A stretch of DNA of 64,000 bases from Flaviaesturariibacter aridisoli (GTDB lineage: Bacteria > Bacteroidota > Bacteroidia > Chitinophagales > Chitinophagaceae): the NCBI RefSeq assembly GCF_004343705.1, contig NZ_SKFH01000008.1, forward strand, positions 1-64,000, written 5' to 3'. How positions within the stretch are numbered: position 1 is the first letter of the stretch; every line of letters begins with the position of its first letter. The notes under the pieces are model-generated. The model searched no databases and had not been told where the DNA came from. It saw only the letters and a program-made list of their open reading frames with translations. The translations under genes and the position numbers were made by a program. Shown piece by piece: positions 1-64,000 of the stretch.

Positions 1-1
1 G

Positions 2-157
2 CGGCGCGCGCCGCTCGACGCCCCGCTGCGGGGCTGGACATCGGCGCTGGCCACCGGGGTGCGCACCGACGGGGTGCTCCTCGCTGCCCAGCTGCTGGTG
101 GCCGCCCTGCTGTTGTATATCCTGGTGCGCTGGCTGCGCGGTGCGGCCCGCAGCTGA
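2..157 (+). CDS. partial CDS (3' end) of an upstream hydrophobic protein
   Basis: Open frame from window edge to TGA at 155-157; Leu-rich hydrophobic tail. No start in window. Confidence 0.3.
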   Translation, partial: RRAPLDAPLRGWTSALATGVRTDGVLLAAQLLVAALLLYILVRWLRGAARS

Positions 158-339
158 ATGCGATTGCCGGGCTTCCGGGCTCCCGGGGCTATTGCAATCG
201 TCCGAGGGGCGGACCGCAAGGCGCTACGAATATTGGTCGAAGGACCGCGGATTCGAGGAATACGTGGAGGTGGTGGAGGGGAGTTGTGAAGCGTTGGTGC
301 GGGTGTTGCGGGCGCATGGAGCGGATCATTAATACCCTA

Positions 340-373
340 CAAAAGAGGCCACCCAATGGGTGGCCTCTTTTGT
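340..373. terminator. bidirectional rho-independent terminator
   Basis: AAAAGAGGCCACCC-AAT-GGGTGGCCTCTTTTGT: perfect GC-rich hairpin flanked by A-run and T-run, between convergent genes. Confidence 0.6.
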
Positions 374-390
374 GTCACGGGGCGCGGGCA

Positions 391-1158
391 TCAGGCGCCC
401 GCCTGGGCTTCTGCTTCGGCTTCTAATGCCGTGCCGCGGGCGCGGATGATGTTGCGGAATTTCTCGGTGTGCGCATTTACGGCGGCGATGACCTCGGGCC
501 AGGGCGCAGCACCTTCGGCTACATCCAGCTCCACCTCCAGCTTGTGCAGGAGGTTTTCATACACCTCGGGGACCGCGTTGCGGAGGTCTTCAAATGTGTA
601 CTCGCTCGTTGCCTGTGAGCGCAGGATCGTGCGCTGCAGGTAGTTGTCGTTGAAGTCGTTGTTGATGGCAGCGAGGTCGTCGCTGAAATGCGCCGCCGGC
701 AGCAGGAGGGCGGCATCGGCGGCGCCGGGTGCGGTGCGGAGGTCTTTCAGGATGCCGTTGATGGCGGACGTCTGGTCGTTGTATTCGAGCCGGCGGACAT
801 CACTGGGCGTAGGGCCGTATTTCTTGAACAGGTTTTGCAACAGGAGCGCAGCCGCCCGCTCACGGGGTTTCAGCTCATTGGCCGCATAGGCGTCGAGGAG
901 CCAATACAAGCCGCTCAGGATGCCGTCGCGCAGGGCATCGAATCGGGCGATGGCGTCGGAAAGCTGCGAGTCGGTGCTTTGCTTGTGCACCAGTTCCATT
1001 TGCGCCACCTTGGTCCGAAGCTGGTCGATAAGGGCGGCGAGCTTCACCGAGGGGGCGGGAACGAGGCGCAGGATGAGGGTGACAAGGCCTTTGAGAAACT
1101 GGATCAGTTGTCCGTTGTGGAGCCGGGCGAGGCTCAGGGATGTGGTTTTGGTTGCCAT
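391..1158 (-). CDS. hypothetical protein (255 aa, helical, no recognizable motifs)
   Basis: Long ORF with native GC and plausible ATG; no catalytic motif recognized. Confidence 0.5.
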   Translation of the reverse strand: MATKTTSLSLARLHNGQLIQFLKGLVTLILRLVPAPSVKLAALIDQLRTKVAQMELVHKQSTDSQLSDAIARFDALRDGILSGLYWLLDAYAANELKPRERAAALLLQNLFKKYGPTPSDVRRLEYNDQTSAINGILKDLRTAPGAADAALLLPAAHFSDDLAAINNDFNDNYLQRTILRSQATSEYTFEDLRNAVPEVYENLLHKLEVELDVAEGAAPWPEVIAAVNAHTEKFRNIIRARGTALEAEAEAQAGA

Positions 1159-1261
1159 AAAATGTTTGATTTAGTTTATTTAAGCTAGGCAAAAGGACGG
1201 TTCCCAGCAAACTATTTTCGGTGCAACTGATAATCAATCGGTTCTGTATGACCGCTAGCGC

Positions 1262-1501
1262 CCAACGGCTGTTTTTTGCCGCTGCGCGCTGCAGCAGCCC
1301 GCCAACGATCGTTTTTTCGTTGCTGCACGCTGCAGCAGCCTTCCGATAGCCGTTTTTTGCCCGCTGCACGGTGCACGAAGCTTCCGACGTTCGTTTTTGG
1401 GCGCTGCACGGTGCAGGAAGAAAAAAACGGGTGTTTTTTGGGTGCTGCAGCGTGTAGGAAGGGAAAAACGACCGTTTTTGCGCTGCTGCCTTGTGGAGGG
1501 G
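1262..1501. repeat. tandem array, ~41-bp unit x6
   Basis: Degenerate units, each with CGTTTTTTG followed by GCTGCACGCTGCAGCAGC (contains GCTGC/GCAGC inverted repeat). Spurious ORFs on both strands cross it. Confidence 0.85.
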
Positions 1502-1569
1502 TTCGGCGGAAGCTGGAATCTGCAAAAAGAGAGCGGAAACTGCCCATCATGAGACAGCGAATCGGAGAA

Positions 1570-1610
1570 TTTGCTTAAAATCTGCAAATAATCGAAAAAA
1601 TATGTTTGTG
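1570..1610 (+). promoter_or_regulatory. putative Bacteroidetes-type promoter for the abiL-like operon
   Basis: TATGTTTG (TAnnTTTG -7 box) at 1602-1609 with TTG upstream, ~45 bp before the ATG at 1652. Confidence 0.4.
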
Positions 1611-1651
1611 GCTTCGGCGCTCCTACTACCTTAGCAGGTATAACCCATCCT

Positions 1652-2935
1652 ATGTTTATTGATTTCAGTGTCAAGAATTTCCGTTCAATCAAGGACTTGC
1701 AGACGATCAGTTTCGTAGCGACGGGACTAAAAAGCCCGGAGCAATATGTAGAAGTGGATCGGAACAATATAGTTAACGAGGGCGAGTTGCGATTACTGAA
1801 AACGGTTGGGATTTATGGGGCTAATGCGTCAGGAAAGAGCAATGTGGTGCTAGCATTAGATCGATTCATGGAAGCTATTTGGAGCGAGGCGAGCACTGAA
1901 TCAAATCTGGACGAATTATTTCAGCCTTTTCTTTTTCAAACTGACAGGGAGAATACGGATATTTTTTTCCAAGTTAATTTTCTACTCGAAGGGAAAAAGT
2001 ATAGATACGGGTTCACGGTTAAAAAGAATATGGAATACGATGGCGATAATAAAAATAGTCGCCATATTATTTCCAGTGAGTGGCTTTTCGGGCCGAAAGA
2101 GAAAAATGTTGTCCCTCTTTTTACAAGAAAAGGACTTGAAATCAAAAAGGATAAACTAGCGAATCATGAACGTATTCCCCCTTTGCAATATCCGCACACT
2201 CTTTTTCTGACTCATGCTTCTGCGTTTGATCGTGAGAGTATTTGTACGGAAGTGAGAGAATTTCTCAGACTCTACACTTTATCGAATGTCAACTTCAAGG
2301 AGCTAGCGCTCTTCCGAAGGAGTGCATTAAATCTTATTGAAGATGAGGGACGGAAGGAACCATTTCTTGCGATGATGTCAGCCTTCGGACTGCCTTACGA
2401 CGATGTTATCGTGGAGCGTGGTGGCGATGATGATTCTAAGGTTGTGTCGTTGGATAAGATTTTTCTAACTCGAAATGTGGTTGCTTCGGATGGTAAGGTC
2501 TATCCGGTAAAATTGAATTTAGGAACAACCGAGTCGGAGGGCACTCGTAAGCTTTTCGATTTATTAGGGCTGATTTATCGCGCTTTTGATTCTGTCGATC
2601 CAGCCATGTTTATTTTGGATGAGATCGATAGCAATTTCCATCCTAGCCTTTTGATTCATCTTCTAAAGATGTTCAACAATCCTGAGATAAATAAGAGTAA
2701 TTCTCAGTTGTTATTCACAAGTCATGATACAAACTTGATGTCGCCATCAATTATGCGTAGGGATCAATTCTTCTTTGCGGAAAAGCTGGATGAGGCAACG
2801 AAGGTTTTTAGTCTGTCCGACTTAAGGGGTATTCGAAATGATGCGGATTTCGCCCGTATGTATCTTTCTGGACTGTTGGGGGCAAAGCCAATTTTGCACG
2901 ACTATAAATTTATTGATAGCGATGGAAGTAATTGA
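1652..2935 (+). CDS. AAA_21-type ATPase (AbiLi-like abortive-infection ATPase)
   Basis: N-terminal MFIDFSVKNFRSIKD..IYGANASGKSN Walker A typical of the AAA_21/AAA_15 SMC-like ATPase family. Low-GC gene in high-GC genome. Overlaps downstream RloB-like gene. Confidence 0.85.
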   Translation: MFIDFSVKNFRSIKDLQTISFVATGLKSPEQYVEVDRNNIVNEGELRLLKTVGIYGANASGKSNVVLALDRFMEAIWSEASTESNLDELFQPFLFQTDRENTDIFFQVNFLLEGKKYRYGFTVKKNMEYDGDNKNSRHIISSEWLFGPKEKNVVPLFTRKGLEIKKDKLANHERIPPLQYPHTLFLTHASAFDRESICTEVREFLRLYTLSNVNFKELALFRRSALNLIEDEGRKEPFLAMMSAFGLPYDDVIVERGGDDDSKVVSLDKIFLTRNVVASDGKVYPVKLNLGTTESEGTRKLFDLLGLIYRAFDSVDPAMFILDEIDSNFHPSLLIHLLKMFNNPEINKSNSQLLFTSHDTNLMSPSIMRRDQFFFAEKLDEATKVFSLSDLRGIRNDADFARMYLSGLLGAKPILHDYKFIDSDGSN

Positions 2936-3671
2936 ACCTTGGGATCTACAGGCTGATTCAGTTAGAAGTTCGGATACTGTTAATAATGTTATCATTTTCT
3001 GTGAAGATGATGCCGTTGAGCCAACTTACTTTCAGGACTTTGGTACCCCTAATTTGCATGTCAGTATTAATAGGAATTACAAGCAGCATCACTTTCATGT
3101 AGATGCCGTTGTAGAACATTTTCGGGCAATAGGAATGTTGGAGTTTGTAGACGGTGTAGAACGTTTGAAAATTGATGAAGGGAGTTATGTGTGGTGTGTT
3201 TTCGATCGAGATAAAGCCCCGGATAAAGCCGACGCGGCTTTCAATTTATCTATAAGGAATGCGGAAGATATGGGCGTTCGAGTTGCTTGGAGCAATGATA
3301 ATTTCGAGCTTTGGCTCCTACTACATTTTGAAAATGTTCCTTTGGATAATCCAACTTTTGAACATAGGGATACTTATTATGGTCGTTTGACTGAAATCGT
3401 TGCTGAAGGGCCAGCTGTTAATTCTGCACATCAGGCAATACTAAATCAAATTGCAGCTGGCGCTCCAACGTACAGTTATTACAATTGGATGAAGAGTGAG
3501 TCAAATTTTAAAAATGTTACTAGACATTTATTAACGGGTCTCACATCCGATGCCATACAACGGGCAAGGGCCTTACACGATCATTTCTCAACGCCAGCAA
3601 GACCACCGCACCAAATGATGCCGTGCACGCTGGTCTATCAATTGGTAGAGCAATTACTGAGCCTGCAATAA
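2922..3671 (+). CDS. RloB-like / Toprim-like protein (AbiLii-like)
   Basis: Internal ATG overlapping stop of upstream ATPase by 14 bp. VIIFCEDDAVEP and VWCVFDRD acidic motifs typical of RloB (pfam13707) Toprim-like partners of AAA_21 ATPases. Low GC. Confidence 0.7.
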   Translation: MEVIEPWDLQADSVRSSDTVNNVIIFCEDDAVEPTYFQDFGTPNLHVSINRNYKQHHFHVDAVVEHFRAIGMLEFVDGVERLKIDEGSYVWCVFDRDKAPDKADAAFNLSIRNAEDMGVRVAWSNDNFELWLLLHFENVPLDNPTFEHRDTYYGRLTEIVAEGPAVNSAHQAILNQIAAGAPTYSYYNWMKSESNFKNVTRHLLTGLTSDAIQRARALHDHFSTPARPPHQMMPCTLVYQLVEQLLSLQ

Positions 3672-3683
3672 TAACTTGTAAGC

Positions 3684-4088
3684 ATGAGGCAGGCACTCAC
3701 CTTCCGCCCCCGCTACTTCCTCCTCGCCCTCCTCCTCTTCCTCATCGAAGTACTCATCGCCCTGTACGTCAACGACTGGCTCATCCGCCCCTATGGCGGC
3801 GACTACCTCGTGGTGACCCTGCTCTACTGCGGGCTGCGGGCATTCGTCAACGTGACGCCGTGGAAGGGCGCGCTCGCCGTGCTGCTGTTTGCCTACGCCA
3901 TCGAAACAGCGCAGTATTTCGAGCTCGTGCGGCACCTGGGTCTTTCCCATAACCGCGTGGCCCGCACCGTTATCGGTACCGGCTTCGAATGGAAGGACCT
4001 GCTGGCGTATACGCTGGGCATCATCACGGTGCTGCTGCTGGAATACAGAGTGCCCGTCACCCTTCGGCTGCGCTCAGGGCGACAGTAA
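3684..4088 (+). CDS. DUF2809-like small membrane protein
   Basis: 134 aa, 3-4 TM segments, ALYVNDWLIRPYGGDYLVV motif reminiscent of DUF2809. GC back to genome level. Confidence 0.5.
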   Translation: MRQALTFRPRYFLLALLLFLIEVLIALYVNDWLIRPYGGDYLVVTLLYCGLRAFVNVTPWKGALAVLLFAYAIETAQYFELVRHLGLSHNRVARTVIGTGFEWKDLLAYTLGIITVLLLEYRVPVTLRLRSGRQ

Positions 4089-4190
4089 GCTTTACGCCGG
4101 AATCTGAAATCCTAAATCTGAGATCAGACATCCGGCATCCGATAGCTCCCGTGTGGTTTCTCCCTACCTTCCGCTTCTATTTATTTCCAT

Positions 4191-6164
4191 ATGAACAAAC
4201 GCTTTCTTGCCCTCGCGGCCCTGCTCTGGTCGGCCGTTGCCCTGGCCCAGGATCCGGATACGGCCGCACCCGCTGCCGCCGCACCCTCGCGCTACGACCA
4301 CCATGCCGTCTTCACCCCCCATTTCTATCCCTGGCCCGGCAACGAGGTACGCTCCGCTTCCGGCGCGCCCGGACCGAAGTACTGGCAAAACCGCGCCGAC
4401 TACAACATCGGCGTGACCCTCGACACCGCCCGTCATTCGGTGGGCGGCTCGGCCACGATCACGTATACCAACAATAGTCCGGACGCGCTGCCCTTTCTCT
4501 GGCTGCAGCTCGATCAGAACATCTACCAGGCCGGCTCCCGCGCCACCGCCACCACCACGCAGGCCGGCGGCCGCTGGGCCAACCCCGCCTTCACCGCCGG
4601 CGATTCGCTGCTGAGCGTGCAGCTGGATATGGGCGGACAAAAAGGAACGCCGCAATACAGCATCACCGATACCCGCATGCAGGTGTTCCTGCCGCAGCCG
4701 CTGGCGCCCGGCGCCAAGCTGAGCCTGACGGTATCCTACAACTTCAGCATCCCCGAGCGCGGCACCGACCGCATGGGCCGCATGCGCACCAGCAATGGCT
4801 GGATCTACGCCATTGCCCAGTGGTTTCCCCGCATGGCGGTTTACGACGACATCTACGGCTGGAACACGCTGCCCTACCTCGGCGCCGGTGAGTTCTACCT
4901 CGAATACGGCGACATCACCTACAGCATCACGGCGCCGTCCAACCTCATCGTGGCCGGCTCGGGCACGCTGCTCAACGAAAGCGAAGTGCTCACCGCCGAG
5001 CAGGTGGCCCGCCTCGCGCAGGCCCGCAATTCGGACAAGACCGTCGCCATCCGCGCCGCCAAGGAAGTGACCAGCAAAAGCTCGCGCCCCACGGGTGGCT
5101 CGCTGACCTGGCGCTTCCGCATCGATAACGCCCGCGACGCGGCCTGGACCGCCTCGCGCGCTTTCGTGTGGGACGCCGCCCGCATCAACCTGCCTTCGGG
5201 CAAGAAGGCCCTGGCCCAGAGCGTGTACCCCGTGGAAAGCATCCGCAAGGACGGCTGGCAGCGCGGCACCGAGTTCACCAAGGCTTCGATCGAATACTAC
5301 TCCAACCAGTGGTTCGAGTTTCCCTACCCCGTGGCTACCAACGTGGCCTGCAACGTAGCCGGCATGGAATACCCCGGCATCGTATTCTGCAGCGCCGGCG
5401 ACTCGGGCGGCGACCTCTGGGGCGTAACGGACCACGAGTTCGGCCATACCTGGTTCCCGATGATCGTGGGTTCCAACGAGCGCAAGTATGCCTGGATGGA
5501 CGAAGGCTTCAACACCTTCATCAACGACGGCTCCACGAAAGCCTTCAACAAGGGTGAATTCGCCGGCACCGCGATCGGCTCCGGCGACGAGATGAACCAG
5601 TACATTTTCAGCGGCCATATGGACCCGCTGTGGACGGTGCCCGACGTGGTGCAGCAGTCGAATCTGGGCATCACGGCCTACTTCAAGCCGGGGATGATGC
5701 TGACGGCGCTGCGCGAGGTGGTGCTCGGCCCCGAGCGCTTCGACCGCGCCTTCCGCACCTACGTCGCGCGTTGGGCCTTCAAGCACCCCACCCCCTGGGA
5801 TTTCTTCCATACGATGGAGAACGTGAGCGGTGAAGACCTCGGCTGGTTCTGGCGCGGCTGGGTGTTCGACAACTGGCAGCTCGACCAGGCCGTGACCGGC
5901 GTCAAGTACAACAGCAACGACCCGTCGAAAGGCGCCTCCATCCAGATCGAGAACCGCGGCGAGATGGCCATGCCGGTGCCGGTGCTGGTCAAGGAAAGCA
6001 ACGGCAAGACTCATCGCCTCACCCTGCCCGTGGAAGTATGGCAGCGCGGCGGCAAGTGGGCCTTCACCGTACCCAGCACGAGCAACATCACCGAGGTCAC
6101 CATCGACCCCGACAAGAAGCTGCCGGATGTGAACCGCAAAAACAACAACCTGAAGCCGTTCTGA
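4191..6164 (+). CDS. secreted M1-family zinc metallopeptidase (aminopeptidase N-like)
   Basis: Signal peptide [19 protein letters not shown]; HEFGHTWF..18..WMDEGFNTF gluzincin HEXXH-E motif. Confidence 0.85.
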
Positions 6165-6188
6165 TAGCGTGCTGATGTGTTCATTAAT

Positions 6189-6222
6189 AAATGCCCCCGC
6201 CTGAACGGGGGCGTTTGCTTTT
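6189..6222 (+). terminator. rho-independent terminator after peptidase gene
   Basis: GCCCCCG-CCTGAA-CGGGGGC hairpin followed by TTTGCTTTT. Confidence 0.6.
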
Positions 6223-6649
6223 GGAACGCGGAGAAAGTAAGAATACATTTGGCCACGGAGGTTGGGGCGATGCAGAGAGGAGTTCTAGGGCTGGCGTCTC
6301 AACTGTCTGTACGAATCGTTTCTCAGGCTGGCGATCGTAGTTCAAGCCTCCCGCAAGCGGAACATGCGCGAAGGCCGCACTAGAGGTAGTGACTCTGACG
6401 TGACATTTTCCTGCGTAAACATTCTGGTTTCGTTCAGTCCACGAACTGTTGGAGTGCCTTCGCGAATGGATCGCCTTGCGATCCGCTCTAACTACGAAAG
6501 GCAAACCGTTACGAAGGGGACAAAGTGGCATTCAACTATGGACACAACATCGCGGCCTTCTCCACCTCTGCGCTCAAATATTTTCTTCTTGTCTTGGCGT
6601 TAAAGAATCCGGGACCACCCTCCTTCTGCGAATTTTCTAATTTCGGTGC

Positions 6650-7108
6650 ATGCGTCCGGTGATTGTTGGTTTTGGTTTGTTGATCCTGTGCCTGCTCCTG
6701 TTCTTCCGGATCGCGGAACTGCAGGTTTGGCAGGGGAATGTGCGGCTGGAGGTAATCGTGGCGGTGGCGGCGGTGCTGTTCTTTTTCATCGGGGTGTATT
6801 TCAACCGGAAGGCGGAAGGACCGGCTGCTAAGACCGGTACGTCCGGAAGCGATGTGCCCGCTGCGCCTGCGGAAGGGTCGACGCCGGTAGCGGCCGCAGA
6901 GGCCGCGCGGGCTGCCGGGCTCACCGGGCGCGAGCTGGAGGTGCTGCAAAAAATGGCCGAAGGCCTCAGCAATGCCGGGATCGGCGCGGCCCTCTACCTG
7001 TCGGAAAGCACGGTGAAGACCCACGTGTCGAACATCCTCTTCAAACTCGATGCCCCGCGGCGCGGTGCGGCCGTGCAGGCCGCCCGCGCCCGCGGAATCC
7101 TTTCCTGA
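6650..7108 (+). CDS. LuxR-family HTH transcriptional regulator with N-terminal membrane segment
   Basis: C-terminal LTGRELEVLQKMAEGLSNAGIGAALYLSESTVKTHVSNILFKL is a LuxR/GerE HTH. N-terminal TM helices. Confidence 0.75.
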   Translation: MRPVIVGFGLLILCLLLFFRIAELQVWQGNVRLEVIVAVAAVLFFFIGVYFNRKAEGPAAKTGTSGSDVPAAPAEGSTPVAAAEAARAAGLTGRELEVLQKMAEGLSNAGIGAALYLSESTVKTHVSNILFKLDAPRRGAAVQAARARGILS

Positions 7109-7200
7109 CGCGGAAATCCTACTTTCGTAGGAGCGAAATCCTCCTTCCGTACGAGGCCCCGGCCCCCCGGGAAGGCTAGGTTTGCATCAAAATTACTGCT

Positions 7201-7701
7201 ATGAAAAAAGTGTCTTTCCGCTACGGCTCCTTCGGTCTCCTAGTCATTATCCTGCTCAGCGCGCTCTCGATGAGCCTCCTCGGCTGCGACCACCCCTACA
7301 GCGAAGCGGCCGGTTACCTTACGATCCTGTTGTCGATGGTCTTTGTATTTTTCGGGCTCCGGCACTTCCGCAACGAGGTCAACGGCGGCTACCTCGGTTT
7401 CGGCCAGGGCATGAAGGTCGGCGGGCTGATCGTGCTCGTTCCGGCGGTGGGCTTCGGGCTGTTCGATATCCTTTACACCCGCGTGATCAACCCCTCCTGG
7501 AGCGCCAACTATACGGCCCGGATGACCGCCAACATGGACGCGGCCCAGAAGGAGGCCTTCGCGAAGCAAATGGCGCTATTCTCCAACCCGCTGTTCGAGT
7601 TTGCCCTGATGACCGCCACGGTGCTCATCGTCGGCGTCATCGTCACCATCATCTCCACGCTCGCGCTGATGCGGAAGCCGAAGAAGCAGTTTGTCGTTTG
7701 A
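7201..7701 (+). CDS. DUF4199-like integral membrane protein
   Basis: 166 aa, four hydrophobic segments; commonly paired with LuxR-type regulators in Bacteroidota. Confidence 0.5.
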   Translation: MKKVSFRYGSFGLLVIILLSALSMSLLGCDHPYSEAAGYLTILLSMVFVFFGLRHFRNEVNGGYLGFGQGMKVGGLIVLVPAVGFGLFDILYTRVINPSWSANYTARMTANMDAAQKEAFAKQMALFSNPLFEFALMTATVLIVGVIVTIISTLALMRKPKKQFVV

Positions 7702-7787
7702 AGTTTTTGGTTTGTAGTTTAGCTTGAACGCGGCAGCGCCGGCATTACTTACCGGCGTTGTATGCATTCGATGTACCCAAAATAAAC

Positions 7788-8207
7788 ATGATGAAAAAAG
7801 TGACCGGATTAGGCGGAGTGTTCTTTAAAGCAAAAGACCCCGCAGCCCTGCAGGCCTGGTATGAGCAGCACCTCGGCCTCAAGAAAAGCCCCTTCGGCGT
7901 GCTCTTCGGCTGGCGCCCCTTCGACAAGCCCGGGGAAAAGGCCTGTACCCTGTGGACGCCCTTCAAGGAGTCTACCGATTACTTCGGATCAGGAGACCAG
8001 TCGTTCATGATCAATTACCGCGTGGAGAACCTGGAAGCCCTGCTCGCGGAGCTGCAGGCCGCCGGCGTGACCATGGCGGGCGAGATGCAGACCTACGACT
8101 ACGGCAAGTTCGGCTGGATCATCGATCCCGAAGGCCGTAAGATCGAGCTCTGGGAGCCCATCGGCGGCACCTTCGGCGATATGGCGCAGGAGCATTCGAT
8201 TTATTAG
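7788..8207 (+). CDS. VOC family protein (glyoxalase/bleomycin-resistance fold)
   Basis: MMKKVTGLGGVFFKAKDP...KIELWEP pattern typical of small VOC proteins. Start chosen at internal Met 7788. Confidence 0.7.
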   Translation: MMKKVTGLGGVFFKAKDPAALQAWYEQHLGLKKSPFGVLFGWRPFDKPGEKACTLWTPFKESTDYFGSGDQSFMINYRVENLEALLAELQAAGVTMAGEMQTYDYGKFGWIIDPEGRKIELWEPIGGTFGDMAQEHSIY

Positions 8208-8221
8208 GACAGAGCCCCGGC

Positions 8222-8258
8222 CCCTGTCCCCCGAAGGGGGCACTTAGGAGGGTCTTTT
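8222..8258. repeat. dispersed repeat copy A (GCCCCGGCCCCTGTCCCCCGAAGGGGGCACTTAGG)
   Basis: Near-identical copies at 31789-31826 and, inverted, at 31953-31987. Contains CCCCCGAAGGGGG hairpin. Lies between convergent genes. Confidence 0.8.
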
Positions 8259-8370
8259 CTTCTGCGTTCCAGATATTCCTAAAGCAGCGTGTTTCAGTAA
8301 GAAGCCTCGATCGCAAAGCGATCGGGGCTTCTTCGTTCCCCTTCCCCTCGGGAAGGGGGTAGGGGATGGG

Positions 8371-9468
8371 CTAGGGGGCTATACATCGGTGCAACTCCTC
8401 CAGCGGCGACTCTTCCAGCACGTCGCGCATTACCCCGCTTCCTTCGCGGCGCCATTTAACCAGGCGCAGCTGGCCCCCTTCGATCTCGATCCCCGTGATC
8501 TCGCCGTCGGAGAAGCAGCAGCAGCCGCTGTTGAAATAAGTAGGCTTCAGCTTCAGGTAATCTTCGGAAAGATGGCTGTATTCAAACTGCCGCTTGCGGA
8601 TCTCGGCCTCGATGGCCGGCACCGAAGGATCGTTGTCGGCGCGGGCGTACAGCAACTGTCGATACAGCCGCTCGATGTGCGTGAGCGATTCGAATACGGG
8701 CTGGTGCGTGTGCCCGGTGATGAGCAGCAACCCGGGTTGCTGTGCGCTCCATTCGTACATCAGCGTGTTGTGGAGCGTCTTCAGCGTGGTGTCGTAGGCC
8801 GGCGTGTTGGGGTTGATCTGGAGCCAGCTTTGAAAGGGCGCCCAGATGCGGGCCACGAAGAATTTGCTGAACCAGTTTCCGTCGCTTACCTCGTCGCCCT
8901 GGTGGCCATGGGTGCAGAAGATCTCGAGCGGCCCGTTGGCGGTTTCGGTACGCAGCAATACACCCTCGTAAATGGGCACCGCGGTGCCGAAGGCGGCCTT
9001 GAGGTAAACGGGCGCCAGCGGATCGTTGTCCCACAGCAGGTCGTGGTTGCCAAAGATCTTGGTAAAGGCGCCACGGTCCTGGAACAGCCGCTCCTTTTCG
9101 AAGGTGGCGGCCTGCGCCTTACTCACGGCGAGCCAGCTGTTTTCCCAGAGCTCCTCGCAATCGCCGAGGGCGATGTAGTGATAGCCTTCGCGGTTGTAAT
9201 GCTCCAGCGCGGCGAGGTAGGCCGGCTCGCATACGGTGAAGTCGTCGGCACCGTTGCGCGTACCCTTGTGTTGGTCGGAAAAGATGATGAACTTCCCGGC
9301 GTCGCGGCTGAAAGGCAGCACGAGCCCTTTTTTAAAGGACCCTTTGCGCAAGCAGTCGAGCAGCTTCGAGAGGGCGGCAAACACGCGTTCCTTGTTGGGT
9401 GCCGACGAGTATCTGGCGGAGAGCCGGAGGACGGGTTTCAAGAGAATACGGCGGAGGAGTCTACGCAT
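8371..9468 (-). CDS. metallophosphoesterase (calcineurin-like)
   Basis: GDCEELW, GNHD, GHTHQP metal-binding motifs. Confidence 0.8.
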   Translation of the reverse strand: MRRLLRRILLKPVLRLSARYSSAPNKERVFAALSKLLDCLRKGSFKKGLVLPFSRDAGKFIIFSDQHKGTRNGADDFTVCEPAYLAALEHYNREGYHYIALGDCEELWENSWLAVSKAQAATFEKERLFQDRGAFTKIFGNHDLLWDNDPLAPVYLKAAFGTAVPIYEGVLLRTETANGPLEIFCTHGHQGDEVSDGNWFSKFFVARIWAPFQSWLQINPNTPAYDTTLKTLHNTLMYEWSAQQPGLLLITGHTHQPVFESLTHIERLYRQLLYARADNDPSVPAIEAEIRKRQFEYSHLSEDYLKLKPTYFNSGCCCFSDGEITGIEIEGGQLRLVKWRREGSGVMRDVLEESPLEELHRCIAP

Positions 9469-9482
9469 AAGTCACATTCGGA

Positions 9483-9604
9483 ACGTCATTGCGAGCGAAG
9501 CGAAGCAATCTGCTGCCCTTCGGCTCAGCAGCCTTGCGGGCACCCAAAACGTGGGTAAGATTGCTTCGTAGGCCGGCGCTTCACGCCGTCCGCCTCGCAA
9601 TGAC
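9483..9604. repeat. ~120-bp palindromic intergenic element (copy 1)
   Basis: GTCATTGCGAGCGAAGCGAAGCAATC ... GATTGCTTCG...CGCCTCGCAATGAC long inverted arms. Second copy at 54355-54470. Confidence 0.8.
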
Positions 9605-9606
9605 GG

Positions 9607-11145
9607 TTAATCGAGAGAATATTTCTTCATCAGGGCGAGCAATACCCCGTTCGTCCAGCCGAAGCCGTCCTGCGCCGGGTATTCGCCGCCGCCGCCGGGT
9701 TTGTTGGCGTGCACCACGTCGTATTTCTCGGTGAGCTTGCCGGTTTGGCGGAACACGCGCAGGTTGAGGGCTACCCAGCGGCCGGCGATGTTGCGGGCAA
9801 GGGCCTTTTCGCCGTAGCGCTCGAGCCCGGCCACCGTCACCCACTGCAGCGGGGCCCAACCGTTCGGCGCGTCCCACTGCTGGCCGGTATACCGAAGGGT
9901 GGTCACGACGCCACCGGGCTTGAGAAACTGCGTCTGGAGCAGCTTCTTCGCGGCGCGCATCTGCCCCTTGTCGGCGATGCCCAGGAAGAAGGGAAACAGT
10001 CCCGCGAGCGTGGGCACATGCCCGGCGCGCTTCGTGCGCGTGTCGAAATCCATATACCAGCCGCGCTGCGGCGACCAGCAAAACGTGCGGATGGCGCGGC
10101 TGCGGGCGGCCGCATGCGCCTCGAAGCGGCGGGCCGAATCGTTGAGTCCTTTGAGGCGCATCGCTTTGGCGATGGTTTGCTCCAGGTGCACCAGCAGACA
10201 GTTGAGATCGACGGGCCCGAGCTCGGTGGTATGAATGGTTTCTAGGGTCTTGCCGTCGCTGAACCAGCGGCTGCTGAAGTCCCAGCCGCTTTCGGCGGCG
10301 GAGCGCAGCTCGCGGTACACGCGGGGGCGCTGTGCTTCGGGGAAGTGGGCGGCGGTCTTCACGTCTTCGGTCCAGGCTTCCTGCCGCGGAATGTCGCGCT
10401 CATCCCAGTAGCGGTTCAGCAGCGATCCGTCGCGCATCCGGACCACGTGCTTCGTGTCGGCGGTGCTGTCCATCCAGTAGCGCCATTCCTTGTACAGCTG
10501 TGGCAGTAGATCCGTATAAATACGGTCGCCGCGAATGCCGGCCAGCAGTTCCACCATGAGGCTGAAGAAGGGCGGTTGCGAGCGGCTCAGGTAGTAGCTC
10601 CGGTTGCCGTTGGGAATATGCCCGTAGCTGTCGATAAGCCAGGCAAAGTTGCGCACCATGTGTTCGATGACGCTGTCTTCGCCGCTTTCCCTGAGGCCCA
10701 GCATCGTGAAGTAGGAATCCCAGTAATAGATCTCGCGAAAGCGACCGCCGGGTACCACGTAGGAGTGGGGCAGGGGCAGCAGGGAGGATCCAACGGCGGC
10801 GGTGTCGGCGCGCCGGTGCAGTACGTGCCACAACCGATTGATATGAACCTCCACATCGCTTTCGGTCGATTCGTAGTCGGAAAGCGGCTTCTGCGGCAGG
10901 TGAAAGTTTTCTTCCACGAAGCGCTCCAGGCTGAAGCGGATGGCGGGGTTGTTGCGCACCGCCTCGTAGTCCCGCCGGATGTCGGCGGGCGCCCGTTTGG
11001 GGAGCGCATCCACGAAGGTCTTGCTGTCGGCAAACAGGCCGCTTTGCTGCACATCGAAAAACAGCGCGCCGTACAGCTGGTCGGGAGTTTCTTTGTTCTG
11101 GGCCATCAGGGTGAGGGGCAACAATAGGAGGAGAAGGAATCGCAT
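9607..11145 (-). CDS. treA: alpha,alpha-trehalase (GH37), secreted
   Basis: GGRFREIYYWDSYF and QWDAPNGWAPLQW trehalase signatures. Signal peptide MRFLLLLLLPLTLMAQ; start taken at that Met. Confidence 0.85.
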   Translation of the reverse strand: MRFLLLLLLPLTLMAQNKETPDQLYGALFFDVQQSGLFADSKTFVDALPKRAPADIRRDYEAVRNNPAIRFSLERFVEENFHLPQKPLSDYESTESDVEVHINRLWHVLHRRADTAAVGSSLLPLPHSYVVPGGRFREIYYWDSYFTMLGLRESGEDSVIEHMVRNFAWLIDSYGHIPNGNRSYYLSRSQPPFFSLMVELLAGIRGDRIYTDLLPQLYKEWRYWMDSTADTKHVVRMRDGSLLNRYWDERDIPRQEAWTEDVKTAAHFPEAQRPRVYRELRSAAESGWDFSSRWFSDGKTLETIHTTELGPVDLNCLLVHLEQTIAKAMRLKGLNDSARRFEAHAAARSRAIRTFCWSPQRGWYMDFDTRTKRAGHVPTLAGLFPFFLGIADKGQMRAAKKLLQTQFLKPGGVVTTLRYTGQQWDAPNGWAPLQWVTVAGLERYGEKALARNIAGRWVALNLRVFRQTGKLTEKYDVVHANKPGGGGEYPAQDGFGWTNGVLLALMKKYSLD

Positions 11146-11233
11146 GGGAAGTAGTTTACAGTTTATCGTTTGCAGTTTGAAGTTGGCTTCCGGGTACAAG
11201 AACTATAAACGATAAACTTCAAACGGTAAACTT

Positions 11234-11614
11234 TCACGCGCCGGCGATCACGGAGATTTCCACATTCACGAAGCGGGGTAATGCGGATACCTGTACGGTT
11301 TCGCGGGCGGGAAAGGCGTCATCGAAATACTGGCCGTAGATCTCGTTGACTTCGGCAAAGCGGTTCATATCGGTCAGAAAGATGGTCGTCTTCAATACGT
11401 TTCCAAAGCCGAGTCCGGCTTCCTGGAGAATAGCTTTGAGGTTGGCCATCACCTGGTGGGTCTCTTCCTGCAGCGAGGCATTCTTCAACGCGCCGGTGCC
11501 GGCGTCGAGGCAGATCTGCCCGGAGACGAAGAGGAGGTCGCCGTAACGGACGGCCTGGTTGTAAGGCCCGATGGGGGCGGGGGCGTTGCTGGTATTGAGG
11601 ATCTTCTTTTCCAT
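11234..11614 (-). CDS. RidA family protein (YjgF/TdcF-like)
   Basis: PAPIGPYNQAV..GDLLFVSGQ..TIFLTDMN..PARETVQVSALP conserved RidA pattern. Start at internal Met. Confidence 0.8.
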   Translation of the reverse strand: MEKKILNTSNAPAPIGPYNQAVRYGDLLFVSGQICLDAGTGALKNASLQEETHQVMANLKAILQEAGLGFGNVLKTTIFLTDMNRFAEVNEIYGQYFDDAFPARETVQVSALPRFVNVEISVIAGA

Positions 11615-11682
11615 CCGCCGAATATCCGGATAAATCATTCCCGGCCGCGCAGAAATTTGCCGCGATCACCTAGGTTTGCGCC

Positions 11683-12285
11683 ATGCAAATCCTGCTCCTG
11701 GGCGCGGCCGGCCGGCCCGCCGGCTGGCCTTCCGATACCGATGGCATTCAGTGGATCCAGACACCCGAAGAAGCGCCCGCCGGCGCCCTGCTCGTCGACC
11801 TGCTTTTCGACGGCAGCCCCCTGCGCGTGAGCCAGCTGCGGGCACACCCCGGGCCGGTGTGGGTGAATGATGTGCCCGGCGCCACCGCCGGCAGCGACGC
11901 CTTTGTGCGCATCAACGGATGGAATGGGTTCGGTGCCGCGCCGCTACTCGAAGCGGCAGCTCCCGAAGCGCTGCGCGCCGGCGCGGAGGAAGCCGCGGCG
12001 CTCCTCGGCAAAAAGATCGAATGGCTGCCCGACGTTCCGGGCTTCGTCAGCCCACGCGTCATTGCCGGCATCATCAACGAAGCTTACCACGCCCTGTCCG
12101 AAGGCGTCAGCAGCAAAGAGGCGATCAATACGGCCATGAAGCTCGGCACCAACTATCCCCATGGCCCTTTCGAATGGGCTTCGATCATTGGCCTGAAAAA
12201 CGTGGCGCAGCTGCTGGAAGCGCTCGCGAAGGGGAATGAGCGCTATGCGCCGAATGAGCTTTTGCTGAAGGAAGCGACGCGTTAG
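11683..12285 (+). CDS. 3-hydroxyacyl-CoA dehydrogenase family protein (C-terminal domain type)
   Basis: NTAMKLGTNYPHGPFEWASIIGL matches the 3HCDH C-terminal domain. Only 200 aa. Confidence 0.55.
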   Translation: MQILLLGAAGRPAGWPSDTDGIQWIQTPEEAPAGALLVDLLFDGSPLRVSQLRAHPGPVWVNDVPGATAGSDAFVRINGWNGFGAAPLLEAAAPEALRAGAEEAAALLGKKIEWLPDVPGFVSPRVIAGIINEAYHALSEGVSSKEAINTAMKLGTNYPHGPFEWASIIGLKNVAQLLEALAKGNERYAPNELLLKEATR

Positions 12286-12369
12286 CGCCATTGCCGGGCA
12301 TACATACCGTCCGTTCGCGCTACCGCTTTGCTCCAGCCCTCGCAATAACGGGCCTCGCCTGCCTTTCTT

Positions 12370-12723
12370 TTACACGTGGTGGATGACAAACGTCACCACG
12401 CCCCAGATCATCTTTTCCGAAAAATTCTCCAGCGCGATAGGCGCCAGCTGCGCCTCGGGCAGCAGGCGCGCGCGGTGCTCGCCCTGCCTTTCCAGGCGGC
12501 GGATCAGCAGCTCCCCGTTGACCGAGGCGATCACCACCTTGCCGCTCACCGGTTCCAGTGAACGGTCCACGATCACTACATCTCCCTCCCGGATGCCCGC
12601 GCCGCTCATGGCATCGCTGCGCACGCGCAGGAAAAAGGTCGTCGCCTTGTTCCGTACCAGCTGCTCGTTGAGATCGATGCCACGCCCGGTAGGGGTGGGG
12701 AAAAAGTAATCGTTGTCATCCAT
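12370..12723 (-). CDS. S24 peptidase, UmuD-like (LexA-type autoprotease domain, no HTH)
   Basis: 117 aa; SM...GIREGD..KVVIASVNGELLIRRL S24 catalytic Ser/Lys region; too short to carry a LexA DNA-binding domain. Confidence 0.7.
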   Translation of the reverse strand: MDDNDYFFPTPTGRGIDLNEQLVRNKATTFFLRVRSDAMSGAGIREGDVVIVDRSLEPVSGKVVIASVNGELLIRRLERQGEHRARLLPEAQLAPIALENFSEKMIWGVVTFVIHHV

Positions 12724-12797
12724 AACAAAAAATTTCGTTTGCTAAAATTCTGGGTAAATTTATACTAATTAATTTAGCAAAAAGCAAACCAACGTCT
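12724..12797. promoter_or_regulatory. AT-rich divergent promoter region with inverted repeat TTTGCTAAA(N26)TTTAGCAAA
   Basis: Seen directly between divergent UmuD-like and 2H-like genes. Confidence 0.4.
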
Positions 12798-13409
12798 ATG
12801 GATACCCCAGCTCCCGCTCTTCCCGGTTACCGCGTTCACGAATACCGCCTTGTGCTGGCGCTGCCCGATCCGCTCCGGGAGCGCATTGCGCATTTACGCG
12901 AACGCCTCCACGAGCGCCACCGCGTGAAACCGCCCTTCGACCTGCAGCCTTCGCTGACGGTGCTGCAATGTCATGCCTTCGAAAAATCCGAGCCCCGCTT
13001 TCTTGAGCGCCTGCAGGAAGTAGCACGCGGGCTCAGTCCCTTCAAGGTGGAACTCGAAAACTTCGCGGCCTACCCCTCGCACACGATCTACATCCACGTG
13101 CCCACGCGCCGTCCCTTCCAGGAGCTGTCGCGGGAATTGAAAAAGCTGCAGTGGCTGATGAACATTCCCGGGCAGGAGCCGCACTTCATCACGGAGCCCG
13201 AGCTCATCCTGGCGCAGCGTCTGAAGCCGATGCCCTTTATCGGGATGTGGATGGAATGCGAGCACAGCGAATTCAGCGGCCGCTTTATGGCCGACCACCT
13301 GGTGCTGCTGCGCCGCCATGCCGGCATCGGTCACTGGGAAGTGCTGCGCCGCCTCGACCTGCTGGAATTGCCCTCAGCGGTCAAACAGGGATGCCTGTTC
13401 GGAGGATGA
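12798..13409 (+). CDS. hypothetical protein, possibly 2H-phosphoesterase/LigT-like fold
   Basis: 203 aa; weak resemblance to 2'-5' RNA ligase superfamily proteins. No clean HxT/S dyad seen. Confidence 0.35.
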   Translation: MDTPAPALPGYRVHEYRLVLALPDPLRERIAHLRERLHERHRVKPPFDLQPSLTVLQCHAFEKSEPRFLERLQEVARGLSPFKVELENFAAYPSHTIYIHVPTRRPFQELSRELKKLQWLMNIPGQEPHFITEPELILAQRLKPMPFIGMWMECEHSEFSGRFMADHLVLLRRHAGIGHWEVLRRLDLLELPSAVKQGCLFGG

Positions 13410-14117
13410 ACCCAGCTCGGGGTAATCTACCGGCGCCAGCGTAGCCTCGTGGTTGCTGTCGGCACCCGGCCGGCCGATGGAGCGATCGATCGTGTGGGCC
13501 TGCAGGAAGCCTTCGGGGCAGGGGCAAAGCAACTCCTGGACCTGCTCCTTCGCCAGCTCGGGGTCGAGCCAGCGGCTCCAGGCTTCACGCGGGAGGATCA
13601 CCGGCATCCGCTGCTTCGTGTTGTGGATGCGGGCCATAAAGGGATTGGCCTCGGTGGTGAGAATGGAAAAGGTGCGGTACAATTCACCCGTTTCCGGCTC
13701 GGTCCAATGGCTGTAGATGCCGGCGAACGCAAAGAGCTCGTCGCCCTGGGCGCGAACGAAATGCGGGTACTTCTTTTTCTGGTATTCCATCCATTCGAAG
13801 AAGCCGTCGGCGAGCACCAGGCAGCGCCGCTTGGGGATATAATTCCGGAAGGACGGTTTCTCGAAGACCGTCTCCGCCTTCGCGTTGAGCGTCTGGGTCC
13901 TCAGCTTTTGCGCCTCGGCCAGTCCGGCCGTCCAGTGCGGGATGAGGCCCCAGCTATAGGCCTGCACTTTGCCCGGTTCCTGCGACGTGATCACCGGCAT
14001 CAGCGGAAAGGTAAAACCGTTGGCGTGGTACACGGGCTCGAAGGGCATCTCCCATTCCGCGGCGATCAGCTGGAGTACCTGCGCCTGCTTCTTCGTAATT
14101 GAATAATGATAACACAT
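13374..14117 (-). CDS. SOS response-associated peptidase (SRAP/YedK, abasic-site processing protein)
   Basis: N-terminal MCYHYS (catalytic Cys2). Family-typical WGLIPHW and FAGIY motifs. Confidence 0.85.
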   Translation of the reverse strand: MCYHYSITKKQAQVLQLIAAEWEMPFEPVYHANGFTFPLMPVITSQEPGKVQAYSWGLIPHWTAGLAEAQKLRTQTLNAKAETVFEKPSFRNYIPKRRCLVLADGFFEWMEYQKKKYPHFVRAQGDELFAFAGIYSHWTEPETGELYRTFSILTTEANPFMARIHNTKQRMPVILPREAWSRWLDPELAKEQVQELLCPCPEGFLQAHTIDRSIGRPGADSNHEATLAPVDYPELGSSSEQASLFDR

Positions 14118-14140
14118 CGACCTAAAGTTAGAACAGCTTC

Positions 14141-15256
14141 ATGACACGAAACAACCTCCTCCATACGAAGAACGATCTCGGCAAGATTGCACAAAACGAA
14201 ACCGAAGATCCGTATGTCAAAGGGCGCGGTGCCCAGTTCAATACCGCCAACCGCTTCGACCGGACGCAGTACAGCACCGCGCACGTGGAAGGCATCGATG
14301 AATGGGTGGAAGCATCGGTACAAACCCAGTTCATCGAAGTGCAGGCCAAAACGCTGGTCAACAAGGTGGAGAGCCCCGACGTGGGCATGCTCTACAGCAT
14401 GAATCCTTACCAGGGTTGCGAGCACGGATGCATCTACTGCTATGCGCGCAATTCCTTTGAATACCTCGGCTTCAGCGCAGGCCTCGACTTTGAAAGCAAG
14501 ATCCACGTGAAGCAAAATGCCGCGCAACTGCTGCGGCAGTTCCTGCAACACCCGAAGTGGACCTGCGTACCTCTGAGCCTCAGCGGCAATACCGACTGCT
14601 ACCAGCCCGCCGAGCGCCGCTTTCGCCTCACACGCAGCTTGCTGGAAGTGTGCCTCGAATTCAACCAGCCGGTGGGCATCATCACCAAGAACGCCGGTGT
14701 GCTGCGCGATGCCGACCTGTTGCAGCAACTTGCTGAACGAAGGCTCGTGTCGGTGATCATGACCATCACCTCGCTGCAGGAAGACCTCCGCCGCGTGCTC
14801 GAGCCGCGCACCACCACCGGCGCGCAGCGGTTGCGCACCATCGAAGGCCTCAGTAAAATCGGGGTGCAAACGGGGGTGATGCTCGGCCCGATGATCCCCG
14901 GGCTCAACGAGCAGGAAATGCCCGCCATCCTGAAAGCCGCAAGCGAAGTGGGCGCCACCTTTTCCGCCTATACGTTCATCCGGCTCAATGGCGCCGTGAA
15001 GCTGCTTTTCCACGACTGGCTCTACAAGAATTTTCCCGACCGTGCCGACAAGGTGTGGCACTTCATCGAGTCGGCGCACGGCGGCCGCGTCAACGACAGC
15101 GAGTTTGGAAGGCGCATGCGCGGCGAGGGGAATATCGCGCAACTCGTGGCCGATCAATACAAAGCTTATACGCGGAAATACGGCTTTCACCACGAACGCC
15201 TGGGCCTCGATTGTACGCAGTTTCGCCGGCCCGGCGAGCAGATGAAGCTTTTCTGA
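14141..15256 (+). CDS. radical SAM protein, PA0069/SplB-like (COG1533 DNA-repair photolyase-like)
   Basis: CEHGCIYCYA CxxxCxxC radical SAM motif. Family signature residues follow. Confidence 0.8.
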   Translation: MTRNNLLHTKNDLGKIAQNETEDPYVKGRGAQFNTANRFDRTQYSTAHVEGIDEWVEASVQTQFIEVQAKTLVNKVESPDVGMLYSMNPYQGCEHGCIYCYARNSFEYLGFSAGLDFESKIHVKQNAAQLLRQFLQHPKWTCVPLSLSGNTDCYQPAERRFRLTRSLLEVCLEFNQPVGIITKNAGVLRDADLLQQLAERRLVSVIMTITSLQEDLRRVLEPRTTTGAQRLRTIEGLSKIGVQTGVMLGPMIPGLNEQEMPAILKAASEVGATFSAYTFIRLNGAVKLLFHDWLYKNFPDRADKVWHFIESAHGGRVNDSEFGRRMRGEGNIAQLVADQYKAYTRKYGFHHERLGLDCTQFRRPGEQMKLF

Positions 15257-15324
15257 AATGCAGGGGCGGGGAATATTCCGGCTGAATCCGAGATCAGAGA
15301 TCCGAAATCAGAGATTAGAAATTT

Positions 15325-15807
15325 CTAGTCGCCCTGGCGCATCCGCGGGCGTTCCTTCGGCCGGATGCTGATCACGTAATGACTTTGTCCCGCAACGGTT
15401 TCGATCGCGATGAGGTATTCGCGCGATGAATAGGTTTCAATGCGCTCGCCGGCTTCGTCTTTGGAGGGCAGCGCGTTGAAGGATCCGTCTTCGGCGATCT
15501 GCCGGCGGATGGCCGCAAAGTTGTCGGTGCTGCGGGTGCCGTATTGAAACATCATCGCTTCGTTGCCCGAGAGGCTTACGAAGACCATTTCGGTGAAGCG
15601 GGTCTTGCTCTTGTCGCGGTCGCCCATGAGCACGGCGTTGCCGTCGTCGGTGCGGCCGCGCACGTTGAAGCCGCGCTGGCGGATGTAGCGGAATACGAAG
15701 GCGGTGTCCTTGCGGCTTTCGGAAAGCTTGAGGAGATCGGTAAGCGTCAGGCGCTGGGCGGAAGCGCCGCCTGAAACGAGGAGGAGCAGGAAGAGGATCT
15801 TTTTCAT
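15325..15807 (-). CDS. hypothetical secreted protein
   Basis: Signal peptide MKKILFLLLLVSGGASAQ at internal Met. No motifs. Confidence 0.45.
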   Translation of the reverse strand: MKKILFLLLLVSGGASAQRLTLTDLLKLSESRKDTAFVFRYIRQRGFNVRGRTDDGNAVLMGDRDKSKTRFTEMVFVSLSGNEAMMFQYGTRSTDNFAAIRRQIAEDGSFNALPSKDEAGERIETYSSREYLIAIETVAGQSHYVISIRPKERPRMRQGD

Positions 15808-15969
15808 AGCGACAGCACTAAAGGTACGGCTTTCCATCCCGGGCGGCTTTCCCTGCTTTTCGGGAACATTACATTTCACATTTTCTTGCCGACCGTAGAA
15901 ATACGGACAAGCGATTTTGCATTGCTGATGCAAAAATATTTTCAGCGATTTTTTTGCTTGTTCGAAAAA

Positions 15970-16165
15970 AGCGTCCCTACTTTGCAGCGCAAACAAAAAC
16001 GCATACATCGTGAACCGCTATCAACTCCATACAATCGAAATGAAAAGCTTCGCACCCCTGGGTGAGAGCTTTGGCGGGGACTGTATCGCGGTCTGGTAAA
16101 AACAACTACCGAAACGCATTATACAAAACCCCGCGGCGCCTGCAGCGGGGTTTTTTCTTGTTGCT
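15970..16165 (+). ncRNA. candidate small RNA (promoter to terminator, ~170 nt), identity unknown
   Basis: TTG...TACTTTGC (TAnnTTTG box) near 15975-15997. Ends at hairpin CCCCGCGGCGCCTGCAGCGGGG + TTTTTT (16127-16165). No ORF. Confidence 0.35.
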
Positions 16166-16359
16166 GCCGCCCGGTCGAAATAAAGAAACGCGCACGCTAA
16201 AAATGAATTTGTGTAAACCGAATCGTACATCAGCCATCCAGGGACCCATAGGTCTGCCCACGGAGTTTCGCGCTGCATTCCGCAGCCTGCGCAGCCGCCT
16301 GGCCACCCTATGCCCCAACGCGGAGACCATTCCTCCTTTCTGCTAGCCGCAACGGCTTC

Positions 16360-16393
16360 GGAAGGCCCGGTCCCCGCACAGGACCGGGCTTTT
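16360..16393 (+). terminator. rho-independent terminator
   Basis: GCCCGGTCC-CCGCACA-GGACCGGGC followed by TTTTTGTT. Confidence 0.55.
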
Positions 16394-16633
16394 TGTTACG
16401 CTAAACCCGAAGCCATGAAATTTCTCCTCATCACACTCGCCATTACCGCGCTGTTCCGCTACCTGCTGCCGGAACGCACGGGAAAAACATAAGGCCCCCG
16501 GGCCAAAAAGCTTCCCCAACGGGAAGACAGGTATCCCGTCGGAGATCCAAACCAAGGTGAGGGTTTCCAACGCCCCGCAGTGCGGCCCGCATCGGTTGCC
16601 GTATGCTGTTGCCTCCGAGGCGGTACCTGCCAA

Positions 16634-16722
16634 CCACTGCCGCAAGGCAGACTCGTGTTGCGGGTTCGAATCCCGTTTCCACTTCGGGTGGAATAGCTCA
16701 ACGGTAGAGCAGGGCACTGTTA
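16634..16722 (+). ncRNA. circularly permuted tRNA-like element (T-arm / capped acceptor helix / D-arm); candidate YrlA-type Y RNA module
   Basis: GCGGG-TTCGAAT-CCCGT T-arm (16660-16676). Then TTTCCAC-TTCG(G)-GTGGAA helix with UUCG-type cap (16677-16693). Then TA-GCTC-AACGGTA-GAGC-A D-arm (16694-16711). Preceded by CTGCC-GCAA-GGCAG GNRA hairpin. No anticodon arm. Confidence 0.45.
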
Positions 16723-17013
16723 ACGCTCGATGGAGCCGGCCGCTCCCAAAACAGGCCAGCCAAATAAAAGCACGGTTCGCAAACCGGTTGTGCATCGCCG
16801 TTAGCAGCGATGATGCAGCACTCCGGTAGCAGCCTGTAGCCGGTAGGCAGCCCGGCGCCGCACGATCCGCCTCGCAAGCTTACCCGCAGCTCCAGCGCTG
16901 CGGCGCTTCCAGAGCCGCTTCACAACGCGCCCCGCTGCCGCCGTCTCCGCCGCCACCCGAGGGAAAGCGAGCCGTGCTTTTTTAAACAACTGAAACGAAT
17001 AAAAACGATAGCA

Positions 17014-18111
17014 ATGAAAAAGGTACGGATCGCTGCCGTGCAGGCAGCACTGGTTTTTCGCCACGGTGTATACCAGCGCCTCCTCACCGAGGGCGTATAC
17101 TGGCTGTGGGGCGCCGACACCGCGCAGGTGTTCGACAGGGGCCAGCCCTTTGTTCCGGGCATGGAGCTGAACCTCCTCCTGGCGCACGAAGACCTGGCCC
17201 GGGAACTGGAAGTAGTAGAAGTAGCAGGGCACGAGATCGTGCTGCAATACAGCGATGGCGTGCTGAACACCGTGCTGACGCCGGGCCGCTACGCCTTCTG
17301 GAAGGGTGTGCTGCGCTACGACTTCGTGCGGGCCGACCTCTCGAAGATCGCGATCACCGAGCCCATCGACCGCACCACGCTCGGACATCGGCTGGTGGCG
17401 CCCTTCGTGCGCAGCTACACCGTGGAAGCCTTCGAGCGCGCCGTGCTCCTTGTAGACGGCAAGTACGCCGGCCTCCTCGACAGCGGCACCTACCAGTGGT
17501 GGAAGAACGCCATCACGATCCAGGTAGCGAAGGTGGATACGCGCCTGCAGCAGCTCGAGCTGAGCGGCCAGGAGATCCTGACCCGCGACAAGGCGATGCT
17601 GCGGATCAACGCCTTTGCACAGTACGGCGTGACGGACGTGGAAAAGGCGCTCCTGCACAACAAGGAACACGAGCGGCAGCTCTACGTACAGGTGCAGCTC
17701 GCCCTCCGCGAATACATCGGCGGCTACTCCCTCGACGAGTTGCTCGAAAAGCGGGCCGACCTCGTAGAATCGGTGCTCCGCTCGGTGCAAACCGCGGCCG
17801 CAACGCTCGGTGTGGAAGTACGGCACTTCGGTATCCGCGACATCATCCTGCCGGGGGATGTAAAGGAGATCCTCAACAGCATGCTGCTGGCGGAGAAGAA
17901 AGCACAGGCCAACAGCATCATGCGCCGCGAGGAAACGGCGAGCACGCGCAGCCTGCTCAACACGGCCAAGCTGATGGAAGAAAACAGCATGCTGTTCAAA
18001 CTCAAGGAGCTCGAATACGTGGAGAAGATCGCCGACAGGATCGGCAGCCTATCGGTGAGCGGCAACAGCCAGCTCCTCGAGCAGCTGAAGGCCCTGTTCG
18101 TGCCGAAATAA
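17014..18111 (+). CDS. SPFH/band-7 (slipin/stomatin-like) domain protein
   Basis: Central SPFH-like region with long C-terminal coiled-coil. Typical stomatin-family organization. Confidence 0.75.
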   Translation: MKKVRIAAVQAALVFRHGVYQRLLTEGVYWLWGADTAQVFDRGQPFVPGMELNLLLAHEDLARELEVVEVAGHEIVLQYSDGVLNTVLTPGRYAFWKGVLRYDFVRADLSKIAITEPIDRTTLGHRLVAPFVRSYTVEAFERAVLLVDGKYAGLLDSGTYQWWKNAITIQVAKVDTRLQQLELSGQEILTRDKAMLRINAFAQYGVTDVEKALLHNKEHERQLYVQVQLALREYIGGYSLDELLEKRADLVESVLRSVQTAAATLGVEVRHFGIRDIILPGDVKEILNSMLLAEKKAQANSIMRREETASTRSLLNTAKLMEENSMLFKLKELEYVEKIADRIGSLSVSGNSQLLEQLKALFVPK

Positions 18112-18121
18112 GAACAACCAA

Positions 18122-18157
18122 GACCGGGAAGCGACTTCCCGCCTCCCGGTCTTTTTT
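18122..18157 (+). terminator. rho-independent terminator
   Basis: GACCGGGAAGCGACTTCCCGCCTCCCGGTC hairpin + TTTTTT. Confidence 0.65.
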
Positions 18158-18159
18158 AC

Positions 18160-18232
18160 TGGCCTGTAGCTCAATGGTAGAGTACGCGCCTCTTAAGCGT
18201 GGGGTTGTGGGCTCGCGTCCCACCGGGCCAAC
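18160..18232 (+). tRNA. tRNA-Lys (anticodon CTT), atypical T-loop
   Basis: Cloverleaf folds by eye: acceptor TGGCCTG/CGGGCCA, D-arm GCTC-AATGGTA-GAGT, anticodon stem CGCGC/GCGTG with loop CTCTTAA, T-stem GTGGG/CCCAC. T-loop is CTCGCGT rather than TTCRANT. Coordinates +/-1. Confidence 0.6.
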
Positions 18233-18235
18233 GAA

Positions 18236-18308
18236 GGACAAATAGCTCCAATTGGTAGAGCAGCGGATTGAAGCTCCGCCCGTGCAGGTTCGAGTCCTGC
18301 TTTGTCCA
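18236..18308 (+). tRNA. tRNA-Phe (anticodon GAA)
   Basis: GGACAAA acceptor, GCTC-CAATTGGTA-GAGC D-arm, GCGGA-TTGAAGC-TCCGC anticodon arm, GCAGG-TTCGAGT-CCTGC T-arm, TTTGTCC-A 3' end. Confidence 0.85.
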
Positions 18309-18405
18309 CTGATCAAACCGGTAGCGGACCGGGGTGCCAGGGGCACTGAAAGTCGAAAATGGATGAACCGGCCGCCGCACGGCCACAATCAAAAAGGAGG
18401 CGTTT

Positions 18406-18822
18406 ATGCTTTGGAAATTATTCGGCCGCCGGATCAAAAGCCCGGTAGGCCTCTTCAACGGACCGTTCTTCGACGTGCGCACGGCCTACGTGCTCCGTTT
18501 CGATCGCTTGCCCTCGGTAACGGGCGTGGGCGAGATCGACGGCGGCAAGGCCTACGCGCACCTGCGCGCCGCCCTTGGGCCGCGTGTGCGGAAGACCTGG
18601 CAGCACAGCTACTTCGATCGCTCGGAAGATGGCGTGCGCTTCAACGTCACGATCCTGGAGCTCGACAACCGGTCGATGCTGGAGATCGGACCCGCCTGGG
18701 TGGAAGTGTTGCACGATGGCGACTTCCACTGGGCCAACACATTGGTTACGGAGCTGGCCGCCTTTCGCGATCAGCCCAAAGAAACAAGCATCGGCTTTGC
18801 CCGCAGCAGGTCGATGAATTAA
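18406..18822 (+). CDS. hypothetical protein (138 aa)
   Basis: ORF with native codon usage, 1-bp gap to downstream AAA ATPase gene (operon-like). Confidence 0.45.
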   Translation: MLWKLFGRRIKSPVGLFNGPFFDVRTAYVLRFDRLPSVTGVGEIDGGKAYAHLRAALGPRVRKTWQHSYFDRSEDGVRFNVTILELDNRSMLEIGPAWVEVLHDGDFHWANTLVTELAAFRDQPKETSIGFARSRSMN

Positions 18823-18823
18823 A

Positions 18824-19906
18824 ATGCAGACAGACATGCAACATTTAATTGACCAGAAAACGGTCAGCATCAACGAAGCGCTGGGCGATTATTTTCCCGA
18901 CAGCCGCGCCTTTTACCTCGCGCACTTCGGGCGGATACCGAGCCGGCATTTTATTTCCGGCGTCAGCGGCGACCGACTGGTGACCGCTTTCCGAGAAGCG
19001 TTCGGGTCACTGATCGCCGACACCTACCAGAATCAGTGGTACGACGGCAAGCGCAAGCGCTACGAGCTCGACAAGACGCTTTTTGTGCTGCACAACGGTT
19101 GCGTAGTGGAGATCGCGCATTACTGCGAAATCCTGCACAACGGTAGCCAGGAAGCTTTTATAGCCGACTGCACCCGGCTGGCAGGCAAATACCGCGAACG
19201 GGAAAAGCGGCAGCCACAGGAGATCAACCTCATCGTGCGGGGCGAGTACGGACTATCGCTCAAGTCGATGGAGATCAAGCGCACGCGGCTCGACACGACG
19301 CTGTTTTACGAAGACGACTTCGCTCCCGTAGATTCCGTGATCCGGCAACGCCTGCGCCAGAAGAACGACAAGGGGATCGTGCTGCTCCACGGCCTGCCAG
19401 GGACTGGTAAGACTACGTACCTGCGCTACCTGGTAGGGCAAACCAAAAAGCGCGTGCTCTTCCTGTCGCCTTCGGTGGCGGGCAACTTGATGGATCCCGA
19501 CTTCATCGACCTGCTGGTGGACAATCCCAACACAGTGCTGGTGATCGAGGACGCAGAGAACGTGCTGATGGACCGGCGCGCCGGCCCCCATGCCGGGGTG
19601 TCGAACCTGCTCAACATCTCCGAAGGGCTGCTGGCCGACTTCCTGAACGTGCAGCTCATCTGCACCTTCAACAGCCCGGTGGCGCTCATCGACGCGGCGC
19701 TGTTGCGGAAGGGTCGCCTCATTGCCCGCTACGAATTCGGGAAGCTGGGCGTGGACAAGGCGCAGCGGCTCAGCGATGCGCTCGGCTTCGGCAGCCGTAT
19801 CACGCGGCCCATGACGCTGGCGGAGATCACGACGCAACATGAGCCCGCGCCACCCGAAATGCGTACGGAGGTGATCGGCTTTAGGCGGTTCGCGCTCGAG
19901 AACTAA
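18824..19906 (+). CDS. AAA+ ATPase (classical AAA domain) with ~180-aa N-terminal domain of unknown function
   Basis: GIVLLHGLPGTGKTT Walker A, VLVIEDAE Walker B, LLRKGRL arginine-finger/sensor region. Confidence 0.75.
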   Translation: MQTDMQHLIDQKTVSINEALGDYFPDSRAFYLAHFGRIPSRHFISGVSGDRLVTAFREAFGSLIADTYQNQWYDGKRKRYELDKTLFVLHNGCVVEIAHYCEILHNGSQEAFIADCTRLAGKYREREKRQPQEINLIVRGEYGLSLKSMEIKRTRLDTTLFYEDDFAPVDSVIRQRLRQKNDKGIVLLHGLPGTGKTTYLRYLVGQTKKRVLFLSPSVAGNLMDPDFIDLLVDNPNTVLVIEDAENVLMDRRAGPHAGVSNLLNISEGLLADFLNVQLICTFNSPVALIDAALLRKGRLIARYEFGKLGVDKAQRLSDALGFGSRITRPMTLAEITTQHEPAPPEMRTEVIGFRRFALEN

Positions 19907-19987
19907 CCTCACCCCCGACCCCGCTCCGGGCGGAGCGGGGAGTGCTTCACGTAAAGACGCACCAGGTGCGTCTCAAAACAAACGACA

Positions 19988-20470
19988 ATGGAACAAAACC
20001 AATGGCGGCGGCTGGATGGCAGGACCATCCAGTTGCCCATCGATGAAGAAGTGCGGCGGGCCCTGCTCCGCGAAGGAGCTGCCGGCCACGAACTCAGCGT
20101 GAGCATCGGCTCCGACAGCCAGGTGAAGGGCGGCACGATCGTGTTTGCCACGGTGATCGTATTTCTGCGGAAAGGCCGTGGTGGCTTCTTCTTTATTCAG
20201 AGCGACAAAGCCGAGCGGCGCATGACCGTCAAGGAGCGGATGCTCGAAGAGGTAACCCGGGGCATCGAAACGGCATACGAATTGGCGCCCGTCTTTGCGA
20301 AATACGGCGTGCCGCTTGAAGTGCATGCCGATATCAACCCGGACCCGAAGTTCAAAAGCAACGAGGCTTTCCGGGAGGCAATGGGATACATCATGGGCAT
20401 GGGCTTTTCCTTCCGGGCCAAGCCGAACGCCTTTGCCGGCTCCAGTTGCGCAAACAAAGTAGTACAATAA
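19988..20470 (+). CDS. DUF458/YkuK-like (RNase H-like fold) protein
   Basis: IGSDSQ, HADINPD and KPNAFAGSSCANK motifs recalled from the B. subtilis YkuK family. Confidence 0.5.
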   Translation: MEQNQWRRLDGRTIQLPIDEEVRRALLREGAAGHELSVSIGSDSQVKGGTIVFATVIVFLRKGRGGFFFIQSDKAERRMTVKERMLEEVTRGIETAYELAPVFAKYGVPLEVHADINPDPKFKSNEAFREAMGYIMGMGFSFRAKPNAFAGSSCANKVVQ

Positions 20471-20541
20471 CGTAACGCGTATACCGTGGCCGTGAGCATT
20501 TCGCTGGCGGCTTACCGGTTGCGGCTCGAAAAAAAAGTAAA

Positions 20542-21996
20542 ATGGCAAAATTGAAAATGACCGGAAAGGAGCTTCGCGGCATCGGTTACCCAGAGTCGCC
20601 GGTGATCTCGATGGCCATGGGGCTGATGGAAAAGCACTACAAGCATTCCTCGCTCGATGAGGCGTTGAAGATCCTTTCGAATATCAAAGAAGCGCCGGCC
20701 GACTACCTGGAGCACCCGGTGCTGGGCAAGATCGCGGCGCAGCTGCTCCCGAAGCCGGCAGCGGAAGGCGCCGAAGTGTCGCTCAATTCGAGCGGCATTA
20801 CGTTCTCCGTGTTCGGATCCGAAGGCATCGAGGCCGGGGCGCTGCACCAGATGTACACCGCGGCCAAGCTGCCCGTGGCGGTGGCGGGCGCCCTCATGCC
20901 CGACGCGCATTCGGGCTACGGCCTGCCTATCGGGGGCGTGCTGGCCACCGACAACGCCGTGATCCCCTATGGCGTGGGGGTAGACATCGGCTGCCGGATG
21001 TGCCTCTCCGTGTTCGACTTGCCCGAAAAGGACCTCGAGGCGAAGACCGGGTTTTTCGCACGCACCATCCAGGAGAATACCGTCTTTGGTTCGGGCGGTC
21101 AGCTGGCCCGGGCCGCCGACCACGAGGTGCTGCACAGCAACCTGTTCAACGAGATCGGCCTGCTCAAAGGGCTGCACGGCAAGGCCTGGAAGCAACTCGG
21201 CACTTCGGGCTCGGGCAACCACTTCGTGGAGTTCGGGGCGGTCACCGTAGACGAGTTCGACCCGGTGCTGGGCGTACCGGCGGGCACCTACCTGGGCCTG
21301 CTGTCGCACTCGGGCTCGCGGGCGCTGGGGGCAAACATCGCCAACCACTACACGAAGCTGGCCAAACAAAAGCGGCGCCTGCCGGCCGAAGCCTCGAACC
21401 TGGCCTGGCTGGGACTGGATGAAGCAGAAGGCATGGAGTACTGGCTGGCGATGAACCTGGCTGGCGACTATGCCGCGGCATGCCATCATGTGATCCATGA
21501 AAAAGTGGCGCGGGCCCTGGGCCGCCGGCCGCTGCGGCGGGTGGAGAACCACCACAATTTCGCCTGGAAGGAGCCGTGGGAGGGGCGCGAGGTGATCGTG
21601 CACCGGAAAGGCGCCACCCCGGCGGGCGCGGGCGTGCTGGGCATCATCCCCGGCTCGATGACCGCCCCCGGCTTTATTGTAAAGGGCAAAGGCGAGCCGG
21701 CCTCCGTGCATTCGGCTTCCCACGGCGCCGGCCGGCGGATGAGCCGCACCGCGGCCCTGCAGTCGATCTCCCACGCCGCGCTGCAGGAGCAGCTGCGCGC
21801 GCAGGGAGTGACCCTGCTCGGGGGCGGGCTCGACGAGGCACCGATGGCGTATAAAGACATCCACGCCGTGATGGCCGCCCAGGAGGCGCTGGTGGAAGTG
21901 CTGGGAACCTTTCAGCCGCGCATCGTGCAGATGGATGGTACGCCGCCGAAGCCGTGGATGAAGAAGGGAAAGGGGGAGGAAGTGCCGGGAGCGTAA
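20542..21996 (+). CDS. rtcB: RNA-splicing ligase RtcB
   Basis: MPDAHSGYGLPIGGV, GSGNHF and ASHGAGR RtcB metal/GMP-binding motifs. 484 aa. Confidence 0.9.
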   Translation: MAKLKMTGKELRGIGYPESPVISMAMGLMEKHYKHSSLDEALKILSNIKEAPADYLEHPVLGKIAAQLLPKPAAEGAEVSLNSSGITFSVFGSEGIEAGALHQMYTAAKLPVAVAGALMPDAHSGYGLPIGGVLATDNAVIPYGVGVDIGCRMCLSVFDLPEKDLEAKTGFFARTIQENTVFGSGGQLARAADHEVLHSNLFNEIGLLKGLHGKAWKQLGTSGSGNHFVEFGAVTVDEFDPVLGVPAGTYLGLLSHSGSRALGANIANHYTKLAKQKRRLPAEASNLAWLGLDEAEGMEYWLAMNLAGDYAAACHHVIHEKVARALGRRPLRRVENHHNFAWKEPWEGREVIVHRKGATPAGAGVLGIIPGSMTAPGFIVKGKGEPASVHSASHGAGRRMSRTAALQSISHAALQEQLRAQGVTLLGGGLDEAPMAYKDIHAVMAAQEALVEVLGTFQPRIVQMDGTPPKPWMKKGKGEEVPGA

Positions 21997-22391
21997 GTCG
22001 GGAAGCCGGAAGTCGGATCTCGGAAGTTGGTTTTCGCCGGTCACTTCCAACTTCACACTTCCGGCTTGCTTACTTAAAAAAAGAAACTCCTGTAAAAACA
22101 GGAGTCGTCACCTAAACCAACTGCATGTTGAGAAAGGGACAATGCCAGGAAGGCATTATGTATCTCGAGCAGAGCTACGAAGGTGGGGTTTTCCGGTGGA
22201 TAATGCGTGCTTTTTTTTCGCCGATTGATTTATTTAGTTGTTAAGACGCCCAATTGGGCGGATGGGCTGTTCCTTTTGCCTGAGTGTAAGGCGTTTAGAA
22301 GCCGGGGAAAAACTCCCGGGAGGGGAGGCGGCGGTCCGAAAAAAGACGGCGCGGGTCCACAATCCTTATTTTTACCGCAATTCGCGCAACT

Positions 22392-22895
22392 ATGGCCATT
22401 CGCATTTTCGTTACCGGCGGCACCTTCGATAAGGAATACAACGAGCTGACGGGTCAGCTGTTCTTCAAAGACTCGCACCTGCCCGAGATGCTCCAGCTGG
22501 GGCGCAGCCGCGTGCCGGTAGACATCCGTACGCTGATGATGATCGACAGCCTCGAGATGGAAGACCTGGACCGCGAGCTCATCGTCCGGCACTGCCTCGA
22601 AGCCGAGGAGCAGCAGATCATCATTACCCACGGTACCGACACCATGGCCGAAACCGCGGAGCTGCTCGCCCGCGCGGTGTCGGGCAAGACCATCGTGCTT
22701 ACCGGCGCGATGATTCCCTACAAATTCGGGTCTTCGGACGGGCTGTTCAACCTCGGCAGCGCCGTAGCTTTTGTGCAAACACTGCCCGAAGGTGTATACG
22801 TGGCAATGAACGGCCGCGCTTTCAAGGCCGGAAATGTGAAGAAGAACAAGCTTACCGGGGAGTTTGGTCCCCTGTCCCCGGAAGCGGGAACCTGA
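22392..22895 (+). CDS. asparaginase domain-containing protein (short, N-domain type)
   Basis: IFVTGGTFDK...IIITHGTDTM match L-asparaginase N-terminal TGGT / HGTDT motifs. Only 167 aa. Confidence 0.55.
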   Translation: MAIRIFVTGGTFDKEYNELTGQLFFKDSHLPEMLQLGRSRVPVDIRTLMMIDSLEMEDLDRELIVRHCLEAEEQQIIITHGTDTMAETAELLARAVSGKTIVLTGAMIPYKFGSSDGLFNLGSAVAFVQTLPEGVYVAMNGRAFKAGNVKKNKLTGEFGPLSPEAGT

Positions 22896-22919
22896 TTGGA
22901 GCTGTGCTTGCAATAAGGG

Positions 22920-23366
22920 CTACACGCCGAATTGCCGCAGGTGGTGATCGAGGTGCTTCCACGCGAGGCGGCTCCAGTCCTGGGCACTCATTTTACCGAA
23001 AAAAGGATGATGCGGTGCATGCAGCAGGATGCTGCTGCCCGAAAAGCGCTCGATCAGTGCCGCCAGCCGGTCGCGCTCGGTGTCGAATTCGTGGTCGTCG
23101 GCCACTACGAACTCGCGTGCCGTGGGCAGGCCCTGCGGCCAGGGTTTGTCGGAAAAAAGCTTACGCTTTGCTATGCGTCCGAAAAGCAGGCCTGCAAAAC
23201 TTTGCTTCAGCTTCAGCTCGCCGAAATACACGGTGAAAGGCGCCTGGCAGTGCCGCAGCATCTGGGCAGCGCTCATTTTACCCCAGCGGGGCGGTTGGCC
23301 GGGCTCGAGGCTATAGAGGCGCTCCAGTATTTGCGAAACGCTCCCGGAATCGAAGAGATCGTTCAT
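22920..23366 (-). CDS. hypothetical protein (possibly DUF1569/DinB-like)
   Basis: 148-aa ORF with HxxH-containing C-terminus; assignment weak. Confidence 0.4.
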   Translation of the reverse strand: MNDLFDSGSVSQILERLYSLEPGQPPRWGKMSAAQMLRHCQAPFTVYFGELKLKQSFAGLLFGRIAKRKLFSDKPWPQGLPTAREFVVADDHEFDTERDRLAALIERFSGSSILLHAPHHPFFGKMSAQDWSRLAWKHLDHHLRQFGV

Positions 23367-23468
23367 GCGATGGCTTTGGTTTGGGGAACGTCAAGATATG
23401 GCATTTGACGGCACGGCCAAAAAAAAAGGGCCGCCCCACGGGCAGCCCTTCTTCCGTAGGAATACGGT

Positions 23469-24047
23469 CTATGCATCGTGTCGCGTATACTGGCCGGTGG
23501 TGGCGTGCTTGCCTTCGGCGATCTCCTCGAGCATCTTCTTGTTGAAAGCCGGGATATCCTCTGGACTGCGGCTCGTAACGAGCCCATTGTCGGTCACCAC
23601 TTCCTTGTCTTCCCACAAGGCACCGGCATTCACCAGGTCGGTGCGCACCGATGGGTAGGAGGTAAGGGTGCGTGTGCTGATCATCCCGGTTTCGATGAGC
23701 AACTGCGGGCCGTGGCAGATGGCTGCCAGCGGCTTGCCTGATTCCAGGAAATGCCGCGCAAAGTCCACCGCTTTCGGGTTGGCGCGCAGCTGGTCGGGGT
23801 TGAGTACGCCGCCGGGCAGCAGCAGGGCGTCGTAGTCTTCGGGATTGGCGCTGTCCAGCTGGCGGTCTACAGGCAGCTCGATACTCCAGTGGTCGTGGTT
23901 CCAGGCCTTCACCTTTTCTTTCTGCGGCGACACGATGTGCACTTCGGCGCCCGCTTCGCGCAGGGCTTCCACGGGTTTGGTAAGCTCTACTTCTTCAAAG
24001 CCGTTTTCGGTAAGCACGGCTACTTTCTTTCCATTCAACTTGGGCAT
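23469..24047 (-). CDS. DJ-1/PfpI family protein (class I glutamine amidotransferase-like)
   Basis: KKVAVL..GFEEVE..AAICHGP nucleophile-elbow Cys motif. Confidence 0.8.
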   Translation of the reverse strand: MPKLNGKKVAVLTENGFEEVELTKPVEALREAGAEVHIVSPQKEKVKAWNHDHWSIELPVDRQLDSANPEDYDALLLPGGVLNPDQLRANPKAVDFARHFLESGKPLAAICHGPQLLIETGMISTRTLTSYPSVRTDLVNAGALWEDKEVVTDNGLVTSRSPEDIPAFNKKMLEEIAEGKHATTGQYTRHDA

Positions 24048-24159
24048 GATCGATAAAATTTGGTCCGCCCGAATCCCGCAAAAAGGGAGCCATTGCTGCA
24101 GCCCTATCTTTGTTGCGAACGGCCCGCGGTGTGGGCCGGAGTATCTTCAACAGTTGCCC

Positions 24160-24975
24160 ATGAAACGCCTGCCGCTGCCCCTCTTTTTGCCGCTTCTCGT
24201 ATTGGTTCTCTGCTGCAACCGCAGACCCTACGCCGCCACCAACAAGCAGTACCGCAGCACGGCGAAGAAATACGCCCGCGAGCTGGAGGGCAACCCGGCC
24301 GGCCAAACGATGGCCACGGCCGAGCCCTGGGTGGGCACCATCAACTTCAACCTCCGCAAGCCCAACATCGTGGTGCTGCACCACACGGCACAGGGAAGCT
24401 GCGATACCACGCTCCGTACCTTCACGCTCGAGCGCACGCAGGTGAGCGCCCACTACGTGGTGTGCCGCGAGGGACTGGTGCACCATATGCTCAACGATTA
24501 CCTGCGCGCCTGGCACGCCGGCGCCGGCCGCTGGGGCAACCTCCAGGATGTGAACTCCTCGTCCATCGGCATCGAGATCGACAACAACGGGGTGGAGCCC
24601 TTCAGCGAGGCGCAGATCGCCGCCACGCTGCAACTGCTCGATACCCTGAAACGCAAGTACAACATCCCGGCAGCCAACTTCATCGGGCATGCCGACGTGG
24701 CGCCGACGCGCAAGAACGACCCGAGCATTCTTTTTCCCTGGAAGCGCTTTGCCGACGCCGGTTACGGCCTCTGGTGGAGCGACACCACGGGCGTACAAGT
24801 GCCGGCGGGCTTCAATGCCCTCGACGCCCTGCGCATCGTGGGTTACGACGTGCGCGACAGCAGCGCCGTGTTCAGCACCTTCCGCCGCAAGTACCTGGCC
24901 GTAGAGCAAAAGGGATCGCTGAGCGAACCTGAAAAGAAGGTGCTTTATACCCTGTACAGAAAGTTTCTCCAGTAA
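24160..24975 (+). CDS. N-acetylmuramoyl-L-alanine amidase (Amidase_2/AmpD-like), secreted
   Basis: Signal peptide MKRLPLPLFLPLLVLVLC. VVLHHTA...AHYVV...WHAG...IGIE...GHADV zinc amidase motifs. Confidence 0.75.
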   Translation: MKRLPLPLFLPLLVLVLCCNRRPYAATNKQYRSTAKKYARELEGNPAGQTMATAEPWVGTINFNLRKPNIVVLHHTAQGSCDTTLRTFTLERTQVSAHYVVCREGLVHHMLNDYLRAWHAGAGRWGNLQDVNSSSIGIEIDNNGVEPFSEAQIAATLQLLDTLKRKYNIPAANFIGHADVAPTRKNDPSILFPWKRFADAGYGLWWSDTTGVQVPAGFNALDALRIVGYDVRDSSAVFSTFRRKYLAVEQKGSLSEPEKKVLYTLYRKFLQ

Positions 24976-25245
24976 ACTGGAAAGTAAGCAAGTGGGAAGT
25001 CGGAATTGCAATGCCCACTTTGAACTTCCGACTTTAAAACTTTTAGTTATGGCCTACGGCGTGCTCATCTGCGGGTTAGGGTCGGAGCTTGCAAAAAATC
25101 GCTGATGCCTGATGGCGGATTTCTGATGTAGATCAGAGGTAAAGAAGAGAGTAATGAACTGTGTCTTGAAATCAGACATCCGAAATCAGGCATCCGACAG
25201 CTCCCTCTTGGCAGGTGTTTTGTTTAAGGTAGGCTAAACTCGGTT

Positions 25246-25512
25246 ATGAACGTCAAACGCACATTCGGCGTCATCCTTACGATACTCGGCATTGCGGGCC
25301 TTATTTATGCGGCCGTGGTATTTATGGACGCCAAGGGCACCTCGGCCCAGATCAAGACCCTCATCGTGTACGGCCTGCTCGGCGCTATCTTTTTCTTTAC
25401 CGGCATCGGCCTCATTCGCGGCACTGCCGACGACGCCCGCTCGGCTGTGGGCGGCACCGACCGCACCGTACACCGCGAAACGCGGACCTACCGGACGGAT
25501 ACGGATGTGTAA
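25246..25512 (+). CDS. small membrane protein (hypothetical)
   Basis: 88 aa with two TM helices; weak call. Confidence 0.3.
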   Translation: MNVKRTFGVILTILGIAGLIYAAVVFMDAKGTSAQIKTLIVYGLLGAIFFFTGIGLIRGTADDARSAVGGTDRTVHRETRTYRTDTDV

Positions 25513-25772
25513 CACTACCAAAGGCGGAACGTCAATAATAATAGAAGCAATAAGCGCCTTGGATTTGCCAGTAAGTGTCTTTTTCGAGGTAGAGCACTTG
25601 ACCCCCATTGGGGGTGTCCAACAATATGATCGCTTTTTTCTTCGATAGGAAAACGGGTTTTGAAAGGCCGATCCAATTCCGATAAGGCGGAGCTTTAGCC
25701 TCCTTGGTCGTTACGATTTCCGCAACCCATGATCATTTTTTAAGAATCGGTGCCGCTTGGTACATTTGCGCC

Positions 25773-26471
25773 GTGGCACTACTGCTTCATATCGAAACCG
25801 CCGTAGCCGGCGCCTCCATCGCTTTTTCAGAGAACGAGCGGATCCTCGTCTTCAAGAATACCGACGAACCCCGCGACGCGGCCGCCTGGCTGCAGGTGGC
25901 CATCCGCGATGCGGCCGCCGAAGCGGGCATTACACTAAGTGCCCTCGATGCCGTTTGCGTGAGCAACGGCCCCGGCTCGTATACTGGCCTGCGCGTAGGC
26001 CTCGCTTCTGCGAAAGGACTCAGTTACGCGCTGCAAAAGCCACTCATTACTCTGCCTACGCTCCAGGTGATGAGCGCGGCCGCGCTGGAAGGTCTCCGTT
26101 CCGGTGCTGCTGTGCAACTGAACGAGGTCCAGGCACTTTGTCCCATGATCGACGCCCGGCGCCAGGAAGTGTTCACGGCACTATACGACCAGGCGCTTCA
26201 GGAACTTGCTCCCGCGCACAGCCTCGTGCTCGACGAAAATTCCTTTGCCCGCGAGCTGGAAGCCGGCCCCGTACTCTTCTTCGGCAATGGCAGCGCCAAA
26301 TGGCGCGCTCTCACGCAGCACCCTCACGCGCTTTTCACCGAAGGGCATCCTTCGGCGCGCCACATGGCGGGCCTGGGTGTGGCAGCCTTCCGCGCCGGTC
26401 AATTCGCCGACCTGGCTTATTGCGAGCCCTTATACGCAAAGGAGTTTTACACGACCATGCGCCCGAAATAG
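25773..26471 (+). CDS. tsaB: tRNA threonylcarbamoyladenosine biosynthesis protein TsaB (YeaZ)
   Basis: LLLHIETAVAGASIAF...SNGPGSYTGLRVGLASAKGL typical of TsaB; start inferred at in-frame GTG (25773). Confidence 0.7.
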   Translation: MALLLHIETAVAGASIAFSENERILVFKNTDEPRDAAAWLQVAIRDAAAEAGITLSALDAVCVSNGPGSYTGLRVGLASAKGLSYALQKPLITLPTLQVMSAAALEGLRSGAAVQLNEVQALCPMIDARRQEVFTALYDQALQELAPAHSLVLDENSFARELEAGPVLFFGNGSAKWRALTQHPHALFTEGHPSARHMAGLGVAAFRAGQFADLAYCEPLYAKEFYTTMRPK

Positions 26472-26564
26472 CCTCTTATTCACCTGTTTTTTCCACGCGC
26501 ACGTTTTGTACGGCCGGGATTGATACATTTGCCAAATAATATATAAGAAAAAGTAAGATTTATC

Positions 26565-26897
26565 ATGAGTGAACTTTTAGTCGAGAAGCCGGTGAAAGGG
26601 GAAGTGGACCTGAAGATCGATGTGCTCACCTTGAAGAAGGCGGCCCTCGTTTTGCGCGCCATCAACCATAAACTGCGCCAGCAGATCCTGAAGCTCATTC
26701 AGCAAAAAGGCGAGATCACCGTTACCGAGATCTACGTGAAGCTGCGCCTCGAGCAGTCCGTAGCCTCGCAGCACCTGGCCATCCTCCGCAAGGCCGGGTT
26801 TGTCCAAACCAACCGCGACGGTAAGTTCATCTACTACTCCGTCAACGAAGAGCGCCTCGCGCAGGTGCATCTCTTCGCCGCTCAACTGTTAAAATAA
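26565..26897 (+). CDS. ArsR/SmtB-family transcriptional regulator (Cys-free)
   Basis: Winged-helix core ITVTEIYVKLRLEQSVASQHLAILRKAGFV. No cysteine residues anywhere. Confidence 0.8.
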   Translation: MSELLVEKPVKGEVDLKIDVLTLKKAALVLRAINHKLRQQILKLIQQKGEITVTEIYVKLRLEQSVASQHLAILRKAGFVQTNRDGKFIYYSVNEERLAQVHLFAAQLLK

Positions 26898-26984
26898 CCC
26901 GACTCCGCTACGGATGACAGTCTCCTGACGAGGATCAGCGGGTAAGCGCGTCCGAAGCGGCTACCTTTGCACCAAAGCCTCACT

Positions 26985-28394
26985 ATGTATATCCAGCAAT
27001 TGTACACCGGTTGCCTGAGCGAAGCCGCTTATTATATCGAAAGCAACGGGGAAGCCGCTATTGTGGACCCCCTGCGCGACATCGACGCCTACCTGCAGCT
27101 CGCTGCCGAACGCAAGGCCACCATTAAATACATCTTCGAAACACACTTCCACGCCGACTTCGTGTCGGGCCATATCGACCTGGCCAAAGCCACCGGCGCC
27201 ACGATCGTTTACGGTCCGGATACCGAAACCCGCTTGCCGGTGCACATTGCCCGCCACGGCGAGGCCTTTCGCATCGGCGCCCTCACGGTAACGGTGCTGC
27301 ACACCCCCGGCCACACGCTCGAGTCGTCGTGCTACCTCCTCACCGATGAGCAGGGCAAAGAACATTGCCTCTTCACCGGCGACACGCTCTTTGTTGGCGA
27401 CGTAGGCCGCCCCGACCTCGCCCAGAAAGGTGCCGACCTGACGATGGAAGACCTCGCCGGCATGCTCTATGACTCCCTCCACAAGCACATCCTGACCCGT
27501 CCCGACGACGTCATCGTATACCCGGCGCACGGTCCTGGCTCCGCCTGCGGCAAGAGCCTCGGCCCCGAAACCTTCAGCAGCATCGGTCAGCAAAAGGCAA
27601 CGAATTACGCCCTGCAGCCGCAAACAAAGGCCGAGTTCGTGCAGGCCGTTACCGACGGACTGACCGCGCCCCCGCAATATTTTCCCATCAACGCCCGCAT
27701 CAATAAAGAAGGCTATGAAGAGCTCGACAGCGTGCTGGCCAAAGGCCTTACCCCGCTGAGCGTGGCCGATGTCAAGGCGGCGCTGGAGCGCGACGCCCTG
27801 CTGCTCGACACCCGCCACGCCTCGGTGTTTACGGAAGGATTCGTGCCGGGCTCGGTGTTCGTGGGCCTCGAAGGCCGCTTTGCCGAATGGGCCGGGTCGC
27901 TGCTACCCTACACGGGCGAGATGATCCTGCTGACGGAGCCCGGCAAGGAGCGCGAAACACTGGTACGCCTCGCCCGCGTGGGCTTTCAGAACGTGATCGG
28001 TTACCTCGAAGGCGGATTCGAAGCCTGGCAAAAAGCCGGCGAAGCCATCGACCTCATCATCGATGTGGACGTTGACGAGCTGGCCATGGACCTGCCCTTT
28101 GATGAGAACCTGCTGGTGGTCGACGTGCGCAAGCCCGCCGAATTTGCCGAAGGCCATGTGAAGGATGCACAAAACCTTCCGCTCAACGATATGACTGACC
28201 CGGCCCTGCTGGCCCAGTTTGAAGACGAGCAGAACCTGTACGTGCATTGCCAGGGCGGCTACCGCAGCGTGATCGCCATTTCGCTGATGAAGCGCCAGGG
28301 TATTCATAACGTCCGCAACGTACTCGGCGGCTGGAACGCCATCAAGAAGGAGGAAAAGATCAGGACCGAAAAGGAAAGCAGCGTGCTGAATTGA
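26985..28394 (+). CDS. MBL-fold persulfide dioxygenase-like hydrolase fused to two rhodanese domains (Blh/CstB-like)
   Basis: HFHADFVSG and TPGHT metallo-beta-lactamase motifs. C-terminal CQGGYRS rhodanese active-site loop. Confidence 0.8.
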   Translation: MYIQQLYTGCLSEAAYYIESNGEAAIVDPLRDIDAYLQLAAERKATIKYIFETHFHADFVSGHIDLAKATGATIVYGPDTETRLPVHIARHGEAFRIGALTVTVLHTPGHTLESSCYLLTDEQGKEHCLFTGDTLFVGDVGRPDLAQKGADLTMEDLAGMLYDSLHKHILTRPDDVIVYPAHGPGSACGKSLGPETFSSIGQQKATNYALQPQTKAEFVQAVTDGLTAPPQYFPINARINKEGYEELDSVLAKGLTPLSVADVKAALERDALLLDTRHASVFTEGFVPGSVFVGLEGRFAEWAGSLLPYTGEMILLTEPGKERETLVRLARVGFQNVIGYLEGGFEAWQKAGEAIDLIIDVDVDELAMDLPFDENLLVVDVRKPAEFAEGHVKDAQNLPLNDMTDPALLAQFEDEQNLYVHCQGGYRSVIAISLMKRQGIHNVRNVLGGWNAIKKEEKIRTEKESSVLN

Positions 28395-28395
28395 T

Positions 28396-28500
28396 CGCTG
28401 ATGTCGGATTTCTGATGTCGGATTTAGAAAGAGATCGCATTGCGATCTCTTTTTTTTACGCTTACATCAGATATCAGACATCAGCGATTTTTGCCGTTGG
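28396..28500. terminator. large palindrome with central terminator hairpin
   Basis: GATCGCTGATGTCGGATTTCTGATGTCGGATTT / AGAGATCGCATTGCGATCTCT + TTTTTTT / inverted copy of first arm. Confidence 0.6.
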
Positions 28501-28869
28501 CGGTAATGCGGATGAGTATGCGCAAATCCGCTGTGGGCAAAGCTTTTGCTGCTGAGGCAGTTGTTTAGCTATCGTGTAAACGGGATTAAATTGGTCGGTG
28601 GCGGAGAAATACCCGGTCTACTTTAGCAGCAGAAAGAACGCTACCGGGGATGGTAAGGGAGAAGAAAAGAAAAAAGCAAGCAATCGCAGTCTTCGGGTAA
28701 GCAAGCAGAACGCGTTACGTCCTAATTCAAAAATTTCATATAGCAAGCAATCGTTACGTCCGCTGTTTCCACAGGGGACTTTTTGTTGCCACAAGGTTAA
28801 GCCCTTTTTTCGAAGAATCGTTGATAATTTTTTAACATTTCGCCCCATGGCACCCGTACTTTCGCGGGC

Positions 28870-29163
28870 ATGACGCCAGAGGAAAATCGTTTCCGCGCCA
28901 TCGGCGGCGCCTTACCCGGGGCCGAAAGCGGCCAGTTGTTCGGCAAGCCCTGTTTCAAAATGGGCGGTAAGGCCTTTACCTGTTTTTTCCAGAACGAAAT
29001 GGTGTTCAAGCTCACGGGACCGGCCCATGCCGGCGCCCTCGCCGTACCCGGCGCCCGCCTGTTCGATCCTTCCGGCAAGGGCCGTCCCATGAAAGAATGG
29101 GTGCAGGTGCCGCCGGCAGGCGATTGGGAAAAGCTGGCCCGCGTGGCCGCGGGCATTGAATAA
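28870..29163 (+). CDS. small hypothetical protein (97 aa; possibly MmcQ/YjbR-like)
   Basis: ORF in AT-poorer island with preceding low-GC leader; weak family recall. Confidence 0.35.
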   Translation: MTPEENRFRAIGGALPGAESGQLFGKPCFKMGGKAFTCFFQNEMVFKLTGPAHAGALAVPGARLFDPSGKGRPMKEWVQVPPAGDWEKLARVAAGIE

Positions 29164-29237
29164 TGTCTATTGAATAATGTCTATTGTATAACGAGGATGT
29201 TCCCCTTATTCAATATTCAATAGACATTAATGATTAT
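29164..29237. repeat. AT-rich palindromic spacer between convergent genes
   Basis: AATGTCTATTGAATAATGTCTATTG ... CAATAGACATTAATGATTATTCAATAG. Confidence 0.6.
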
Positions 29238-30116
29238 TCAATAGAGCACCGGTCCATACTCCGGCCGCCATTCGTGCTTCCAGCGGCGGTGGCTCCAGAG
29301 CCATAGCTCGGGGTTGGCCGACATCACCTCTTCGAGGTAGCGGGCGTATTGCACCGTCAGCGCGCCCTCCGGCAGCTGCGCCGGGTGCAGCGCCGCGAGC
29401 CGGATGTGGCCTACATAATGCCCCCGGCTCTTCTTGGTAAAGTGCGCGAAGAAAACCGGCAGGTCGTTGCGGCGCGCGGCCATCTCTGGTGTTTTCAGGA
29501 AGCCCGTGGGGCGGCCGAAAAACTCCACCCAAAAGGCCCGTGCGGGAATCGCGGGGCTCTGGTCGGCTACCAGACCGAGAATGTATTGCTTTCCGCGGAA
29601 GGGCAGCATCTCCTCCCGCATGCGCGTGGCCGCCACCAGCTTTACGCCCGACCGCGAGCGGATCTTCCGGAACAGGCGGTCCACCGGCTTCGACTTGATC
29701 GGAAGGTAAACGCCTACGTGGGGCTCCGGCATCAGCGCCGGCACGCCCAGGTTCACCAGCTCCCAGTTGAAGTTGTGGCCCAGGTGGAATTGCACCGAGC
29801 GGCCGTCGCGGTAAACGTCGTGCAGCACCGAGAAGTCGGCCTCGAGGTGCTTCCTGAAAAAACGCGGCGAGGCGCTGATGAACTTGATGGTTTCGATAAA
29901 GGTGTCGGTGAAATTCCGGTAGAATTTTTTAGCGATGGTTACGCGCTCGGCCTCCGTCTTGTGCGGAAAAGCGATGCGGAGGTTATCGAGCACCACCTGC
30001 TTGCGGTAGCCCATAATGTGGTACACCAGCCCATAGGCCGCGTCGGAAAACAGGTACAGCACCCGCAGGGGCAGGAGCGACACCAGGTAGAGGAAGCCGT
30101 ACAGGAGGTAATACAC
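29238..30116 (-). CDS. lysophospholipid/lipid A acyltransferase (LpxL/HtrB family)
   Basis: N-terminal TM anchor, HxxxxD-like region, ~290 aa typical of LpxL-type acyltransferases. Confidence 0.7.
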   Translation of the reverse strand: MYYLLYGFLYLVSLLPLRVLYLFSDAAYGLVYHIMGYRKQVVLDNLRIAFPHKTEAERVTIAKKFYRNFTDTFIETIKFISASPRFFRKHLEADFSVLHDVYRDGRSVQFHLGHNFNWELVNLGVPALMPEPHVGVYLPIKSKPVDRLFRKIRSRSGVKLVAATRMREEMLPFRGKQYILGLVADQSPAIPARAFWVEFFGRPTGFLKTPEMAARRNDLPVFFAHFTKKSRGHYVGHIRLAALHPAQLPEGALTVQYARYLEEVMSANPELWLWSHRRWKHEWRPEYGPVLY

Positions 30117-30198
30117 GGAGCGAAGTTAGCAAGTCGGAAGTCGGAAGTGCGAAGTATTGCTTTTCTTCCGACTTCGCACTTCCGACTTAACTACTTTT

Positions 30199-31857
30199 TT
30201 AGAGGATGATGTTCTGCACCAGCTCTCCGTGTTGCGGGTAATCGGTGTTGTAGTGCAGGCCGCGGCTTTCCTTGCGGAAGGAAGCGCCCTTGGTAACGAG
30301 GTAGCCCACCGTGATCTGGTTGCGCAGCTCGAGCAACTGCGGCGACACCGTAGTACTACGGTACAGGTCCTCGGTCTCGTCGAAGAGGAGGTCGATGCGC
30401 TTCATGGCGCGGGCGAGGCGCACGTTGTTGCGCACGATGCCCACGTAGTCGCTCATCACCTGTTGCAGCTCTTTGAGGCTTTGGGTGATGAGGATCATCT
30501 CCTTCGGCTCGGCGGTGCCCTGGGCGTTCCAGTCGGGGATCGCGGGCAGCTCGGGGAGCGCCTCAAAGCGGCGCACGGCGTCTTCAAAGCAGCGGTGGGC
30601 AAACACCATGGCCTCGAGCAGCGAGTTGGAGGCGAGGCGGTTGGCGCCGTGGAGGCCGGTAGACGCGCATTCGCCGCAGGCATACAGGTTGGCGATGGAG
30701 CTGTGGCCCCATTGGTCGGTCTTGATGCCGCCGCAGCTGTAGTGCGCCGCCGGCGCCACGGGAATCATCGCCGTGGCCACATCGATGCCCAGGGAAAGGC
30801 AGCGCTCGTAGATGTTGGGAAAGTGCTCCTTGAATTTTTCGATATCCATATGGCGGCAGTCGAGCCACACGTGCTCGGTGCCGCCGATTTTCATTTCGCT
30901 GTCGATGGCGCGGGCCACGATGTCGCGCGGGGCGAGGTCCTTGCGGGCGTCGTAGCGCTCCATAAAGGCTTCGCCGGCGCCGTTGCGCAGGATGCCGCCG
31001 TCGCCGCGCACGGCCTCGGTGATGAGAAAGGCCTGCCCGCGCCGGCCGGCCTCGTAGAGCGCCGTGGGGTGAAACTGAATGAACTCCATGTTCTCGATGC
31101 GGCCCTTGGCGCGGTAGACCATGGCCACGCCGTCGCCGGTGGCGATGGCAGGATTGGTGGTGGTACGGTACACCTGGCCGTTGCCGCCGGTGGCCAGCAG
31201 CGTCAGCTTCGACAGCACCTTCTCGATGCGGTTGGTGACCATGTTGAGCACGTATACGCCGTAGCAGCAGATATCGGGCGTGCTTTTCGTAACCAGGTAG
31301 CCGAGGTGGTGTTGGGTGATGATATCCACCACGAAGCAGTGCTTCACGATGTGGATGTTGGGGGTGTTTTCTACCGCGGTGAGCACGGCGCGTTCCATCT
31401 CCTTGCCCGTTACGTCTTTGTAGTGGAGGATGCGGTACTCGGAGTGGCCCCCCTCGCGACCGAGCTTGTAGGAGCCTTCGGCGTCCTTGTCGAACTGGGC
31501 GCCCCAGTCGATGATCTCCTGCACGCGGGCGGGGCCTTCCTTTACCACGATCTCCACCACATTGGGGTCGCAGAGGCCGTCGCCGGCGATGAGTGTGTCT
31601 TCGATGTGCTTGGCGAAGGAATCGTTCTCCAGGTCGTTCACGACGGCGATGCCGCCCTGGGCGTACTTGGTGTTCGTTTCATCCGCCGCCGCCTTGGTGA
31701 TGATGGTCACGCTCCGGTCGGGAAAACGCTGCGCCACCTTGAGCGCGTAAGTGAGGCCGGCGATGCCGGAGCCGATGACGAGGAAGTCGGCCCCGGCCCC
31801 CTGCCCCCCGAAGGGGGCACTTAGGTCAGTACTGTCCGTTATGTTTTGTGCTTTCAT
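30199..31857 (-). CDS. nadB: L-aspartate oxidase
   Basis: DFLVIGSGIAGL FAD fold, RHMDI...HYSCGGI...NRLASNSLLE NadB/SdhA-family motifs. First 12 codons lie in a MITE-like insertion. Confidence 0.85.
   Translation of the reverse strand: MKAQNITDSTDLSAPFGGQGAGADFLVIGSGIAGLTYALKVAQRFPDRSVTIITKAAADETNTKYAQGGIAVVNDLENDSFAKHIEDTLIAGDGLCDPNVVEIVVKEGPARVQEIIDWGAQFDKDAEGSYKLGREGGHSEYRILHYKDVTGKEMERAVLTAVENTPNIHIVKHCFVVDIITQHHLGYLVTKSTPDICCYGVYVLNMVTNRIEKVLSKLTLLATGGNGQVYRTTTNPAIATGDGVAMVYRAKGRIENMEFIQFHPTALYEAGRRGQAFLITEAVRGDGGILRNGAGEAFMERYDARKDLAPRDIVARAIDSEMKIGGTEHVWLDCRHMDIEKFKEHFPNIYERCLSLGIDVATAMIPVAPAAHYSCGGIKTDQWGHSSIANLYACGECASTGLHGANRLASNSLLEAMVFAHRCFEDAVRRFEALPELPAIPDWNAQGTAEPKEMILITQSLKELQQVMSDYVGIVRNNVRLARAMKRIDLLFDETEDLYRSTTVSPQLLELRNQITVGYLVTKGASFRKESRGLHYNTDYPQHGELVQNIIL
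31789..31826. repeat. dispersed repeat copy B (inside 5' end of nadB)
   Basis: GGCCCCGGCCCCCTGCCCCCCGAAGGGGGCACTTAGG; encodes SAPFGGQGAG within nadB. Confidence 0.8.
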
Positions 31858-31952
31858 CTTATGGTAGTTTCAAAAATACAGATGGTTCGCTACGCGAACC
31901 ATCAATTACGCCATTGGAATGAAGACTGATTGAAATAAAGAAGAATGACCGA

Positions 31953-31987
31953 CCAAAGTGCCCCCTTCGGGGGACAGGGGGCCTAAT
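31953..31987. repeat. dispersed repeat copy C (inverted relative to B)
   Basis: Reverse complement TTAGGCCCCCTGTCCCCCGAAGGGGGCACTTTGG. B and C bracket a 126-bp AT-rich segment containing the nadB ATG. Confidence 0.8.
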
Positions 31988-32703
31988 TTAAAAGTTCCTG
32001 CCGCAGCGCCTCGGCGCTTTTCCTGGGTGCGCGGGGTGGGGTGATGTGGTTGAGGAGGCCGAGGGAGAGAAGCAGCTGTGCGACGCCGTAAGTACCGATG
32101 ATCAGCAGGCTGTGGGCGGTGCTTGTTTCTTTCCAGTAAAAACGGGTGAGCGCGAGCACCGAGTCGGAGGCCACGAAGAGGAGGGCGCCACCGAAAAGGA
32201 GGCCCGCGCTGCGCCGGTTCTTGAGACGCACGAGCTGCAGCGCCATCGCCAGCATAAGGGAGATGACGGCGCCATATGCCAGCACCGGCAGGCGCAGCGC
32301 GCCGAGGTGCTCATAGAGCAGGGTGATGAGGCACACGTAGTACGTGGCCACGGGCACGAGCATCAGCGGGCGAAAGCGCAGGCCCTTTTGCTGCCGCAAC
32401 TGGATGAAGGCGATCGCGTAGGCGATCTGCGCCAGCAGGAAAGCGGCGATACCGGCGATGAAGTAGCCTTCGCTGGAGCGCAGCAGGAGCACATCGCCCA
32501 CCCAGGAGGCGGCGAGGGCGGCCAGCAGCAGCACCTTCAGGCGCGTGGTGAAGTGGGGCGTGTTGTTGAGCACCATCCCGATCAGTAGCAGCGTGAGCAG
32601 CGGCTTGCTGAACACGCGCAGGCCGTCGTCGTGCATGAAGATGAACACCCCGTCTACGAGGAGCGCCGCGATGAAGAAGAGGGACCAGTAGAGTCGTTTC
32701 ATA
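31983..32703 (-). CDS. lysoplasmalogenase (YhhN/TMEM86 family) membrane protein
   Basis: Multi-TM, ~240 aa, YhhN-like hydrophobic pattern. Start at MKRLYW. Confidence 0.65.
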
Positions 32704-32773
32704 TCGTGAAGCGTGAGGCGTGAGGCGTGAGGCGTGAGGCGTGAGGCGTGAGGCGTGAGGCGTGAGGCGTGAA
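32704..32773. repeat. heptanucleotide tandem repeat (GCGTGAG)x8-9 abutting start codon
   Basis: Perfect 7-bp repeats 1 bp upstream of the ATG. Inverted partial copy CCCCTCACGCTTCACG at 32876-32893. Confidence 0.9.
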
Positions 32774-32892
32774 AATTTGGGTTACGTAAGGTACTGCTTA
32801 ATCGTAGCAAAAATCATATCCGCGTTAATCATCTCGATCCTATAAAATCTGCGTTCTTTCTCTTCTCACAACTGACCCCTCACGCTTCACGA

Positions 32893-34953
32893 TCATGCTT
32901 CCACCAGCGGCTCCACCCAGGCCCCGGCTTCCTTCAGCAGCCCGATCAGTTCTTCCACGGCCACTTCGCTGGGGACGTTGCGCTTCACCACTTCCTTGCC
33001 TTTATAGAGCGTGATCTTGCCCGGGCCGCTGCCTACGTAGCCGAAGTCGGCGTCGGCCATCTCGCCGGGCCCGTTTACGATGCAGCCCATAATGGCGATC
33101 TTGACGCCCTTCAGGTGGTGGGTCACGGCGCGGATCTTCGCCGTGGTTTCCTGGAGGTCGAAGAGGGTGCGGCCGCAGGAGGGGCAGGAGATGTATTCCG
33201 TTTTGGAAATGCGTGTGCGCGTGGCCTGCAGGATGCTGAAGGCCGTGTTGTTGAGAAACTGGGCGTTGCTGCCCACTTCCATATAGGTGCGGCCTGACAC
33301 GCGGCTGTTGTGCAGCTTCGACGGGTCGTTCATCAGCCACACGCCCTTGCCGATGCCGTCGAGCAGCAGGGTGCCGGCGGTGGTGGCGAAATCGATCAGT
33401 TGTTCGTCGACGGTGCTGCTGTGGCTTTCGGCGCCGATCACGACCGGGAGGCGCGCCGGCAGGGCGGCGACAAAGGCCCGGATATCGGCTGTAGGGTTGG
33501 CGCTGCTGGCATACACGCATAGCACGATTTTGGCGCTGCCGGCTAACAGCGCGCCGAGCGATCCCGGGCTGGTAGCCGAGGCATCTACTGCGATGAAATT
33601 CAGTGCCGCCGCGAAATCCGGCTGCAGGCCGGCGGCGGACGCTTCCAAGAGCTTCGCCGCTTCAAAGAGCGGGTAGTGCCGCTCGAGCTCCGGCTTCCAT
33701 ACCGGGGCGTTGCAGATGACGCCGAGGGTTCCGGGCAGCGCGAAATCAATGACCTTGCTGGCCGTATAGATATAGTCGGCCGCGGAGTCGCCGATGTTCC
33801 ATTTGTCGAGCGCGGCGCTGTAGCGGTAGCCGATGGCGGCAAGGTCTTCCGGAGAAATGCGGTCGGCATGCATGTAGTCGGCAATGACGACGGGGACGGG
33901 GCTGCCAGCGACCGCCTCCCGCACCGACCCATCCTCCCGACCTCCTTCCCACGGGGAAGGAGGGGCAGACCTCACCCCCGACCTCCCGCTTTCGCGGGAC
34001 AGGCTCTCTCCAAAGGAGAGGGGGGCGCTTTGGCTCCCCGCCCCGCCCGGGGAGGGGCTGGGGTTTTTCAACGCTTCTACTTTTTTCACCAGGTCCTTGC
34101 AAACGGGCAGCTCGAACTCGGGGTCTTCGGTGAGCGACACGCGGATGGTGTCGCCGATGCCTTCCTGCAGGAGGGTGCCGATGCCAATGGCGCTCTTGAT
34201 GCGGCCGTCTTCGCCGTCGCCGGCCTCGGTCACGCCGAGGTGCAGCGGGTAGCATTCGCCGAACTCCTGCTCCATGTGCCGCACCAGCAGGCGGTAGGCT
34301 TCCACCATCACGATCGGGTTGGAGCTTTTCATGCTCAGCACGATCTGGTGGTAGTCTTCGGAGCGGGCGATGCGGAGGAATTCCATGGCGCTTTCCACCA
34401 TCCCGATGGCGGTGTCGCCGTAGCGGCTCATGATGCGGTCGGAGAGGGAGCCGTGGTTGGTGCCGATGCGCATGGCGGTGCCGTGCTCTTTGCAGATGCG
34501 CACCAGCGGCGTAAAGCGCTCGCGGATGCGGTCGATCTCTTCGGCGTATTCGGTATCGGTGTATTCGATCTGCTCGAACTTCTTTTTATCGACGTAGTTG
34601 CCCGGGTTCACGCGGACCTTTTCCACGATGCGGGCGGCGATCTCGGCGGCGTTGGGCGTAAAATGGATGTCGGCTACGAGCGGAACGTTGTACCCGCGGC
34701 GGTGCAGCTCGTCGCGGATGACGCGCAGGTTTTCGGCTTCCTTTTTCGAGGGGGCGGTGATGCGCACCAGCTCGGCGCCCGCCTCGATGCAGCGGATCGT
34801 CTGGGCCACGGTGGCCTCGGTGTCCATCGTGTCGGTGGTGGTCATCGTCTGGATCCGGATCGGGTAGTCGCCCCCCAGCCAGAGGTCGCCGATGCGGACG
34901 GGACGGGTGTGGAGCCGCTGGTACGAAGCGGTTTTTTCGGGTTGGGTCTGCAT
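32893..34953 (-). CDS. ispG: 4-hydroxy-3-methylbut-2-en-1-yl diphosphate synthase (flavodoxin), long-form
   Basis: GcpE N-terminal TIM-barrel motifs and C-terminal CPSCGRT...GCIVNGPGE 4Fe-4S motif. Large insert domain as in Bacteroidota/plant-type IspG. Confidence 0.9.
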   Translation of the reverse strand: MQTQPEKTASYQRLHTRPVRIGDLWLGGDYPIRIQTMTTTDTMDTEATVAQTIRCIEAGAELVRITAPSKKEAENLRVIRDELHRRGYNVPLVADIHFTPNAAEIAARIVEKVRVNPGNYVDKKKFEQIEYTDTEYAEEIDRIRERFTPLVRICKEHGTAMRIGTNHGSLSDRIMSRYGDTAIGMVESAMEFLRIARSEDYHQIVLSMKSSNPIVMVEAYRLLVRHMEQEFGECYPLHLGVTEAGDGEDGRIKSAIGIGTLLQEGIGDTIRVSLTEDPEFELPVCKDLVKKVEALKNPSPSPGGAGSQSAPLSFGESLSRESGRSGVRSAPPSPWEGGREDGSVREAVAGSPVPVVIADYMHADRISPEDLAAIGYRYSAALDKWNIGDSAADYIYTASKVIDFALPGTLGVICNAPVWKPELERHYPLFEAAKLLEASAAGLQPDFAAALNFIAVDASATSPGSLGALLAGSAKIVLCVYASSANPTADIRAFVAALPARLPVVIGAESHSSTVDEQLIDFATTAGTLLLDGIGKGVWLMNDPSKLHNSRVSGRTYMEVGSNAQFLNNTAFSILQATRTRISKTEYISCPSCGRTLFDLQETTAKIRAVTHHLKGVKIAIMGCIVNGPGEMADADFGYVGSGPGKITLYKGKEVVKRNVPSEVAVEELIGLLKEAGAWVEPLVEA

Positions 34954-35074
34954 TGGGGCAAAAGTACCGAACGAATCGGTTTAGGGTTTAGAGGTTTAGA
35001 AAGGTTTAGGGGTTTAGAAGGGTTTAGAAAGGTTTGGGGGTGTGCCTGTTCCCTCCTCTTGTCGCAAAATACCC

Positions 35075-35295
35075 CTCCGGCCGGTATTTGCCCCGGTCGG
35101 CATGACGTTCTTGCAGGTCGGCGCCTGTTTGGAGCAAGTCGGCGCCTGTTTATTGAAGGTCGGCATGACGTTATTGCAGGTCGGCAGCTGTTTGGCGATG
35201 CCCGGCAGCTGTTTCGTGTAGGCCGGCAACCGTTCGACGCCTCCCGGCCACCGTTTCGCGTTATCCGCGGAGCGTTTCACGCGTCCCGGCGCCGG
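35075..35295. repeat. tandem array, ~21-bp unit x9-10 (GGTCGGCNNCTGTTT...)
   Basis: Seen directly; produces repeated peptide in spurious ORF 35014..35316. Confidence 0.8.
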
Positions 35296-35378
35296 AAGTA
35301 TCCCGGACGCCCCCAAATCCGAAATCCGAAATCCGAAATCAGAAATCTGAAATCAGAGATCCGACATCCTACATCTCC

Positions 35379-35930
35379 TCACCAGTCCTTATTCGGCTGG
35401 TTCCCCCCGCCTTTGTCTTTTTTGCTCTGCTGCAGCTTCCGCTCCTTGTCCTGCAGTTCCTTGAGCTTGCGGTCCACGTCGTTGTTCTTGTTTTTGTCGT
35501 TGGAGGCGCCGCCGCCGCCGCTGTTCTGCTTCAGTTCCAGCAGGGCCTTCTGCAGGTTTTCGCGGGCTTCCTTGTCGTAGGGAGCGATGCGGAGGGCCGA
35601 TTTATAGGCCTCGATGCTTTGCTCGAGCGCCTTCTGGCGGGTGTATACGACGCCCATATTGTACCAGGCCTTGCTGCGCAGGGAGGCGTTGTTGCCGGGC
35701 GCCGTCAGGGGCGACAACACGGCGAGGGCTTCGTCGTAGCGGTTCTGGCGGATGAGGGCGTTGGCGAGGTTGTACTGCGCCACGGGGTGGTTGCCGGCCT
35801 GGCGGTACTGGTTTTCGGCAAAGGTCCAGTCGGCGTTGCGGTAGGCTTCGTTGCCGGCGCGGATGGCTTCTTGCTGGCCGTTGGCAACGGCGCCGACGGC
35901 GAGGGCGAGGAGCAGCAGGAGGGCTTTCAT
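35379..35930 (-). CDS. tetratricopeptide-repeat protein (BatC-like), secreted
   Basis: Signal peptide, TPR-like YNLANALIRQNRYDEAL repeats, K/E-rich tail. Confidence 0.6.
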   Translation of the reverse strand: MKALLLLLALAVGAVANGQQEAIRAGNEAYRNADWTFAENQYRQAGNHPVAQYNLANALIRQNRYDEALAVLSPLTAPGNNASLRSKAWYNMGVVYTRQKALEQSIEAYKSALRIAPYDKEARENLQKALLELKQNSGGGGASNDKNKNNDVDRKLKELQDKERKLQQSKKDKGGGNQPNKDW

Positions 35931-36940
35931 GCGCGTACTTTTTTACGTTGCGGAATAAAGGCTTCGGCCAGCAGCAGGAGGAGCATCGGGCCCACGAGCC
36001 ATTGGAAATAGGGCTCGTAGCTCAGTTGCGTCTTGTCGATCAGCGGCGTGTTCTTTACCGTCGACAGGCTGGCCAGCAGGGCGCGGGCGGTGCTGGCCGG
36101 CTCGTCGAGGTGGAGGTAGTGGCCCTTGCCGGTGGCGGCCACCTGCTGCAGGAGGGCTTCGTTGAGCTTGGACAGCACGATGTTGCCGCTCTCGTCCTTT
36201 TTGGGCGCTTTTGTCTGCGGGTCGATGATGGTAGTGCCGCCGGCCGACCCGATGCCCACGGTGTTGATCAGCACGCCGTGGTCGGCGAGCTCTTTGGCCT
36301 GCGTGGCGGCATCCTCGTCGTGGGTTTCGCCGTCGGTGAGCAGCAGTACGGTGCGGTAGCGGTTCTCTTCGTTGCCGAAGGTGAGCACGGCCTGCTGGAG
36401 GGCTTCGCCGATGGCGGTGCCCTGGCCGGACACCTGCTGCGGGTTGGCGGTTTCGATAAAGAGCGAGGCGGCGCCGTGGTCGTAGGTGAGGGGCAGCTGG
36501 GCGTAGGCGTGGCCGGCGAATACGATGAGTGCCACGCGGTCGTCGGGGCGGGCCTTCAGCACGGCCTGGAGCATGCTTTTGGCGGCGTCGAGGCGGCTGG
36601 GGGCCACGTCGGTGGCCAGCATGGAGTTGCTTACGTCGAGCAGGAACACCTGGTCGATGCCGGAGCGGGCCTGGAGGTCGCCGGCAGCGGGGCGGCGCGG
36701 GTTGGCCAGGGCCAGCACGCCGAGGGTAAAGGCGAGGGTAAACAGTACAAAACGGACCGTAGCGCGGCCGGGGGCATAATCGGGGAGCACGCGCTTCAGC
36801 GCTTCGGGCTCGCCCAGGGCGCGGAGGGCGCGGGTGCGCCGTACGCGGTACCACCCGTAAAAAAGTAGCAGCAGGGGCACGAGGCCCAGCAGGTACAAGG
36901 CTTCGGGACGTTCCAGCTGCAGGTCGAAGGGAAGGGTCAT
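35927..36940 (-). CDS. VWA domain-containing protein (BatA-like aerotolerance protein)
   Basis: Two N-terminal TM helices then VFLLDVSNSM MIDAS-containing von Willebrand A domain. Confidence 0.75.
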   Translation of the reverse strand: MTLPFDLQLERPEALYLLGLVPLLLLFYGWYRVRRTRALRALGEPEALKRVLPDYAPGRATVRFVLFTLAFTLGVLALANPRRPAAGDLQARSGIDQVFLLDVSNSMLATDVAPSRLDAAKSMLQAVLKARPDDRVALIVFAGHAYAQLPLTYDHGAASLFIETANPQQVSGQGTAIGEALQQAVLTFGNEENRYRTVLLLTDGETHDEDAATQAKELADHGVLINTVGIGSAGGTTIIDPQTKAPKKDESGNIVLSKLNEALLQQVAATGKGHYLHLDEPASTARALLASLSTVKNTPLIDKTQLSYEPYFQWLVGPMLLLLLAEAFIPQRKKVRA

Positions 36941-37036
36941 TGCGGCGCTTTCTGTAAATATCACGCCAAAACGGATTGCGGATTTCAGATCCCGGATTTC
37001 AGATTTCAGATTTTGGAGGCCGGATTCTTATTCAGG

Positions 37037-37490
37037 GCAACCGCTAGCATGCCGGAGGCATGCACGCTCGATAGCCCGGCATACCATGCCGGGATAACGC
37101 GGTTGGCCGATTCGGGGCATGCCGGAGGTATGCGCGATGTGCGGCGATTCCCGGTTTCCGTCCCGGGATTGCATCCCGGGTGGTGAAACGCGCATGCCTC
37201 CGGCATGCATGGGCGCCATCCTTCTTTCCGTCCCGGGATTGCATCCCGGGTTGTGAAACGCGCATGCCTCCGGCATGCAGGGACGCCATCTGTCTTTTCG
37301 TTACCGGGGTTGCATCCCGGGTGGTGAAACGCGCATGCCTCCGGCATGCAGGGATGCCATCCGTCTTTTCGTTACCGGGATTGCATCCCGGGTTGTGAAA
37401 CGCGCATGCCACCGGCATGCATAGATGCCATCCGTCTTTCCGTCCCGGGGTGCATCCCGGGTTGTGAAACGCGCATGCCTCCGGCATGCT
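37037..37490. repeat. tandem array, ~70-bp unit x6-7, each with two hairpin palindromes
   Basis: Unit GCATGCCTCCGGCATGC...CCCGGGATTGCATCCCGGGTTGTGAAACG. Spurious repeated-peptide ORFs on both strands. Confidence 0.9.
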
Positions 37491-37628
37491 CCGAAAAGCG
37501 CGCGAGACAGCAGGCGGGCCGTACACAATGCGTGCATCCGCCACACGAAGCGCCCCGCTTTCGGCGGGGCGTGCATAAAAAATCGGTAAAGACTCCTGAC
37601 TCTTAAATCCTGAATCTGAGATCTGAAT

Positions 37629-38435
37629 TCATTTCTGTCCCTTCAGGTATCCCAGCTTCGTCAGAATGCCTTTCAGCATGTTCATCCGCACGGTGGGTAC
37701 GTCCACGCCGGGTTTGAGGGTTTCGAAGTTGAGCGCGAAGAAGTAGGGGTGGTTGTTTTCTTCCACCCAGCCCACGACCCAGGCGAGGTCGCGGCCGTTT
37801 TCCTTTTTACCCCAGCCCGTCTTATAGGCAAGGCGGTAGGCGGGGGTGCTTTCGAAGAGCATCGCGCGCTTCACGATCTCCTGGTTGGTCTTGAAGAAGG
37901 GCAGCTGGTTGAAGTAGAGGCGCTTCACGAGGCCGAGCTCTTCGTCGGGGCGGATCTTGAGGGAATTGTCGAGCCAGAAAGTGTCCACTTTGGAGATCTT
38001 CTTGTTGCCGTAGGCGAGCGAGTCGAGCCAGCGCTGCATGGTATCGCGGCCGATGCGGCGGGCGGCTTCCTGGTACCAGGCCGGGCAGGAGCGGCGAAAG
38101 GCGGTGTACATACTCATGTCGGCATCGCACTCGGTGCGGCCCGAAGGCACGCCGTTCCAGCGGATCACCATCGAGTCGTTGCTGATGATGCCCGTTTGCA
38201 GCCCGACGAGCGAGTTGACGATCTTGAAGGTGGAGGCGGGCGTAAAGGCGCTGTCGCGGAAGCGCGGCAGGTTGTACATCGTAAAGGCGCCGGTGGCGTT
38301 GTTGAGCACGGCAAAGCAGCCTTCGGTGCCGTTGTCGCTGAAGAATTTGCCGAGCGAGTCGTCGGTGGTCACGTTGTTGGTGGAGCAGCCGGCCAGGAGG
38401 AGCACGGCTGCAAATGAAGCAAGAATGGTGCGCAT
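37629..38435 (-). CDS. class D (OXA-type) beta-lactamase
   Basis: Signal/lipobox MRTILASFAAVLLLAGCS. STFK active-site serine box, YGN, KTG, WxxG motifs. Confidence 0.85.
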   Translation of the reverse strand: MRTILASFAAVLLLAGCSTNNVTTDDSLGKFFSDNGTEGCFAVLNNATGAFTMYNLPRFRDSAFTPASTFKIVNSLVGLQTGIISNDSMVIRWNGVPSGRTECDADMSMYTAFRRSCPAWYQEAARRIGRDTMQRWLDSLAYGNKKISKVDTFWLDNSLKIRPDEELGLVKRLYFNQLPFFKTNQEIVKRAMLFESTPAYRLAYKTGWGKKENGRDLAWVVGWVEENNHPYFFALNFETLKPGVDVPTVRMNMLKGILTKLGYLKGQK

Positions 38436-38451
38436 GGGCGCAAAGGTAGGG

Positions 38452-38642
38452 CACGCGGAAAACGCGGAAGACGCGGAATCTTTTTTGGTAGCAGTTTCCA
38501 ATTGTTCCGTACCTATTCCAGTTGGAAAACCTTGTGGGTGGTAGCGTCCTATAAAAAAGGGAACTGCTTTCAGAAGGCAACTCCATACCTGAAGAGCACT
38601 TCCAAAAGAAACGCCTTCCGCGTCTTCCGCGTTTTCCGCGTG
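38452..38642. repeat. perfect 27-bp inverted repeat pair bracketing 137 bp, 17 bp upstream of bla ATG
   Basis: Left arm CACGCGGAAAACGCGGAAGACGCGGAA (38452-38478); right arm is its exact reverse complement (38616-38642). Arms are three 9-bp ACGCGGAAN subrepeats. Confidence 0.9.
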
Positions 38643-38703
38643 TCCATCCTCGCCGCTATATGCGGGATTATCCTCATCTTTAGCCTCCAAAACTGATTGC
38701 GTC

Positions 38704-39615
38704 ATGCGTTTTCTCTCCGCCCTGCTGCTCGCGGGCATCGTAGCCCTCGCTTCCTGCAAAAAGAATACAACCGCCGAGGAGCGGGCCCAGCTGATCTTCA
38801 AGTTCCGCTTCGACAGCACGCAGGTGCGGCTCAACAACGTGGGGCAACCCAACGGCCTCGGTGTGGGCAATGCCGCGCAGAGTCCCGTTTTTAACGGGAT
38901 GAGCGCCCACTACCTCGAGCTGGCGCCCACGGCCCATACGCCCCTCGGCACCGGCGTGGTGCTGTACCGCGCCGACGAAACGACCGCCGGCGGCGCACTC
39001 GCCATCGACTTCAGCAAGGCCAGCGTGGTGGGCAACAACGGCGTCTTCCTCAGCGTACCGCTCAGCGACGTTCCCCCCGGCGAATACGAGTGGCTCCGCA
39101 CTTCGCTTGCCTACCAGAATTTCGACGTCAAGTATTACGTAGACGATACGGTGGCCGGTATGCCCATCCGCCAGGAATTCATGGGCACCGTGGCCGGGTT
39201 CATCGGTTTCAACAACTACATCACGTCGTTCCGCATCAAGGACACGGCCATCACCGTCAACAAGAACCGCCCGCAGGGCTTCTGGGGCTTCGAGTCGCAG
39301 GTGCGCTACGGGGGCTACAACTTCCGCATCGTAGATACGGCCACCGCCGCGGCGGGTGCCACCACCGTGGTCAACCCGCTCTTCGCCACCTCGCCCGTTC
39401 CGGCAGGCTCCTGCGTGGTCACGGCTGCCTTTGCGCCGGGCCACCTCGTCATCCGTGGCGACGAAACGAAGAACATTATCGTAGAAGTGTCGCTGTCCAC
39501 CAACAAGAGCTTCGAATGGAACGAGGTGGTCCGCGACGGCCGCTGGGAACCCGGCAAGGGCGAAACGGTGCAGGATATGGGGATCCGGGGCATGATCCCC
39601 CGCGTGCTGCCGTAA
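38704..39615 (+). CDS. hypothetical lipoprotein
   Basis: Lipoprotein signal MRFLSALLLAGIVALASC. No motifs. Confidence 0.5.
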   Translation: MRFLSALLLAGIVALASCKKNTTAEERAQLIFKFRFDSTQVRLNNVGQPNGLGVGNAAQSPVFNGMSAHYLELAPTAHTPLGTGVVLYRADETTAGGALAIDFSKASVVGNNGVFLSVPLSDVPPGEYEWLRTSLAYQNFDVKYYVDDTVAGMPIRQEFMGTVAGFIGFNNYITSFRIKDTAITVNKNRPQGFWGFESQVRYGGYNFRIVDTATAAAGATTVVNPLFATSPVPAGSCVVTAAFAPGHLVIRGDETKNIIVEVSLSTNKSFEWNEVVRDGRWEPGKGETVQDMGIRGMIPRVLP

Positions 39616-39731
39616 GACCTGGTGATCCCGGATCTTTGGATCCCGGACCTGTGCGCCGCTGCACGCTGCTGTCTTAGATCCGGGATTCCCGGATCCGCGA
39701 TCCAAAGATTCCCCTGCCTATCTTCGCCCCG

Positions 39732-40286
39732 ATGGCCCAACCCGCACAAGACGACGCCGAGCTGCTCCGGAAGTTCCGCGAGCCCGCCACGCGCGAAGCC
39801 GCCTATACGGCCCTGATCCGCAAGTACCAGGAGCGGCTCTACTGGCACGTGCGCCGCATGGTGGTGCACCACGAAGATGCCAACGATGTGCTGCAGAACG
39901 TCTTCATCCGCGTGTGGAACGCCCTGCAGAACTTCAAGGAAGAATCGCAGCTCTATACCTGGCTCTACCGGATCGCCACCAACGAGTGCCTGACCTACAT
40001 CGAGAACCAGAAAAAGCGCTCGGCCGTCGATTTCGACGACGTGGCCTCGGGCCTCGAAAACCAGGTGCGCGCCCAGGAGGGCTTCGACGCCAACAAGCTC
40101 GAGTGGAAGCTGCAGCTGGCCATCCAGCAATTGCCCGAAAAGCAGCGCATTGTGTTTACACTCCGCTATTACGACGAGATGCCCTACGAGGAGATGAGCC
40201 GGGTGCTCGAAACCAGCGAGGGCGCCCTCAAGGCGAGCTACCACCACGCAGCCAAAAAAATCGAGGATTATATCCGCAATCATTAA
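39732..40286 (+). CDS. ECF-subfamily RNA polymerase sigma-70 factor
   Basis: Region 2 (YQERLYWHVRRMV..DANDVLQNVFIRVW) and region 4 (QRIVFTLRYYDEMPYEEMS) motifs. Confidence 0.85.
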   Translation: MAQPAQDDAELLRKFREPATREAAYTALIRKYQERLYWHVRRMVVHHEDANDVLQNVFIRVWNALQNFKEESQLYTWLYRIATNECLTYIENQKKRSAVDFDDVASGLENQVRAQEGFDANKLEWKLQLAIQQLPEKQRIVFTLRYYDEMPYEEMSRVLETSEGALKASYHHAAKKIEDYIRNH

Positions 40287-40320
40287 ACTTCAGGGCCTTT
40301 GCCGGGTCACAGAAAGCTGA

Positions 40321-41028
40321 ATGGAACCACGCAAAAACATAGCTCTGGAACTGCAGGAAGGCGGGCTTCAACTCCCCGCCGGCCTCCACGTGCCGCCTTA
40401 CGCGGTGCCGGAGGGCTATTTTGCCGCGTTCGCAGCGACGGTTCTGGCGCGTATCCACCGCGAAGAAGCGGCCGCCGAGCTGCAGGAGCTCGCGCCGCTG
40501 CTGGCAGGGCTGCCGAAGTCGATGCCCTTTGCCGTGCCCGAAGGCTACTTCGCAGCACCCGCCGTTCCTTCGCTCCTCGACAGCCTCGACCGTAAGATGC
40601 CCTTCAGCACGCCCGCCGGCTATTTCGAAGGCCTGCCGGGGCTGTTGCTGACGCGCCTGCGCCAGGGCGAAGCGGTTCCGGCAACTTCGCAGCCCGCCCG
40701 GGTTGTGGGGATGCGTCCCCGCTGGGTGCGGATGGCTGCCGCCGCGGTGCTGGCCGGCGCCATCGCCGTGGGCGGCTGGCTTTATGAAAGCCGTACGCCC
40801 GCTGCCAACCCTGAAGCCGTGGTGCAGGCCGGTCTCCGCACGGTGCCCGACGGCGCCCTGGACGAGTTCCTGCAGACGGCCGACCCGGCCTCGGCTACCG
40901 ATGTGGCCCAAAGCAGCAGCCCGCACAGCGACGTGCGCCAGATGCTCCACGACGTGAGCGTTTCGGAGCTCGACGCCTTCCTGGAAGGAGTACCGGGTGA
41001 GGACGACCCGCTGGCGGATATCAATTAG
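40321..41028 (+). CDS. putative anti-sigma factor / membrane-anchored hypothetical with VPEGYFAA repeats
   Basis: Immediately downstream of ECF sigma. Single TM (AAAVLAGAIAVGGWL). Triple (M)PFxVPEGYFxx repeats. Confidence 0.45.
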   Translation: MEPRKNIALELQEGGLQLPAGLHVPPYAVPEGYFAAFAATVLARIHREEAAAELQELAPLLAGLPKSMPFAVPEGYFAAPAVPSLLDSLDRKMPFSTPAGYFEGLPGLLLTRLRQGEAVPATSQPARVVGMRPRWVRMAAAAVLAGAIAVGGWLYESRTPAANPEAVVQAGLRTVPDGALDEFLQTADPASATDVAQSSSPHSDVRQMLHDVSVSELDAFLEGVPGEDDPLADIN

Positions 41029-41094
41029 GAAAGAAAGTAGTTTTGCACCGGTTGTGTGCCCGATTTTGTGTTACCCGGAAAACCAGATAGAACC

Positions 41095-41502
41095 ATGAAG
41101 CGCATTCTTTATATAATGATGATGACCCTGGGCCTCGCCTTCAGCGCAACCGCCCAGGACGGTGGCCCCGGCGGCCGGATGCGCCAGCGGATGCAGGAGT
41201 ACCTGCAAACCCGCCTGCACCTGTCGGATAGCGAGGCCGAGCGCTTTACCCCCGTTTTTATCAATTACTTCAACGAGCTGCGCCAGGTGAACCAGCAATA
41301 CCGCGGCGACCGCCTCATATTGCAACAGAAGATCGTAGACCTGCGCCTCCGATACCGCGACCAGTTCCGACCCATCATGGGCGAAAAACGCAGCAACGAC
41401 ATCTTCGTTTACGAACACGACTTCGTAGACCAGGTGAAGCGGATCCGGGAAGAGCGCCTACAGAATCGCCCCAATTATGACCGGCCGGGAAAAAGATTTT
41501 AA
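41095..41502 (+). CDS. hypothetical periplasmic protein (Spy/CpxP-like helical?)
   Basis: Signal peptide MKRILYIMMMTLGLAFSATAQ. Charged helical body. Confidence 0.4.
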   Translation: MKRILYIMMMTLGLAFSATAQDGGPGGRMRQRMQEYLQTRLHLSDSEAERFTPVFINYFNELRQVNQQYRGDRLILQQKIVDLRLRYRDQFRPIMGEKRSNDIFVYEHDFVDQVKRIREERLQNRPNYDRPGKRF

Positions 41503-41848
41503 CATACCGTTGCGCCGATGCACAATTTCTCCTATATTTGGAATTGGTGTTTTTCATAGGTTAGCAACGGCCGGCTCTTTTTAGGGCAGGCCTTTTTTCT
41601 TTTAAGCCCTTCCGGTAGCGTCACCGCCATATTGCTCAACTAATCAAACCCGCGTCCCGCCTGCATCCTGGCGGGATTTTCATTCCCGGAAAAACACCCC
41701 TGAGATTCTTGTTTTGTGGCAGTAACCGGCGTTCCGGTGCGTCCCTCCGTAGCGGCAGGCAATGGTACGGAAGCTGTTCGCGAAGCATTACGCAAACGTT
41801 CCCGGAGCTCCACCCCCGAATTTTTTTTTAGTTTTTTTTAAGATTTTT

Positions 41849-43858
41849 TTACCGGATCAGGACCACGGTTCCTTTCCGGAGCACCGGCGCACCCGTGTCG
41901 CGATCGGTGTACCGCGCGTACCATACAAAGACGCCCGTTCCCTGCTCAATGCCGTTGATCTTACCGTCCCAGCCTTCCTTCCAGTTGCGCGACTCGAACA
42001 CCACGCGGCCCCAGCGGTTGTAGACCAGGAGCTGGAAGTCAACGGCCTTCACGGCGTTGAGCACGTGGAAACGGTCGTTGCGGCCGTCGTTGTTGGGCGT
42101 AAAGGCGTTCGGTACGTCGATGTAGCAGCTGGGGTACACGACGATGCGCTTGCGGGCCACCGAGGTGCAGTTGAACGAGTCGGTGACGTTGAGTGTAATG
42201 GTGAAGGCCTTCTCCCGCATCGGAGCCGTGTAAAACGGGCTCGGCGTCACATCGGTGGAGCGGTCGCCATTGCCGAAATCCCACTGGTAGCGCAACTGCC
42301 GGCCCACCGAGGTGTTGGTGAGCAACACCGGTTCGTTGGGGCACTGGTCTTCCAGCACGTTGAAGCCGGCCTTGAGGTAGTTGATCAGCAGCACCTGCGC
42401 GGTGGAAGTGTCGCTGCAAAAGCCGTTACTGACGACGAGCCGCACGTCTTTCGGCTGGTCGAAGACGCTGTAATAAGCGGTCGGCGCCTGCGTCGTGGCC
42501 GTTTGGCCCTCACCGAGGGTCCAGGCCCAGCTGTCCACGCGGTGGCCGCCGGGGTGGCTGAAATGCACGGAATCTTTCTGGCAGCCGTAGTCGATGGTAT
42601 ACGTGAAGTTAGCGTTGACGGTGTCTTTGACGCTGAAATCCACGAACTGGCCCGCGGGTGTTTGCTCGCCGCATTCGTCGAAAACGGTATTGCCGTCGGA
42701 GCCCTGGCGGAGGGTGAGGCGGAAGCTTCCTTCGGTATAAAGCGGCTGCGCGAGGGTAACAATGATCTCCTTGCTTACGGTGCTGCCGTTGCTGCAGGCG
42801 CCGCGGGCGCCGGTGATGGTGGCGGGGTAGGTGCCCGAAAGCTGGAAGTCGCTGCCGTCGGCGGCGACGGTGTTGCACAGCATGGGGCGGCGAAATACGA
42901 GGTGTAACTCAGTAGGGGCGCAGGAAATGGGTGCCATGCTGTCCATCGGTGTCGGGGCGCGGGGCAGCAGGATAAAGGGGAGCTTATTGGTGTCGGGAAT
43001 GTTGCGGTCGCAGACGTCGAGCAGCGTGTTGCCGTCCGACCCGGCGCGGATGCCGAGGGTATAATTGCCCGGGTTGAGAAAGGTAGACAGGCGCAGCTCG
43101 AGGGAGTCGGTGTCGAAGCCGGTGTCGCAGCCAAAGCCGCTGGCGCTGACCACGGTGGCCACGGCGGGCGTGAGGAAGAATTCGCTGCCGGTGGCCGTCA
43201 GCGACGTGCATTTCATCTTCTTATTCAGCTTTACGCGCAGGATGTCGCCACCGCAGGAGGCTTCGATGGCTTTGAGGCGGGGCGGCGTGGTGTCGGTGAT
43301 GACGGCGGTGCCGCCGCCGAAGGAGAGGGCGTAGCCGTCGGTAGTGCGGGTGAAGTGGCTTACCAGCAGCAGGTAATTGTGGCCCTGCTCCAGGTCGGGC
43401 ATGCGGCTGAAGCGGGGGCGGCCGGGACCGTCGCAGACAAATTGCTGGCTGCCGGCGGGCGAGCAGCCCGTGGTGCCGCCATCGGCGCTCCAGTTGTCGG
43501 CGATGGTGAGCGAAGCGTCGGTGTACACCTCGGCCGGGTTGCGGCCCGTGACGTCGTACAGCGCCCAGTCGTAGTCGTCGCTGATGTTGTCGGGGGTGAT
43601 CACGAAGGCAAGGGTACCGCTCTGGTAGCAGGTGAACTTATACCAGAACGGGTTGATGTCGGTGAGGGTGGCGCCGCTGCAATGCTGCAGGCCCACGGGG
43701 CGGTTGCCGCATTGGGGCACGGTGGTTTGCGCGAAGGTGCTTGTGCCGCATACCGGGAAGGCGGTGGACGGGTTCTGACCCGGGGCAGTGCAGGTCGTTT
43801 GCGCCGCAGCGCCGGTGGCGAGCAGCAGGAAGCAGGTCAGCAGGCGCAGAAACTTCAT
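41849..43858 (-). CDS. T9SS type-B C-terminal sorting domain protein (gliding motility-associated CTD), large secreted beta-rich protein
   Basis: C-terminal PNAFTPNNDGRNDRF...WNGK motif of the gliding-motility-associated CTD (type B T9SS signal). N-terminal signal peptide. Confidence 0.8.
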   Translation of the reverse strand: MKFLRLLTCFLLLATGAAAQTTCTAPGQNPSTAFPVCGTSTFAQTTVPQCGNRPVGLQHCSGATLTDINPFWYKFTCYQSGTLAFVITPDNISDDYDWALYDVTGRNPAEVYTDASLTIADNWSADGGTTGCSPAGSQQFVCDGPGRPRFSRMPDLEQGHNYLLLVSHFTRTTDGYALSFGGGTAVITDTTPPRLKAIEASCGGDILRVKLNKKMKCTSLTATGSEFFLTPAVATVVSASGFGCDTGFDTDSLELRLSTFLNPGNYTLGIRAGSDGNTLLDVCDRNIPDTNKLPFILLPRAPTPMDSMAPISCAPTELHLVFRRPMLCNTVAADGSDFQLSGTYPATITGARGACSNGSTVSKEIIVTLAQPLYTEGSFRLTLRQGSDGNTVFDECGEQTPAGQFVDFSVKDTVNANFTYTIDYGCQKDSVHFSHPGGHRVDSWAWTLGEGQTATTQAPTAYYSVFDQPKDVRLVVSNGFCSDTSTAQVLLINYLKAGFNVLEDQCPNEPVLLTNTSVGRQLRYQWDFGNGDRSTDVTPSPFYTAPMREKAFTITLNVTDSFNCTSVARKRIVVYPSCYIDVPNAFTPNNDGRNDRFHVLNAVKAVDFQLLVYNRWGRVVFESRNWKEGWDGKINGIEQGTGVFVWYARYTDRDTGAPVLRKGTVVLIR

Positions 43859-44071
43859 GTGAAAATTGAGTTACAAATATCCTCCTTTGCTGCACCGACC
43901 TTGCCAAGAGATTGTGAAAGGTAGCTCGTCAGCGGACCGGTTGTCATTTTTGACGGATGAATAAGGGTATTCGCGGGGTTTTTGCACGGAACCCCCGAAA
44001 GTTCAGCACAGCGGGGGTGAATGGCCTATTTTAGCGCCGGTCAGAAACGCCAAACCAATCTTATTCGTGGT

Positions 44072-45070
44072 ATGCCGCAAGGGAAATTCGTGGTCTCGCT
44101 GGATTTTGAACTTTACTGGGGGGTGCGCGATACCCTGTCGCTCGAAAAATACGGGGCCAATATCCGCGGGGAACAAACGGTAATTCCCCGGACGCTCGAC
44201 CTGTTCGGCGCCTACGGCATCCGGGCCACCTTCGCCGTGGTCGGGTTCCTGTTTTTCGAAACCAAGGAGCAGCTGCTGGCCCACATCCCGGAGCGCGTGC
44301 CCCACTACGATGATCCCGACTTCACCCCCTACGACGGTTATTTCGCCGAGGTTGGCCCCGACTACCGCTCCGATCGCTACCACTTCGCCCCGCACCTGAT
44401 CGAGCTGATCCGCCGCCAGCCGCAGCACGAGCTCGCCACGCATACCTATTCCCACTACTATTGCCTGGAGCCGGGGCAGACCGTGGCCGACTTTGAAGCC
44501 GACCTCGAGATGGCCATCCGCGTGGCCGCCGACCGCGGCATTCGTTTCCGGAGCCTTGTCTTCCCGCGCAACCAGTTCAACAACGAATACCTCGAAGTCT
44601 GCCTCCGCCACGGCATCACCTGCGTGCGAAGCAACGAGAAATCCTGGCTCTACGAGCCGCGCAACCGCAAGCAGGAAACCCTGTTCCGGCGCTCGCTGCG
44701 CCTGCTGGACGCCTACCTGCCCTTGTCGGGCAACCACAACTGGAGCCCCCGCGCCGTGTCGCCGAAGGAGCCGGTATTCGTGCCGTCGAGCGGGTTCCTG
44801 CGGCCCTACCTCCCCGCGCTGCGTCCCTTTGAGGGGTTGCGCCTGCGCCGCATCAAGGCGGCCATGACGGAGGCTGCCCGCAAGGGACTCGTGTATCACC
44901 TCTGGTGGCACCCCCATAACTTTGGCGTCAACCAGGACGAAAACTTCGCGTTCCTGGAGGCCATCCTGCAGCATTACCGCGACCTCCAGGGCCGCTACGG
45001 CTTCAGCAGCTGCACGATGCACGAGATGGCCGAAGAAATCCAGGCCCTTCATGGACAAAGCCCCCGATAA
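44072..45070 (+). CDS. polysaccharide deacetylase family protein
   Basis: NodB-like motifs DFELYWG...HTYSHY. Confidence 0.65.
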   Translation: MPQGKFVVSLDFELYWGVRDTLSLEKYGANIRGEQTVIPRTLDLFGAYGIRATFAVVGFLFFETKEQLLAHIPERVPHYDDPDFTPYDGYFAEVGPDYRSDRYHFAPHLIELIRRQPQHELATHTYSHYYCLEPGQTVADFEADLEMAIRVAADRGIRFRSLVFPRNQFNNEYLEVCLRHGITCVRSNEKSWLYEPRNRKQETLFRRSLRLLDAYLPLSGNHNWSPRAVSPKEPVFVPSSGFLRPYLPALRPFEGLRLRRIKAAMTEAARKGLVYHLWWHPHNFGVNQDENFAFLEAILQHYRDLQGRYGFSSCTMHEMAEEIQALHGQSPR

Positions 45071-45989
45071 ACTCAGCTTTCGCCCCGCCCGCGTTGAAGA
45101 CGCGGGCCTCCTCTATGCACTTGTGCGGGCCAACGGCGGCAACGAGCGCCTCGAGCCTGCCTTCCTGCAACACTGGTATTTCAACAACCCGAGCCACTCC
45201 TTTTCGATCGAGACCGTTTGGCTCGACGGCCGTCCCGAGGGTATGGCCACCAGCAACAACTTCCGCTTTCGCATCAACGGCCGCGAGCGCCTCGTGGCGA
45301 TGCCGCAGAACGTGCTCACATCCGATGCCGTGCGCGGTAAAGGCCTCTTCGGCAAGCTCTACTTCCGCACCGAGGCGGCCAACCGGGCTGCCGGCGCCGA
45401 CACCTTCCTGACATTCACCAACGAGCTGAGCACGCCCATTTTTCTGCAGAAATTCGGCTACCGCCGTGGTCGCTGCCCCGATGTGCTGCTGCACCCGTTC
45501 CACCCGCTGGCACTGCTTTCCAGCTACCGTTTCCGCACGTTGGCAGGGCCGGAAGCGCTCCCGCTGTCGACGCTGCACCGGCCCGAAAATGCATTGCTGA
45601 AAGACGCCGCCTGGTACGGCTGGCGCTACGCGGCCTATGCCCCCGGCGTTATCCGCTTCGTGGAGGTGTCGAAAGGCGGGCGGGTGCTGGGTGCGCTCGT
45701 CTTAAAAAAGGAAAAGAAAAAGGGACTGCCGTTCTTCCTGCTGATGGACGCCGTGGCGCCCGACGAAGCGACCTTTGCCGAAGTGTTGCGCGCCGCGCCG
45801 GTTGCCGCCACCCGCGCCGGGGCGCCTTTTTTACTGATGTACGATGCCGGCTTCGCCCCACCCCGCGGTCCCTACAAGCGGATCCGTAACCGCTTCAACT
45901 TCCTCGTCAAAGGAACAGACGCCGCCGATACGGAAGCCCTGGCGGAAACGGATTTCCGGCTGTTTTTCGGGGATATGGATATCGTATGA
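45051..45989 (+). CDS. GNAT-like N-acetyltransferase domain protein
   Basis: ORF overlapping upstream stop by 20 bp. Acyl-CoA N-acyltransferase-like core (weak). Confidence 0.45.
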   Translation: MDKAPDKLSFRPARVEDAGLLYALVRANGGNERLEPAFLQHWYFNNPSHSFSIETVWLDGRPEGMATSNNFRFRINGRERLVAMPQNVLTSDAVRGKGLFGKLYFRTEAANRAAGADTFLTFTNELSTPIFLQKFGYRRGRCPDVLLHPFHPLALLSSYRFRTLAGPEALPLSTLHRPENALLKDAAWYGWRYAAYAPGVIRFVEVSKGGRVLGALVLKKEKKKGLPFFLLMDAVAPDEATFAEVLRAAPVAATRAGAPFLLMYDAGFAPPRGPYKRIRNRFNFLVKGTDAADTEALAETDFRLFFGDMDIV

Positions 45990-46210
45990 CCCATCCCCAT
46001 CCCCGGCCTCCGCGCCTTAGGCCGCTTTGGCCGGCGGCACCGGCCCATCCCCGGCCCTTCGCGAAGGGAAGGGTGCCCCTGTTGGGTCTTCCTTTTTTTC
46101 TGAAAACAGGTTTTAGGTGGAGATGGCTGATAGAACAATCTTTAAAAGCGCAGAATCACGCTGTAACCTGACAAGAGCGCCGTGTAAATCGGTCATAGCA
46201 GCAGGTAAGA

Positions 46211-46340
46211 TGTCGCAATCAGCCCGTCAGGGGCTTTTTCCGACATGTAAGGTGACAGAATCAGTAGGTAAATGCATTATTTCACTGTGTCAATTGTCGC
46301 AATCAGCCCGTAAAGGGATTTTTCCGACAGGTAAACGGAC
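46211..46340 (+). repeat. two ~47-bp direct repeats each carrying a terminator-like hairpin
   Basis: GTCGCAATCAGCCCGTCAGGGGCTTTTTCCGACA... repeated at 46211 and 46294. Confidence 0.7.
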
Positions 46341-46436
46341 AAAAGCGGCGTGTAAAACCTCACCGACCTCACCCATAACCTGCATGCTCCGGAACGGAGC
46401 GGGAAACGAAACGCCCCGAGGCCATAGGCATCGGGG

Positions 46437-46859
46437 TCATTCGATAATCGTCACATTAAACCGGTTGCGCAGGAGGTACGTCGTCAGAATTCCGCGCATC
46501 AGTTCCACGGAAATGCCCAGCGAGAGGGCGCAGAGGCCGAGGAGCTCGGAGCTCGACTCGGGTAGTTGTCCGTCCTGGGTCATCAGTTCGCAGATCATGC
46601 AGAAGAGGGTTTCGCGAAACTCCGGGTCTACCAGCGGGGCCGCCCGCTCGATGAGGGTCTTGGCGCCATCCTGGGTGAACAGAGTCAGCGCCTTGGCCGA
46701 CATATCGCTCAGGTTGTGGCCGCGGAAGCGCGCACAGAGCACCAGCATCCGCGACAACTGCTCGATCTGCGCCTCGCCCGGCTGGGCCTGCTGGCTGAAG
46801 AGGCAGGAAAACAGTATGGCTACGGCAGCTTCTTGCTCGTTTTGGAGGGTGGTGGTCAT
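46437..46859 (-). CDS. hypothetical protein (140 aa, helical)
   Basis: Native composition ORF. The overlapping + ORF 46117..46872 is Arg-rich and judged spurious. Confidence 0.45.
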   Translation of the reverse strand: MTTTLQNEQEAAVAILFSCLFSQQAQPGEAQIEQLSRMLVLCARFRGHNLSDMSAKALTLFTQDGAKTLIERAAPLVDPEFRETLFCMICELMTQDGQLPESSSELLGLCALSLGISVELMRGILTTYLLRNRFNVTIIE

Positions 46860-46924
46860 GCGGCGAAGATAATGTGCTGTGAACCGGTTAATCCATTAAC
46901 CGGTTAATTGATTGACCGGTTTCA

Positions 46925-48181
46925 TCAAACTTTGACGTAGATGCGCTTCTTATCCATCCAGTAACAGATCGCCCACATAAAGAGAATGACGGTGAGGGCG
47001 AAGAGGAGGGAGCCGATGCGCGGGTCGCCGGGAATGAACTTGTAGACCTTGTCGTAGAGAAAGTTCCAGGGGTTGGTATAGGCCGGCTCCCCCTTGTCGT
47101 TGACACCGTTGGGGATACGCAGCAGGCGCAGGCCGCGGGGCAGGAAGGCGCTCAGGGCGAAGACGAAGAGGGCGTTCTTGCCAAACACGTCGAAGAAGCG
47201 CGTCCAGCCGCCGCGCACGCCGCGGAGCTCGATGGCGTAGAGCAGCGTGCACAGCACCAGGATGGCCATCCCGGTGGTGGCCACCACGTACGAGGAAGTC
47301 CAGATGCGCTTATTGGCGGGGAAGGCGAGGTCCCAGATGTAGCCGGCTACCAGCAAACCCACGGCCGTTACAAACAGGCCGGTGAGCGTGCGGTAAAGCC
47401 GGGCCGTGGTATCGGCGGGGCTGTCGGTGCTGGGCGCCTTCGTGTTATTGATGATATAATGGCCCACGAGGTAGCCGAAGATCACCTGGGCGATGGCCGG
47501 CGCCGTGCTGCCGAGGCCTTCGGGGTCGAAGATCTGGGGCAGGCCTTCCCAGGTTTCGCGGTTGTACATATGGGGCACCTGGAGCACGGCGGTGTCGATG
47601 CGGTTGCCGAAGAAGCCGGGCATCGTGTAATCGCCGAGGGCGAAGCAAAGCCCCCAGTAGAGCAGCAGGATGATCATGCCGGCCAGCATGGCGCCGCGGG
47701 GTTTCAGGTAGTAAACGAGCACGGAGGCCGCCAGGTAGCAGATGGCAATCCGCTGGAGCACCCCCAGGATGCGGATCCCGAAGAGCTGCTGCGCGCCGTT
47801 CTTGATGCCGGCAATGCCCGGCGCGGCGGGGCCCCACCAGGTCCAGCCGGTGGCGAGGAGCTGGTTGTCCTGCCAGCGCACGAAGGGCCACCAGTTGAGA
47901 AAGAGGCCGATGGCGAAGATGAGGAAGCTGCGTTTGAGGACCTTGCGCCAGAAGGCGCCGTCGCCGGCGGCGGCAAAGCGGGGCATCACGAAGGCCATGG
48001 CATTGCCCACGGCAAAAAGGAAAAAGGGGAAGACGAGGTCGGTGGGGGTGATACCGTTCCATTCGGCATGCTCCAGCGGCCCGTAGATGTGCCCCCAGTT
48101 GCCGGGATTGTTCACCAGGATCATCAGGGCAACGGTGGCGCCCCGGAACACGTCGAGGGCATAAAAGCGGGGAGACTTCAT
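46925..48181 (-). CDS. acyltransferase-3/DUF5009-like multi-pass membrane protein (HGSNAT-like)
   Basis: ~11 TM segments, N-terminal MKSPRFYALDVFRG motif typical of DUF5009/heparan-alpha-glucosaminide N-acetyltransferase-like proteins. Confidence 0.6.
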   Translation of the reverse strand: MKSPRFYALDVFRGATVALMILVNNPGNWGHIYGPLEHAEWNGITPTDLVFPFFLFAVGNAMAFVMPRFAAAGDGAFWRKVLKRSFLIFAIGLFLNWWPFVRWQDNQLLATGWTWWGPAAPGIAGIKNGAQQLFGIRILGVLQRIAICYLAASVLVYYLKPRGAMLAGMIILLLYWGLCFALGDYTMPGFFGNRIDTAVLQVPHMYNRETWEGLPQIFDPEGLGSTAPAIAQVIFGYLVGHYIINNTKAPSTDSPADTTARLYRTLTGLFVTAVGLLVAGYIWDLAFPANKRIWTSSYVVATTGMAILVLCTLLYAIELRGVRGGWTRFFDVFGKNALFVFALSAFLPRGLRLLRIPNGVNDKGEPAYTNPWNFLYDKVYKFIPGDPRIGSLLFALTVILFMWAICYWMDKKRIYVKV

Positions 48182-48201
48182 GGCGGTAAGTTCGGGAAAA
48201 A

Positions 48202-48243
48202 TCGTGAGGCGTGAGGCGTGAACCGTGAGCCGTGAGCCGTGCG
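48202..48243. repeat. degenerate heptamer repeats (CGTGAGG-like x6) upstream of gene start
   Basis: CGTGAGGCGTGAGGCGTGAACCGTGAGCCGTGAGCCGTGCGA 20 bp upstream of the ATG. Confidence 0.8.
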
Positions 48244-48566
48244 ACGGCGCGGCGGGAATCGGCAATGGATGCCGGAACATCAAATTCCAAACAACAAACC
48301 CTTCCCGCCCAAACCTTCCGGAACCTTCCGGAACACGCTCCGGAGGCTAAGAAAGTTCCCTTAGTCGCTCATTATCAGTAGCGTATGCATCAGGTGGGCG
48401 GTTTTTGGAGTTCTGAATCAATAACTAATTCATAATCTGTTCTTTTTAATAGCTTGTCAGTCCCACATGCCGATTATATTTGCAGCGCGAAACCCTCCTC
48501 AACCAACCCGGCATTTTGAAAAAATGCCTGGGACTGAGGTGGCGAAGCTATGCCTAAGCCCCTGTC

Positions 48567-49073
48567 ATGAGTCAAAAATGGTACGCTATATATACGAGGC
48601 CCCGGTGGGAAAAAAAGGTCCATAACCTTCTGGTACAGAAGGGTATCGAGAGCTATTGCCCGCTCAACAAGGTGCACCGCAAGTGGAGCGACCGGGTGAA
48701 ACTCATCGAGGAGCCGCTGTTCAAATCGTACGTGTTTGTGCGGGCGGCCGACGAGATGCGCACCGAGGTGCGGATGACGGATGGCGTGATCAACTTCGTG
48801 TATTGGGACGGCAAGCCGGCGGTGATCAAGGAAAAAGAGATCCAGGCCGTGCGGAAATTCCTCGACGAACACCAGAACGTGGAGCTCGTGAAGGTGGACT
48901 GGAAGCCCGATGAAAAGGTGGCGGTGCTGTCGGGGCCGCTGGTGAACGCCGAAGGGCGCGTGGTACAGGTGAACAGCAAGACCGTCAAAGTACTGATCGA
49001 AAGCCTCGGCTACCTGCTGCTGGCCAACATCGATAAAACAAAGCTAATTTCCCTCGAACCCATTAAAACGTAA
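48567..49073 (+). CDS. UpxY-family transcription antiterminator (NusG-like)
   Basis: WYAIYTRPRWEKKV NGN domain and C-terminal KOW. Heads polysaccharide loci in Bacteroidota. Confidence 0.8.
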   Translation: MSQKWYAIYTRPRWEKKVHNLLVQKGIESYCPLNKVHRKWSDRVKLIEEPLFKSYVFVRAADEMRTEVRMTDGVINFVYWDGKPAVIKEKEIQAVRKFLDEHQNVELVKVDWKPDEKVAVLSGPLVNAEGRVVQVNSKTVKVLIESLGYLLLANIDKTKLISLEPIKT

Positions 49074-49079
49074 ACAGAT

Positions 49080-49844
49080 ATGCGCTTTTTTTACTATATA
49101 TTTGTGGTCGCAGTGCTGGCCGCCAGCTGCAAGCCGCAGCGGGTGTTGCACAACTACCTGGAGGACATCAAGGATACGTCTTTCAAGCGGGAGGTGCTGC
49201 TGGCCGACCCGGTGATCCAGAAGAACGACCTGCTCTCGATCAAAGTATCGAGTGCGAGCCTCAACCCGCAGACGGACCAGCTGTACAACCTGACGGCTAC
49301 CAGCCAGGGAAGCGGTTTACAGCAGGAGCCGGGCTACCTGGTAGACGTGTACGGCAACATCGAGATGCCGCGCATCGGCCCCCTGCACGTGGAAGGACTG
49401 ACAAAGACAGAACTGGAAAAGACGATAAAGGCGAAATTGAAGGACGTATTGACCCAGCCTTCGGTAACCATCCGGTTCCTGAATTTCCGGATCACGGTAC
49501 TGGGCGAAGTGGCCCGGCCGGGCGTACAGACGATCCCCACGGAGCGGCTGAACATCCTGGAAGCCGTGGGCATGGCCGGTGGGATCACGGAGTTCGGCAC
49601 CATTCAACGGGTGCGGGTGCTCCGGGAGAACAACGGCCGCCGCGAAACGGCGGTGCTCGACCTCACCACTAAAAAGGTGTTCGAGGATCCCTATTACCAG
49701 CTCCAGCAAAACGACGTGGTGCTGGTAGACCAAACCGATTACAAGCTTCGCCTAGGCGAGCAGCAACGCAGAACCCAGCAGATCACCTTTGCCCTCGCGA
49801 TCGTGACGAGTTTGGCGCTGCTCTATAACATCTTATCCCGCTAA
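49080..49844 (+). CDS. polysaccharide export protein (Wza/BexD-like)
   Basis: Poly_export + SLBB pattern, lipoprotein-type signal. Confidence 0.8.
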   Translation: MRFFYYIFVVAVLAASCKPQRVLHNYLEDIKDTSFKREVLLADPVIQKNDLLSIKVSSASLNPQTDQLYNLTATSQGSGLQQEPGYLVDVYGNIEMPRIGPLHVEGLTKTELEKTIKAKLKDVLTQPSVTIRFLNFRITVLGEVARPGVQTIPTERLNILEAVGMAGGITEFGTIQRVRVLRENNGRRETAVLDLTTKKVFEDPYYQLQQNDVVLVDQTDYKLRLGEQQRRTQQITFALAIVTSLALLYNILSR

Positions 49845-49862
49845 ACACCTTAATCAACCTCA

Positions 49863-52316
49863 ATGTCTTCGAACATCCAGGCCACCCGCAGCGACCAGAC
49901 CGGATTCAACCCGAAAGAGTTTCTCTTCAAGTACCTCCGGTTTTTACCGCTGTTCATCCTGTCGTTGGTCCTTTCACTGATCATCGCCTTCTTCTACCTC
50001 CGCTATACGTCGCCGACCTTCCAGTCGCGCGGGGCGCTGGTGCTGACGGAGGACAAATCGAACGCCAACCCCAACGACAAGTTTTCCCAGATCTTCGTGG
50101 ACGACCGTTCCAAGAATATCAACAATGAGCTCGAATACCTGCGTTCGAAGTCGCTGATGACCCGCGTGGTGGACACCCTCGGGCTCAATGTACAGTACTA
50201 CGCCAAGGGTAAGATCAAGCAGCTCAACATTTACAAGGACGCGCCCTTCCGCCTCCAGGTGCTGCGCCTTACCGATTCCACCCGCTCCTTCGACCTCGTG
50301 TTGAACTTCATCAACGCCGGTTCGTTTCACCTCGGTACCGACAAGAAGAAGACCTACACGGTGGGTGACAACTTCACCACGGCCGACGGCGAGTTTCGCA
50401 TCGTACCAACGGGTGTGCTGAGCGCCAACAGCCAGTACAGCGTCCGCTACGCCTCGGTGCGCCGCACCGTGGCCGCGCTGCTCGGCGGCCTCACCCCGAT
50501 CAACAAGGCGGGCTCGGCCGGCATCATCATCCTCACCATGGAGGCCGACAACGCCAAGATGGCCGCCGATGTGGTGAACGAGATCATGGACCAGTACCGC
50601 CTCGCTACGGTGGAAGACAAGAACGCCAAGACCCAAAAGACCCTCGACTTCCTCAACGGCCGCCTGGCCATTGTAGGCCGCGAGGTAGACAGCATCAGCC
50701 GCCTGGTGAACAACTACCAGCGCGCCAACGGCATCACCGACGCCGAAGCCCAGTCGAGCAACTACATCACCCGTTCTTCGGCTACCGACGACGCTATCCG
50801 CGGCATCCAGAGCCAGGTGTCGATCCTCGACATCGTGGACCAGGACCTTCGCAACGCCGGCAAGATCTACGAGCAGGTGCCCTTCTCGCTGGATATCCAG
50901 GACGCCACGCTGCAAGAGCAGATCAAGGCCTTCAACAGCCTGCAGGCCGAGCGGAAAAAACTGATCTCGGAAGACAACGTGCCCGTTGCCCACCCGCTGG
51001 TGCAACAGGTGCAGGAGCAGATCGCCTCCGGCCGCCGCGGCATCCTGCAGGGCATCGTCAACGTGCGCCGCGCCTTCGGGGCCCAGATCGCCCAGCTGCG
51101 CGCTACGAGCGGCGCTATCAAAGGGGAAATGAGCGCCCTGCCCGCCAAGCAGCAGGGACTCGAAGAGCTGAAGCAGGCCCTCCAGACGAAAGCCGACCTC
51201 TTTAAATTCCTCAACGAAAAGAAAGAAGAAACCGCCATCTCGCTGGCCGCCACCATCTCCAATACCCGGGTGCTGGAGCAGGCGGAAGTGAGCAAGGCGC
51301 CCGTTCGTCCTACCTCGGGCAAGGTGCGCGGCATCGCGCTGCTCATCGGCCTCATGATCCCGCTGCTGTTTGTGCTGGTGCTGGAGATCATGGACGACAA
51401 GATCACCTCGCGCAACGACATCGAGCGCCAGACCTCCGCCACCGTGCTCGGCGAGATCGGCCATGCCGGCGCCGAGGAAACCCTCGTGGTGAAGGCGCGC
51501 AGCCGCTCTTTCATTGCCGAGCAGTTCCGCATCGTACGCTCCAACCTGCAATATGTGCTCACGGAGGGGCCCAAGAGCGGCAAGGCCCCCGTGCTGCTGA
51601 TCACCTCCTCGTTCTCGGGTGAGGGTAAATCCTTTGTATCGACCAATATGGGCGCCGTGATGGCCCTCGCCGGCAAGCGCACCGTGATCCTTGAGTTCGA
51701 CGTACGCAAACCGAAAATCCTCTCCGGCCTCGGCATCACCAAGAAGCCGGGTCTGACCAACTTCATGCTCGGCAAGGCTTCTATCGAAGACCTGCTGGTG
51801 CCGGTAGACGGCATCGAGAACCTCTGGGTGCTGCCTTGCGGACCCATCCCGCCGAACCCCGCCGAGCTGCTGCTCGACACCAAGCTCGACGAGCTGTTCA
51901 GCTACCTGACCACGCATTACGACTTCCTGGTGATGGACACCGCCCCCGTGGGCATGGTAGGCGACGCGATGACGCTGGCCGCCCGCTATGTGGACATGAC
52001 CCTCTACATCGTGCGCCAGGGTGTTACCCACAAGAAGCAGCTGGAAATGGTGAACGACTTTTACAAGAGCGGCAAGCTGCCGAAGATGAATATCATCCTC
52101 AACGACGTGAAGCTCCGCGCGGGCTATGGCTACTACGGCTACGGCCGATACGGCTATGGCTACGGCTACGGTGGTTCTTACGGTTATGGCTATGGCTACG
52201 GCTATGGCTACTACGATGACGATGTGGAGGGCACTTCCTTCATCCGTCGCTGGTTCGGATGGGCGCTCCCTTCCCCGAGCCGCAAGAAAAAGGCTAAGAA
52301 AGAAAAGGCAGGATAA
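49863..52316 (+). CDS. polysaccharide biosynthesis tyrosine autokinase (Wzc/PCP-2a) with extended Tyr-Gly tail
   Basis: Wzz-like N-domain with two TM, Walker [15 protein letters not shown], Walker B DTAPVG. C-terminal [33 protein letters not shown]. Confidence 0.85.
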
Positions 52317-52320
52317 GCTT

Positions 52321-53289
52321 ATGCGCATATTGGTAACTGGCGGAGCCGGGTTCATCGGCTCCAACCTTGTAGAAGAACTGCTGCGGCACCCGCAGGTAAC
52401 GGGGGTACGCGTGCTCGACAACCTGAGCACCGGCTACGCCCACAACCTGAAGGAGTTCGAAAGCGACACCCGCTTCGAGTTCCTGCAGGGCGACATCCGC
52501 GACTACGAAACCTGCCTCGCCGCCTGCAAGGATGTGCAACGCATCTCGCACCAGGCGGCCCTGGGCTCGGTGCCGCGGTCGATGGCCGACCCGCTGACCA
52601 CCAACGCCGTGAACATCACCGGCACTCTTAATATCTTCACGGCCGCCAAGGAAAGCGGCGTGGACCGCGTCGTGTACGCGGCCTCTTCCTCTACCTACGG
52701 CGACCATCCCGGCCTGCCCAAGGTGGAAGACCAGATTGGCCGCCCGCTGTCGCCCTACGCTGTGACCAAGTACGTCAACGAGCTTTACGCCCGCGTGTAT
52801 GCCGATGTTTACGGCACCGCGTTCGTGGGGCTTCGTTATTTCAACGTCTTCGGCCCGCGCCAGGATCCCAACGGCGCCTACGCCGCCGTGATCCCGCTGT
52901 TCATGAAGGCCGTGCTCGACAACGAGCCGCCGAAGATCAACGGCGACGGCGAAACGAGCCGCGACTTCACCTACGTGAACAACGCCGTGCACGCCAACAT
53001 CTGCGCGCTTTTTACAGAGAACGCGGAGGCGCTCAACCAGGTATACAACATCGCCTTCGGCGAGCGCACGACGCTCAACGAGCTGTTCGAAACCATCAAA
53101 GGCATCGCCGGCTCCGACCTGGCGCCGATCTACGGCCCCGAGCGCTCCGGCGATGTGCGCCACAGCCTCGCCGACATTACGAAGGCGCGCACCCTGCTGG
53201 GCTACGACCCGGCGGTTTCGGTACGCGAAGGCCTCAAGACCGCCTTTGCCTGGTATCGTCAACACCACAACTACTCTTACTCGGTATGA
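52321..53289 (+). CDS. NAD-dependent epimerase/dehydratase (UDP-sugar 4-epimerase-like, WbpP/TviC-like)
   Basis: [14 protein letters not shown] Rossmann motif, YxxxK (YAVTK) catalytic pair. Confidence 0.8.
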
Positions 53290-54341
53290 ACAAGACCCTC
53301 TTCATCACGGGCGGTGCCGGTTTTATCGGCTCGCACGTCGTTCGCCTCTTTGTAACGAAGTATCCCGACTACCGCATCGTGAACCTCGACGCCCTCACCT
53401 ATGCGGGCAACCTCGAGAACCTCGCCGACATCCAGGACGCGCCCAACTACGTGTTTGAAAAGGCCGATATCGTGGATGCCGCCCGCATCGCGGAGCTGTT
53501 TGCCCAGTACCGCCCCGACGGTGTCATTCACCTCGCCGCCGAGTCGCACGTGGACCGCTCCATCGAGTCGCCGCTCGACTTCGTGATGACCAACGTCATC
53601 GGTACGGTGAACCTGCTCAACGCCGCCCGCGAGGCCTGGAAAGGGGCCATGGACGGCAAGCGCTTCTACCACGTTTCGACCGACGAAGTGTACGGCGCGC
53701 TCGGCGCCGAGGGCCTCTTTACGGAGACGACGCCCTACGACCCGCATTCGCCGTACTCGGCTTCGAAAGCCTCTTCGGATCACTTTGTGCGTGCTTACCA
53801 CGACACCTACGGGCTGCCGGTGGTGATCACCAACTGCTCGAACAACTACGGGCCGAACCACTTCCCCGAGAAGCTCATCCCGCTGTGCATTCACAACATC
53901 ATTCACAACAAGCCGCTGCCGGTGTACGGCGACGGCAAGTATACCCGCGACTGGCTCTTTGTAAAAGACCATGCGCGCGCCATCGACCTCGTTTTTCACA
54001 AAGGCAAGACCGGCGACACCTATAACATCGGCGGCTTCAACGAGTGGCAGAACATCGACCTGGTGAAGCTGCTCTGCCAGCAGATGGACGAAAAGCTGGG
54101 CCGCCCCGCCGGCACGAGCGCGCAGCTCATCACCTTCGTGAAAGACCGCCCCGGCCACGACCTGCGCTACGCCATCGACGCCTCCAAGATCAACAAGGAG
54201 CTGGGCTGGTCGCCGAGCGTGACCTTCGAGCAGGGCCTTGCGCTGACCATCGACTGGTACCTCTCCAACGAGGAGTGGCTGAAAAGCGTCACCAGCGGCG
54301 CCTATAAAAGCTACTACGAGGGCATGTACGCCGGCCGGTAA
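53286..54341 (+). CDS. rfbB: dTDP-glucose 4,6-dehydratase
   Basis: [33 protein letters not shown] catalytic motif. Confidence 0.9.
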
Positions 54342-54354
54342 GCCTACCTGGGCG

Positions 54355-54470
54355 TCATTGCGAGCATAGCGAAGCAATCTCATCGCGCCGGGTCTGCCGC
54401 CTCATGAGGCCCCGGAGCCAACGAGGGTAAGATTGCTTCGCTTCCCTTCGTTTCGCTCGCAATGACGGTA
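54355..54470. repeat. ~120-bp palindromic intergenic element (copy 2)
   Basis: GTCATTGCGAGCATAGCGAAGCAATCT ... AAGATTGCTTCGCTTCCCTTCGTTTCGCTCGCAATGAC. Same family as 9483-9604. Confidence 0.8.
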
Positions 54471-54538
54471 CCGGAGGAACAACGCGGCCAGCGCAGCAAT
54501 AGACCTAATAAACCAGTTAATTAATCAACTCCTTCTTC

Positions 54539-55408
54539 ATGAAAGGAATTATTCTCGCCGGGGGCAGTGGCACCCGGCTTTACCCCATTACCAAGGCCAT
54601 CTCGAAGCAGCTGATGCCCATCTACGACAAGCCGATGGTGTATTACCCGCTGTCGATCCTGATGATGGCCGGCATCCGCGAGATCCTGATCATCACCACG
54701 CCCGAAGACCACAGCCAGTTCAAGCGGTTGCTCGGCGACGGATCGCAGGTGGGCTGCCGCTTTGAGTATGCCGTGCAGGAAGTGCCCAACGGCCTCGCGC
54801 AGGCCTTTGTGATCGGTGCCGACTTTATCGGCGACGACAAAGTGGCGCTGGTGCTGGGCGACAACATCTTCTTCGGCGCCGGCCTCGGCCGACAGCTGCA
54901 GGAGCTCAACGACGTGGAGGGCGCCTACGTGTTTGCCTACGCCGTGAGCGACCCCGAGCGCTATGGGGTGGTGGACTTCGATGAGGCCCAGAACGTGCTG
55001 TCGATCGAGGAAAAGCCCGCACAGCCCAAAAGCAACTACGCCGTTCCCGGCCTGTATTTCTACGACAACGAGGTGGTACAGATCGCCCGCGACCTGCAGC
55101 CCTCGCCCCGCGGCGAATACGAGATCACCGATGTGAACAAGGAATACCTCCGCCGCGGCCAACTGAAGGTATCGGTGCTGCAGCGCGGCACCGCCTGGCT
55201 CGACACGGGCACCTTCGACTCGCTCAACGACGCTTCCGAGTTCGTGCGCGTGATCGAAAAGCGCCAGGGCCATAAGATCGGCTGCATCGAGGAGATCGCC
55301 TACATCATGGGCTACATCACGGCCGACGAACTGAAGCAGCAGGCCGACGCCCTCATCAAGAGCGGCTACGGCGCCTATCTCCACCACGTATTAAAAATGA
55401 ATCAATGA
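54539..55408 (+). CDS. rfbA: glucose-1-phosphate thymidylyltransferase
   Basis: [18 protein letters not shown]...YDKPM classic RmlA N-terminus. Confidence 0.9.
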
Positions 55409-55986
55409 GTGACCAACAGTACTACGCACACCCCTCGGCCATCGTTGACGAAGGCTGCGTTATCGGTGCCGGCACCAAGATCTGGCACTTCAGCCACGTG
55501 ATGCCCAACTGCGTCATCGGCGAAGGCTGCAACATCGGCCAGAACGTGGTGGTGAGCCCCAAGGTAACCCTGGGCCGCAACGTGCGCGTGCAGAACAATG
55601 TTTCCATTTACGAAGGCGTCATCTGCGAAGACGACGTGTTTCTCGGCCCCTCGATGGTGTTCACCAACGTGATCAACCCGCGCAGCGCCGTTAGCCGCAA
55701 GAGCGAATACAAGCAAACGCTGGTGCGCCGCGGTGCCTCCATCGGCGCCAACGCTACGATCGTGTGCGGCAACGAGATCGGCGAGTTCGCCTTCATCGGT
55801 GCCGGCGCCGTAGTAACGAAGCCCGTGCCTGCTTACGCCCTCGTGGTGGGCAACCCCGCCCGCCAGACCGGCTGGATGAGCGAGTTCGGCCACAAGCTGA
55901 AGTTCGACGCCAACGGCAGCGCCAAATGCGACGAGAGCGGCGAAGGCTACGAGCTGAAGGAAGGCAAGGTGCGGAAGCTGTCCTGA
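55405..55986 (+). CDS. left-handed beta-helix sugar N-acetyltransferase (WbpD/PglD-like)
   Basis: Hexapeptide repeats ([20 protein letters not shown]). Confidence 0.75.
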
Positions 55987-56097
55987 AGGCAGGAAAGACG
56001 CCAACAGTGAGACGCACATGGTGCGTCTATACCAACGTAGGAAACAAGATGTAAAGACGCGCGATGCGCGTCTCCCAATAGACCCATAAACGAATCC

Positions 56098-57120
56098 ATG
56101 TCAGACAAAAAGATCCGCTTTGCCGTCATCGGCTGCGGCCACATCGGGAAGCGCCATGCCGAGATGATCGACCGTAACGACGAAAGCGAGCTCGTAGCCC
56201 TCATCGACATCAAGGAACCCACCGCGCTCGGCATCGACAAGTACAACGTACCGGTATTTACGTCGCTCGAAGCTTTCTTCGACGCGGGTATCGAGGTGGA
56301 TGTAATCAACATCGCCACGCCCAACGGCTACCACGCCGAGCATGCCCTCAAGTCGCTCGAGCACAAAAAGCACGTAGTGGTGGAGAAGCCCATGGCCCTC
56401 CGCCGCACCGATGCAGAGAAGGTGATTTACAAGGCGCTCAACGTGCACCGCCACGTGTTTGCCGTGATGCAGAACCGCTACTCGCCGCCGTCCGTCTGGA
56501 TCAAAGACATGGTGGAGTCGGGGCGCCTCGGCAAGATCTACATGGTGCAGCTGAGCTGTTACTGGAACCGCGACGACCGTTATTACAAGGCCGACTCCTG
56601 GCACGGTAAGAAAGACCTCGACGGGGGCACGCTGTTCACCCAGTTCTCGCACTTCATCGACCTGATGTACTGGCTCTTTGGCGACATCGAGCATATCCGC
56701 GGCCGCATGGCCTGCCACAACCACCAGCACCTGACCGAATTCGAGGACAGCGGCTCGGTGAGCTTCGACTTCGTCAACGGCGGCCAGGGTGTGCTCAACT
56801 TCTCCACCTCGGTGTGGGACAAGAACCTGGAGAGCTCCATGACCATCGTGGCTGAGCACGGCACGGTAAAAGTGGGCGGCCAGTACATGGACAAGGTGGA
56901 ATACTGCCACGTAAAGGACTACGAAATGCCGGAGCTCGAGCCGACCAATCCCGGCAACGACTACGGCGCTTATAAAGGCTCGGCGCAGAACCACCACTAC
57001 GTGATCGACAACGTGGTGGACGTGCTGCAGAACCGCGCCACCATCACCACCAATGCCCTCGAGGGCCTCAAAGTCGTAGACATCATCGAAAGAATCTACA
57101 AGGAAACAGATGCTCGGTAG
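56098..57120 (+). CDS. Gfo/Idh/MocA-family oxidoreductase (WbpB-like UDP-sugar 3-dehydrogenase)
   Basis: IRFAVIGCGHIGKRH NAD-binding N-terminus, EKP motif, ~340 aa. Confidence 0.8.
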   Translation: MSDKKIRFAVIGCGHIGKRHAEMIDRNDESELVALIDIKEPTALGIDKYNVPVFTSLEAFFDAGIEVDVINIATPNGYHAEHALKSLEHKKHVVVEKPMALRRTDAEKVIYKALNVHRHVFAVMQNRYSPPSVWIKDMVESGRLGKIYMVQLSCYWNRDDRYYKADSWHGKKDLDGGTLFTQFSHFIDLMYWLFGDIEHIRGRMACHNHQHLTEFEDSGSVSFDFVNGGQGVLNFSTSVWDKNLESSMTIVAEHGTVKVGGQYMDKVEYCHVKDYEMPELEPTNPGNDYGAYKGSAQNHHYVIDNVVDVLQNRATITTNALEGLKVVDIIERIYKETDAR

Positions 57121-58453
57121 TATCCTGCAGAAATTCCGCAGCTCGGACTTCTCGAAGAACACGTTCATCATCATGTTGGGAACGATCTTCTCGCAGTTCG
57201 TGCTGATCGCGGCCACACCCTGGCTGTCGCGCATTTACACGCCCGACGAGTTCGGGCTGTACGGGATGTTCATCGGTATGGCCATGCTGCTCGGATCGGC
57301 CATGACGCTGCGGTACACCATTGCCATCATGATTGCCGACACGAGCGAGAAGGCCCACGACGTGGTGAAGCTTTGCCTCCTGCTTTCGGTGTGCATTACC
57401 GTGATACTCACCGGCGTGGCGGCCGTGTTTTACGCACCGCTGCAAGGGCTGCTCAACCTGAAGGACATTGGTTATTACCTCATACTGCTGCCGGTGTATG
57501 CCGGCGTGCTGGGGATCAACGAAACGCTCTTCAGCTGGCTCAACCGCAACAAGGCCTACAACTACATTTCGATCAACCGCATCGTGACGTCGTCGCTGAC
57601 GCTGGCCACCACGCTGCTGTGGGGCTACTTTGTAGACCGCACGGCGCACGGGCTCATCATGGGCTCGCTGGTAGGGCAGGGGATGGGTACGGTGCTGCTG
57701 TTTTTCCGGGGCCTCCGCTTCCGCCCGTTCGATTTTCATATCGACCTTCCGCGTATCCGCGCCATGGCGCGCCAGTACCGGTCGTTCCCGATCTATACGC
57801 TGCCTTCGGAGTTCATCAACATCTTCACCAACCAGCTGCCGGTGTTCATGCTCAACAGCCTCATGAAGAACTCCGCCGCCGCGGGCAACTTCAGCATGAC
57901 CAACCGGGTGCTCGGCATTCCGCTGGTGTTTGTATCGAATTCGATCTCGGAAGTGTTCCGCCAGAAGGCAGCCGACGAGTACCGCCTGAAAGGCACCTGT
58001 CGCCCGCTGTTCCTGAAAACCACGGGCGCCCTGGCGGCCATGGGAATCATTCCTTTCGCGGTGCTGTTCTTCTTCGGTCCGCAGATCTTCACCTTCGTGC
58101 TGGGCCCCAAGTGGACGCAGGCCGGTGAATATGCCCGCGTCCTGGCACCGCTCTTCTGCCTCAAGTTCATCGTCAGCCCGATGACTGTTACCTTTTTCAT
58201 CGCCCAGAAGCAGCGCGTGGACTTTTACATCCACATCGCGATGCTGACGCTGACGGCGGCACCGTTCTACATTGCCAACTATTATTACCACAATACGTAC
58301 TATGCGCTGATCGGCTTTTCGCTGGCCTACAGCCTCATATACCTACCCTATTTCTATTTATCTTTAAAGTTTGCCACCAACGAAGCGCACACGCCTCCTC
58401 CGCAGGACCCGGTTGTGGTGCCCGGCCTGGTGAGTCAACCCGAAACGATATGA
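57110..58453 (+). CDS. Wzx-type oligosaccharide flippase (MOP superfamily)
   Basis: ~12 TM, 447 aa. Confidence 0.8.
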   Translation: MLGSILQKFRSSDFSKNTFIIMLGTIFSQFVLIAATPWLSRIYTPDEFGLYGMFIGMAMLLGSAMTLRYTIAIMIADTSEKAHDVVKLCLLLSVCITVILTGVAAVFYAPLQGLLNLKDIGYYLILLPVYAGVLGINETLFSWLNRNKAYNYISINRIVTSSLTLATTLLWGYFVDRTAHGLIMGSLVGQGMGTVLLFFRGLRFRPFDFHIDLPRIRAMARQYRSFPIYTLPSEFINIFTNQLPVFMLNSLMKNSAAAGNFSMTNRVLGIPLVFVSNSISEVFRQKAADEYRLKGTCRPLFLKTTGALAAMGIIPFAVLFFFGPQIFTFVLGPKWTQAGEYARVLAPLFCLKFIVSPMTVTFFIAQKQRVDFYIHIAMLTLTAAPFYIANYYYHNTYYALIGFSLAYSLIYLPYFYLSLKFATNEAHTPPPQDPVVVPGLVSQPETI

Positions 58454-59064
58454 TCGCGATCATTGATTACGGTATCGGCAACCTGTTGTCGGTAAAGAAT
58501 ATGCTGAAGAAGGCGGGCGTGACGGATGCCGTCATCACCGGCGACCCCGGAGAAGTGCGCCGGGCCGATCGGATCATCCTGCCCGGTGTGGGTCACTTCG
58601 ACTACGGCATGCGCAAGCTGAAAGCTTCACCGGCCTTCGACGAGCTCAATCGCAAAGCCCTCGAGGAGAAAGTCCCGGTACTGGGCATCTGCCTCGGCGC
58701 TCAGCTGCTCACCAACGGTTCCGAAGAAGGCACCGAGCCCGGTCTCGGCTGGATCGACGCCGATACGGTGCGCTTCGAGGTGGACCAGCTGGCCGAGCGT
58801 CTTCCCATCCCGCACATGGGTTGGTCGGAGATCGACTTCACGCCGCACCCGCTTTTTGAAGGCATGTACGCCGAGCCGCGCTTTTATTTCGTACACTCTT
58901 TTTACCTGAAGCCGAAAGACGACGCCAACAAGCTGTGCATGGCGCGCTACGGTCACCCCTTTGCCGCAGGCATCCAGCGCGACAACATCATGGGCGTGCA
59001 ATTTCACCCTGAGAAAAGCCACAAGTTCGGCCTCAGGCTTTTGGAAAACTTTTCCCGTCTGTAA
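58450..59064 (+). CDS. imidazole glycerol phosphate synthase HisH-like glutamine amidotransferase (WbuY-type)
   Basis: MIAIIDYGIGNL...GICLGAQLL triad Cys, HPEKS. Confidence 0.85.
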   Translation: MIAIIDYGIGNLLSVKNMLKKAGVTDAVITGDPGEVRRADRIILPGVGHFDYGMRKLKASPAFDELNRKALEEKVPVLGICLGAQLLTNGSEEGTEPGLGWIDADTVRFEVDQLAERLPIPHMGWSEIDFTPHPLFEGMYAEPRFYFVHSFYLKPKDDANKLCMARYGHPFAAGIQRDNIMGVQFHPEKSHKFGLRLLENFSRL

Positions 59065-59828
59065 TGAGAAGAATCCGTGTCATACCGGTGCTGCTGATCC
59101 ACGAAGGTGGGTTGGTGAAATCCGTGAAGTTTAAGAACTACCAATACGTAGGCGATCCCATCAACGCGGTGAAGATCTTCAACGATAAGGAGGTGGACGA
59201 GATCTGCATTCTCAACATCTCCAACAGCAAGGCGAAGAAGGGCCCGGACATCCAGGCCGTAGCCGACATCGTGAGCGAGGCCTTCATGCCCGTGGCTTAC
59301 GGCGGCGGCGTGACCACGATGGAGCAAGCGGAAAAACTTTTTTACAACGGCGTGGAAAAGATCGTGCTGAACTATGCCACGGTTACCAACCCGCAGCTGA
59401 TCACCGACATCGCCAAACGCTACGGCAACCAGGCGGTGCTCGTAAGTATCGACTATAAAAGCAACTGGCTTGGCAAAAGCGGCGTGTATACGCTCAACGG
59501 CAGCGAAGCCGTGAAGCGCACACCGGTGGAGATGGCCCAATTCGTGGAAAGCCTCGGCGCCGGCGAGATCATGCTCAACAGCATCGAGCGCGACGGTACT
59601 TATGCGGGCTACGACCTCGACACGCTGGAAAAGGTAGTGGCAGCCGTCAACATCCCGGTGATCGCCTGTGGCGGCGCGGGCTCGGTCGACGATTTCCGCA
59701 AAGCTGTTTCGAAAGGCGCGTCGGCGGTGGCCGCCGGCAGCATGTTCGTGTTTCAGCGCCCCCACAATGCCGTACTGATCTCCTACCCACCCTACCAACA
59801 ATTACAAGAAACATTAAACGCACAATAA
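59064..59828 (+). CDS. HisF-like cyclase (AglZ/HisF2/WbuZ-type)
   Basis: RVIPVLLIHEGGLVKSVKF...(b/a)8 HisF pattern, C-terminal CGGAGS. Confidence 0.85.
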   Translation: MRRIRVIPVLLIHEGGLVKSVKFKNYQYVGDPINAVKIFNDKEVDEICILNISNSKAKKGPDIQAVADIVSEAFMPVAYGGGVTTMEQAEKLFYNGVEKIVLNYATVTNPQLITDIAKRYGNQAVLVSIDYKSNWLGKSGVYTLNGSEAVKRTPVEMAQFVESLGAGEIMLNSIERDGTYAGYDLDTLEKVVAAVNIPVIACGGAGSVDDFRKAVSKGASAVAAGSMFVFQRPHNAVLISYPPYQQLQETLNAQ

Positions 59829-59832
59829 GCTT

Positions 59833-61002
59833 ATGTTCCATTGGTCGTATAACGAAGAGAACCTGAGGCAGAATCCTGTCGTAAATGGCGGCAGACCTTA
59901 CCAGCAGTGCACCAAGACCGTGATGGACACCATCATGGACCCGGATATCACCTTCGACGAAGACGGTGTATGCAACTACTACCACAACTACATGAACCAG
60001 GTGGACAAGGTGGTGTTCAAAGGCGCGGAAGGCGACCGGCGCATCGAGGAAATGGTGCGTACGCTGAAAGCCAACCAGAAAGGAAAATACGACTCCATCA
60101 TCGGTCTCAGCGGCGGTGTAGACAGCACCTACATGGTGTACAAGGCCAAGGAATGGGGCATCAACCCACTCGTGGTGCACTTCGATTATGGCTGGAACCT
60201 CGAGCTGGCCGTGCAGAACATTGAGCAAACGCTCAAGCATGCAGGCCTGGAATTGTATACCTACGTAATGAACTGGGAAGACTTCAAGCACCTGCAGCGC
60301 GCCTACTTCAAGGCGGGCGTGCTCGACCTCGACGTGCCGGCCGACCACCTCATCTTTGCCGCCCTCAACATGGTGGCCAAGAAATTCAACATCAAGTACC
60401 TGCTGAAAGGCTACAACTTCCAGTCGGAGGCCATCCTGCCCCGCACCTGGAACTACAACCGCAAGTTCGACCTGAAAAACCTGCAGGACATCAACCGCCA
60501 GTTCGGCGAGCGCAAGCTGAAAGACCTGCCGAAGCTCGGTCTCTGGCAGCAGATCTACTACGAGCGCATCTACAACCTGAAAAGCTTTTCGCCCCTCAAC
60601 AACTTCGACTACAACAAGGAAGCCTGCAAGAAAGAGCTCATCGAAAAGATCGGCTGGGTAGACTATGGCGGTAAGCACTTTGAGAATGTGTTTACGCGTT
60701 TTTACCAGGGCTACATTCTTCCCACGCGCTTCGCCATCGACAAGCGCAAGGCGCACCTCAGCACGCTCATCTGCAGCGGCCAGGCAACCCGCGAAGAAGC
60801 CCTCACCGAGCTCCAGCGTCCTCCTTACGACCTGAAAGTGATGCAGGAAGATTATGTATATGTTTCAAAGAAGCTCGGGTTCAGCGAAGCGGAATTCGAC
60901 CAATGCCTCACCGGGCCGATCCGCCGCCACGACGAATTCAAAGAGGAAGTGAAGCTCCAGAATTTCCTGAGCAAAGCTGCCAAACTCATCATCCGTAAAT
61001 AA
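59833..61002 (+). CDS. N-acetyl sugar amidotransferase (WbpG/WbuX/PseA family, PP-loop ATPase)
   Basis: SGGVDS PP-loop; family-typical N-terminal zinc-ribbon-like region. Confidence 0.85.
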   Translation: MFHWSYNEENLRQNPVVNGGRPYQQCTKTVMDTIMDPDITFDEDGVCNYYHNYMNQVDKVVFKGAEGDRRIEEMVRTLKANQKGKYDSIIGLSGGVDSTYMVYKAKEWGINPLVVHFDYGWNLELAVQNIEQTLKHAGLELYTYVMNWEDFKHLQRAYFKAGVLDLDVPADHLIFAALNMVAKKFNIKYLLKGYNFQSEAILPRTWNYNRKFDLKNLQDINRQFGERKLKDLPKLGLWQQIYYERIYNLKSFSPLNNFDYNKEACKKELIEKIGWVDYGGKHFENVFTRFYQGYILPTRFAIDKRKAHLSTLICSGQATREEALTELQRPPYDLKVMQEDYVYVSKKLGFSEAEFDQCLTGPIRRHDEFKEEVKLQNFLSKAAKLIIRK

Positions 61003-61015
61003 GCCACTGCATAGC

Positions 61016-62068
61016 ATGAAGATCATTTCCATCATCGGCGCGCGTCCGCAGTTCATCAAGCACGCGCCCGTTTCGCTGGCCCTGAAGAAAAAGTTCCAGT
61101 CCCTTTCCATCCATACCGGTCAGCACTACGACGAAAACATGAGCAAGGTCTTCTTCGACGAGATGAAGATCGACCGCCCGGATTTCATGCTCGACATGGG
61201 CAAGGCTACGCGCCACGGTGCGCAGACGGCCGTAATGCTCCAGCAGATCGAAGAGATCCTGATCAACGAGAAGCCGGGAGCGGTGTTGCTATATGGCGAT
61301 ACCAATTCGACGGTCGCGGGGGCGCTCGCCGCGGCGAAGCTGGGTATCGGCATCATCCACATCGAAGCCGGCCTGCGCAGCTACAACCGCCACCTGCCCG
61401 AGGAAATCAACCGCGTGATGACCGACCACCTGTCGCAGCTGCTGTTTGCGCCTACGGCCAACGCGGTGGAAAACCTGAAGAAGGAAGGCATCACCAAGGG
61501 CGTATTCCAGACCGGCGACGTGATGTGCGATGCCGTGCGGATGACGACGCCGTACCTCGAGCGCAAAGCCGACGGCAACTACTACTTCGTAACGCTGCAC
61601 CGCCCCTACAATACCGACGAGCCCGGGCGCCTGCGCGCCATTCTCACCGAGCTCAACGGCCTCGGCAAGAAAGTGATCTTCTCCATCCACCCGCGCACGT
61701 CCAACAACATGACGAAGTGGAACATGGACCCGGCGCAGTTCGCCAACGTGGAATTCATTCCGCCGGTGGGCTACCGCGAATGCCTGTCGTACCAGACCTA
61801 CAGCGACGCCGTGATCACCGACTCGGGCGGCATCCAGAAGGAGGCCTATATGCTGCACAAGAAAGCCATCACGCTCCGCTCGGAAACCGAGTGGATCGAA
61901 ACGATGAAAGGCGGCGCCAATACCCTGGTATTCGACAACCTCTCCGACATCTCGAAGGTGCTGGGCGAAAAGAACCACATCGAGTTCGAAGACGCTTACG
62001 GCGACGGCCATGCTGCCGAGGAGACTGCCGACATTATTGAAAAAAATATTTCCCTGCTCAGCATATGA
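61016..62068 (+). CDS. UDP-N-acetylglucosamine 2-epimerase (non-hydrolysing), WecB/WbpI-like
   Basis: MKIISIIGARPQFIK...HTGQHYD...GDTNST...HIEAGLRS signature. Confidence 0.9.
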   Translation: MKIISIIGARPQFIKHAPVSLALKKKFQSLSIHTGQHYDENMSKVFFDEMKIDRPDFMLDMGKATRHGAQTAVMLQQIEEILINEKPGAVLLYGDTNSTVAGALAAAKLGIGIIHIEAGLRSYNRHLPEEINRVMTDHLSQLLFAPTANAVENLKKEGITKGVFQTGDVMCDAVRMTTPYLERKADGNYYFVTLHRPYNTDEPGRLRAILTELNGLGKKVIFSIHPRTSNNMTKWNMDPAQFANVEFIPPVGYRECLSYQTYSDAVITDSGGIQKEAYMLHKKAITLRSETEWIETMKGGANTLVFDNLSDISKVLGEKNHIEFEDAYGDGHAAEETADIIEKNISLLSI

Positions 62069-63222
62069 GTCAAAAGAAAGGCCTGCTCATCTTCCCGATC
62101 CTGAAAGACCTCAACGCGGCCGACGGGATCCTGGTGAAGAATGCCGGGATCCAGAAAGGCTTCGAAGAGAACAACATTCCTGTAGATGTACTGGAGTTCA
62201 ACTCGCAGGGCGTTTTCAACGGCAGCGAGAAGGTGTATTCGTTCTCGACGGGTCGCTACGGCCGCATCTACCAGTTTTACGTCAGTGCCTGGAATGCGAT
62301 CGCACGCTACGTGGCAAAGAAGCGCTACGACTTCATCTGGTTCCGCGTGCCGCTGCTGACGCCGTTCATCGCCGACTTCGTGGCCTACGTGCGCAAGCAG
62401 CTCCCCGACTGCCAGATCATTCTCGAATACGGCGGCTATCCCTACGAGAACGAGCTGCAGGGGTTCCGCAAGAAGTTTTACCTGATGAACAAGCGCTTCG
62501 AAAAGAAGCTGCACGGCAATGCCGACTTCATCATCACCTACCTCGGACAGGAGTCGGTGGACGGCCTGCCGAACATTCCCATCGGCAACGGCATCGACAT
62601 TGATAAGATCCGCATGGTGCAGGGGCAGCCGCCGCTGAACGAAGGCATCCAGATGATCTCGGTATCGAGCCTCAAGAAGTGGCATGCCTACGACCGCATC
62701 ATTGAAGGGATGGCCACCTACGTGCGCCGCCCCGACGCGAAGAAGATCGTGTTTCACGTGATCGGGATGGGGCCGGAGTACGAGCGCCTTACCGGCCTCG
62801 TAGCCCAGCACCAGCTGCAGGACTACGTGATCTTCCACGGCAACAAGATCGAGTCGGAGCTCGACACCCTTTACGACCAGGGCCACGTGGCCATTTGCAC
62901 GATGGGCTTCCACCGGGTGGGGGTGAGCACCTCCAGCTCGCTGAAGAACCGCGAGTATTTCGCACGCGGCCTGCCCATCGTTGTGTCCATTCCCGACGAA
63001 GACATGCCCGTGGACCTGCCGTCGGTGCTGGAAGTGCCGGCCGACGAAAGCCCGGTAGACATTGAAGCCATTGTACGGTTCACCGAAAAGGTGTACGAAG
63101 ACCCGAACGCGGGTCGCAACATCCGCGCCTGGGCCGAAGACAAGGTGACCTGGAAAAGCAAAGTGCGGACTGTGCTCGAATTCCTGGAGAAGCACAAGCG
63201 CCCTGTAGCCATTAACTCTTAA
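62065..63222 (+). CDS. glycosyltransferase (GT-B fold, GT4-like)
   Basis: ~385 aa with C-terminal GT-B donor-binding-like region. Confidence 0.6.
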   Translation: MSQKKGLLIFPILKDLNAADGILVKNAGIQKGFEENNIPVDVLEFNSQGVFNGSEKVYSFSTGRYGRIYQFYVSAWNAIARYVAKKRYDFIWFRVPLLTPFIADFVAYVRKQLPDCQIILEYGGYPYENELQGFRKKFYLMNKRFEKKLHGNADFIITYLGQESVDGLPNIPIGNGIDIDKIRMVQGQPPLNEGIQMISVSSLKKWHAYDRIIEGMATYVRRPDAKKIVFHVIGMGPEYERLTGLVAQHQLQDYVIFHGNKIESELDTLYDQGHVAICTMGFHRVGVSTSSSLKNREYFARGLPIVVSIPDEDMPVDLPSVLEVPADESPVDIEAIVRFTEKVYEDPNAGRNIRAWAEDKVTWKSKVRTVLEFLEKHKRPVAINS

Positions 63223-63232
63223 TACCATCGAT

Positions 63233-64000
63233 ATGTGCGGCATTGCCGGATTTTTCACGAAGGGCAGCACGCGCCCGCAACTGCAGGAGGCCACCGATAC
63301 CATGGTGCACCGCGGTCCCGACGCGGGCGGCTATTTCTATGACGACTGCGGCATCGGCCTCGGTCACCGCCGCCTTTCCATCATCGACCTTTCCGAAGGC
63401 GCGCACCAGCCGATGTATTCGGCCGACGAGCGCTATGTAATGATCTACAACGGCGAGGTGTACAACTTCCAGGAACTCCGGGCGAAGCTGCCCGACCACG
63501 CCTGGAAAACACATGGCGACTCTGAAGTGGTGCTGGAGCTTTTCGTGCGCTACGGCCCCGAGAGCTTTGCCTGGCTCAATGGTATGTTCGCCGTGGGCAT
63601 CTACGACAAGCAGACCGAGCAGCTCACCATCGCCCGCGATCCCGTCGGCATCAAGCCCCTGTATTACTATTATGACGGCACTTCCTTCAGCTTTTCTTCG
63701 GAGCTGAAGTCCATCAAGCAACTGTATCCCAACCTCGCTGTCAACCGCGAGGCGATCCCGTATTTCCTGCACCTGGCCTACATCCCGGTGCCGCTGACGA
63801 TCTACAAGGACGTCTATAAATTCCCTTCGGGACACTACCTGGAAGTGTCGCTGAAAGACGGCGCGCCGAAGCTTTCCGAGGCGCGTCCCTTCTGGCAGGT
63901 GAGCCAGCACATCAAATCCGAAACGATCTCCGACGAGGCGCAGGCCAAGAGCGGACTCAAAGACATTCTCTTCGGCGCCGTACAGCGCCAGCTGATCTCC
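63233..64000 (+). CDS. asnB: asparagine synthase (glutamine-hydrolysing), 5' partial (runs off window)
   Basis: MCGIAGFF N-terminal nucleophile Cys2; HRGPD...GHRRLSI..YNGE. Confidence 0.85.
   Translation, partial: MCGIAGFFTKGSTRPQLQEATDTMVHRGPDAGGYFYDDCGIGLGHRRLSIIDLSEGAHQPMYSADERYVMIYNGEVYNFQELRAKLPDHAWKTHGDSEVVLELFVRYGPESFAWLNGMFAVGIYDKQTEQLTIARDPVGIKPLYYYYDGTSFSFSSELKSIKQLYPNLAVNREAIPYFLHLAYIPVPLTIYKDVYKFPSGHYLEVSLKDGAPKLSEARPFWQVSQHIKSETISDEAQAKSGLKDILFGAVQRQLIS

Follow-up and report, generated by a model that had tools for sequence, protein, structure and literature searches.

An inverted-repeat element appears to supply the start codon and leader of nadB in Flaviaesturariibacter aridisoli

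An inverted-repeat element between yhhN and nadB

The window analyzed here, a 64,000-nt stretch of the genome of the soil bacterium Flaviaesturariibacter aridisoli, contains the NAD-synthesis gene nadB (L-aspartate oxidase) on the minus strand (30199–31857, an ORF of 552 aa). Upstream of it, on the same strand, lies a yhhN-family gene (31983–32702, 239 aa) that ends in a TAG stop at 31983–31985. The junction of the two genes is occupied by a 199-bp element (31789–31987) whose inverted arms, 31795–31830 and 31948–31983, are 36 nt long each, 92% complementary and 117 nt apart. The right arm, termed copy A (31789–31835, minus strand), is a GC hairpin with a cUUCGg loop and a GGGGCC tail, and is translated as (T)DLSAPFGGQGAGA. 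The left arm, copy B (31942–31987, plus strand), overlaps the yhhN stop with its outer end. The preliminary description of this locus had reported an inverted repeat pair bracketing an AT-rich segment, and this pair is real; the spacer (31827–31952, 126 nt) has a GC content of 38%, against 59% across the window. Read on the minus strand, the interior comprises an AT-rich left inner spacer (31904–31941), a terminator-like site consisting of the central hairpin GATGGTTCGC-GTA-GCGAACCATC followed by a T-run (31881–31903), a −7 box, TATTTTTG (31871–31878), and the ATG of nadB (31855–31857), which has the same position in the orthologous element at locus L002.

A 28-nt core of the arms, AAGTGCCCCCTTCGGGGGRCAGGGGGCC, has three matches in the window at up to three mismatches, at 8218–8245 (−), 31795–31822 (−) and 31956–31983 (+), where none is expected (100 shuffles). 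An nhmmer profile of the repeat unit recovered the same three copies in the window (E values of 3e-12 to 4e-14) and a decayed fourth copy at 22867–22893 (E = 0.0075). Each arm folds as GCCCCC-UUCG-GGGGGC, and the units resemble REP sequences in being imperfect palindromes of 20–40 nt that occur in inverted pairs and mostly past stops. The element also resembles a MITE in size, being shorter than ~500 bp and without coding capacity for a transposase: it measures 190–335 bp at other loci, with an AT-rich interior of 117–250 nt. The 36-nt terminal arms likewise bound the copies at L002, L003, L005, L007, L009, L014, L022 and L025. In a search against Rfam 15, only two tRNAs in the window reached gathering scores, and the region 31650–32100 gave only sub-threshold chance matches. 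A weak match to a plant miRNA precursor is explained by the long hairpin alone. Integron attC-like and CRISPR-like readings were dropped, because the repeats do not form an array and the flanks consist of core genes whose synteny is conserved.

The nadB start and the N-terminal extension

Residues 1–21 of the window NadB are derived from the element, and residues 22–23 (Gly-Ala) come from its terminal GGGGCC repeat. Homology to other NadB proteins begins at residue 23–24, the FAD_binding_2 profile begins at residue 24, and residue 9 of E. coli NadB aligns with residue 23 of the window protein. An extension of 12–14 residues had been proposed; this agrees with the 14 residues counted relative to E. 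coli NadB but not with the 20 counted relative to the protein's own family (552 versus 532 aa). The translated repeat had also been assigned to copy B, whereas the arm that is read as LSAPFGGQGAG is copy A (31789–31826). As the preliminary description stated, the 126-bp segment holds the only in-frame ATG: the one at 31857 is the sole canonical start between an in-frame TGA (31872–31870) and the GSGIAG motif, and the next canonical start, a GTG at residue 41, is already past that motif. The start region is predicted to be unpaired, with the arm hairpin falling at +38 to +57. Read from the sequence, NadB most likely begins (M)KAQNITDSTDLSAPFGGQGAG, that is, MKAQNITD.

If the extension were an annotation artefact or irrelevant, NadB would start downstream of the repeat, or the gene would be decaying. 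It is true that the N-terminal 20 residues fall outside every profile and PDB alignment, and that they are without secondary structure in an AlphaFold2 model of the extended protein, itself a poor model (27-sequence alignment, mean pLDDT of 52.6) and therefore weak evidence on the tail. However, no ATG, GTG or TTG is found between 31857 and the GxGxxG motif, and the ORF is intact, 97% identical to the NadB protein P0001 and in possession of all family-invariant residues. In L002, L013, L014, L003, L025 and L022, too, no stop interrupts the frame that leads from a start codon in the element (GTG in L025, otherwise ATG) across the arm and into the gene. Extended NadB proteins are 549, 552, 554 or 556 aa long, and every one of these differences is a multiple of three nucleotides, so that the frame from the element ATG has survived length changes in at least five lineages. 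We consider an artefact highly improbable and treat the extension as part of the protein; the 20-residue tail is probably disordered.

nadB orthologues with and without the element

A length of 532 aa is shared by more than 100 of the 120 closest NadB proteins, and those whose sequence was read begin MQTDFLVIGSG (or MVTDF/MKTDF). The 532-aa MQTDF group includes a 97%-identical relative with an unrelated, repeat-free yhhN–nadB spacer. At locus L001, DNA identity to the window is 93% in all three flanking genes; the spacer is an unrelated, repeat-free sequence of 107 bp and nadB opens with ATG CAA ACC. Of five repeat-free loci examined, four (L001, L016, L017 and L018) have a conserved TAAATTCG box 6–8 nt before the ATG; at the fifth, L019, the upstream sequence differs. 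Extended orthologues were compared at the DNA level at L002, L013, L014 and L015, with the F. terrae protein P0003 left out. L002, L013 and L014 combine the nadB extension with repeats, the same element being found at the same junction, and L015 has an extension without a recognizable repeat.

The part of the window nadB that is colinear with element-free orthologues spans 30199–31788 (minus strand). Its junction reads GGGGCC/GACTTC where the ancestral sequence is ATGCAAACC/GACTTC, and the GCC/GAC boundary is identical in all element-bearing lineages. Everything from the yhhN stop through nadB codon 3 has been replaced by the element; the stop itself is TAG in the window and TGA in the element-free loci L001, L016 and L018. 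The N-terminus alignment called for by the preliminary description supports its central claim, that the nadB start codon was taken from the repeat element: repeat-free genes begin MQTDF, MVTDF or MKTDF without an extension, the extended genes at L002, L013 and L014 carry the repeats, and the old ATG is missing. Among the loci compared, this alignment identifies the element-bearing nadB as the derived state.

Between the window and L002, the stem of the central hairpin is 100% identical (only the loop differs), the stretch from hairpin to ATG is 96% identical (22/23), the arms are 91–97% identical and the left spacer is 60% identical. Judged from this alignment, conservation is selective, and the ~60% identity of the left inner spacer (31904–31941) is consistent with near-neutral evolution.

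Copies at other loci and at other genes

The third hairpin unit in the window (8219–8258, minus strand) lies 10 nt past the stop of a plus-strand gene. It had been described as a solo copy at 8222–8258; the copy exists, but it is not solitary, being paired across a terminator hairpin (8301–8331) with a different GC hairpin (8338–8359) that adjoins the stop (8371–8373) of a convergent gene. The plus-strand gene at 22392–22895 ends in the decayed fourth copy (22867–22893, minus strand), from which it takes its stop and its last nine codons (GPLSPEAGT). In F. amylovorans, the ~320-bp copies at L007 and L009 are similar up to their outer inverted-repeat ends, and their flanks are unrelated. The family thus has copies at unrelated sites with homology ending at the terminal inverted repeats, as in MITEs, and units lie at three further sites in the window. 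The L007 and L009 copies form gene 3′ tails that end in PLSPEGGT plus stop and similar sequences.

Two further genes take their start from an element. In F. flavus, where L003 and L005 have the central hairpin in common, a DUF72 gene begins MSEEKGNTDLSAPFGGQGAS-LEWRIGCSG, while the empty-site relative L024 reads MSREIEWRIGCSG; the junction falls exactly at the old ATG. At L022, a FabK-like gene begins MIEEKKENSDLSAPFGGQGA-QLFNIHYP, with PDB homology from residue 20–21. The leader peptides are near-identical, and the FabK-like leader nearly equals the nadB extension of L013, MIEKKKESNDLSAPLGGQEA. The ATG and ~10 codons thus travel with the unit.

The exact core occurs in 10 stretches among 185,579 species genomes and in 4 among metagenome contigs, so the repeat is not a ubiquitous REP, a possibility raised in the preliminary description. 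No sequenced Flaviaesturariibacter genome has more than 4 exact-core stretches, compared with 3–4 repeat units in the 64-kb window alone, the genome-wide count covering exact cores only. The element family is found in Flaviaesturariibacter and in a small number of other Chitinophagaceae. A leader-peptide search of a 5.8-billion protein set with a concatenated 44-aa query returned two candidates. Interiors are barely alignable between loci, and clustering of the inner spacers (60 nt) gave a weak signal with a mild tendency to group by genome.

Poor conservation among the interiors of different copies would also be expected if two independent solo REP-like hairpins had landed at the yhhN stop and at nadB codon 3, with native intergenic DNA between them and nothing captured. 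Most units elsewhere are indeed single, located right past stops and oriented to their own gene, and two units between convergent genes can mimic an inverted pair (L005; window 8208–8373). Yet a solo in-frame insertion past codon 3 would retain the old ATG, and the window is without both the native TAAATTCG box and ATG CAA ACC, which L001, L016, L017 and L018 have in common. Moreover, the ATG and ~10 codons before the arm are near-identical at two unrelated genes, L013 nadB and the L022 FabK-like gene, and L007 and L009 have arms as well as interior in common between unrelated flanks. Two independent hairpins are quite improbable given these data, and we favor a single element comprising both arms and the interior.

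Predicted promoter and terminator

Instead of Shine-Dalgarno sites, Bacteroidota use −7 boxes and unstructured leaders rich in A at their gene starts. The −7 promoter consensus of Bacteroidetes is TAHHTTTG (PMC6847099). Perfect matches to it number 14 in the 64-kb window, with 8.4 expected. One of them is the TATTTTTG box of the element, which stands 14 nt before the nadB ATG and is kept in L002. From this box, transcription is predicted to begin near 31866, which would give a 5′ UTR of ~9 nt, and the element probably supplies the nadB promoter. A scan for sigma-70-type promoters found nothing, as expected for Bacteroidota. The central hairpin and T-run at 31881–31903 resemble an intrinsic terminator, which would serve the upstream yhhN gene.

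A model for the capture of the nadB start

We think it quite likely that the segment 31789–31987 belongs to a dispersed, non-coding element family bounded by inverted repeats, and that this copy supplies the start of nadB. Each half-element is a unit of ~100 nt, built from an outer GC hairpin (GTGCCCCC-TTCG-GGGGGAC plus a variable GGGGCC tail) and, further inward, an AT-rich spacer of ~55 nt and a terminator-like hairpin common to both halves. In an ancestor of the F. aridisoli genome, the element would have taken over the whole yhhN–nadB gap, removing the native spacer, the near-leaderless promoter box TAAATTCG and the first three nadB codons (ATG CAA ACC). Transcription of yhhN would now end at the central hairpin and its T-run, the latter doubling as the −7 box TATTTTTG from which the nadB transcript would begin near 31866. 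Translation would start at the element ATG (31857) in an unstructured, A-rich context and read through the right-arm hairpin, from about +38, into the Rossmann motif; the 20-residue NadB tail would be the outcome. Of these points, the sequences show the repeat family, the replacement, the derived state and the maintained reading frame, while the use of promoter and terminator and the mode of movement are inferred.

The preliminary description had suggested looking for target-site duplications; around full-length copies there is no consistent one, and the copies in the window, L002, L003, L007 and L009 are not flanked by direct repeats. At L005, TA adjoins both ends of the copy. Outer element ends mostly adjoin TAG or TAA stops, which would fit a TA target, but the ends fused to genes are without TA. 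Because neither a target-site duplication nor a transposase or autonomous partner was found, we use ‘MITE’ as a description rather than as proven membership. At each of the three start-donating loci, the whole stop-to-start gap is taken up by the element and no old spacer is left, except that ~10–20 nt after the stop may remain at the DUF72 locus. Such whole-gap filling at three loci is not predicted by simple insertion. Of the proposal that a MITE-like insertion gave nadB its start, the replacement and the derived state stand; the element has, however, replaced an entire gap rather than settled inside one, and no consistent target-site duplication was found.

The same architecture raises a variant of this history, in which the element repeatedly and precisely swaps stop-to-start spacers, by site-directed insertion or cassette-like exchange. 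Repeated swapping would explain the patchy distribution: presence and absence conflict with the nadB gene tree in three sister pairs with ~100% bootstrap support (window with, L001 without; L014 with, L017 without; L013 with, L016 without). Along yhhN and nadB, sliding-window identity (window, L001 and L002) does not dip before the element is reached, and the flanks carry no recombination signature. Both arms of L014 are of the GTTCC sub-type, both arms of the window and of L002 are of the GTGCC sub-type, and the L014 units are closer to other F. amylovorans copies than to the window units. The element would then be a self-contained, exchangeable module of terminator, promoter, start codon and leader peptide that a directed mechanism places, and may also take out, exactly between a stop codon and the opening codons of the following gene; this would account for both the shared architecture at three unrelated loci and the three discordant sister pairs without a recombination trace. 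On the other hand, the identical nadB junction of all element-bearing lineages and the orthologous appearance of the window and L002 interiors, with their neutral-like left spacer, fit one old insertion whose alleles were later sorted, or exchanged between closely related lineages. The sample comprises only ten loci, and neither an enzyme nor a target motif was found. We consider repeated swapping, and with it a directed exchange module, unlikely, and retain the capture of the nadB start from one copy of the family, whatever its history.

Significance and comparison with known systems

The locus offers a clean case, dated by comparison, of an essential biosynthetic gene completely rewired by a small non-coding repeat, which brought a new start codon, an N-terminal tail and an inferred promoter while the old ones were deleted; the same repeat family did so for at least three unrelated Bacteroidota genes. 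With −7 boxes and A-rich leaders, portable 5′ ends may evolve with unusual ease in Bacteroidota. Unexplained N-terminal extensions of 20 residues will turn up in the output of gene callers and orthology pipelines, and tails ending in LSAPFGGQGA or in PLSPEGGT plus stop should be recognized as repeat-derived. The right half of the element is also a candidate for a compact expression cassette in Chitinophagaceae.

Several families of small bacterial repeats share individual properties with the nadB element. REP/REPIN elements are mobilized by RAYT transposases without target duplication; most REPINs measure less than ~110 bp, have short spacers and are present beside a RAYT gene in copy numbers of tens to hundreds. 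REP units are GC-rich imperfect palindromes past stops, often in inverted pairs that form a larger hairpin (PMC3184786). In contrast, the arms of the present family are 117–250 nt apart and exact copies are few. Correia elements (CREE/NEMIS) measure ~100–160 bp, duplicate a TA target, contain an IHF site and reach hundreds of copies; to our knowledge, they have not been reported to replace start codons. They are bounded by terminal inverted repeats, non-coding, mostly intergenic and able to form a long hairpin, and their outward promoters are functional and can drive neighbors such as uvrB (PMC10969869). By contrast, the nadB element has a translated arm and apparently few copies, and a target duplication was not found. 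Rickettsia palindromic elements are translated in frame within housekeeping proteins as a conserved peptide (PMC10969869), which the recurrent LSAPFGGQGA peptide of the nadB element recalls; they are insertions internal to an ORF, however, and supply neither start codon nor promoter. Coxiella QMITE1 and QMITE2, in the available part of their description, overlap gene 3′ ends and give C-terminal residues and stops (PMC5896051), and the copies at window 22867–22893, L007 and L009 likewise supply C-terminal tails. The QMITE overlaps with functional genes given in that part are all C-terminal, whereas the present family replaces 5′ ends three times.

The nearest functional precedents for a gene start donated by a repeat are Neisseria REP2 (CREN) and the Borrelia plasmid IR, dispersed repeats located directly upstream of ORFs that carry a promoter, translation signals, an ATG and internal stem-loops (Delihas 2011, PMC3184786); the likeness considered here is one of function. 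As in REP2, the ATG from which the downstream gene is read lies within the repeat, here at the nadB, DUF72 and FabK-like genes. REP2 has a Shine-Dalgarno site and no terminal inverted repeats, whereas the nadB element has 36-nt hairpin arms, a predicted −7 box and no Shine-Dalgarno site. It further adds a 20-residue translated leader that includes a hairpin, and a putative terminator for the upstream gene. Supplying a gene start is a known capability of small bacterial repeats, of which the nadB element is a well-documented new example.

An inverted repeat surrounds the nadB start

The nadB gene (552 aa; minus strand, 30199-31857) begins inside the single inverted pair that a repeat finder returned in 31600-32200, two 36-nt arms (31795-31830 and 31948-31983) that are 92% complementary and 117 nt apart. 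The preliminary description had placed two inverted copies around this start and, between them, an AT-rich segment holding the only in-frame ATG for nadB; both points were borne out. The 126 nt between the copies as then delimited have a GC content of 38%, against 59% for the window, and ATG 31857 is the sole ATG, GTG or TTG from an in-frame TGA (31872-31870) to the GSGIAG dinucleotide-binding motif. Further on, the first codon that could serve is the GTG of residue 41. The TAG stop of the upstream yhhN-family gene (31983-31985) adjoins copy B, the yhhN-side arm. The inverted-repeat observation is thus confirmed with one slip, the name of the translated arm: LSAPFGGQGAG, just ahead of GSGIAG, is encoded by copy A (31789-31826) and not by copy B.

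A 28-nt core, AAGTGCCCCCTTCGGGGGRCAGGGGGCC, matches the 64-kb window three times when up to three mismatches are allowed (8218-8245, minus; 31795-31822, minus; 31956-31983, plus), with none expected from 100 shuffles. A fourth copy, in decay, was picked up at 22867-22893 by a profile of the repeat unit. When 27 units, taken from the window and the other loci, were aligned, the repeated unit proved longer than the 36-nt arm. Its outermost part is a GC hairpin whose GGGGCC tail varies; next comes an A-rich spacer of ~55 nt, in which the consensus ...GCTTTAGGAAAAG...GAAAAGTATGATYnnCCTAAG is frequent, and innermost lies a terminator-like hairpin. The full element consists of two units head to head that share one central hairpin (31903-31881, minus strand), the only terminator-like site on that strand in 31500-32300. 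For the complete element, the predicted folding energy is -105 kcal/mol (z = -9.7).

The extended nadB is the derived state

By its best protein matches, the window belongs near Flaviaesturariibacter (Chitinophagaceae). More than 100 of the best 120 NadB matches are 532 aa long, and those that were read start with MQTDFLVIGSG or something close to it; an extension like that of the window is confined to a few of the 120, which are 549-556 aa long. We compared nine orthologous loci at the DNA level. Eight share the order gcpE-yhhN-nadB-acyltransferase, and the ninth (L019) has a gene without a Pfam match at the yhhN position. The closest relative, L001, matches the window at 93% DNA identity across yhhN, nadB and the acyltransferase gene, and its 107-bp yhhN-nadB spacer is repeat-free, bears no similarity to that of the window and leads into ATG CAA ACC GAC TTC. 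L016 (F. flavus), L017 and L018 likewise lack the repeat, and in all four the nadB ATG follows a TAAATTCG box at a distance of 6-8 nt. A repeat-bounded segment fills the stretch from the yhhN stop to nadB codon 3 in four cases, namely the window, L002, L013 and L014 (F. amylovorans), always with the junction ...GGGGCC|GACTTC.

The element has thus replaced the native spacer, the promoter box and the first three nadB codons. The extended state is derived; an extension without flanking repeats was not found among the repeat-free relatives (L001, L016-L018), all of which have the short start. The lost native 5' region and these short relatives support the proposal that nadB captured its start from the element. 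The nadB frame has been kept through 3n-length changes in several lineages.

In L015 (2986-3110), the nadB orthologue of P0011 has a 24-residue extension, MNAEHNNEKPALSIAPGEAIGAQDAWA-DFL, with only 15 bp after the yhhN stop and no recognisable arm. It contains a different small hairpin, CCGGCGC...GCGCCGG, and represents either an extremely degraded copy or another element placed at that junction.

A dispersed family donates gene starts and ends

The exact core is rare, which does not fit the ubiquitous REP considered as an alternative: it occurs in only 10 stretches in a collection of 185,579 species genomes (two in F. flavus, four in F. amylovorans and four in MAGs, one of them Hanamia) and in four stretches of metagenome contigs. 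Two paralogous ~320-bp copies in F. amylovorans (L007, 298-627; L009, 6776-7096) are similar only between their outer arm ends, their flanks being unrelated.

Two further genes take their starts from full elements. In F. flavus (L003), one separates a DUF72 gene from a response-regulator gene, and the DUF72 ORF reads MSEEKGNTDLSAPFGGQGAS-LEWRIGCSG. The N-terminus of DUF72 proteins in the outgroup is M(x)0-6 W(R/H/Y)IGCSG. At the empty site of the relative L024, an unrelated 102-bp spacer precedes ATG TCC CGG GAA ATC GAA TGG, and the L003 element junction is exactly at the old ATG. On metagenome contig L022, an element (69-404) begins directly after a TAG stop and gives MIEEKKENSDLSAPFGGQGA to a FabK-like enoyl-ACP reductase, which is homologous to solved structures from residue 20-21 on. 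This leader is almost identical to the L013 nadB leader, MIEKKKESNDLSAPLGGQEA; therefore the ATG and about ten codons belong to the copied DNA.

Units also supply 3' ends. The plus-strand gene 22392..22895 owes its stop and the nine codons before it (GPLSPEAGT) to the decayed unit at 22867-22893; the stop of a convergent gene is only ~24 nt away. The L007 unit encodes the 3' end ...GPGPLSPEGGT*, and L009 has a similar tail. The third copy, originally placed near 8222-8258, is present (8219-8258) and is not solo: it belongs to a stop-to-stop module (8208-8373) between convergent genes. After the first stop come the A-type hairpin unit (8219-8258), a hairpin that would terminate in both directions (8301-8331) and a different, B-type hairpin, CCCCTTCCCCTCGGGAAGGGGG (8338-8359), ahead of the second stop (8371-8373). 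A and B are paired likewise at two places in a Hanamia MAG (L010, 3661-3797 and 4258-4395).

Movement and history

No target duplication was consistent across the element copies, and no transposase was identified. Most outer ends lie next to TAG or TAA, an arrangement that would be compatible with a TA target, the genome being GC-rich. At the three start-donating loci the element occupies the full stop-to-start gap with no old spacer remaining, except that about 10-20 nt after the stop may survive at the DUF72 locus. To reach this state, a simple insertion would have had to be followed at every locus by a second step, an exact deletion.

In a neighbour-joining tree of NadB core, acyltransferase and YhhN proteins, three sister pairs with ~100% bootstrap (a count that slightly over-counts) are each discordant for the element at nadB: window+/L001-, L014+/L017- and L013+/L016-. 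L002, which has the element, is sister to the window/L001 pair. The window and L002 elements look orthologous by sequence, so L001 would need to have regained an ancestral-type spacer. One old insertion, as the common nadB junction in all element-bearing lineages suggests, may have been followed by an exchange of alleles between closely related lineages; the identity of L001 to the window stays flat to the element edge on both sides, with no recombination dip. Repeated directed insertion may also account for the pattern, and is weakly favoured by the L014 arms, both of the GTTCC sub-type versus GTGCC for both in the window, and by L014 units slightly closer to other F. amylovorans copies than to those of the window.

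Proposed expression of nadB

The T-run of the central hairpin forms TATTTTTG (31878-31871), a perfect match to TAHHTTTG, the Bacteroidetes -7 element known from transcriptome mapping in F. johnsoniae (PMC6847099). The window has only 14 perfect boxes, where 8.4 would be expected. The central hairpin would end yhhN transcription, and TATTTTTG would set the transcription start near 31866, leaving ~9 nt of leader. The predicted fold of a transcript beginning after the hairpin leaves the start region unpaired and places a cUUCGg hairpin at about +38 to +57. Between the window and L002, identity is 100% in the central stem, 22/23 from hairpin to ATG, 91-97% in the arms and 60% in the left spacer, a pattern consistent with constraint on precisely those segments that would serve to end yhhN transcription and to express nadB.

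A perfect -7 box (34959-34966, minus strand) ends 6 nt from the ispG ATG, and its position points to transcripts with almost no leader in this organism; in the relatives, the ancestral nadB box is about as far from its ATG.

The 20 extra NadB residues would form a tolerated, probably disordered tail. Pfam and PDB alignments begin at residues 23-24, and an AlphaFold model of poor overall quality has no secondary structure in the tail.

Other repeats in the window

Three small in-frame GC hairpins (33898-34068; ...SAPLSFGESLSRESGRSGVRSAPPSPWEGGREDGS...) lie within ispG/gcpE (32893..34953, minus strand), in a segment that replaces an unrelated protein segment of the L013 and L015 orthologues and has a shorter version in L001. 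They look like other members of the same GC-hairpin repeat superfamily, translated inside a housekeeping enzyme. L001 GcpE (141-1967) has 608 aa versus 686 aa in the window and lacks ~60 residues found in the window, L013 and L015, which could be a real deletion or a MAG assembly problem.

Intergenic tandem heptamers occur at 4094-4145, 15285-15322, 25163-25200, 28458-28495, 32695-32783, 35316-35381, 36972-37026, 37592-37629 and 48186-48246, with (CGTGAGG)n directly upstream of the yhhN ATG and (AATCYGA/GATCAGA)n at many window spacers. The yhhN-nadB spacer of element-free relatives has other heptamers, such as ATTGAAT and ATTCGAT. Intergenic heptamer direct repeats are reportedly the topic of an existing paper. 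The arrays at 37155-37518 and 1272-1434 include a five-copy tandem of period ~70 nt with paired hairpins (GCATGCCTCCGGCATGC, CCCGGGATTGCATCCCGGG) and a four-copy array of 41-nt period.

Comparison with known systems

The finding is real, and its interpretation in the preliminary description is supported. From its size, inverted arms and dispersed copies, and with no consistent target duplication found, we call the element MITE-like rather than a proven MITE. We found no description of the family in Rfam or in the literature searched. In structure the element is like Correia elements, which are TIR-bounded with outward promoters, and also like Rickettsia palindromic elements, which encode conserved peptides read in frame (both PMC10969869). 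Its behaviour at 3' ends is like that of Coxiella QMITEs (PMC5896051). By function, the closest known case is that of the Neisseria REP2 repeat and the Borrelia IR sequences, which provide a promoter, ribosome-binding site and ATG before ORFs (PMC3184786).

Follow-up and report, generated by a model that had tools for sequence, protein, structure and literature searches.

An inverted repeat of tandem nonamers beside a class D beta-lactamase gene of Flaviaesturariibacter aridisoli, and its probable origin as a replaceable intergenic cassette

Is the long, perfect inverted repeat directly upstream of an OXA-type beta-lactamase gene (bla) of Flaviaesturariibacter aridisoli a promoter switch, a mobile element or an operator? 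The question arose from a sequence-only reading of a 64,000-nt stretch of the genome (the window; positions are counted from its first letter), according to which any of the three would make beta-lactamase expression switchable or driven by a mobile element. The answer that we favour, with a probability of about 0.55, is that the repeat belongs to a MITE- or REP-like intergenic repeat element whose family is that of Flaviaesturariibacter-like Chitinophagaceae.

The repeat and the promoters on either side

The repeat was confirmed as first described: perfect 27-nt arms, 137 nt apart, each composed of three 9-nt ACGCGGAAN units (Table 1), which Tandem Repeats Finder reports as period-9 arrays of 2.9–3.0 copies. 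Arm identity is perfect over exactly 27 nt and the sequences differ immediately inside and outside these borders; imperfect complementarity extends to 35 nt (38444-38478 / 38616-38650, 91%). The 27-nt inverted repeat is far beyond chance. With up to three mismatches allowed, the arm matched the window at two places, which are the arms themselves, and two matches were never obtained in 100 shuffles. The window has ten ACGCGGAA octamers, and the arms account for six of them. When folded as RNA, the region reaches -99.4 kcal/mol (z = -8.0 against shuffles); as DNA, it reaches -56.5 kcal/mol (z = -8.6). The nested palindromes that had been noticed between the arms are present but weak, for example 38483-38499 / 38559-38575, with 17 nt at 76%.

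The sequence between the arms appears to be peculiar to this locus in the collections searched. A BLAST search with the inner 137 nt in the window and a set of related loci gave no second copy, nor did a metagenome scan, in which the arm pair matched only two unrelated contigs, and BLAST of the element against plasmids gave no match. At the gathering threshold, Rfam recognized only two tRNAs in the whole window, and at a permissive threshold it gave chance-level matches only for the element and three copies from F. amylovorans (described below); there is no tRNA or tmRNA in the segment.

The repeat sits in a 268-nt gap between bla and a divergently transcribed lipoprotein gene. The bla product matched the class D model with an E value of 1.6e-63 and 214 bits, a score under the 250-bit cut-off of that model. 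The lipoprotein gene is followed by an ECF sigma factor gene, and an ECF sigma/anti-sigma pair is conserved beside it. It had been stated that the right arm ends just short of the bla ATG. This wording holds on the sense strand of bla, whereas in window coordinates the left arm adjoins the ATG, with 16 nt in between (38436-38451), and the right arm is 61 nt from the lipoprotein ATG.

Both core promoters can be placed relative to the arms. There are 20 occurrences of the Bacteroidota -7 consensus TAnnTTTG in the window, 13 of them in non-coding DNA, which makes up about 15% of the sequence, and most of these non-coding boxes are 4–43 nt upstream of a same-strand start codon. The gap contains a single exact match, TACCTTTG at 38448-38441, which is kept in position at all seven orthologous loci with bla-proximal sequence read; its distance to the ATG is 4–5 nt in the relatives, with the exception of L118 (L numbers denote related loci), where it is 18 nt from the annotated ATG. 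On the opposite side, (C/T)ATCTTTA followed by CCAAAAC is conserved at the lipoprotein box, a putative promoter element, in all seven relatives where that side was read. The cassette lies between two divergent core promoters, not around one. A sigma-70-type promoter scan yielded no site; the model is not appropriate for Bacteroidota. As a separate observation, exact TAnnTTTG boxes are found 4–5 nt upstream of the ATG not only at bla but also at gcpE (34959-34966) and at the gene at 11683 (11671-11678), which would imply leaderless or nearly leaderless mRNAs.

Table 1. Features of the gap between bla and the lipoprotein gene (window coordinates)
Feature	Position	Strand	Details
Class D (OXA-like) beta-lactamase gene (bla), 268 aa	37629..38435	-	NCBIfam bla_class_D_main; ATG at 38435
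bla -7 box TACCTTTG	38441..38448	-	Exact TAnnTTTG; 5 nt from ATG, 3 nt outside left arm
Nearly complete family copy, pointing at bla	38449..38566	-	nhmmer model 36-160, E = 2.6e-12
Whole non-coding cassette, imperfect outer tips included	38450..38650		201 nt; borders from comparison with L001
Left arm CACGCGGAAAACGCGGAAGACGCGGAA, (ACGCGGAAN)x3	38452..38478	+	Adjoins bla; covers about -16 to -42 of bla promoter
Inner segment, 137 nt	38479..38615		About 45–50% G+C; single-copy; no RNA family; no exact -7 box
3' fragment of second family copy, toward lipoprotein gene	38586..38652	+	nhmmer model 96-167, E = 2.4e-10
Right arm, exact reverse complement of left arm	38616..38642	-	Faces lipoprotein gene
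Lipoprotein -7-like box CATCTTTA	38675..38682	+	32 nt outside right arm, 21 nt from ATG
Divergent lipoprotein gene, 303 aa	38704..39615	+	ATG at 38704; no family match

Perfect arms of this length and spacing, placed around a spacer of lower G+C directly upstream of a resistance gene in a Bacteroidota host, have the geometry of an inverton. In such a system, a recombinase encoded elsewhere would flip the 137-nt segment, switching bla or the lipoprotein gene on and off, and repeated recombination would also maintain the perfect identity of the arms. Several observations speak against it. First, the inner segment has no exact TAnnTTTG on either strand. It does hold a one-mismatch box that points at bla, TTCTTTTG (38610-38603, minus strand); however, about one such box in 274 positions is expected by chance, as calculated from the motif, and a single one is at chance level. 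Second, the exact bla box and the conserved lipoprotein box are both outside the arms. Since the arms cover -16 to -42 of the bla promoter, flipping the part between them would leave both core promoters unchanged. Third, a Pfam or NCBIfam scan of about 50 window proteins, which took in nearly all window ORFs of more than 130 aa, revealed no tyrosine or serine recombinase and no transposase. Fourth, the inner segment is flipped in none of eight related loci, where the cassettes are replaced, absent or different. Fifth, about 20 different inverted repeats with unrelated sequences are present in the 64 kb, and one or a few invertases could not serve all of them. We therefore regard inversion at this site as highly improbable, and the switchable expression of bla that had been proposed finds no support here.

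Other roles for the arrays were tried and rejected. As -33 promoter elements they would be poorly placed, with the distance from array end to -7 box varying (2–12 nt in five cases) and no TTTG at the expected distance. As intrinsic terminators they do not fit this locus either, with a single array folding into a stem of at most 4 bp and the gap being divergent. A CsrA-type decoy was considered on account of the GGA motif present in many units, but the motif is missing from several; to our knowledge, Bacteroidota generally lack CsrA.

The gap in relatives and a family of elements

The best relatives of bla are found in a MAG (98%), in F. terrae (84%) and in F. amylovorans (73%). BatB/BatC-type VWA and TPR genes are downstream of bla in all nine relatives, and the divergent lipoprotein gene is upstream of it in seven; L119 has other genes there and in L120 the contig ends. 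In L001 (bla 98%), the flanks are 94.5% (37631-38449) and 93.9% (38651-39128) identical to those of the window, and in place of window 38450-38650 there is an unrelated 131-nt block, without homology to the cassette and without any long-range repeat. Inverted repeats of GAATATCG-type units are found in L002 (bla 88%) and L003 (84%), and L120 (80%) has one arm of such units, its contig ending before any second arm. In L117 (81%), the gap carries a 29-nt, 97% inverted repeat of CACGGAA units. L121 and L122 (both 75%) are empty, with a 62-nt gap that contains both boxes and a CTATATGC segment. Finally, in L118 (F. amylovorans, 73%) and L123 (71%), two full ACGCGGAA elements stand back to back with their arrays outward, the arms measuring 32 nt at 88% and 37 nt at 81%, respectively.

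Unit types at the same gene pair include ACGCGGAA, CACGGAA, GAATATCG and ATCTGCGT, or none at all, and cassette type changes at least four times on the bla protein tree. Both arms change unit type together between lineages, with complementarity kept. On this comparison, the 201-nt block is a discrete polymorphism of presence, absence and replacement, and one with a rapid turnover. The cassette is also dispensable, as shown by a relative in which both the element and any inverted repeat are missing.

Position and complementarity raise the possibility of a selected cis-element, along the lines of the multimeric operator that the triple subrepeats had called to mind. Thus, the arrays might bind a protein, or a cruciform or hairpin might tune or insulate the divergent promoters, with bla and the lipoprotein gene being co-regulated. 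The three direct units of each arm are mirrored and end directly upstream of the bla -7 box; an inverted repeat occupies this position in six of the seven lineages with the gap fully read, its sequence changing while its complementarity stays; the gcpE -7 box likewise has arrays just ahead of it, in F. terrae as well as in the window (34978-35041); and the sigma/anti-sigma pair remains beside the lipoprotein gene. Complementarity that is kept while units change could equally reflect selection for structure. Nevertheless, L121 has the same gene pair across a gap of 62 nt without the element, and the L001 gap manages without a long-range repeat. Furthermore, arrays of this kind are also found against the stop codons of unrelated genes, and relatives sharing the flanking gene order have different units, the sigma factor gene included, which together argue against a bla-specific operator. 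Sites conserved with the regulated genes across relatives, the mark of an operator, are not seen at this gene pair. In addition, a 9-nt period keeps successive sites off one face of the DNA helix, which makes a turn every 10.5 bp or so, and no binding protein is known. A selected role of this kind thus seems to us quite improbable.

The reading that we prefer, an intergenic repeat element, draws on the copies in F. amylovorans, where the two full elements at the bla gap are accompanied by at least eight more at four other loci. Both ends are common to ten elements at these five loci. With a length of about 165 nt, the full element is directional: from 5' to 3', it consists of a single unit TTCCGCGTTTTATCC, a variable core, an A-rich stretch, (TTCCGCGTN)x3 and GCC(CC). 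The core is poorly conserved, with a TTTTA motif about 45 nt in. Four back-to-back pairs are found among the ten copies, and the arrays point outward at the neighbouring genes, ending within about 0–12 nt of a -7 box or a stop codon, except for one copy that is about 50 nt from a -7 box. An nhmmer profile built from these ten elements gave two matches to the family in the F. aridisoli gap (Table 1) and matched nowhere else in the 64-kb window. In the copy that points at bla, the 5' part of the element is missing, and with it the 5' single unit. We thus take the window cassette to be a shortened back-to-back family pair, with the 27-nt repeat as its two array ends. A scan of representative genomes for the triple unit returned 111 stretches, mostly coding 9-nt repeats in Actinobacteria, together with several intergenic loci of F. 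amylovorans.

How far does this agree with a mobile element, the second possibility raised at the outset? The cassette is a short non-coding element with terminal inverted repeats, its borders as given by the L001 comparison coincide with the repeat tips, and L121 and L122 provide the empty site. Copies sharing their ends number at least ten in F. amylovorans, with one composite copy in the window. The claim that bla stands beside a repeat of mobile type is thus borne out by a discrete, replaceable block and a dispersed family. Mobility proper, however, is upheld only in part. Inspection by eye of the window copy and of the four F. amylovorans pairs revealed no target-site duplication, the inner sequence has no second copy, and no autonomous element or transposase with the same ends was found in the window or the related loci. 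Conserved ends with variable cores are also unlike a typical young MITE family, and vertical descent rather than mobility could explain why the window and F. amylovorans have this family at one and the same site.

Taking these points together, we propose that the inverted repeat represents the outward-facing ends of a non-coding cassette of about 200 bp (38450-38650), which might spread or be exchanged as a unit in the manner of a MITE or REP element. For a putative trans-acting protein, the 9-nt units may provide several binding sites, and repair or template switching in the hairpin may preserve the identity of the arms, a step that we infer because arm identity stops exactly at the arm borders. 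The effect on bla would then be passive: the cassette would set only what lies upstream of about -16, without any switching.

Inverted array pairs across the window and in other genomes

Hairpin-capable repeats are a general property of the intergenic DNA of this genome. Reverse-complement 10-mer pairs within 400 nt of each other occur at 13.0 per kb in non-coding DNA versus 0.67 per kb in coding DNA (about 19-fold), and such a pair is present in 18 of the 36 intergenic gaps of at least 50 nt in the window. Many of the arms are tandem arrays of unrelated 7–14-nt units, for example AAGTCGG, CGTGAGG and CTGATGTCGGATTT. The sequence-only reading had given, among the outcomes that would refute it, a generic palindrome found at many loci. 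The present result comes close to this: the class is generic, but the sequence is particular to each locus. Inverted array pairs of the same 9-mer are also found on contigs of Gemmatimonadota, Acidobacteriota, Verrucomicrobiota, Planctomycetota and others.

These pairs have a polarity. A count over the window and 12 related loci gave 22 inverted-repeat pairs with a G-rich 5' arm and 4 with a C-rich one, and the four exceptions are one REP-like pair and three short perfect palindromes with overlapping arms. An earlier measure, array G/C skew by half of the gap (16/22, p = 0.05), was replaced by this count per hairpin. The G-rich, C-poor polarity of the 5' arm holds for either strand; in other phyla, small samples look mixed. 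It can be observed at about 20 intergenic loci of the window (e.g., 21994-22076, 25104-25194, 28394-28488, 29155-29245, 30131-30188 and 32703-32893) and, outside it, at L001-L003, L117-L123, L024, L050, L069 and L105.

Alternatively, the inverted repeat at bla might have grown where it stands, as a quasi-palindrome, by replication slippage that expands units on one arm of a pre-existing hairpin and template switching that copies them to the other, with no transposition and no function. The confinement of perfect identity to exactly the 27-nt arms, the joint change of unit type on both arms across lineages, the many unrelated units that occur as inverted array pairs across the window, and the occurrence of the same 9-mer in such pairs in many phyla would all follow; moreover, arrays of 5–11-nt units are a described class of bacterial simple repeats (PMC4679880). 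Each arm is an intergenic array with a unit in this size range, albeit short by the standard of that class; no second strain with this cassette was encountered in which unit number could be compared. Against this account, the copies at five F. amylovorans loci, ten or more, share not only the unit but also the 5' end TTCCGCGTTTTATCC and the outer tip GCCCC, which implies dispersal of an element rather than independent local growth. In addition, undirected slippage and template switching should give G-rich and C-rich 5' arms equally, contrary to the count above, and the block has sharp boundaries relative to L001. We thus consider purely local growth unlikely. The two lines of evidence do not point the same way. 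The lack of a target-site duplication, the conservation of ends only, the sharp identity borders and the concerted change of units fit hairpin repair or template switching, whereas a protein-recognized, transposon-like element accounts better than undirected local growth for the uniform polarity and for the ends that the copies share.

A broader possibility is that the cassette belongs to a genome-wide class of intergenic elements, hitherto undescribed, which Chitinophagaceae and perhaps other soil phyla would possess. Its members would have polar, inverted ends made of 7–14-nt arrays, would fill gaps up to -7 boxes and stop codons, would keep their position while their sequence is replaced in concert on both arms, and would be moved or maintained by a dedicated protein, for which small GxxExxY PD-(D/E)XK-type genes enclosed by arrays are one candidate. 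We put this forward tentatively, and hold it to be doubtful in its full form. As regards these genes, arms of about 450 nt made of ACGCGGAA-type units enclose a GxxExxY (TIGR04256) gene in an Acidobacteriota MAG (L047, 4400-6000), a ACGCGGATC-array hairpin follows a GxxExxY gene on a Gemmatirosa plasmid (L124, 901-1392), and in Persicobacter (L125, 650-1460) a GxxExxY gene is within or beside inverted arrays of 7–9-nt units. A tblastn search with the acidobacterial protein against a set of the loci matched only the protein itself, and a literature search on the family found essentially nothing. On a metagenome contig (L115, 280-1300), ACGCGGAA arrays alternate in orientation every 230–260 nt, forming tandem hairpin modules.

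Several individual loci of the window deserve description. At 32703-32893, (CGTGAGG)x9.7 and a partly complementary right arm surround a 133-nt, AT-richer segment that includes TTTTATAGGA; the architecture is that of the bla-gap repeat, and the outer ends reach exactly to the neighbouring genes, at the start codon of one of the YhhN family (32702) and at the gcpE stop codon (32893). At the other end of gcpE, arrays of GGTTTAGA type (34978-35041) are 11 nt upstream of the -7 box TACTTTTG, itself 5 nt from the ATG. In F. terrae (L003, 9160-9280), the units at this gcpE position, AGAACCTT, are related to those of the window without being the same, and a GGTTTAGGA hairpin is found elsewhere in F. 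amylovorans (L118, 1470-1612). As at bla, the position of the gcpE arrays is conserved and the unit is lineage-specific.

Inverted heptamer arrays of AAATCCG / CGGATTT type (35315-35375 and 36972-37013; 33 nt at 85%) stand 1.6 kb apart and flank a two-gene VWA/TPR (BatB/BatC-like) unit, one abutting a stop codon and the other just upstream of a start. In the 664-nt gap between the bla stop and the start of the VWA gene, much of the space (37047-37500) is filled by 4.8 copies of a 71-nt unit with 91% matches, each copy carrying the palindrome GCATGCCGGAGGCATGC; among relatives, this gap ranges from 180 to 664 nt. A REP-like arrangement is seen at 31795-31983, where each arm of a 36-nt, 92% inverted repeat has a small hairpin GCCCCCCGAAGGGGGC; the left arm is inside the first 20 codons of an ORF predicted to be aspartate-oxidase-like, and the right arm directly adjoins the stop of the gene upstream.

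Away from these arrays, a low-G+C island at 1271-3671, with third-position G+C of 0.36–0.42 compared with about 0.8 elsewhere, carries genes for an AAA_21/AbiEii-type ATPase (1652-2935) and for an RloB-like protein (2838-3671). Tandem and inverted repeats of 41 nt (1271-1489) stand ahead of the pair, which has the look of a defence-type module acquired as two genes. A gap of about 1 kb (16009-17013), upstream of an SPFH/Band 7 gene and near two tRNA genes (18160-18309), is without a convincing ORF or Rfam match.

For resistance surveillance, the outcome is reassuring: the class D beta-lactamase gene is chromosomal and its neighbours are conserved across the genus, with no sign of phase-variable bla expression or of a mobile bla gene. 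The bla gap also offers a natural series for studying the origin, self-complementarity and turnover of intergenic repeats beside promoters, comprising an empty site, at least four cassettes that differ from one another, and members of one family in complete as well as shortened form. Inverton predictors that use inverted-repeat geometry alone would give many false positives in such genomes, and the polar, array-ended hairpins of this lineage deserve a genome-wide look.

Relation to known repeat systems

The Bacteroidales invertons share with the bla-gap repeat an inverted-repeat pair around a short segment upstream of a gene in Bacteroidota. They differ in that the boxes here are outside the repeat, no invertase is nearby, no second orientation was encountered, and the repeat is one of many that are unrelated in sequence.

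Among MITEs, the Correia elements of Neisseria are located near promoters. The 'BrickBuilt' MITE of Porphyromonas gingivalis carries minisatellite or tandem repeats (PMC4596501). Like both, the window element is a short non-coding sequence with a strictly intergenic position, carries inverted repeats at its ends, contains tandem direct repeats, is within tens of nt of genes, shows presence/absence polymorphism and, as for BrickBuilt, resides in a Bacteroidota host. Unlike them, it is without a target-site duplication, its copies share ends and not cores, its inverted repeats are built of tandem 9-nt units, and no related insertion sequence or transposase is known. Furthermore, cassettes here replace one another at one site, which is not a simple matter of filled and empty.

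The REP, BIME and REPIN sequences of proteobacteria are hairpin-forming intergenic repeats that often abut stop codons, form inverted pairs and are present in many copies per genome, and in all these respects the window element resembles them. A single REP, however, is an imperfect palindrome of 20–40 nt, whereas here each arm is a direct array and complementarity exists only between the two arms. In addition, there is no RAYT-type transposase gene in the window, and the arm sequences differ from locus to locus.

Finally, the arms themselves recall the long simple sequence repeats with units of 5–11 nt. The cyanobacterial STRR repeats are comparable simple-repeat arrays. The TAACTGA repeats of Beggiatoaceae, Cyanobacteria and some Bacteroidetes are heptamer arrays next to start codons (PMC4679880). 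Common to these 5–11-nt repeats and the bla-gap arms are tandem units of 7–9 nt, an intergenic position, often directly upstream of genes, and a patchy distribution across phyla. The former are direct arrays, with one inverted case listed (PMC4679880), whereas the arrays described here come as complementary inverted pairs with a uniform polarity.
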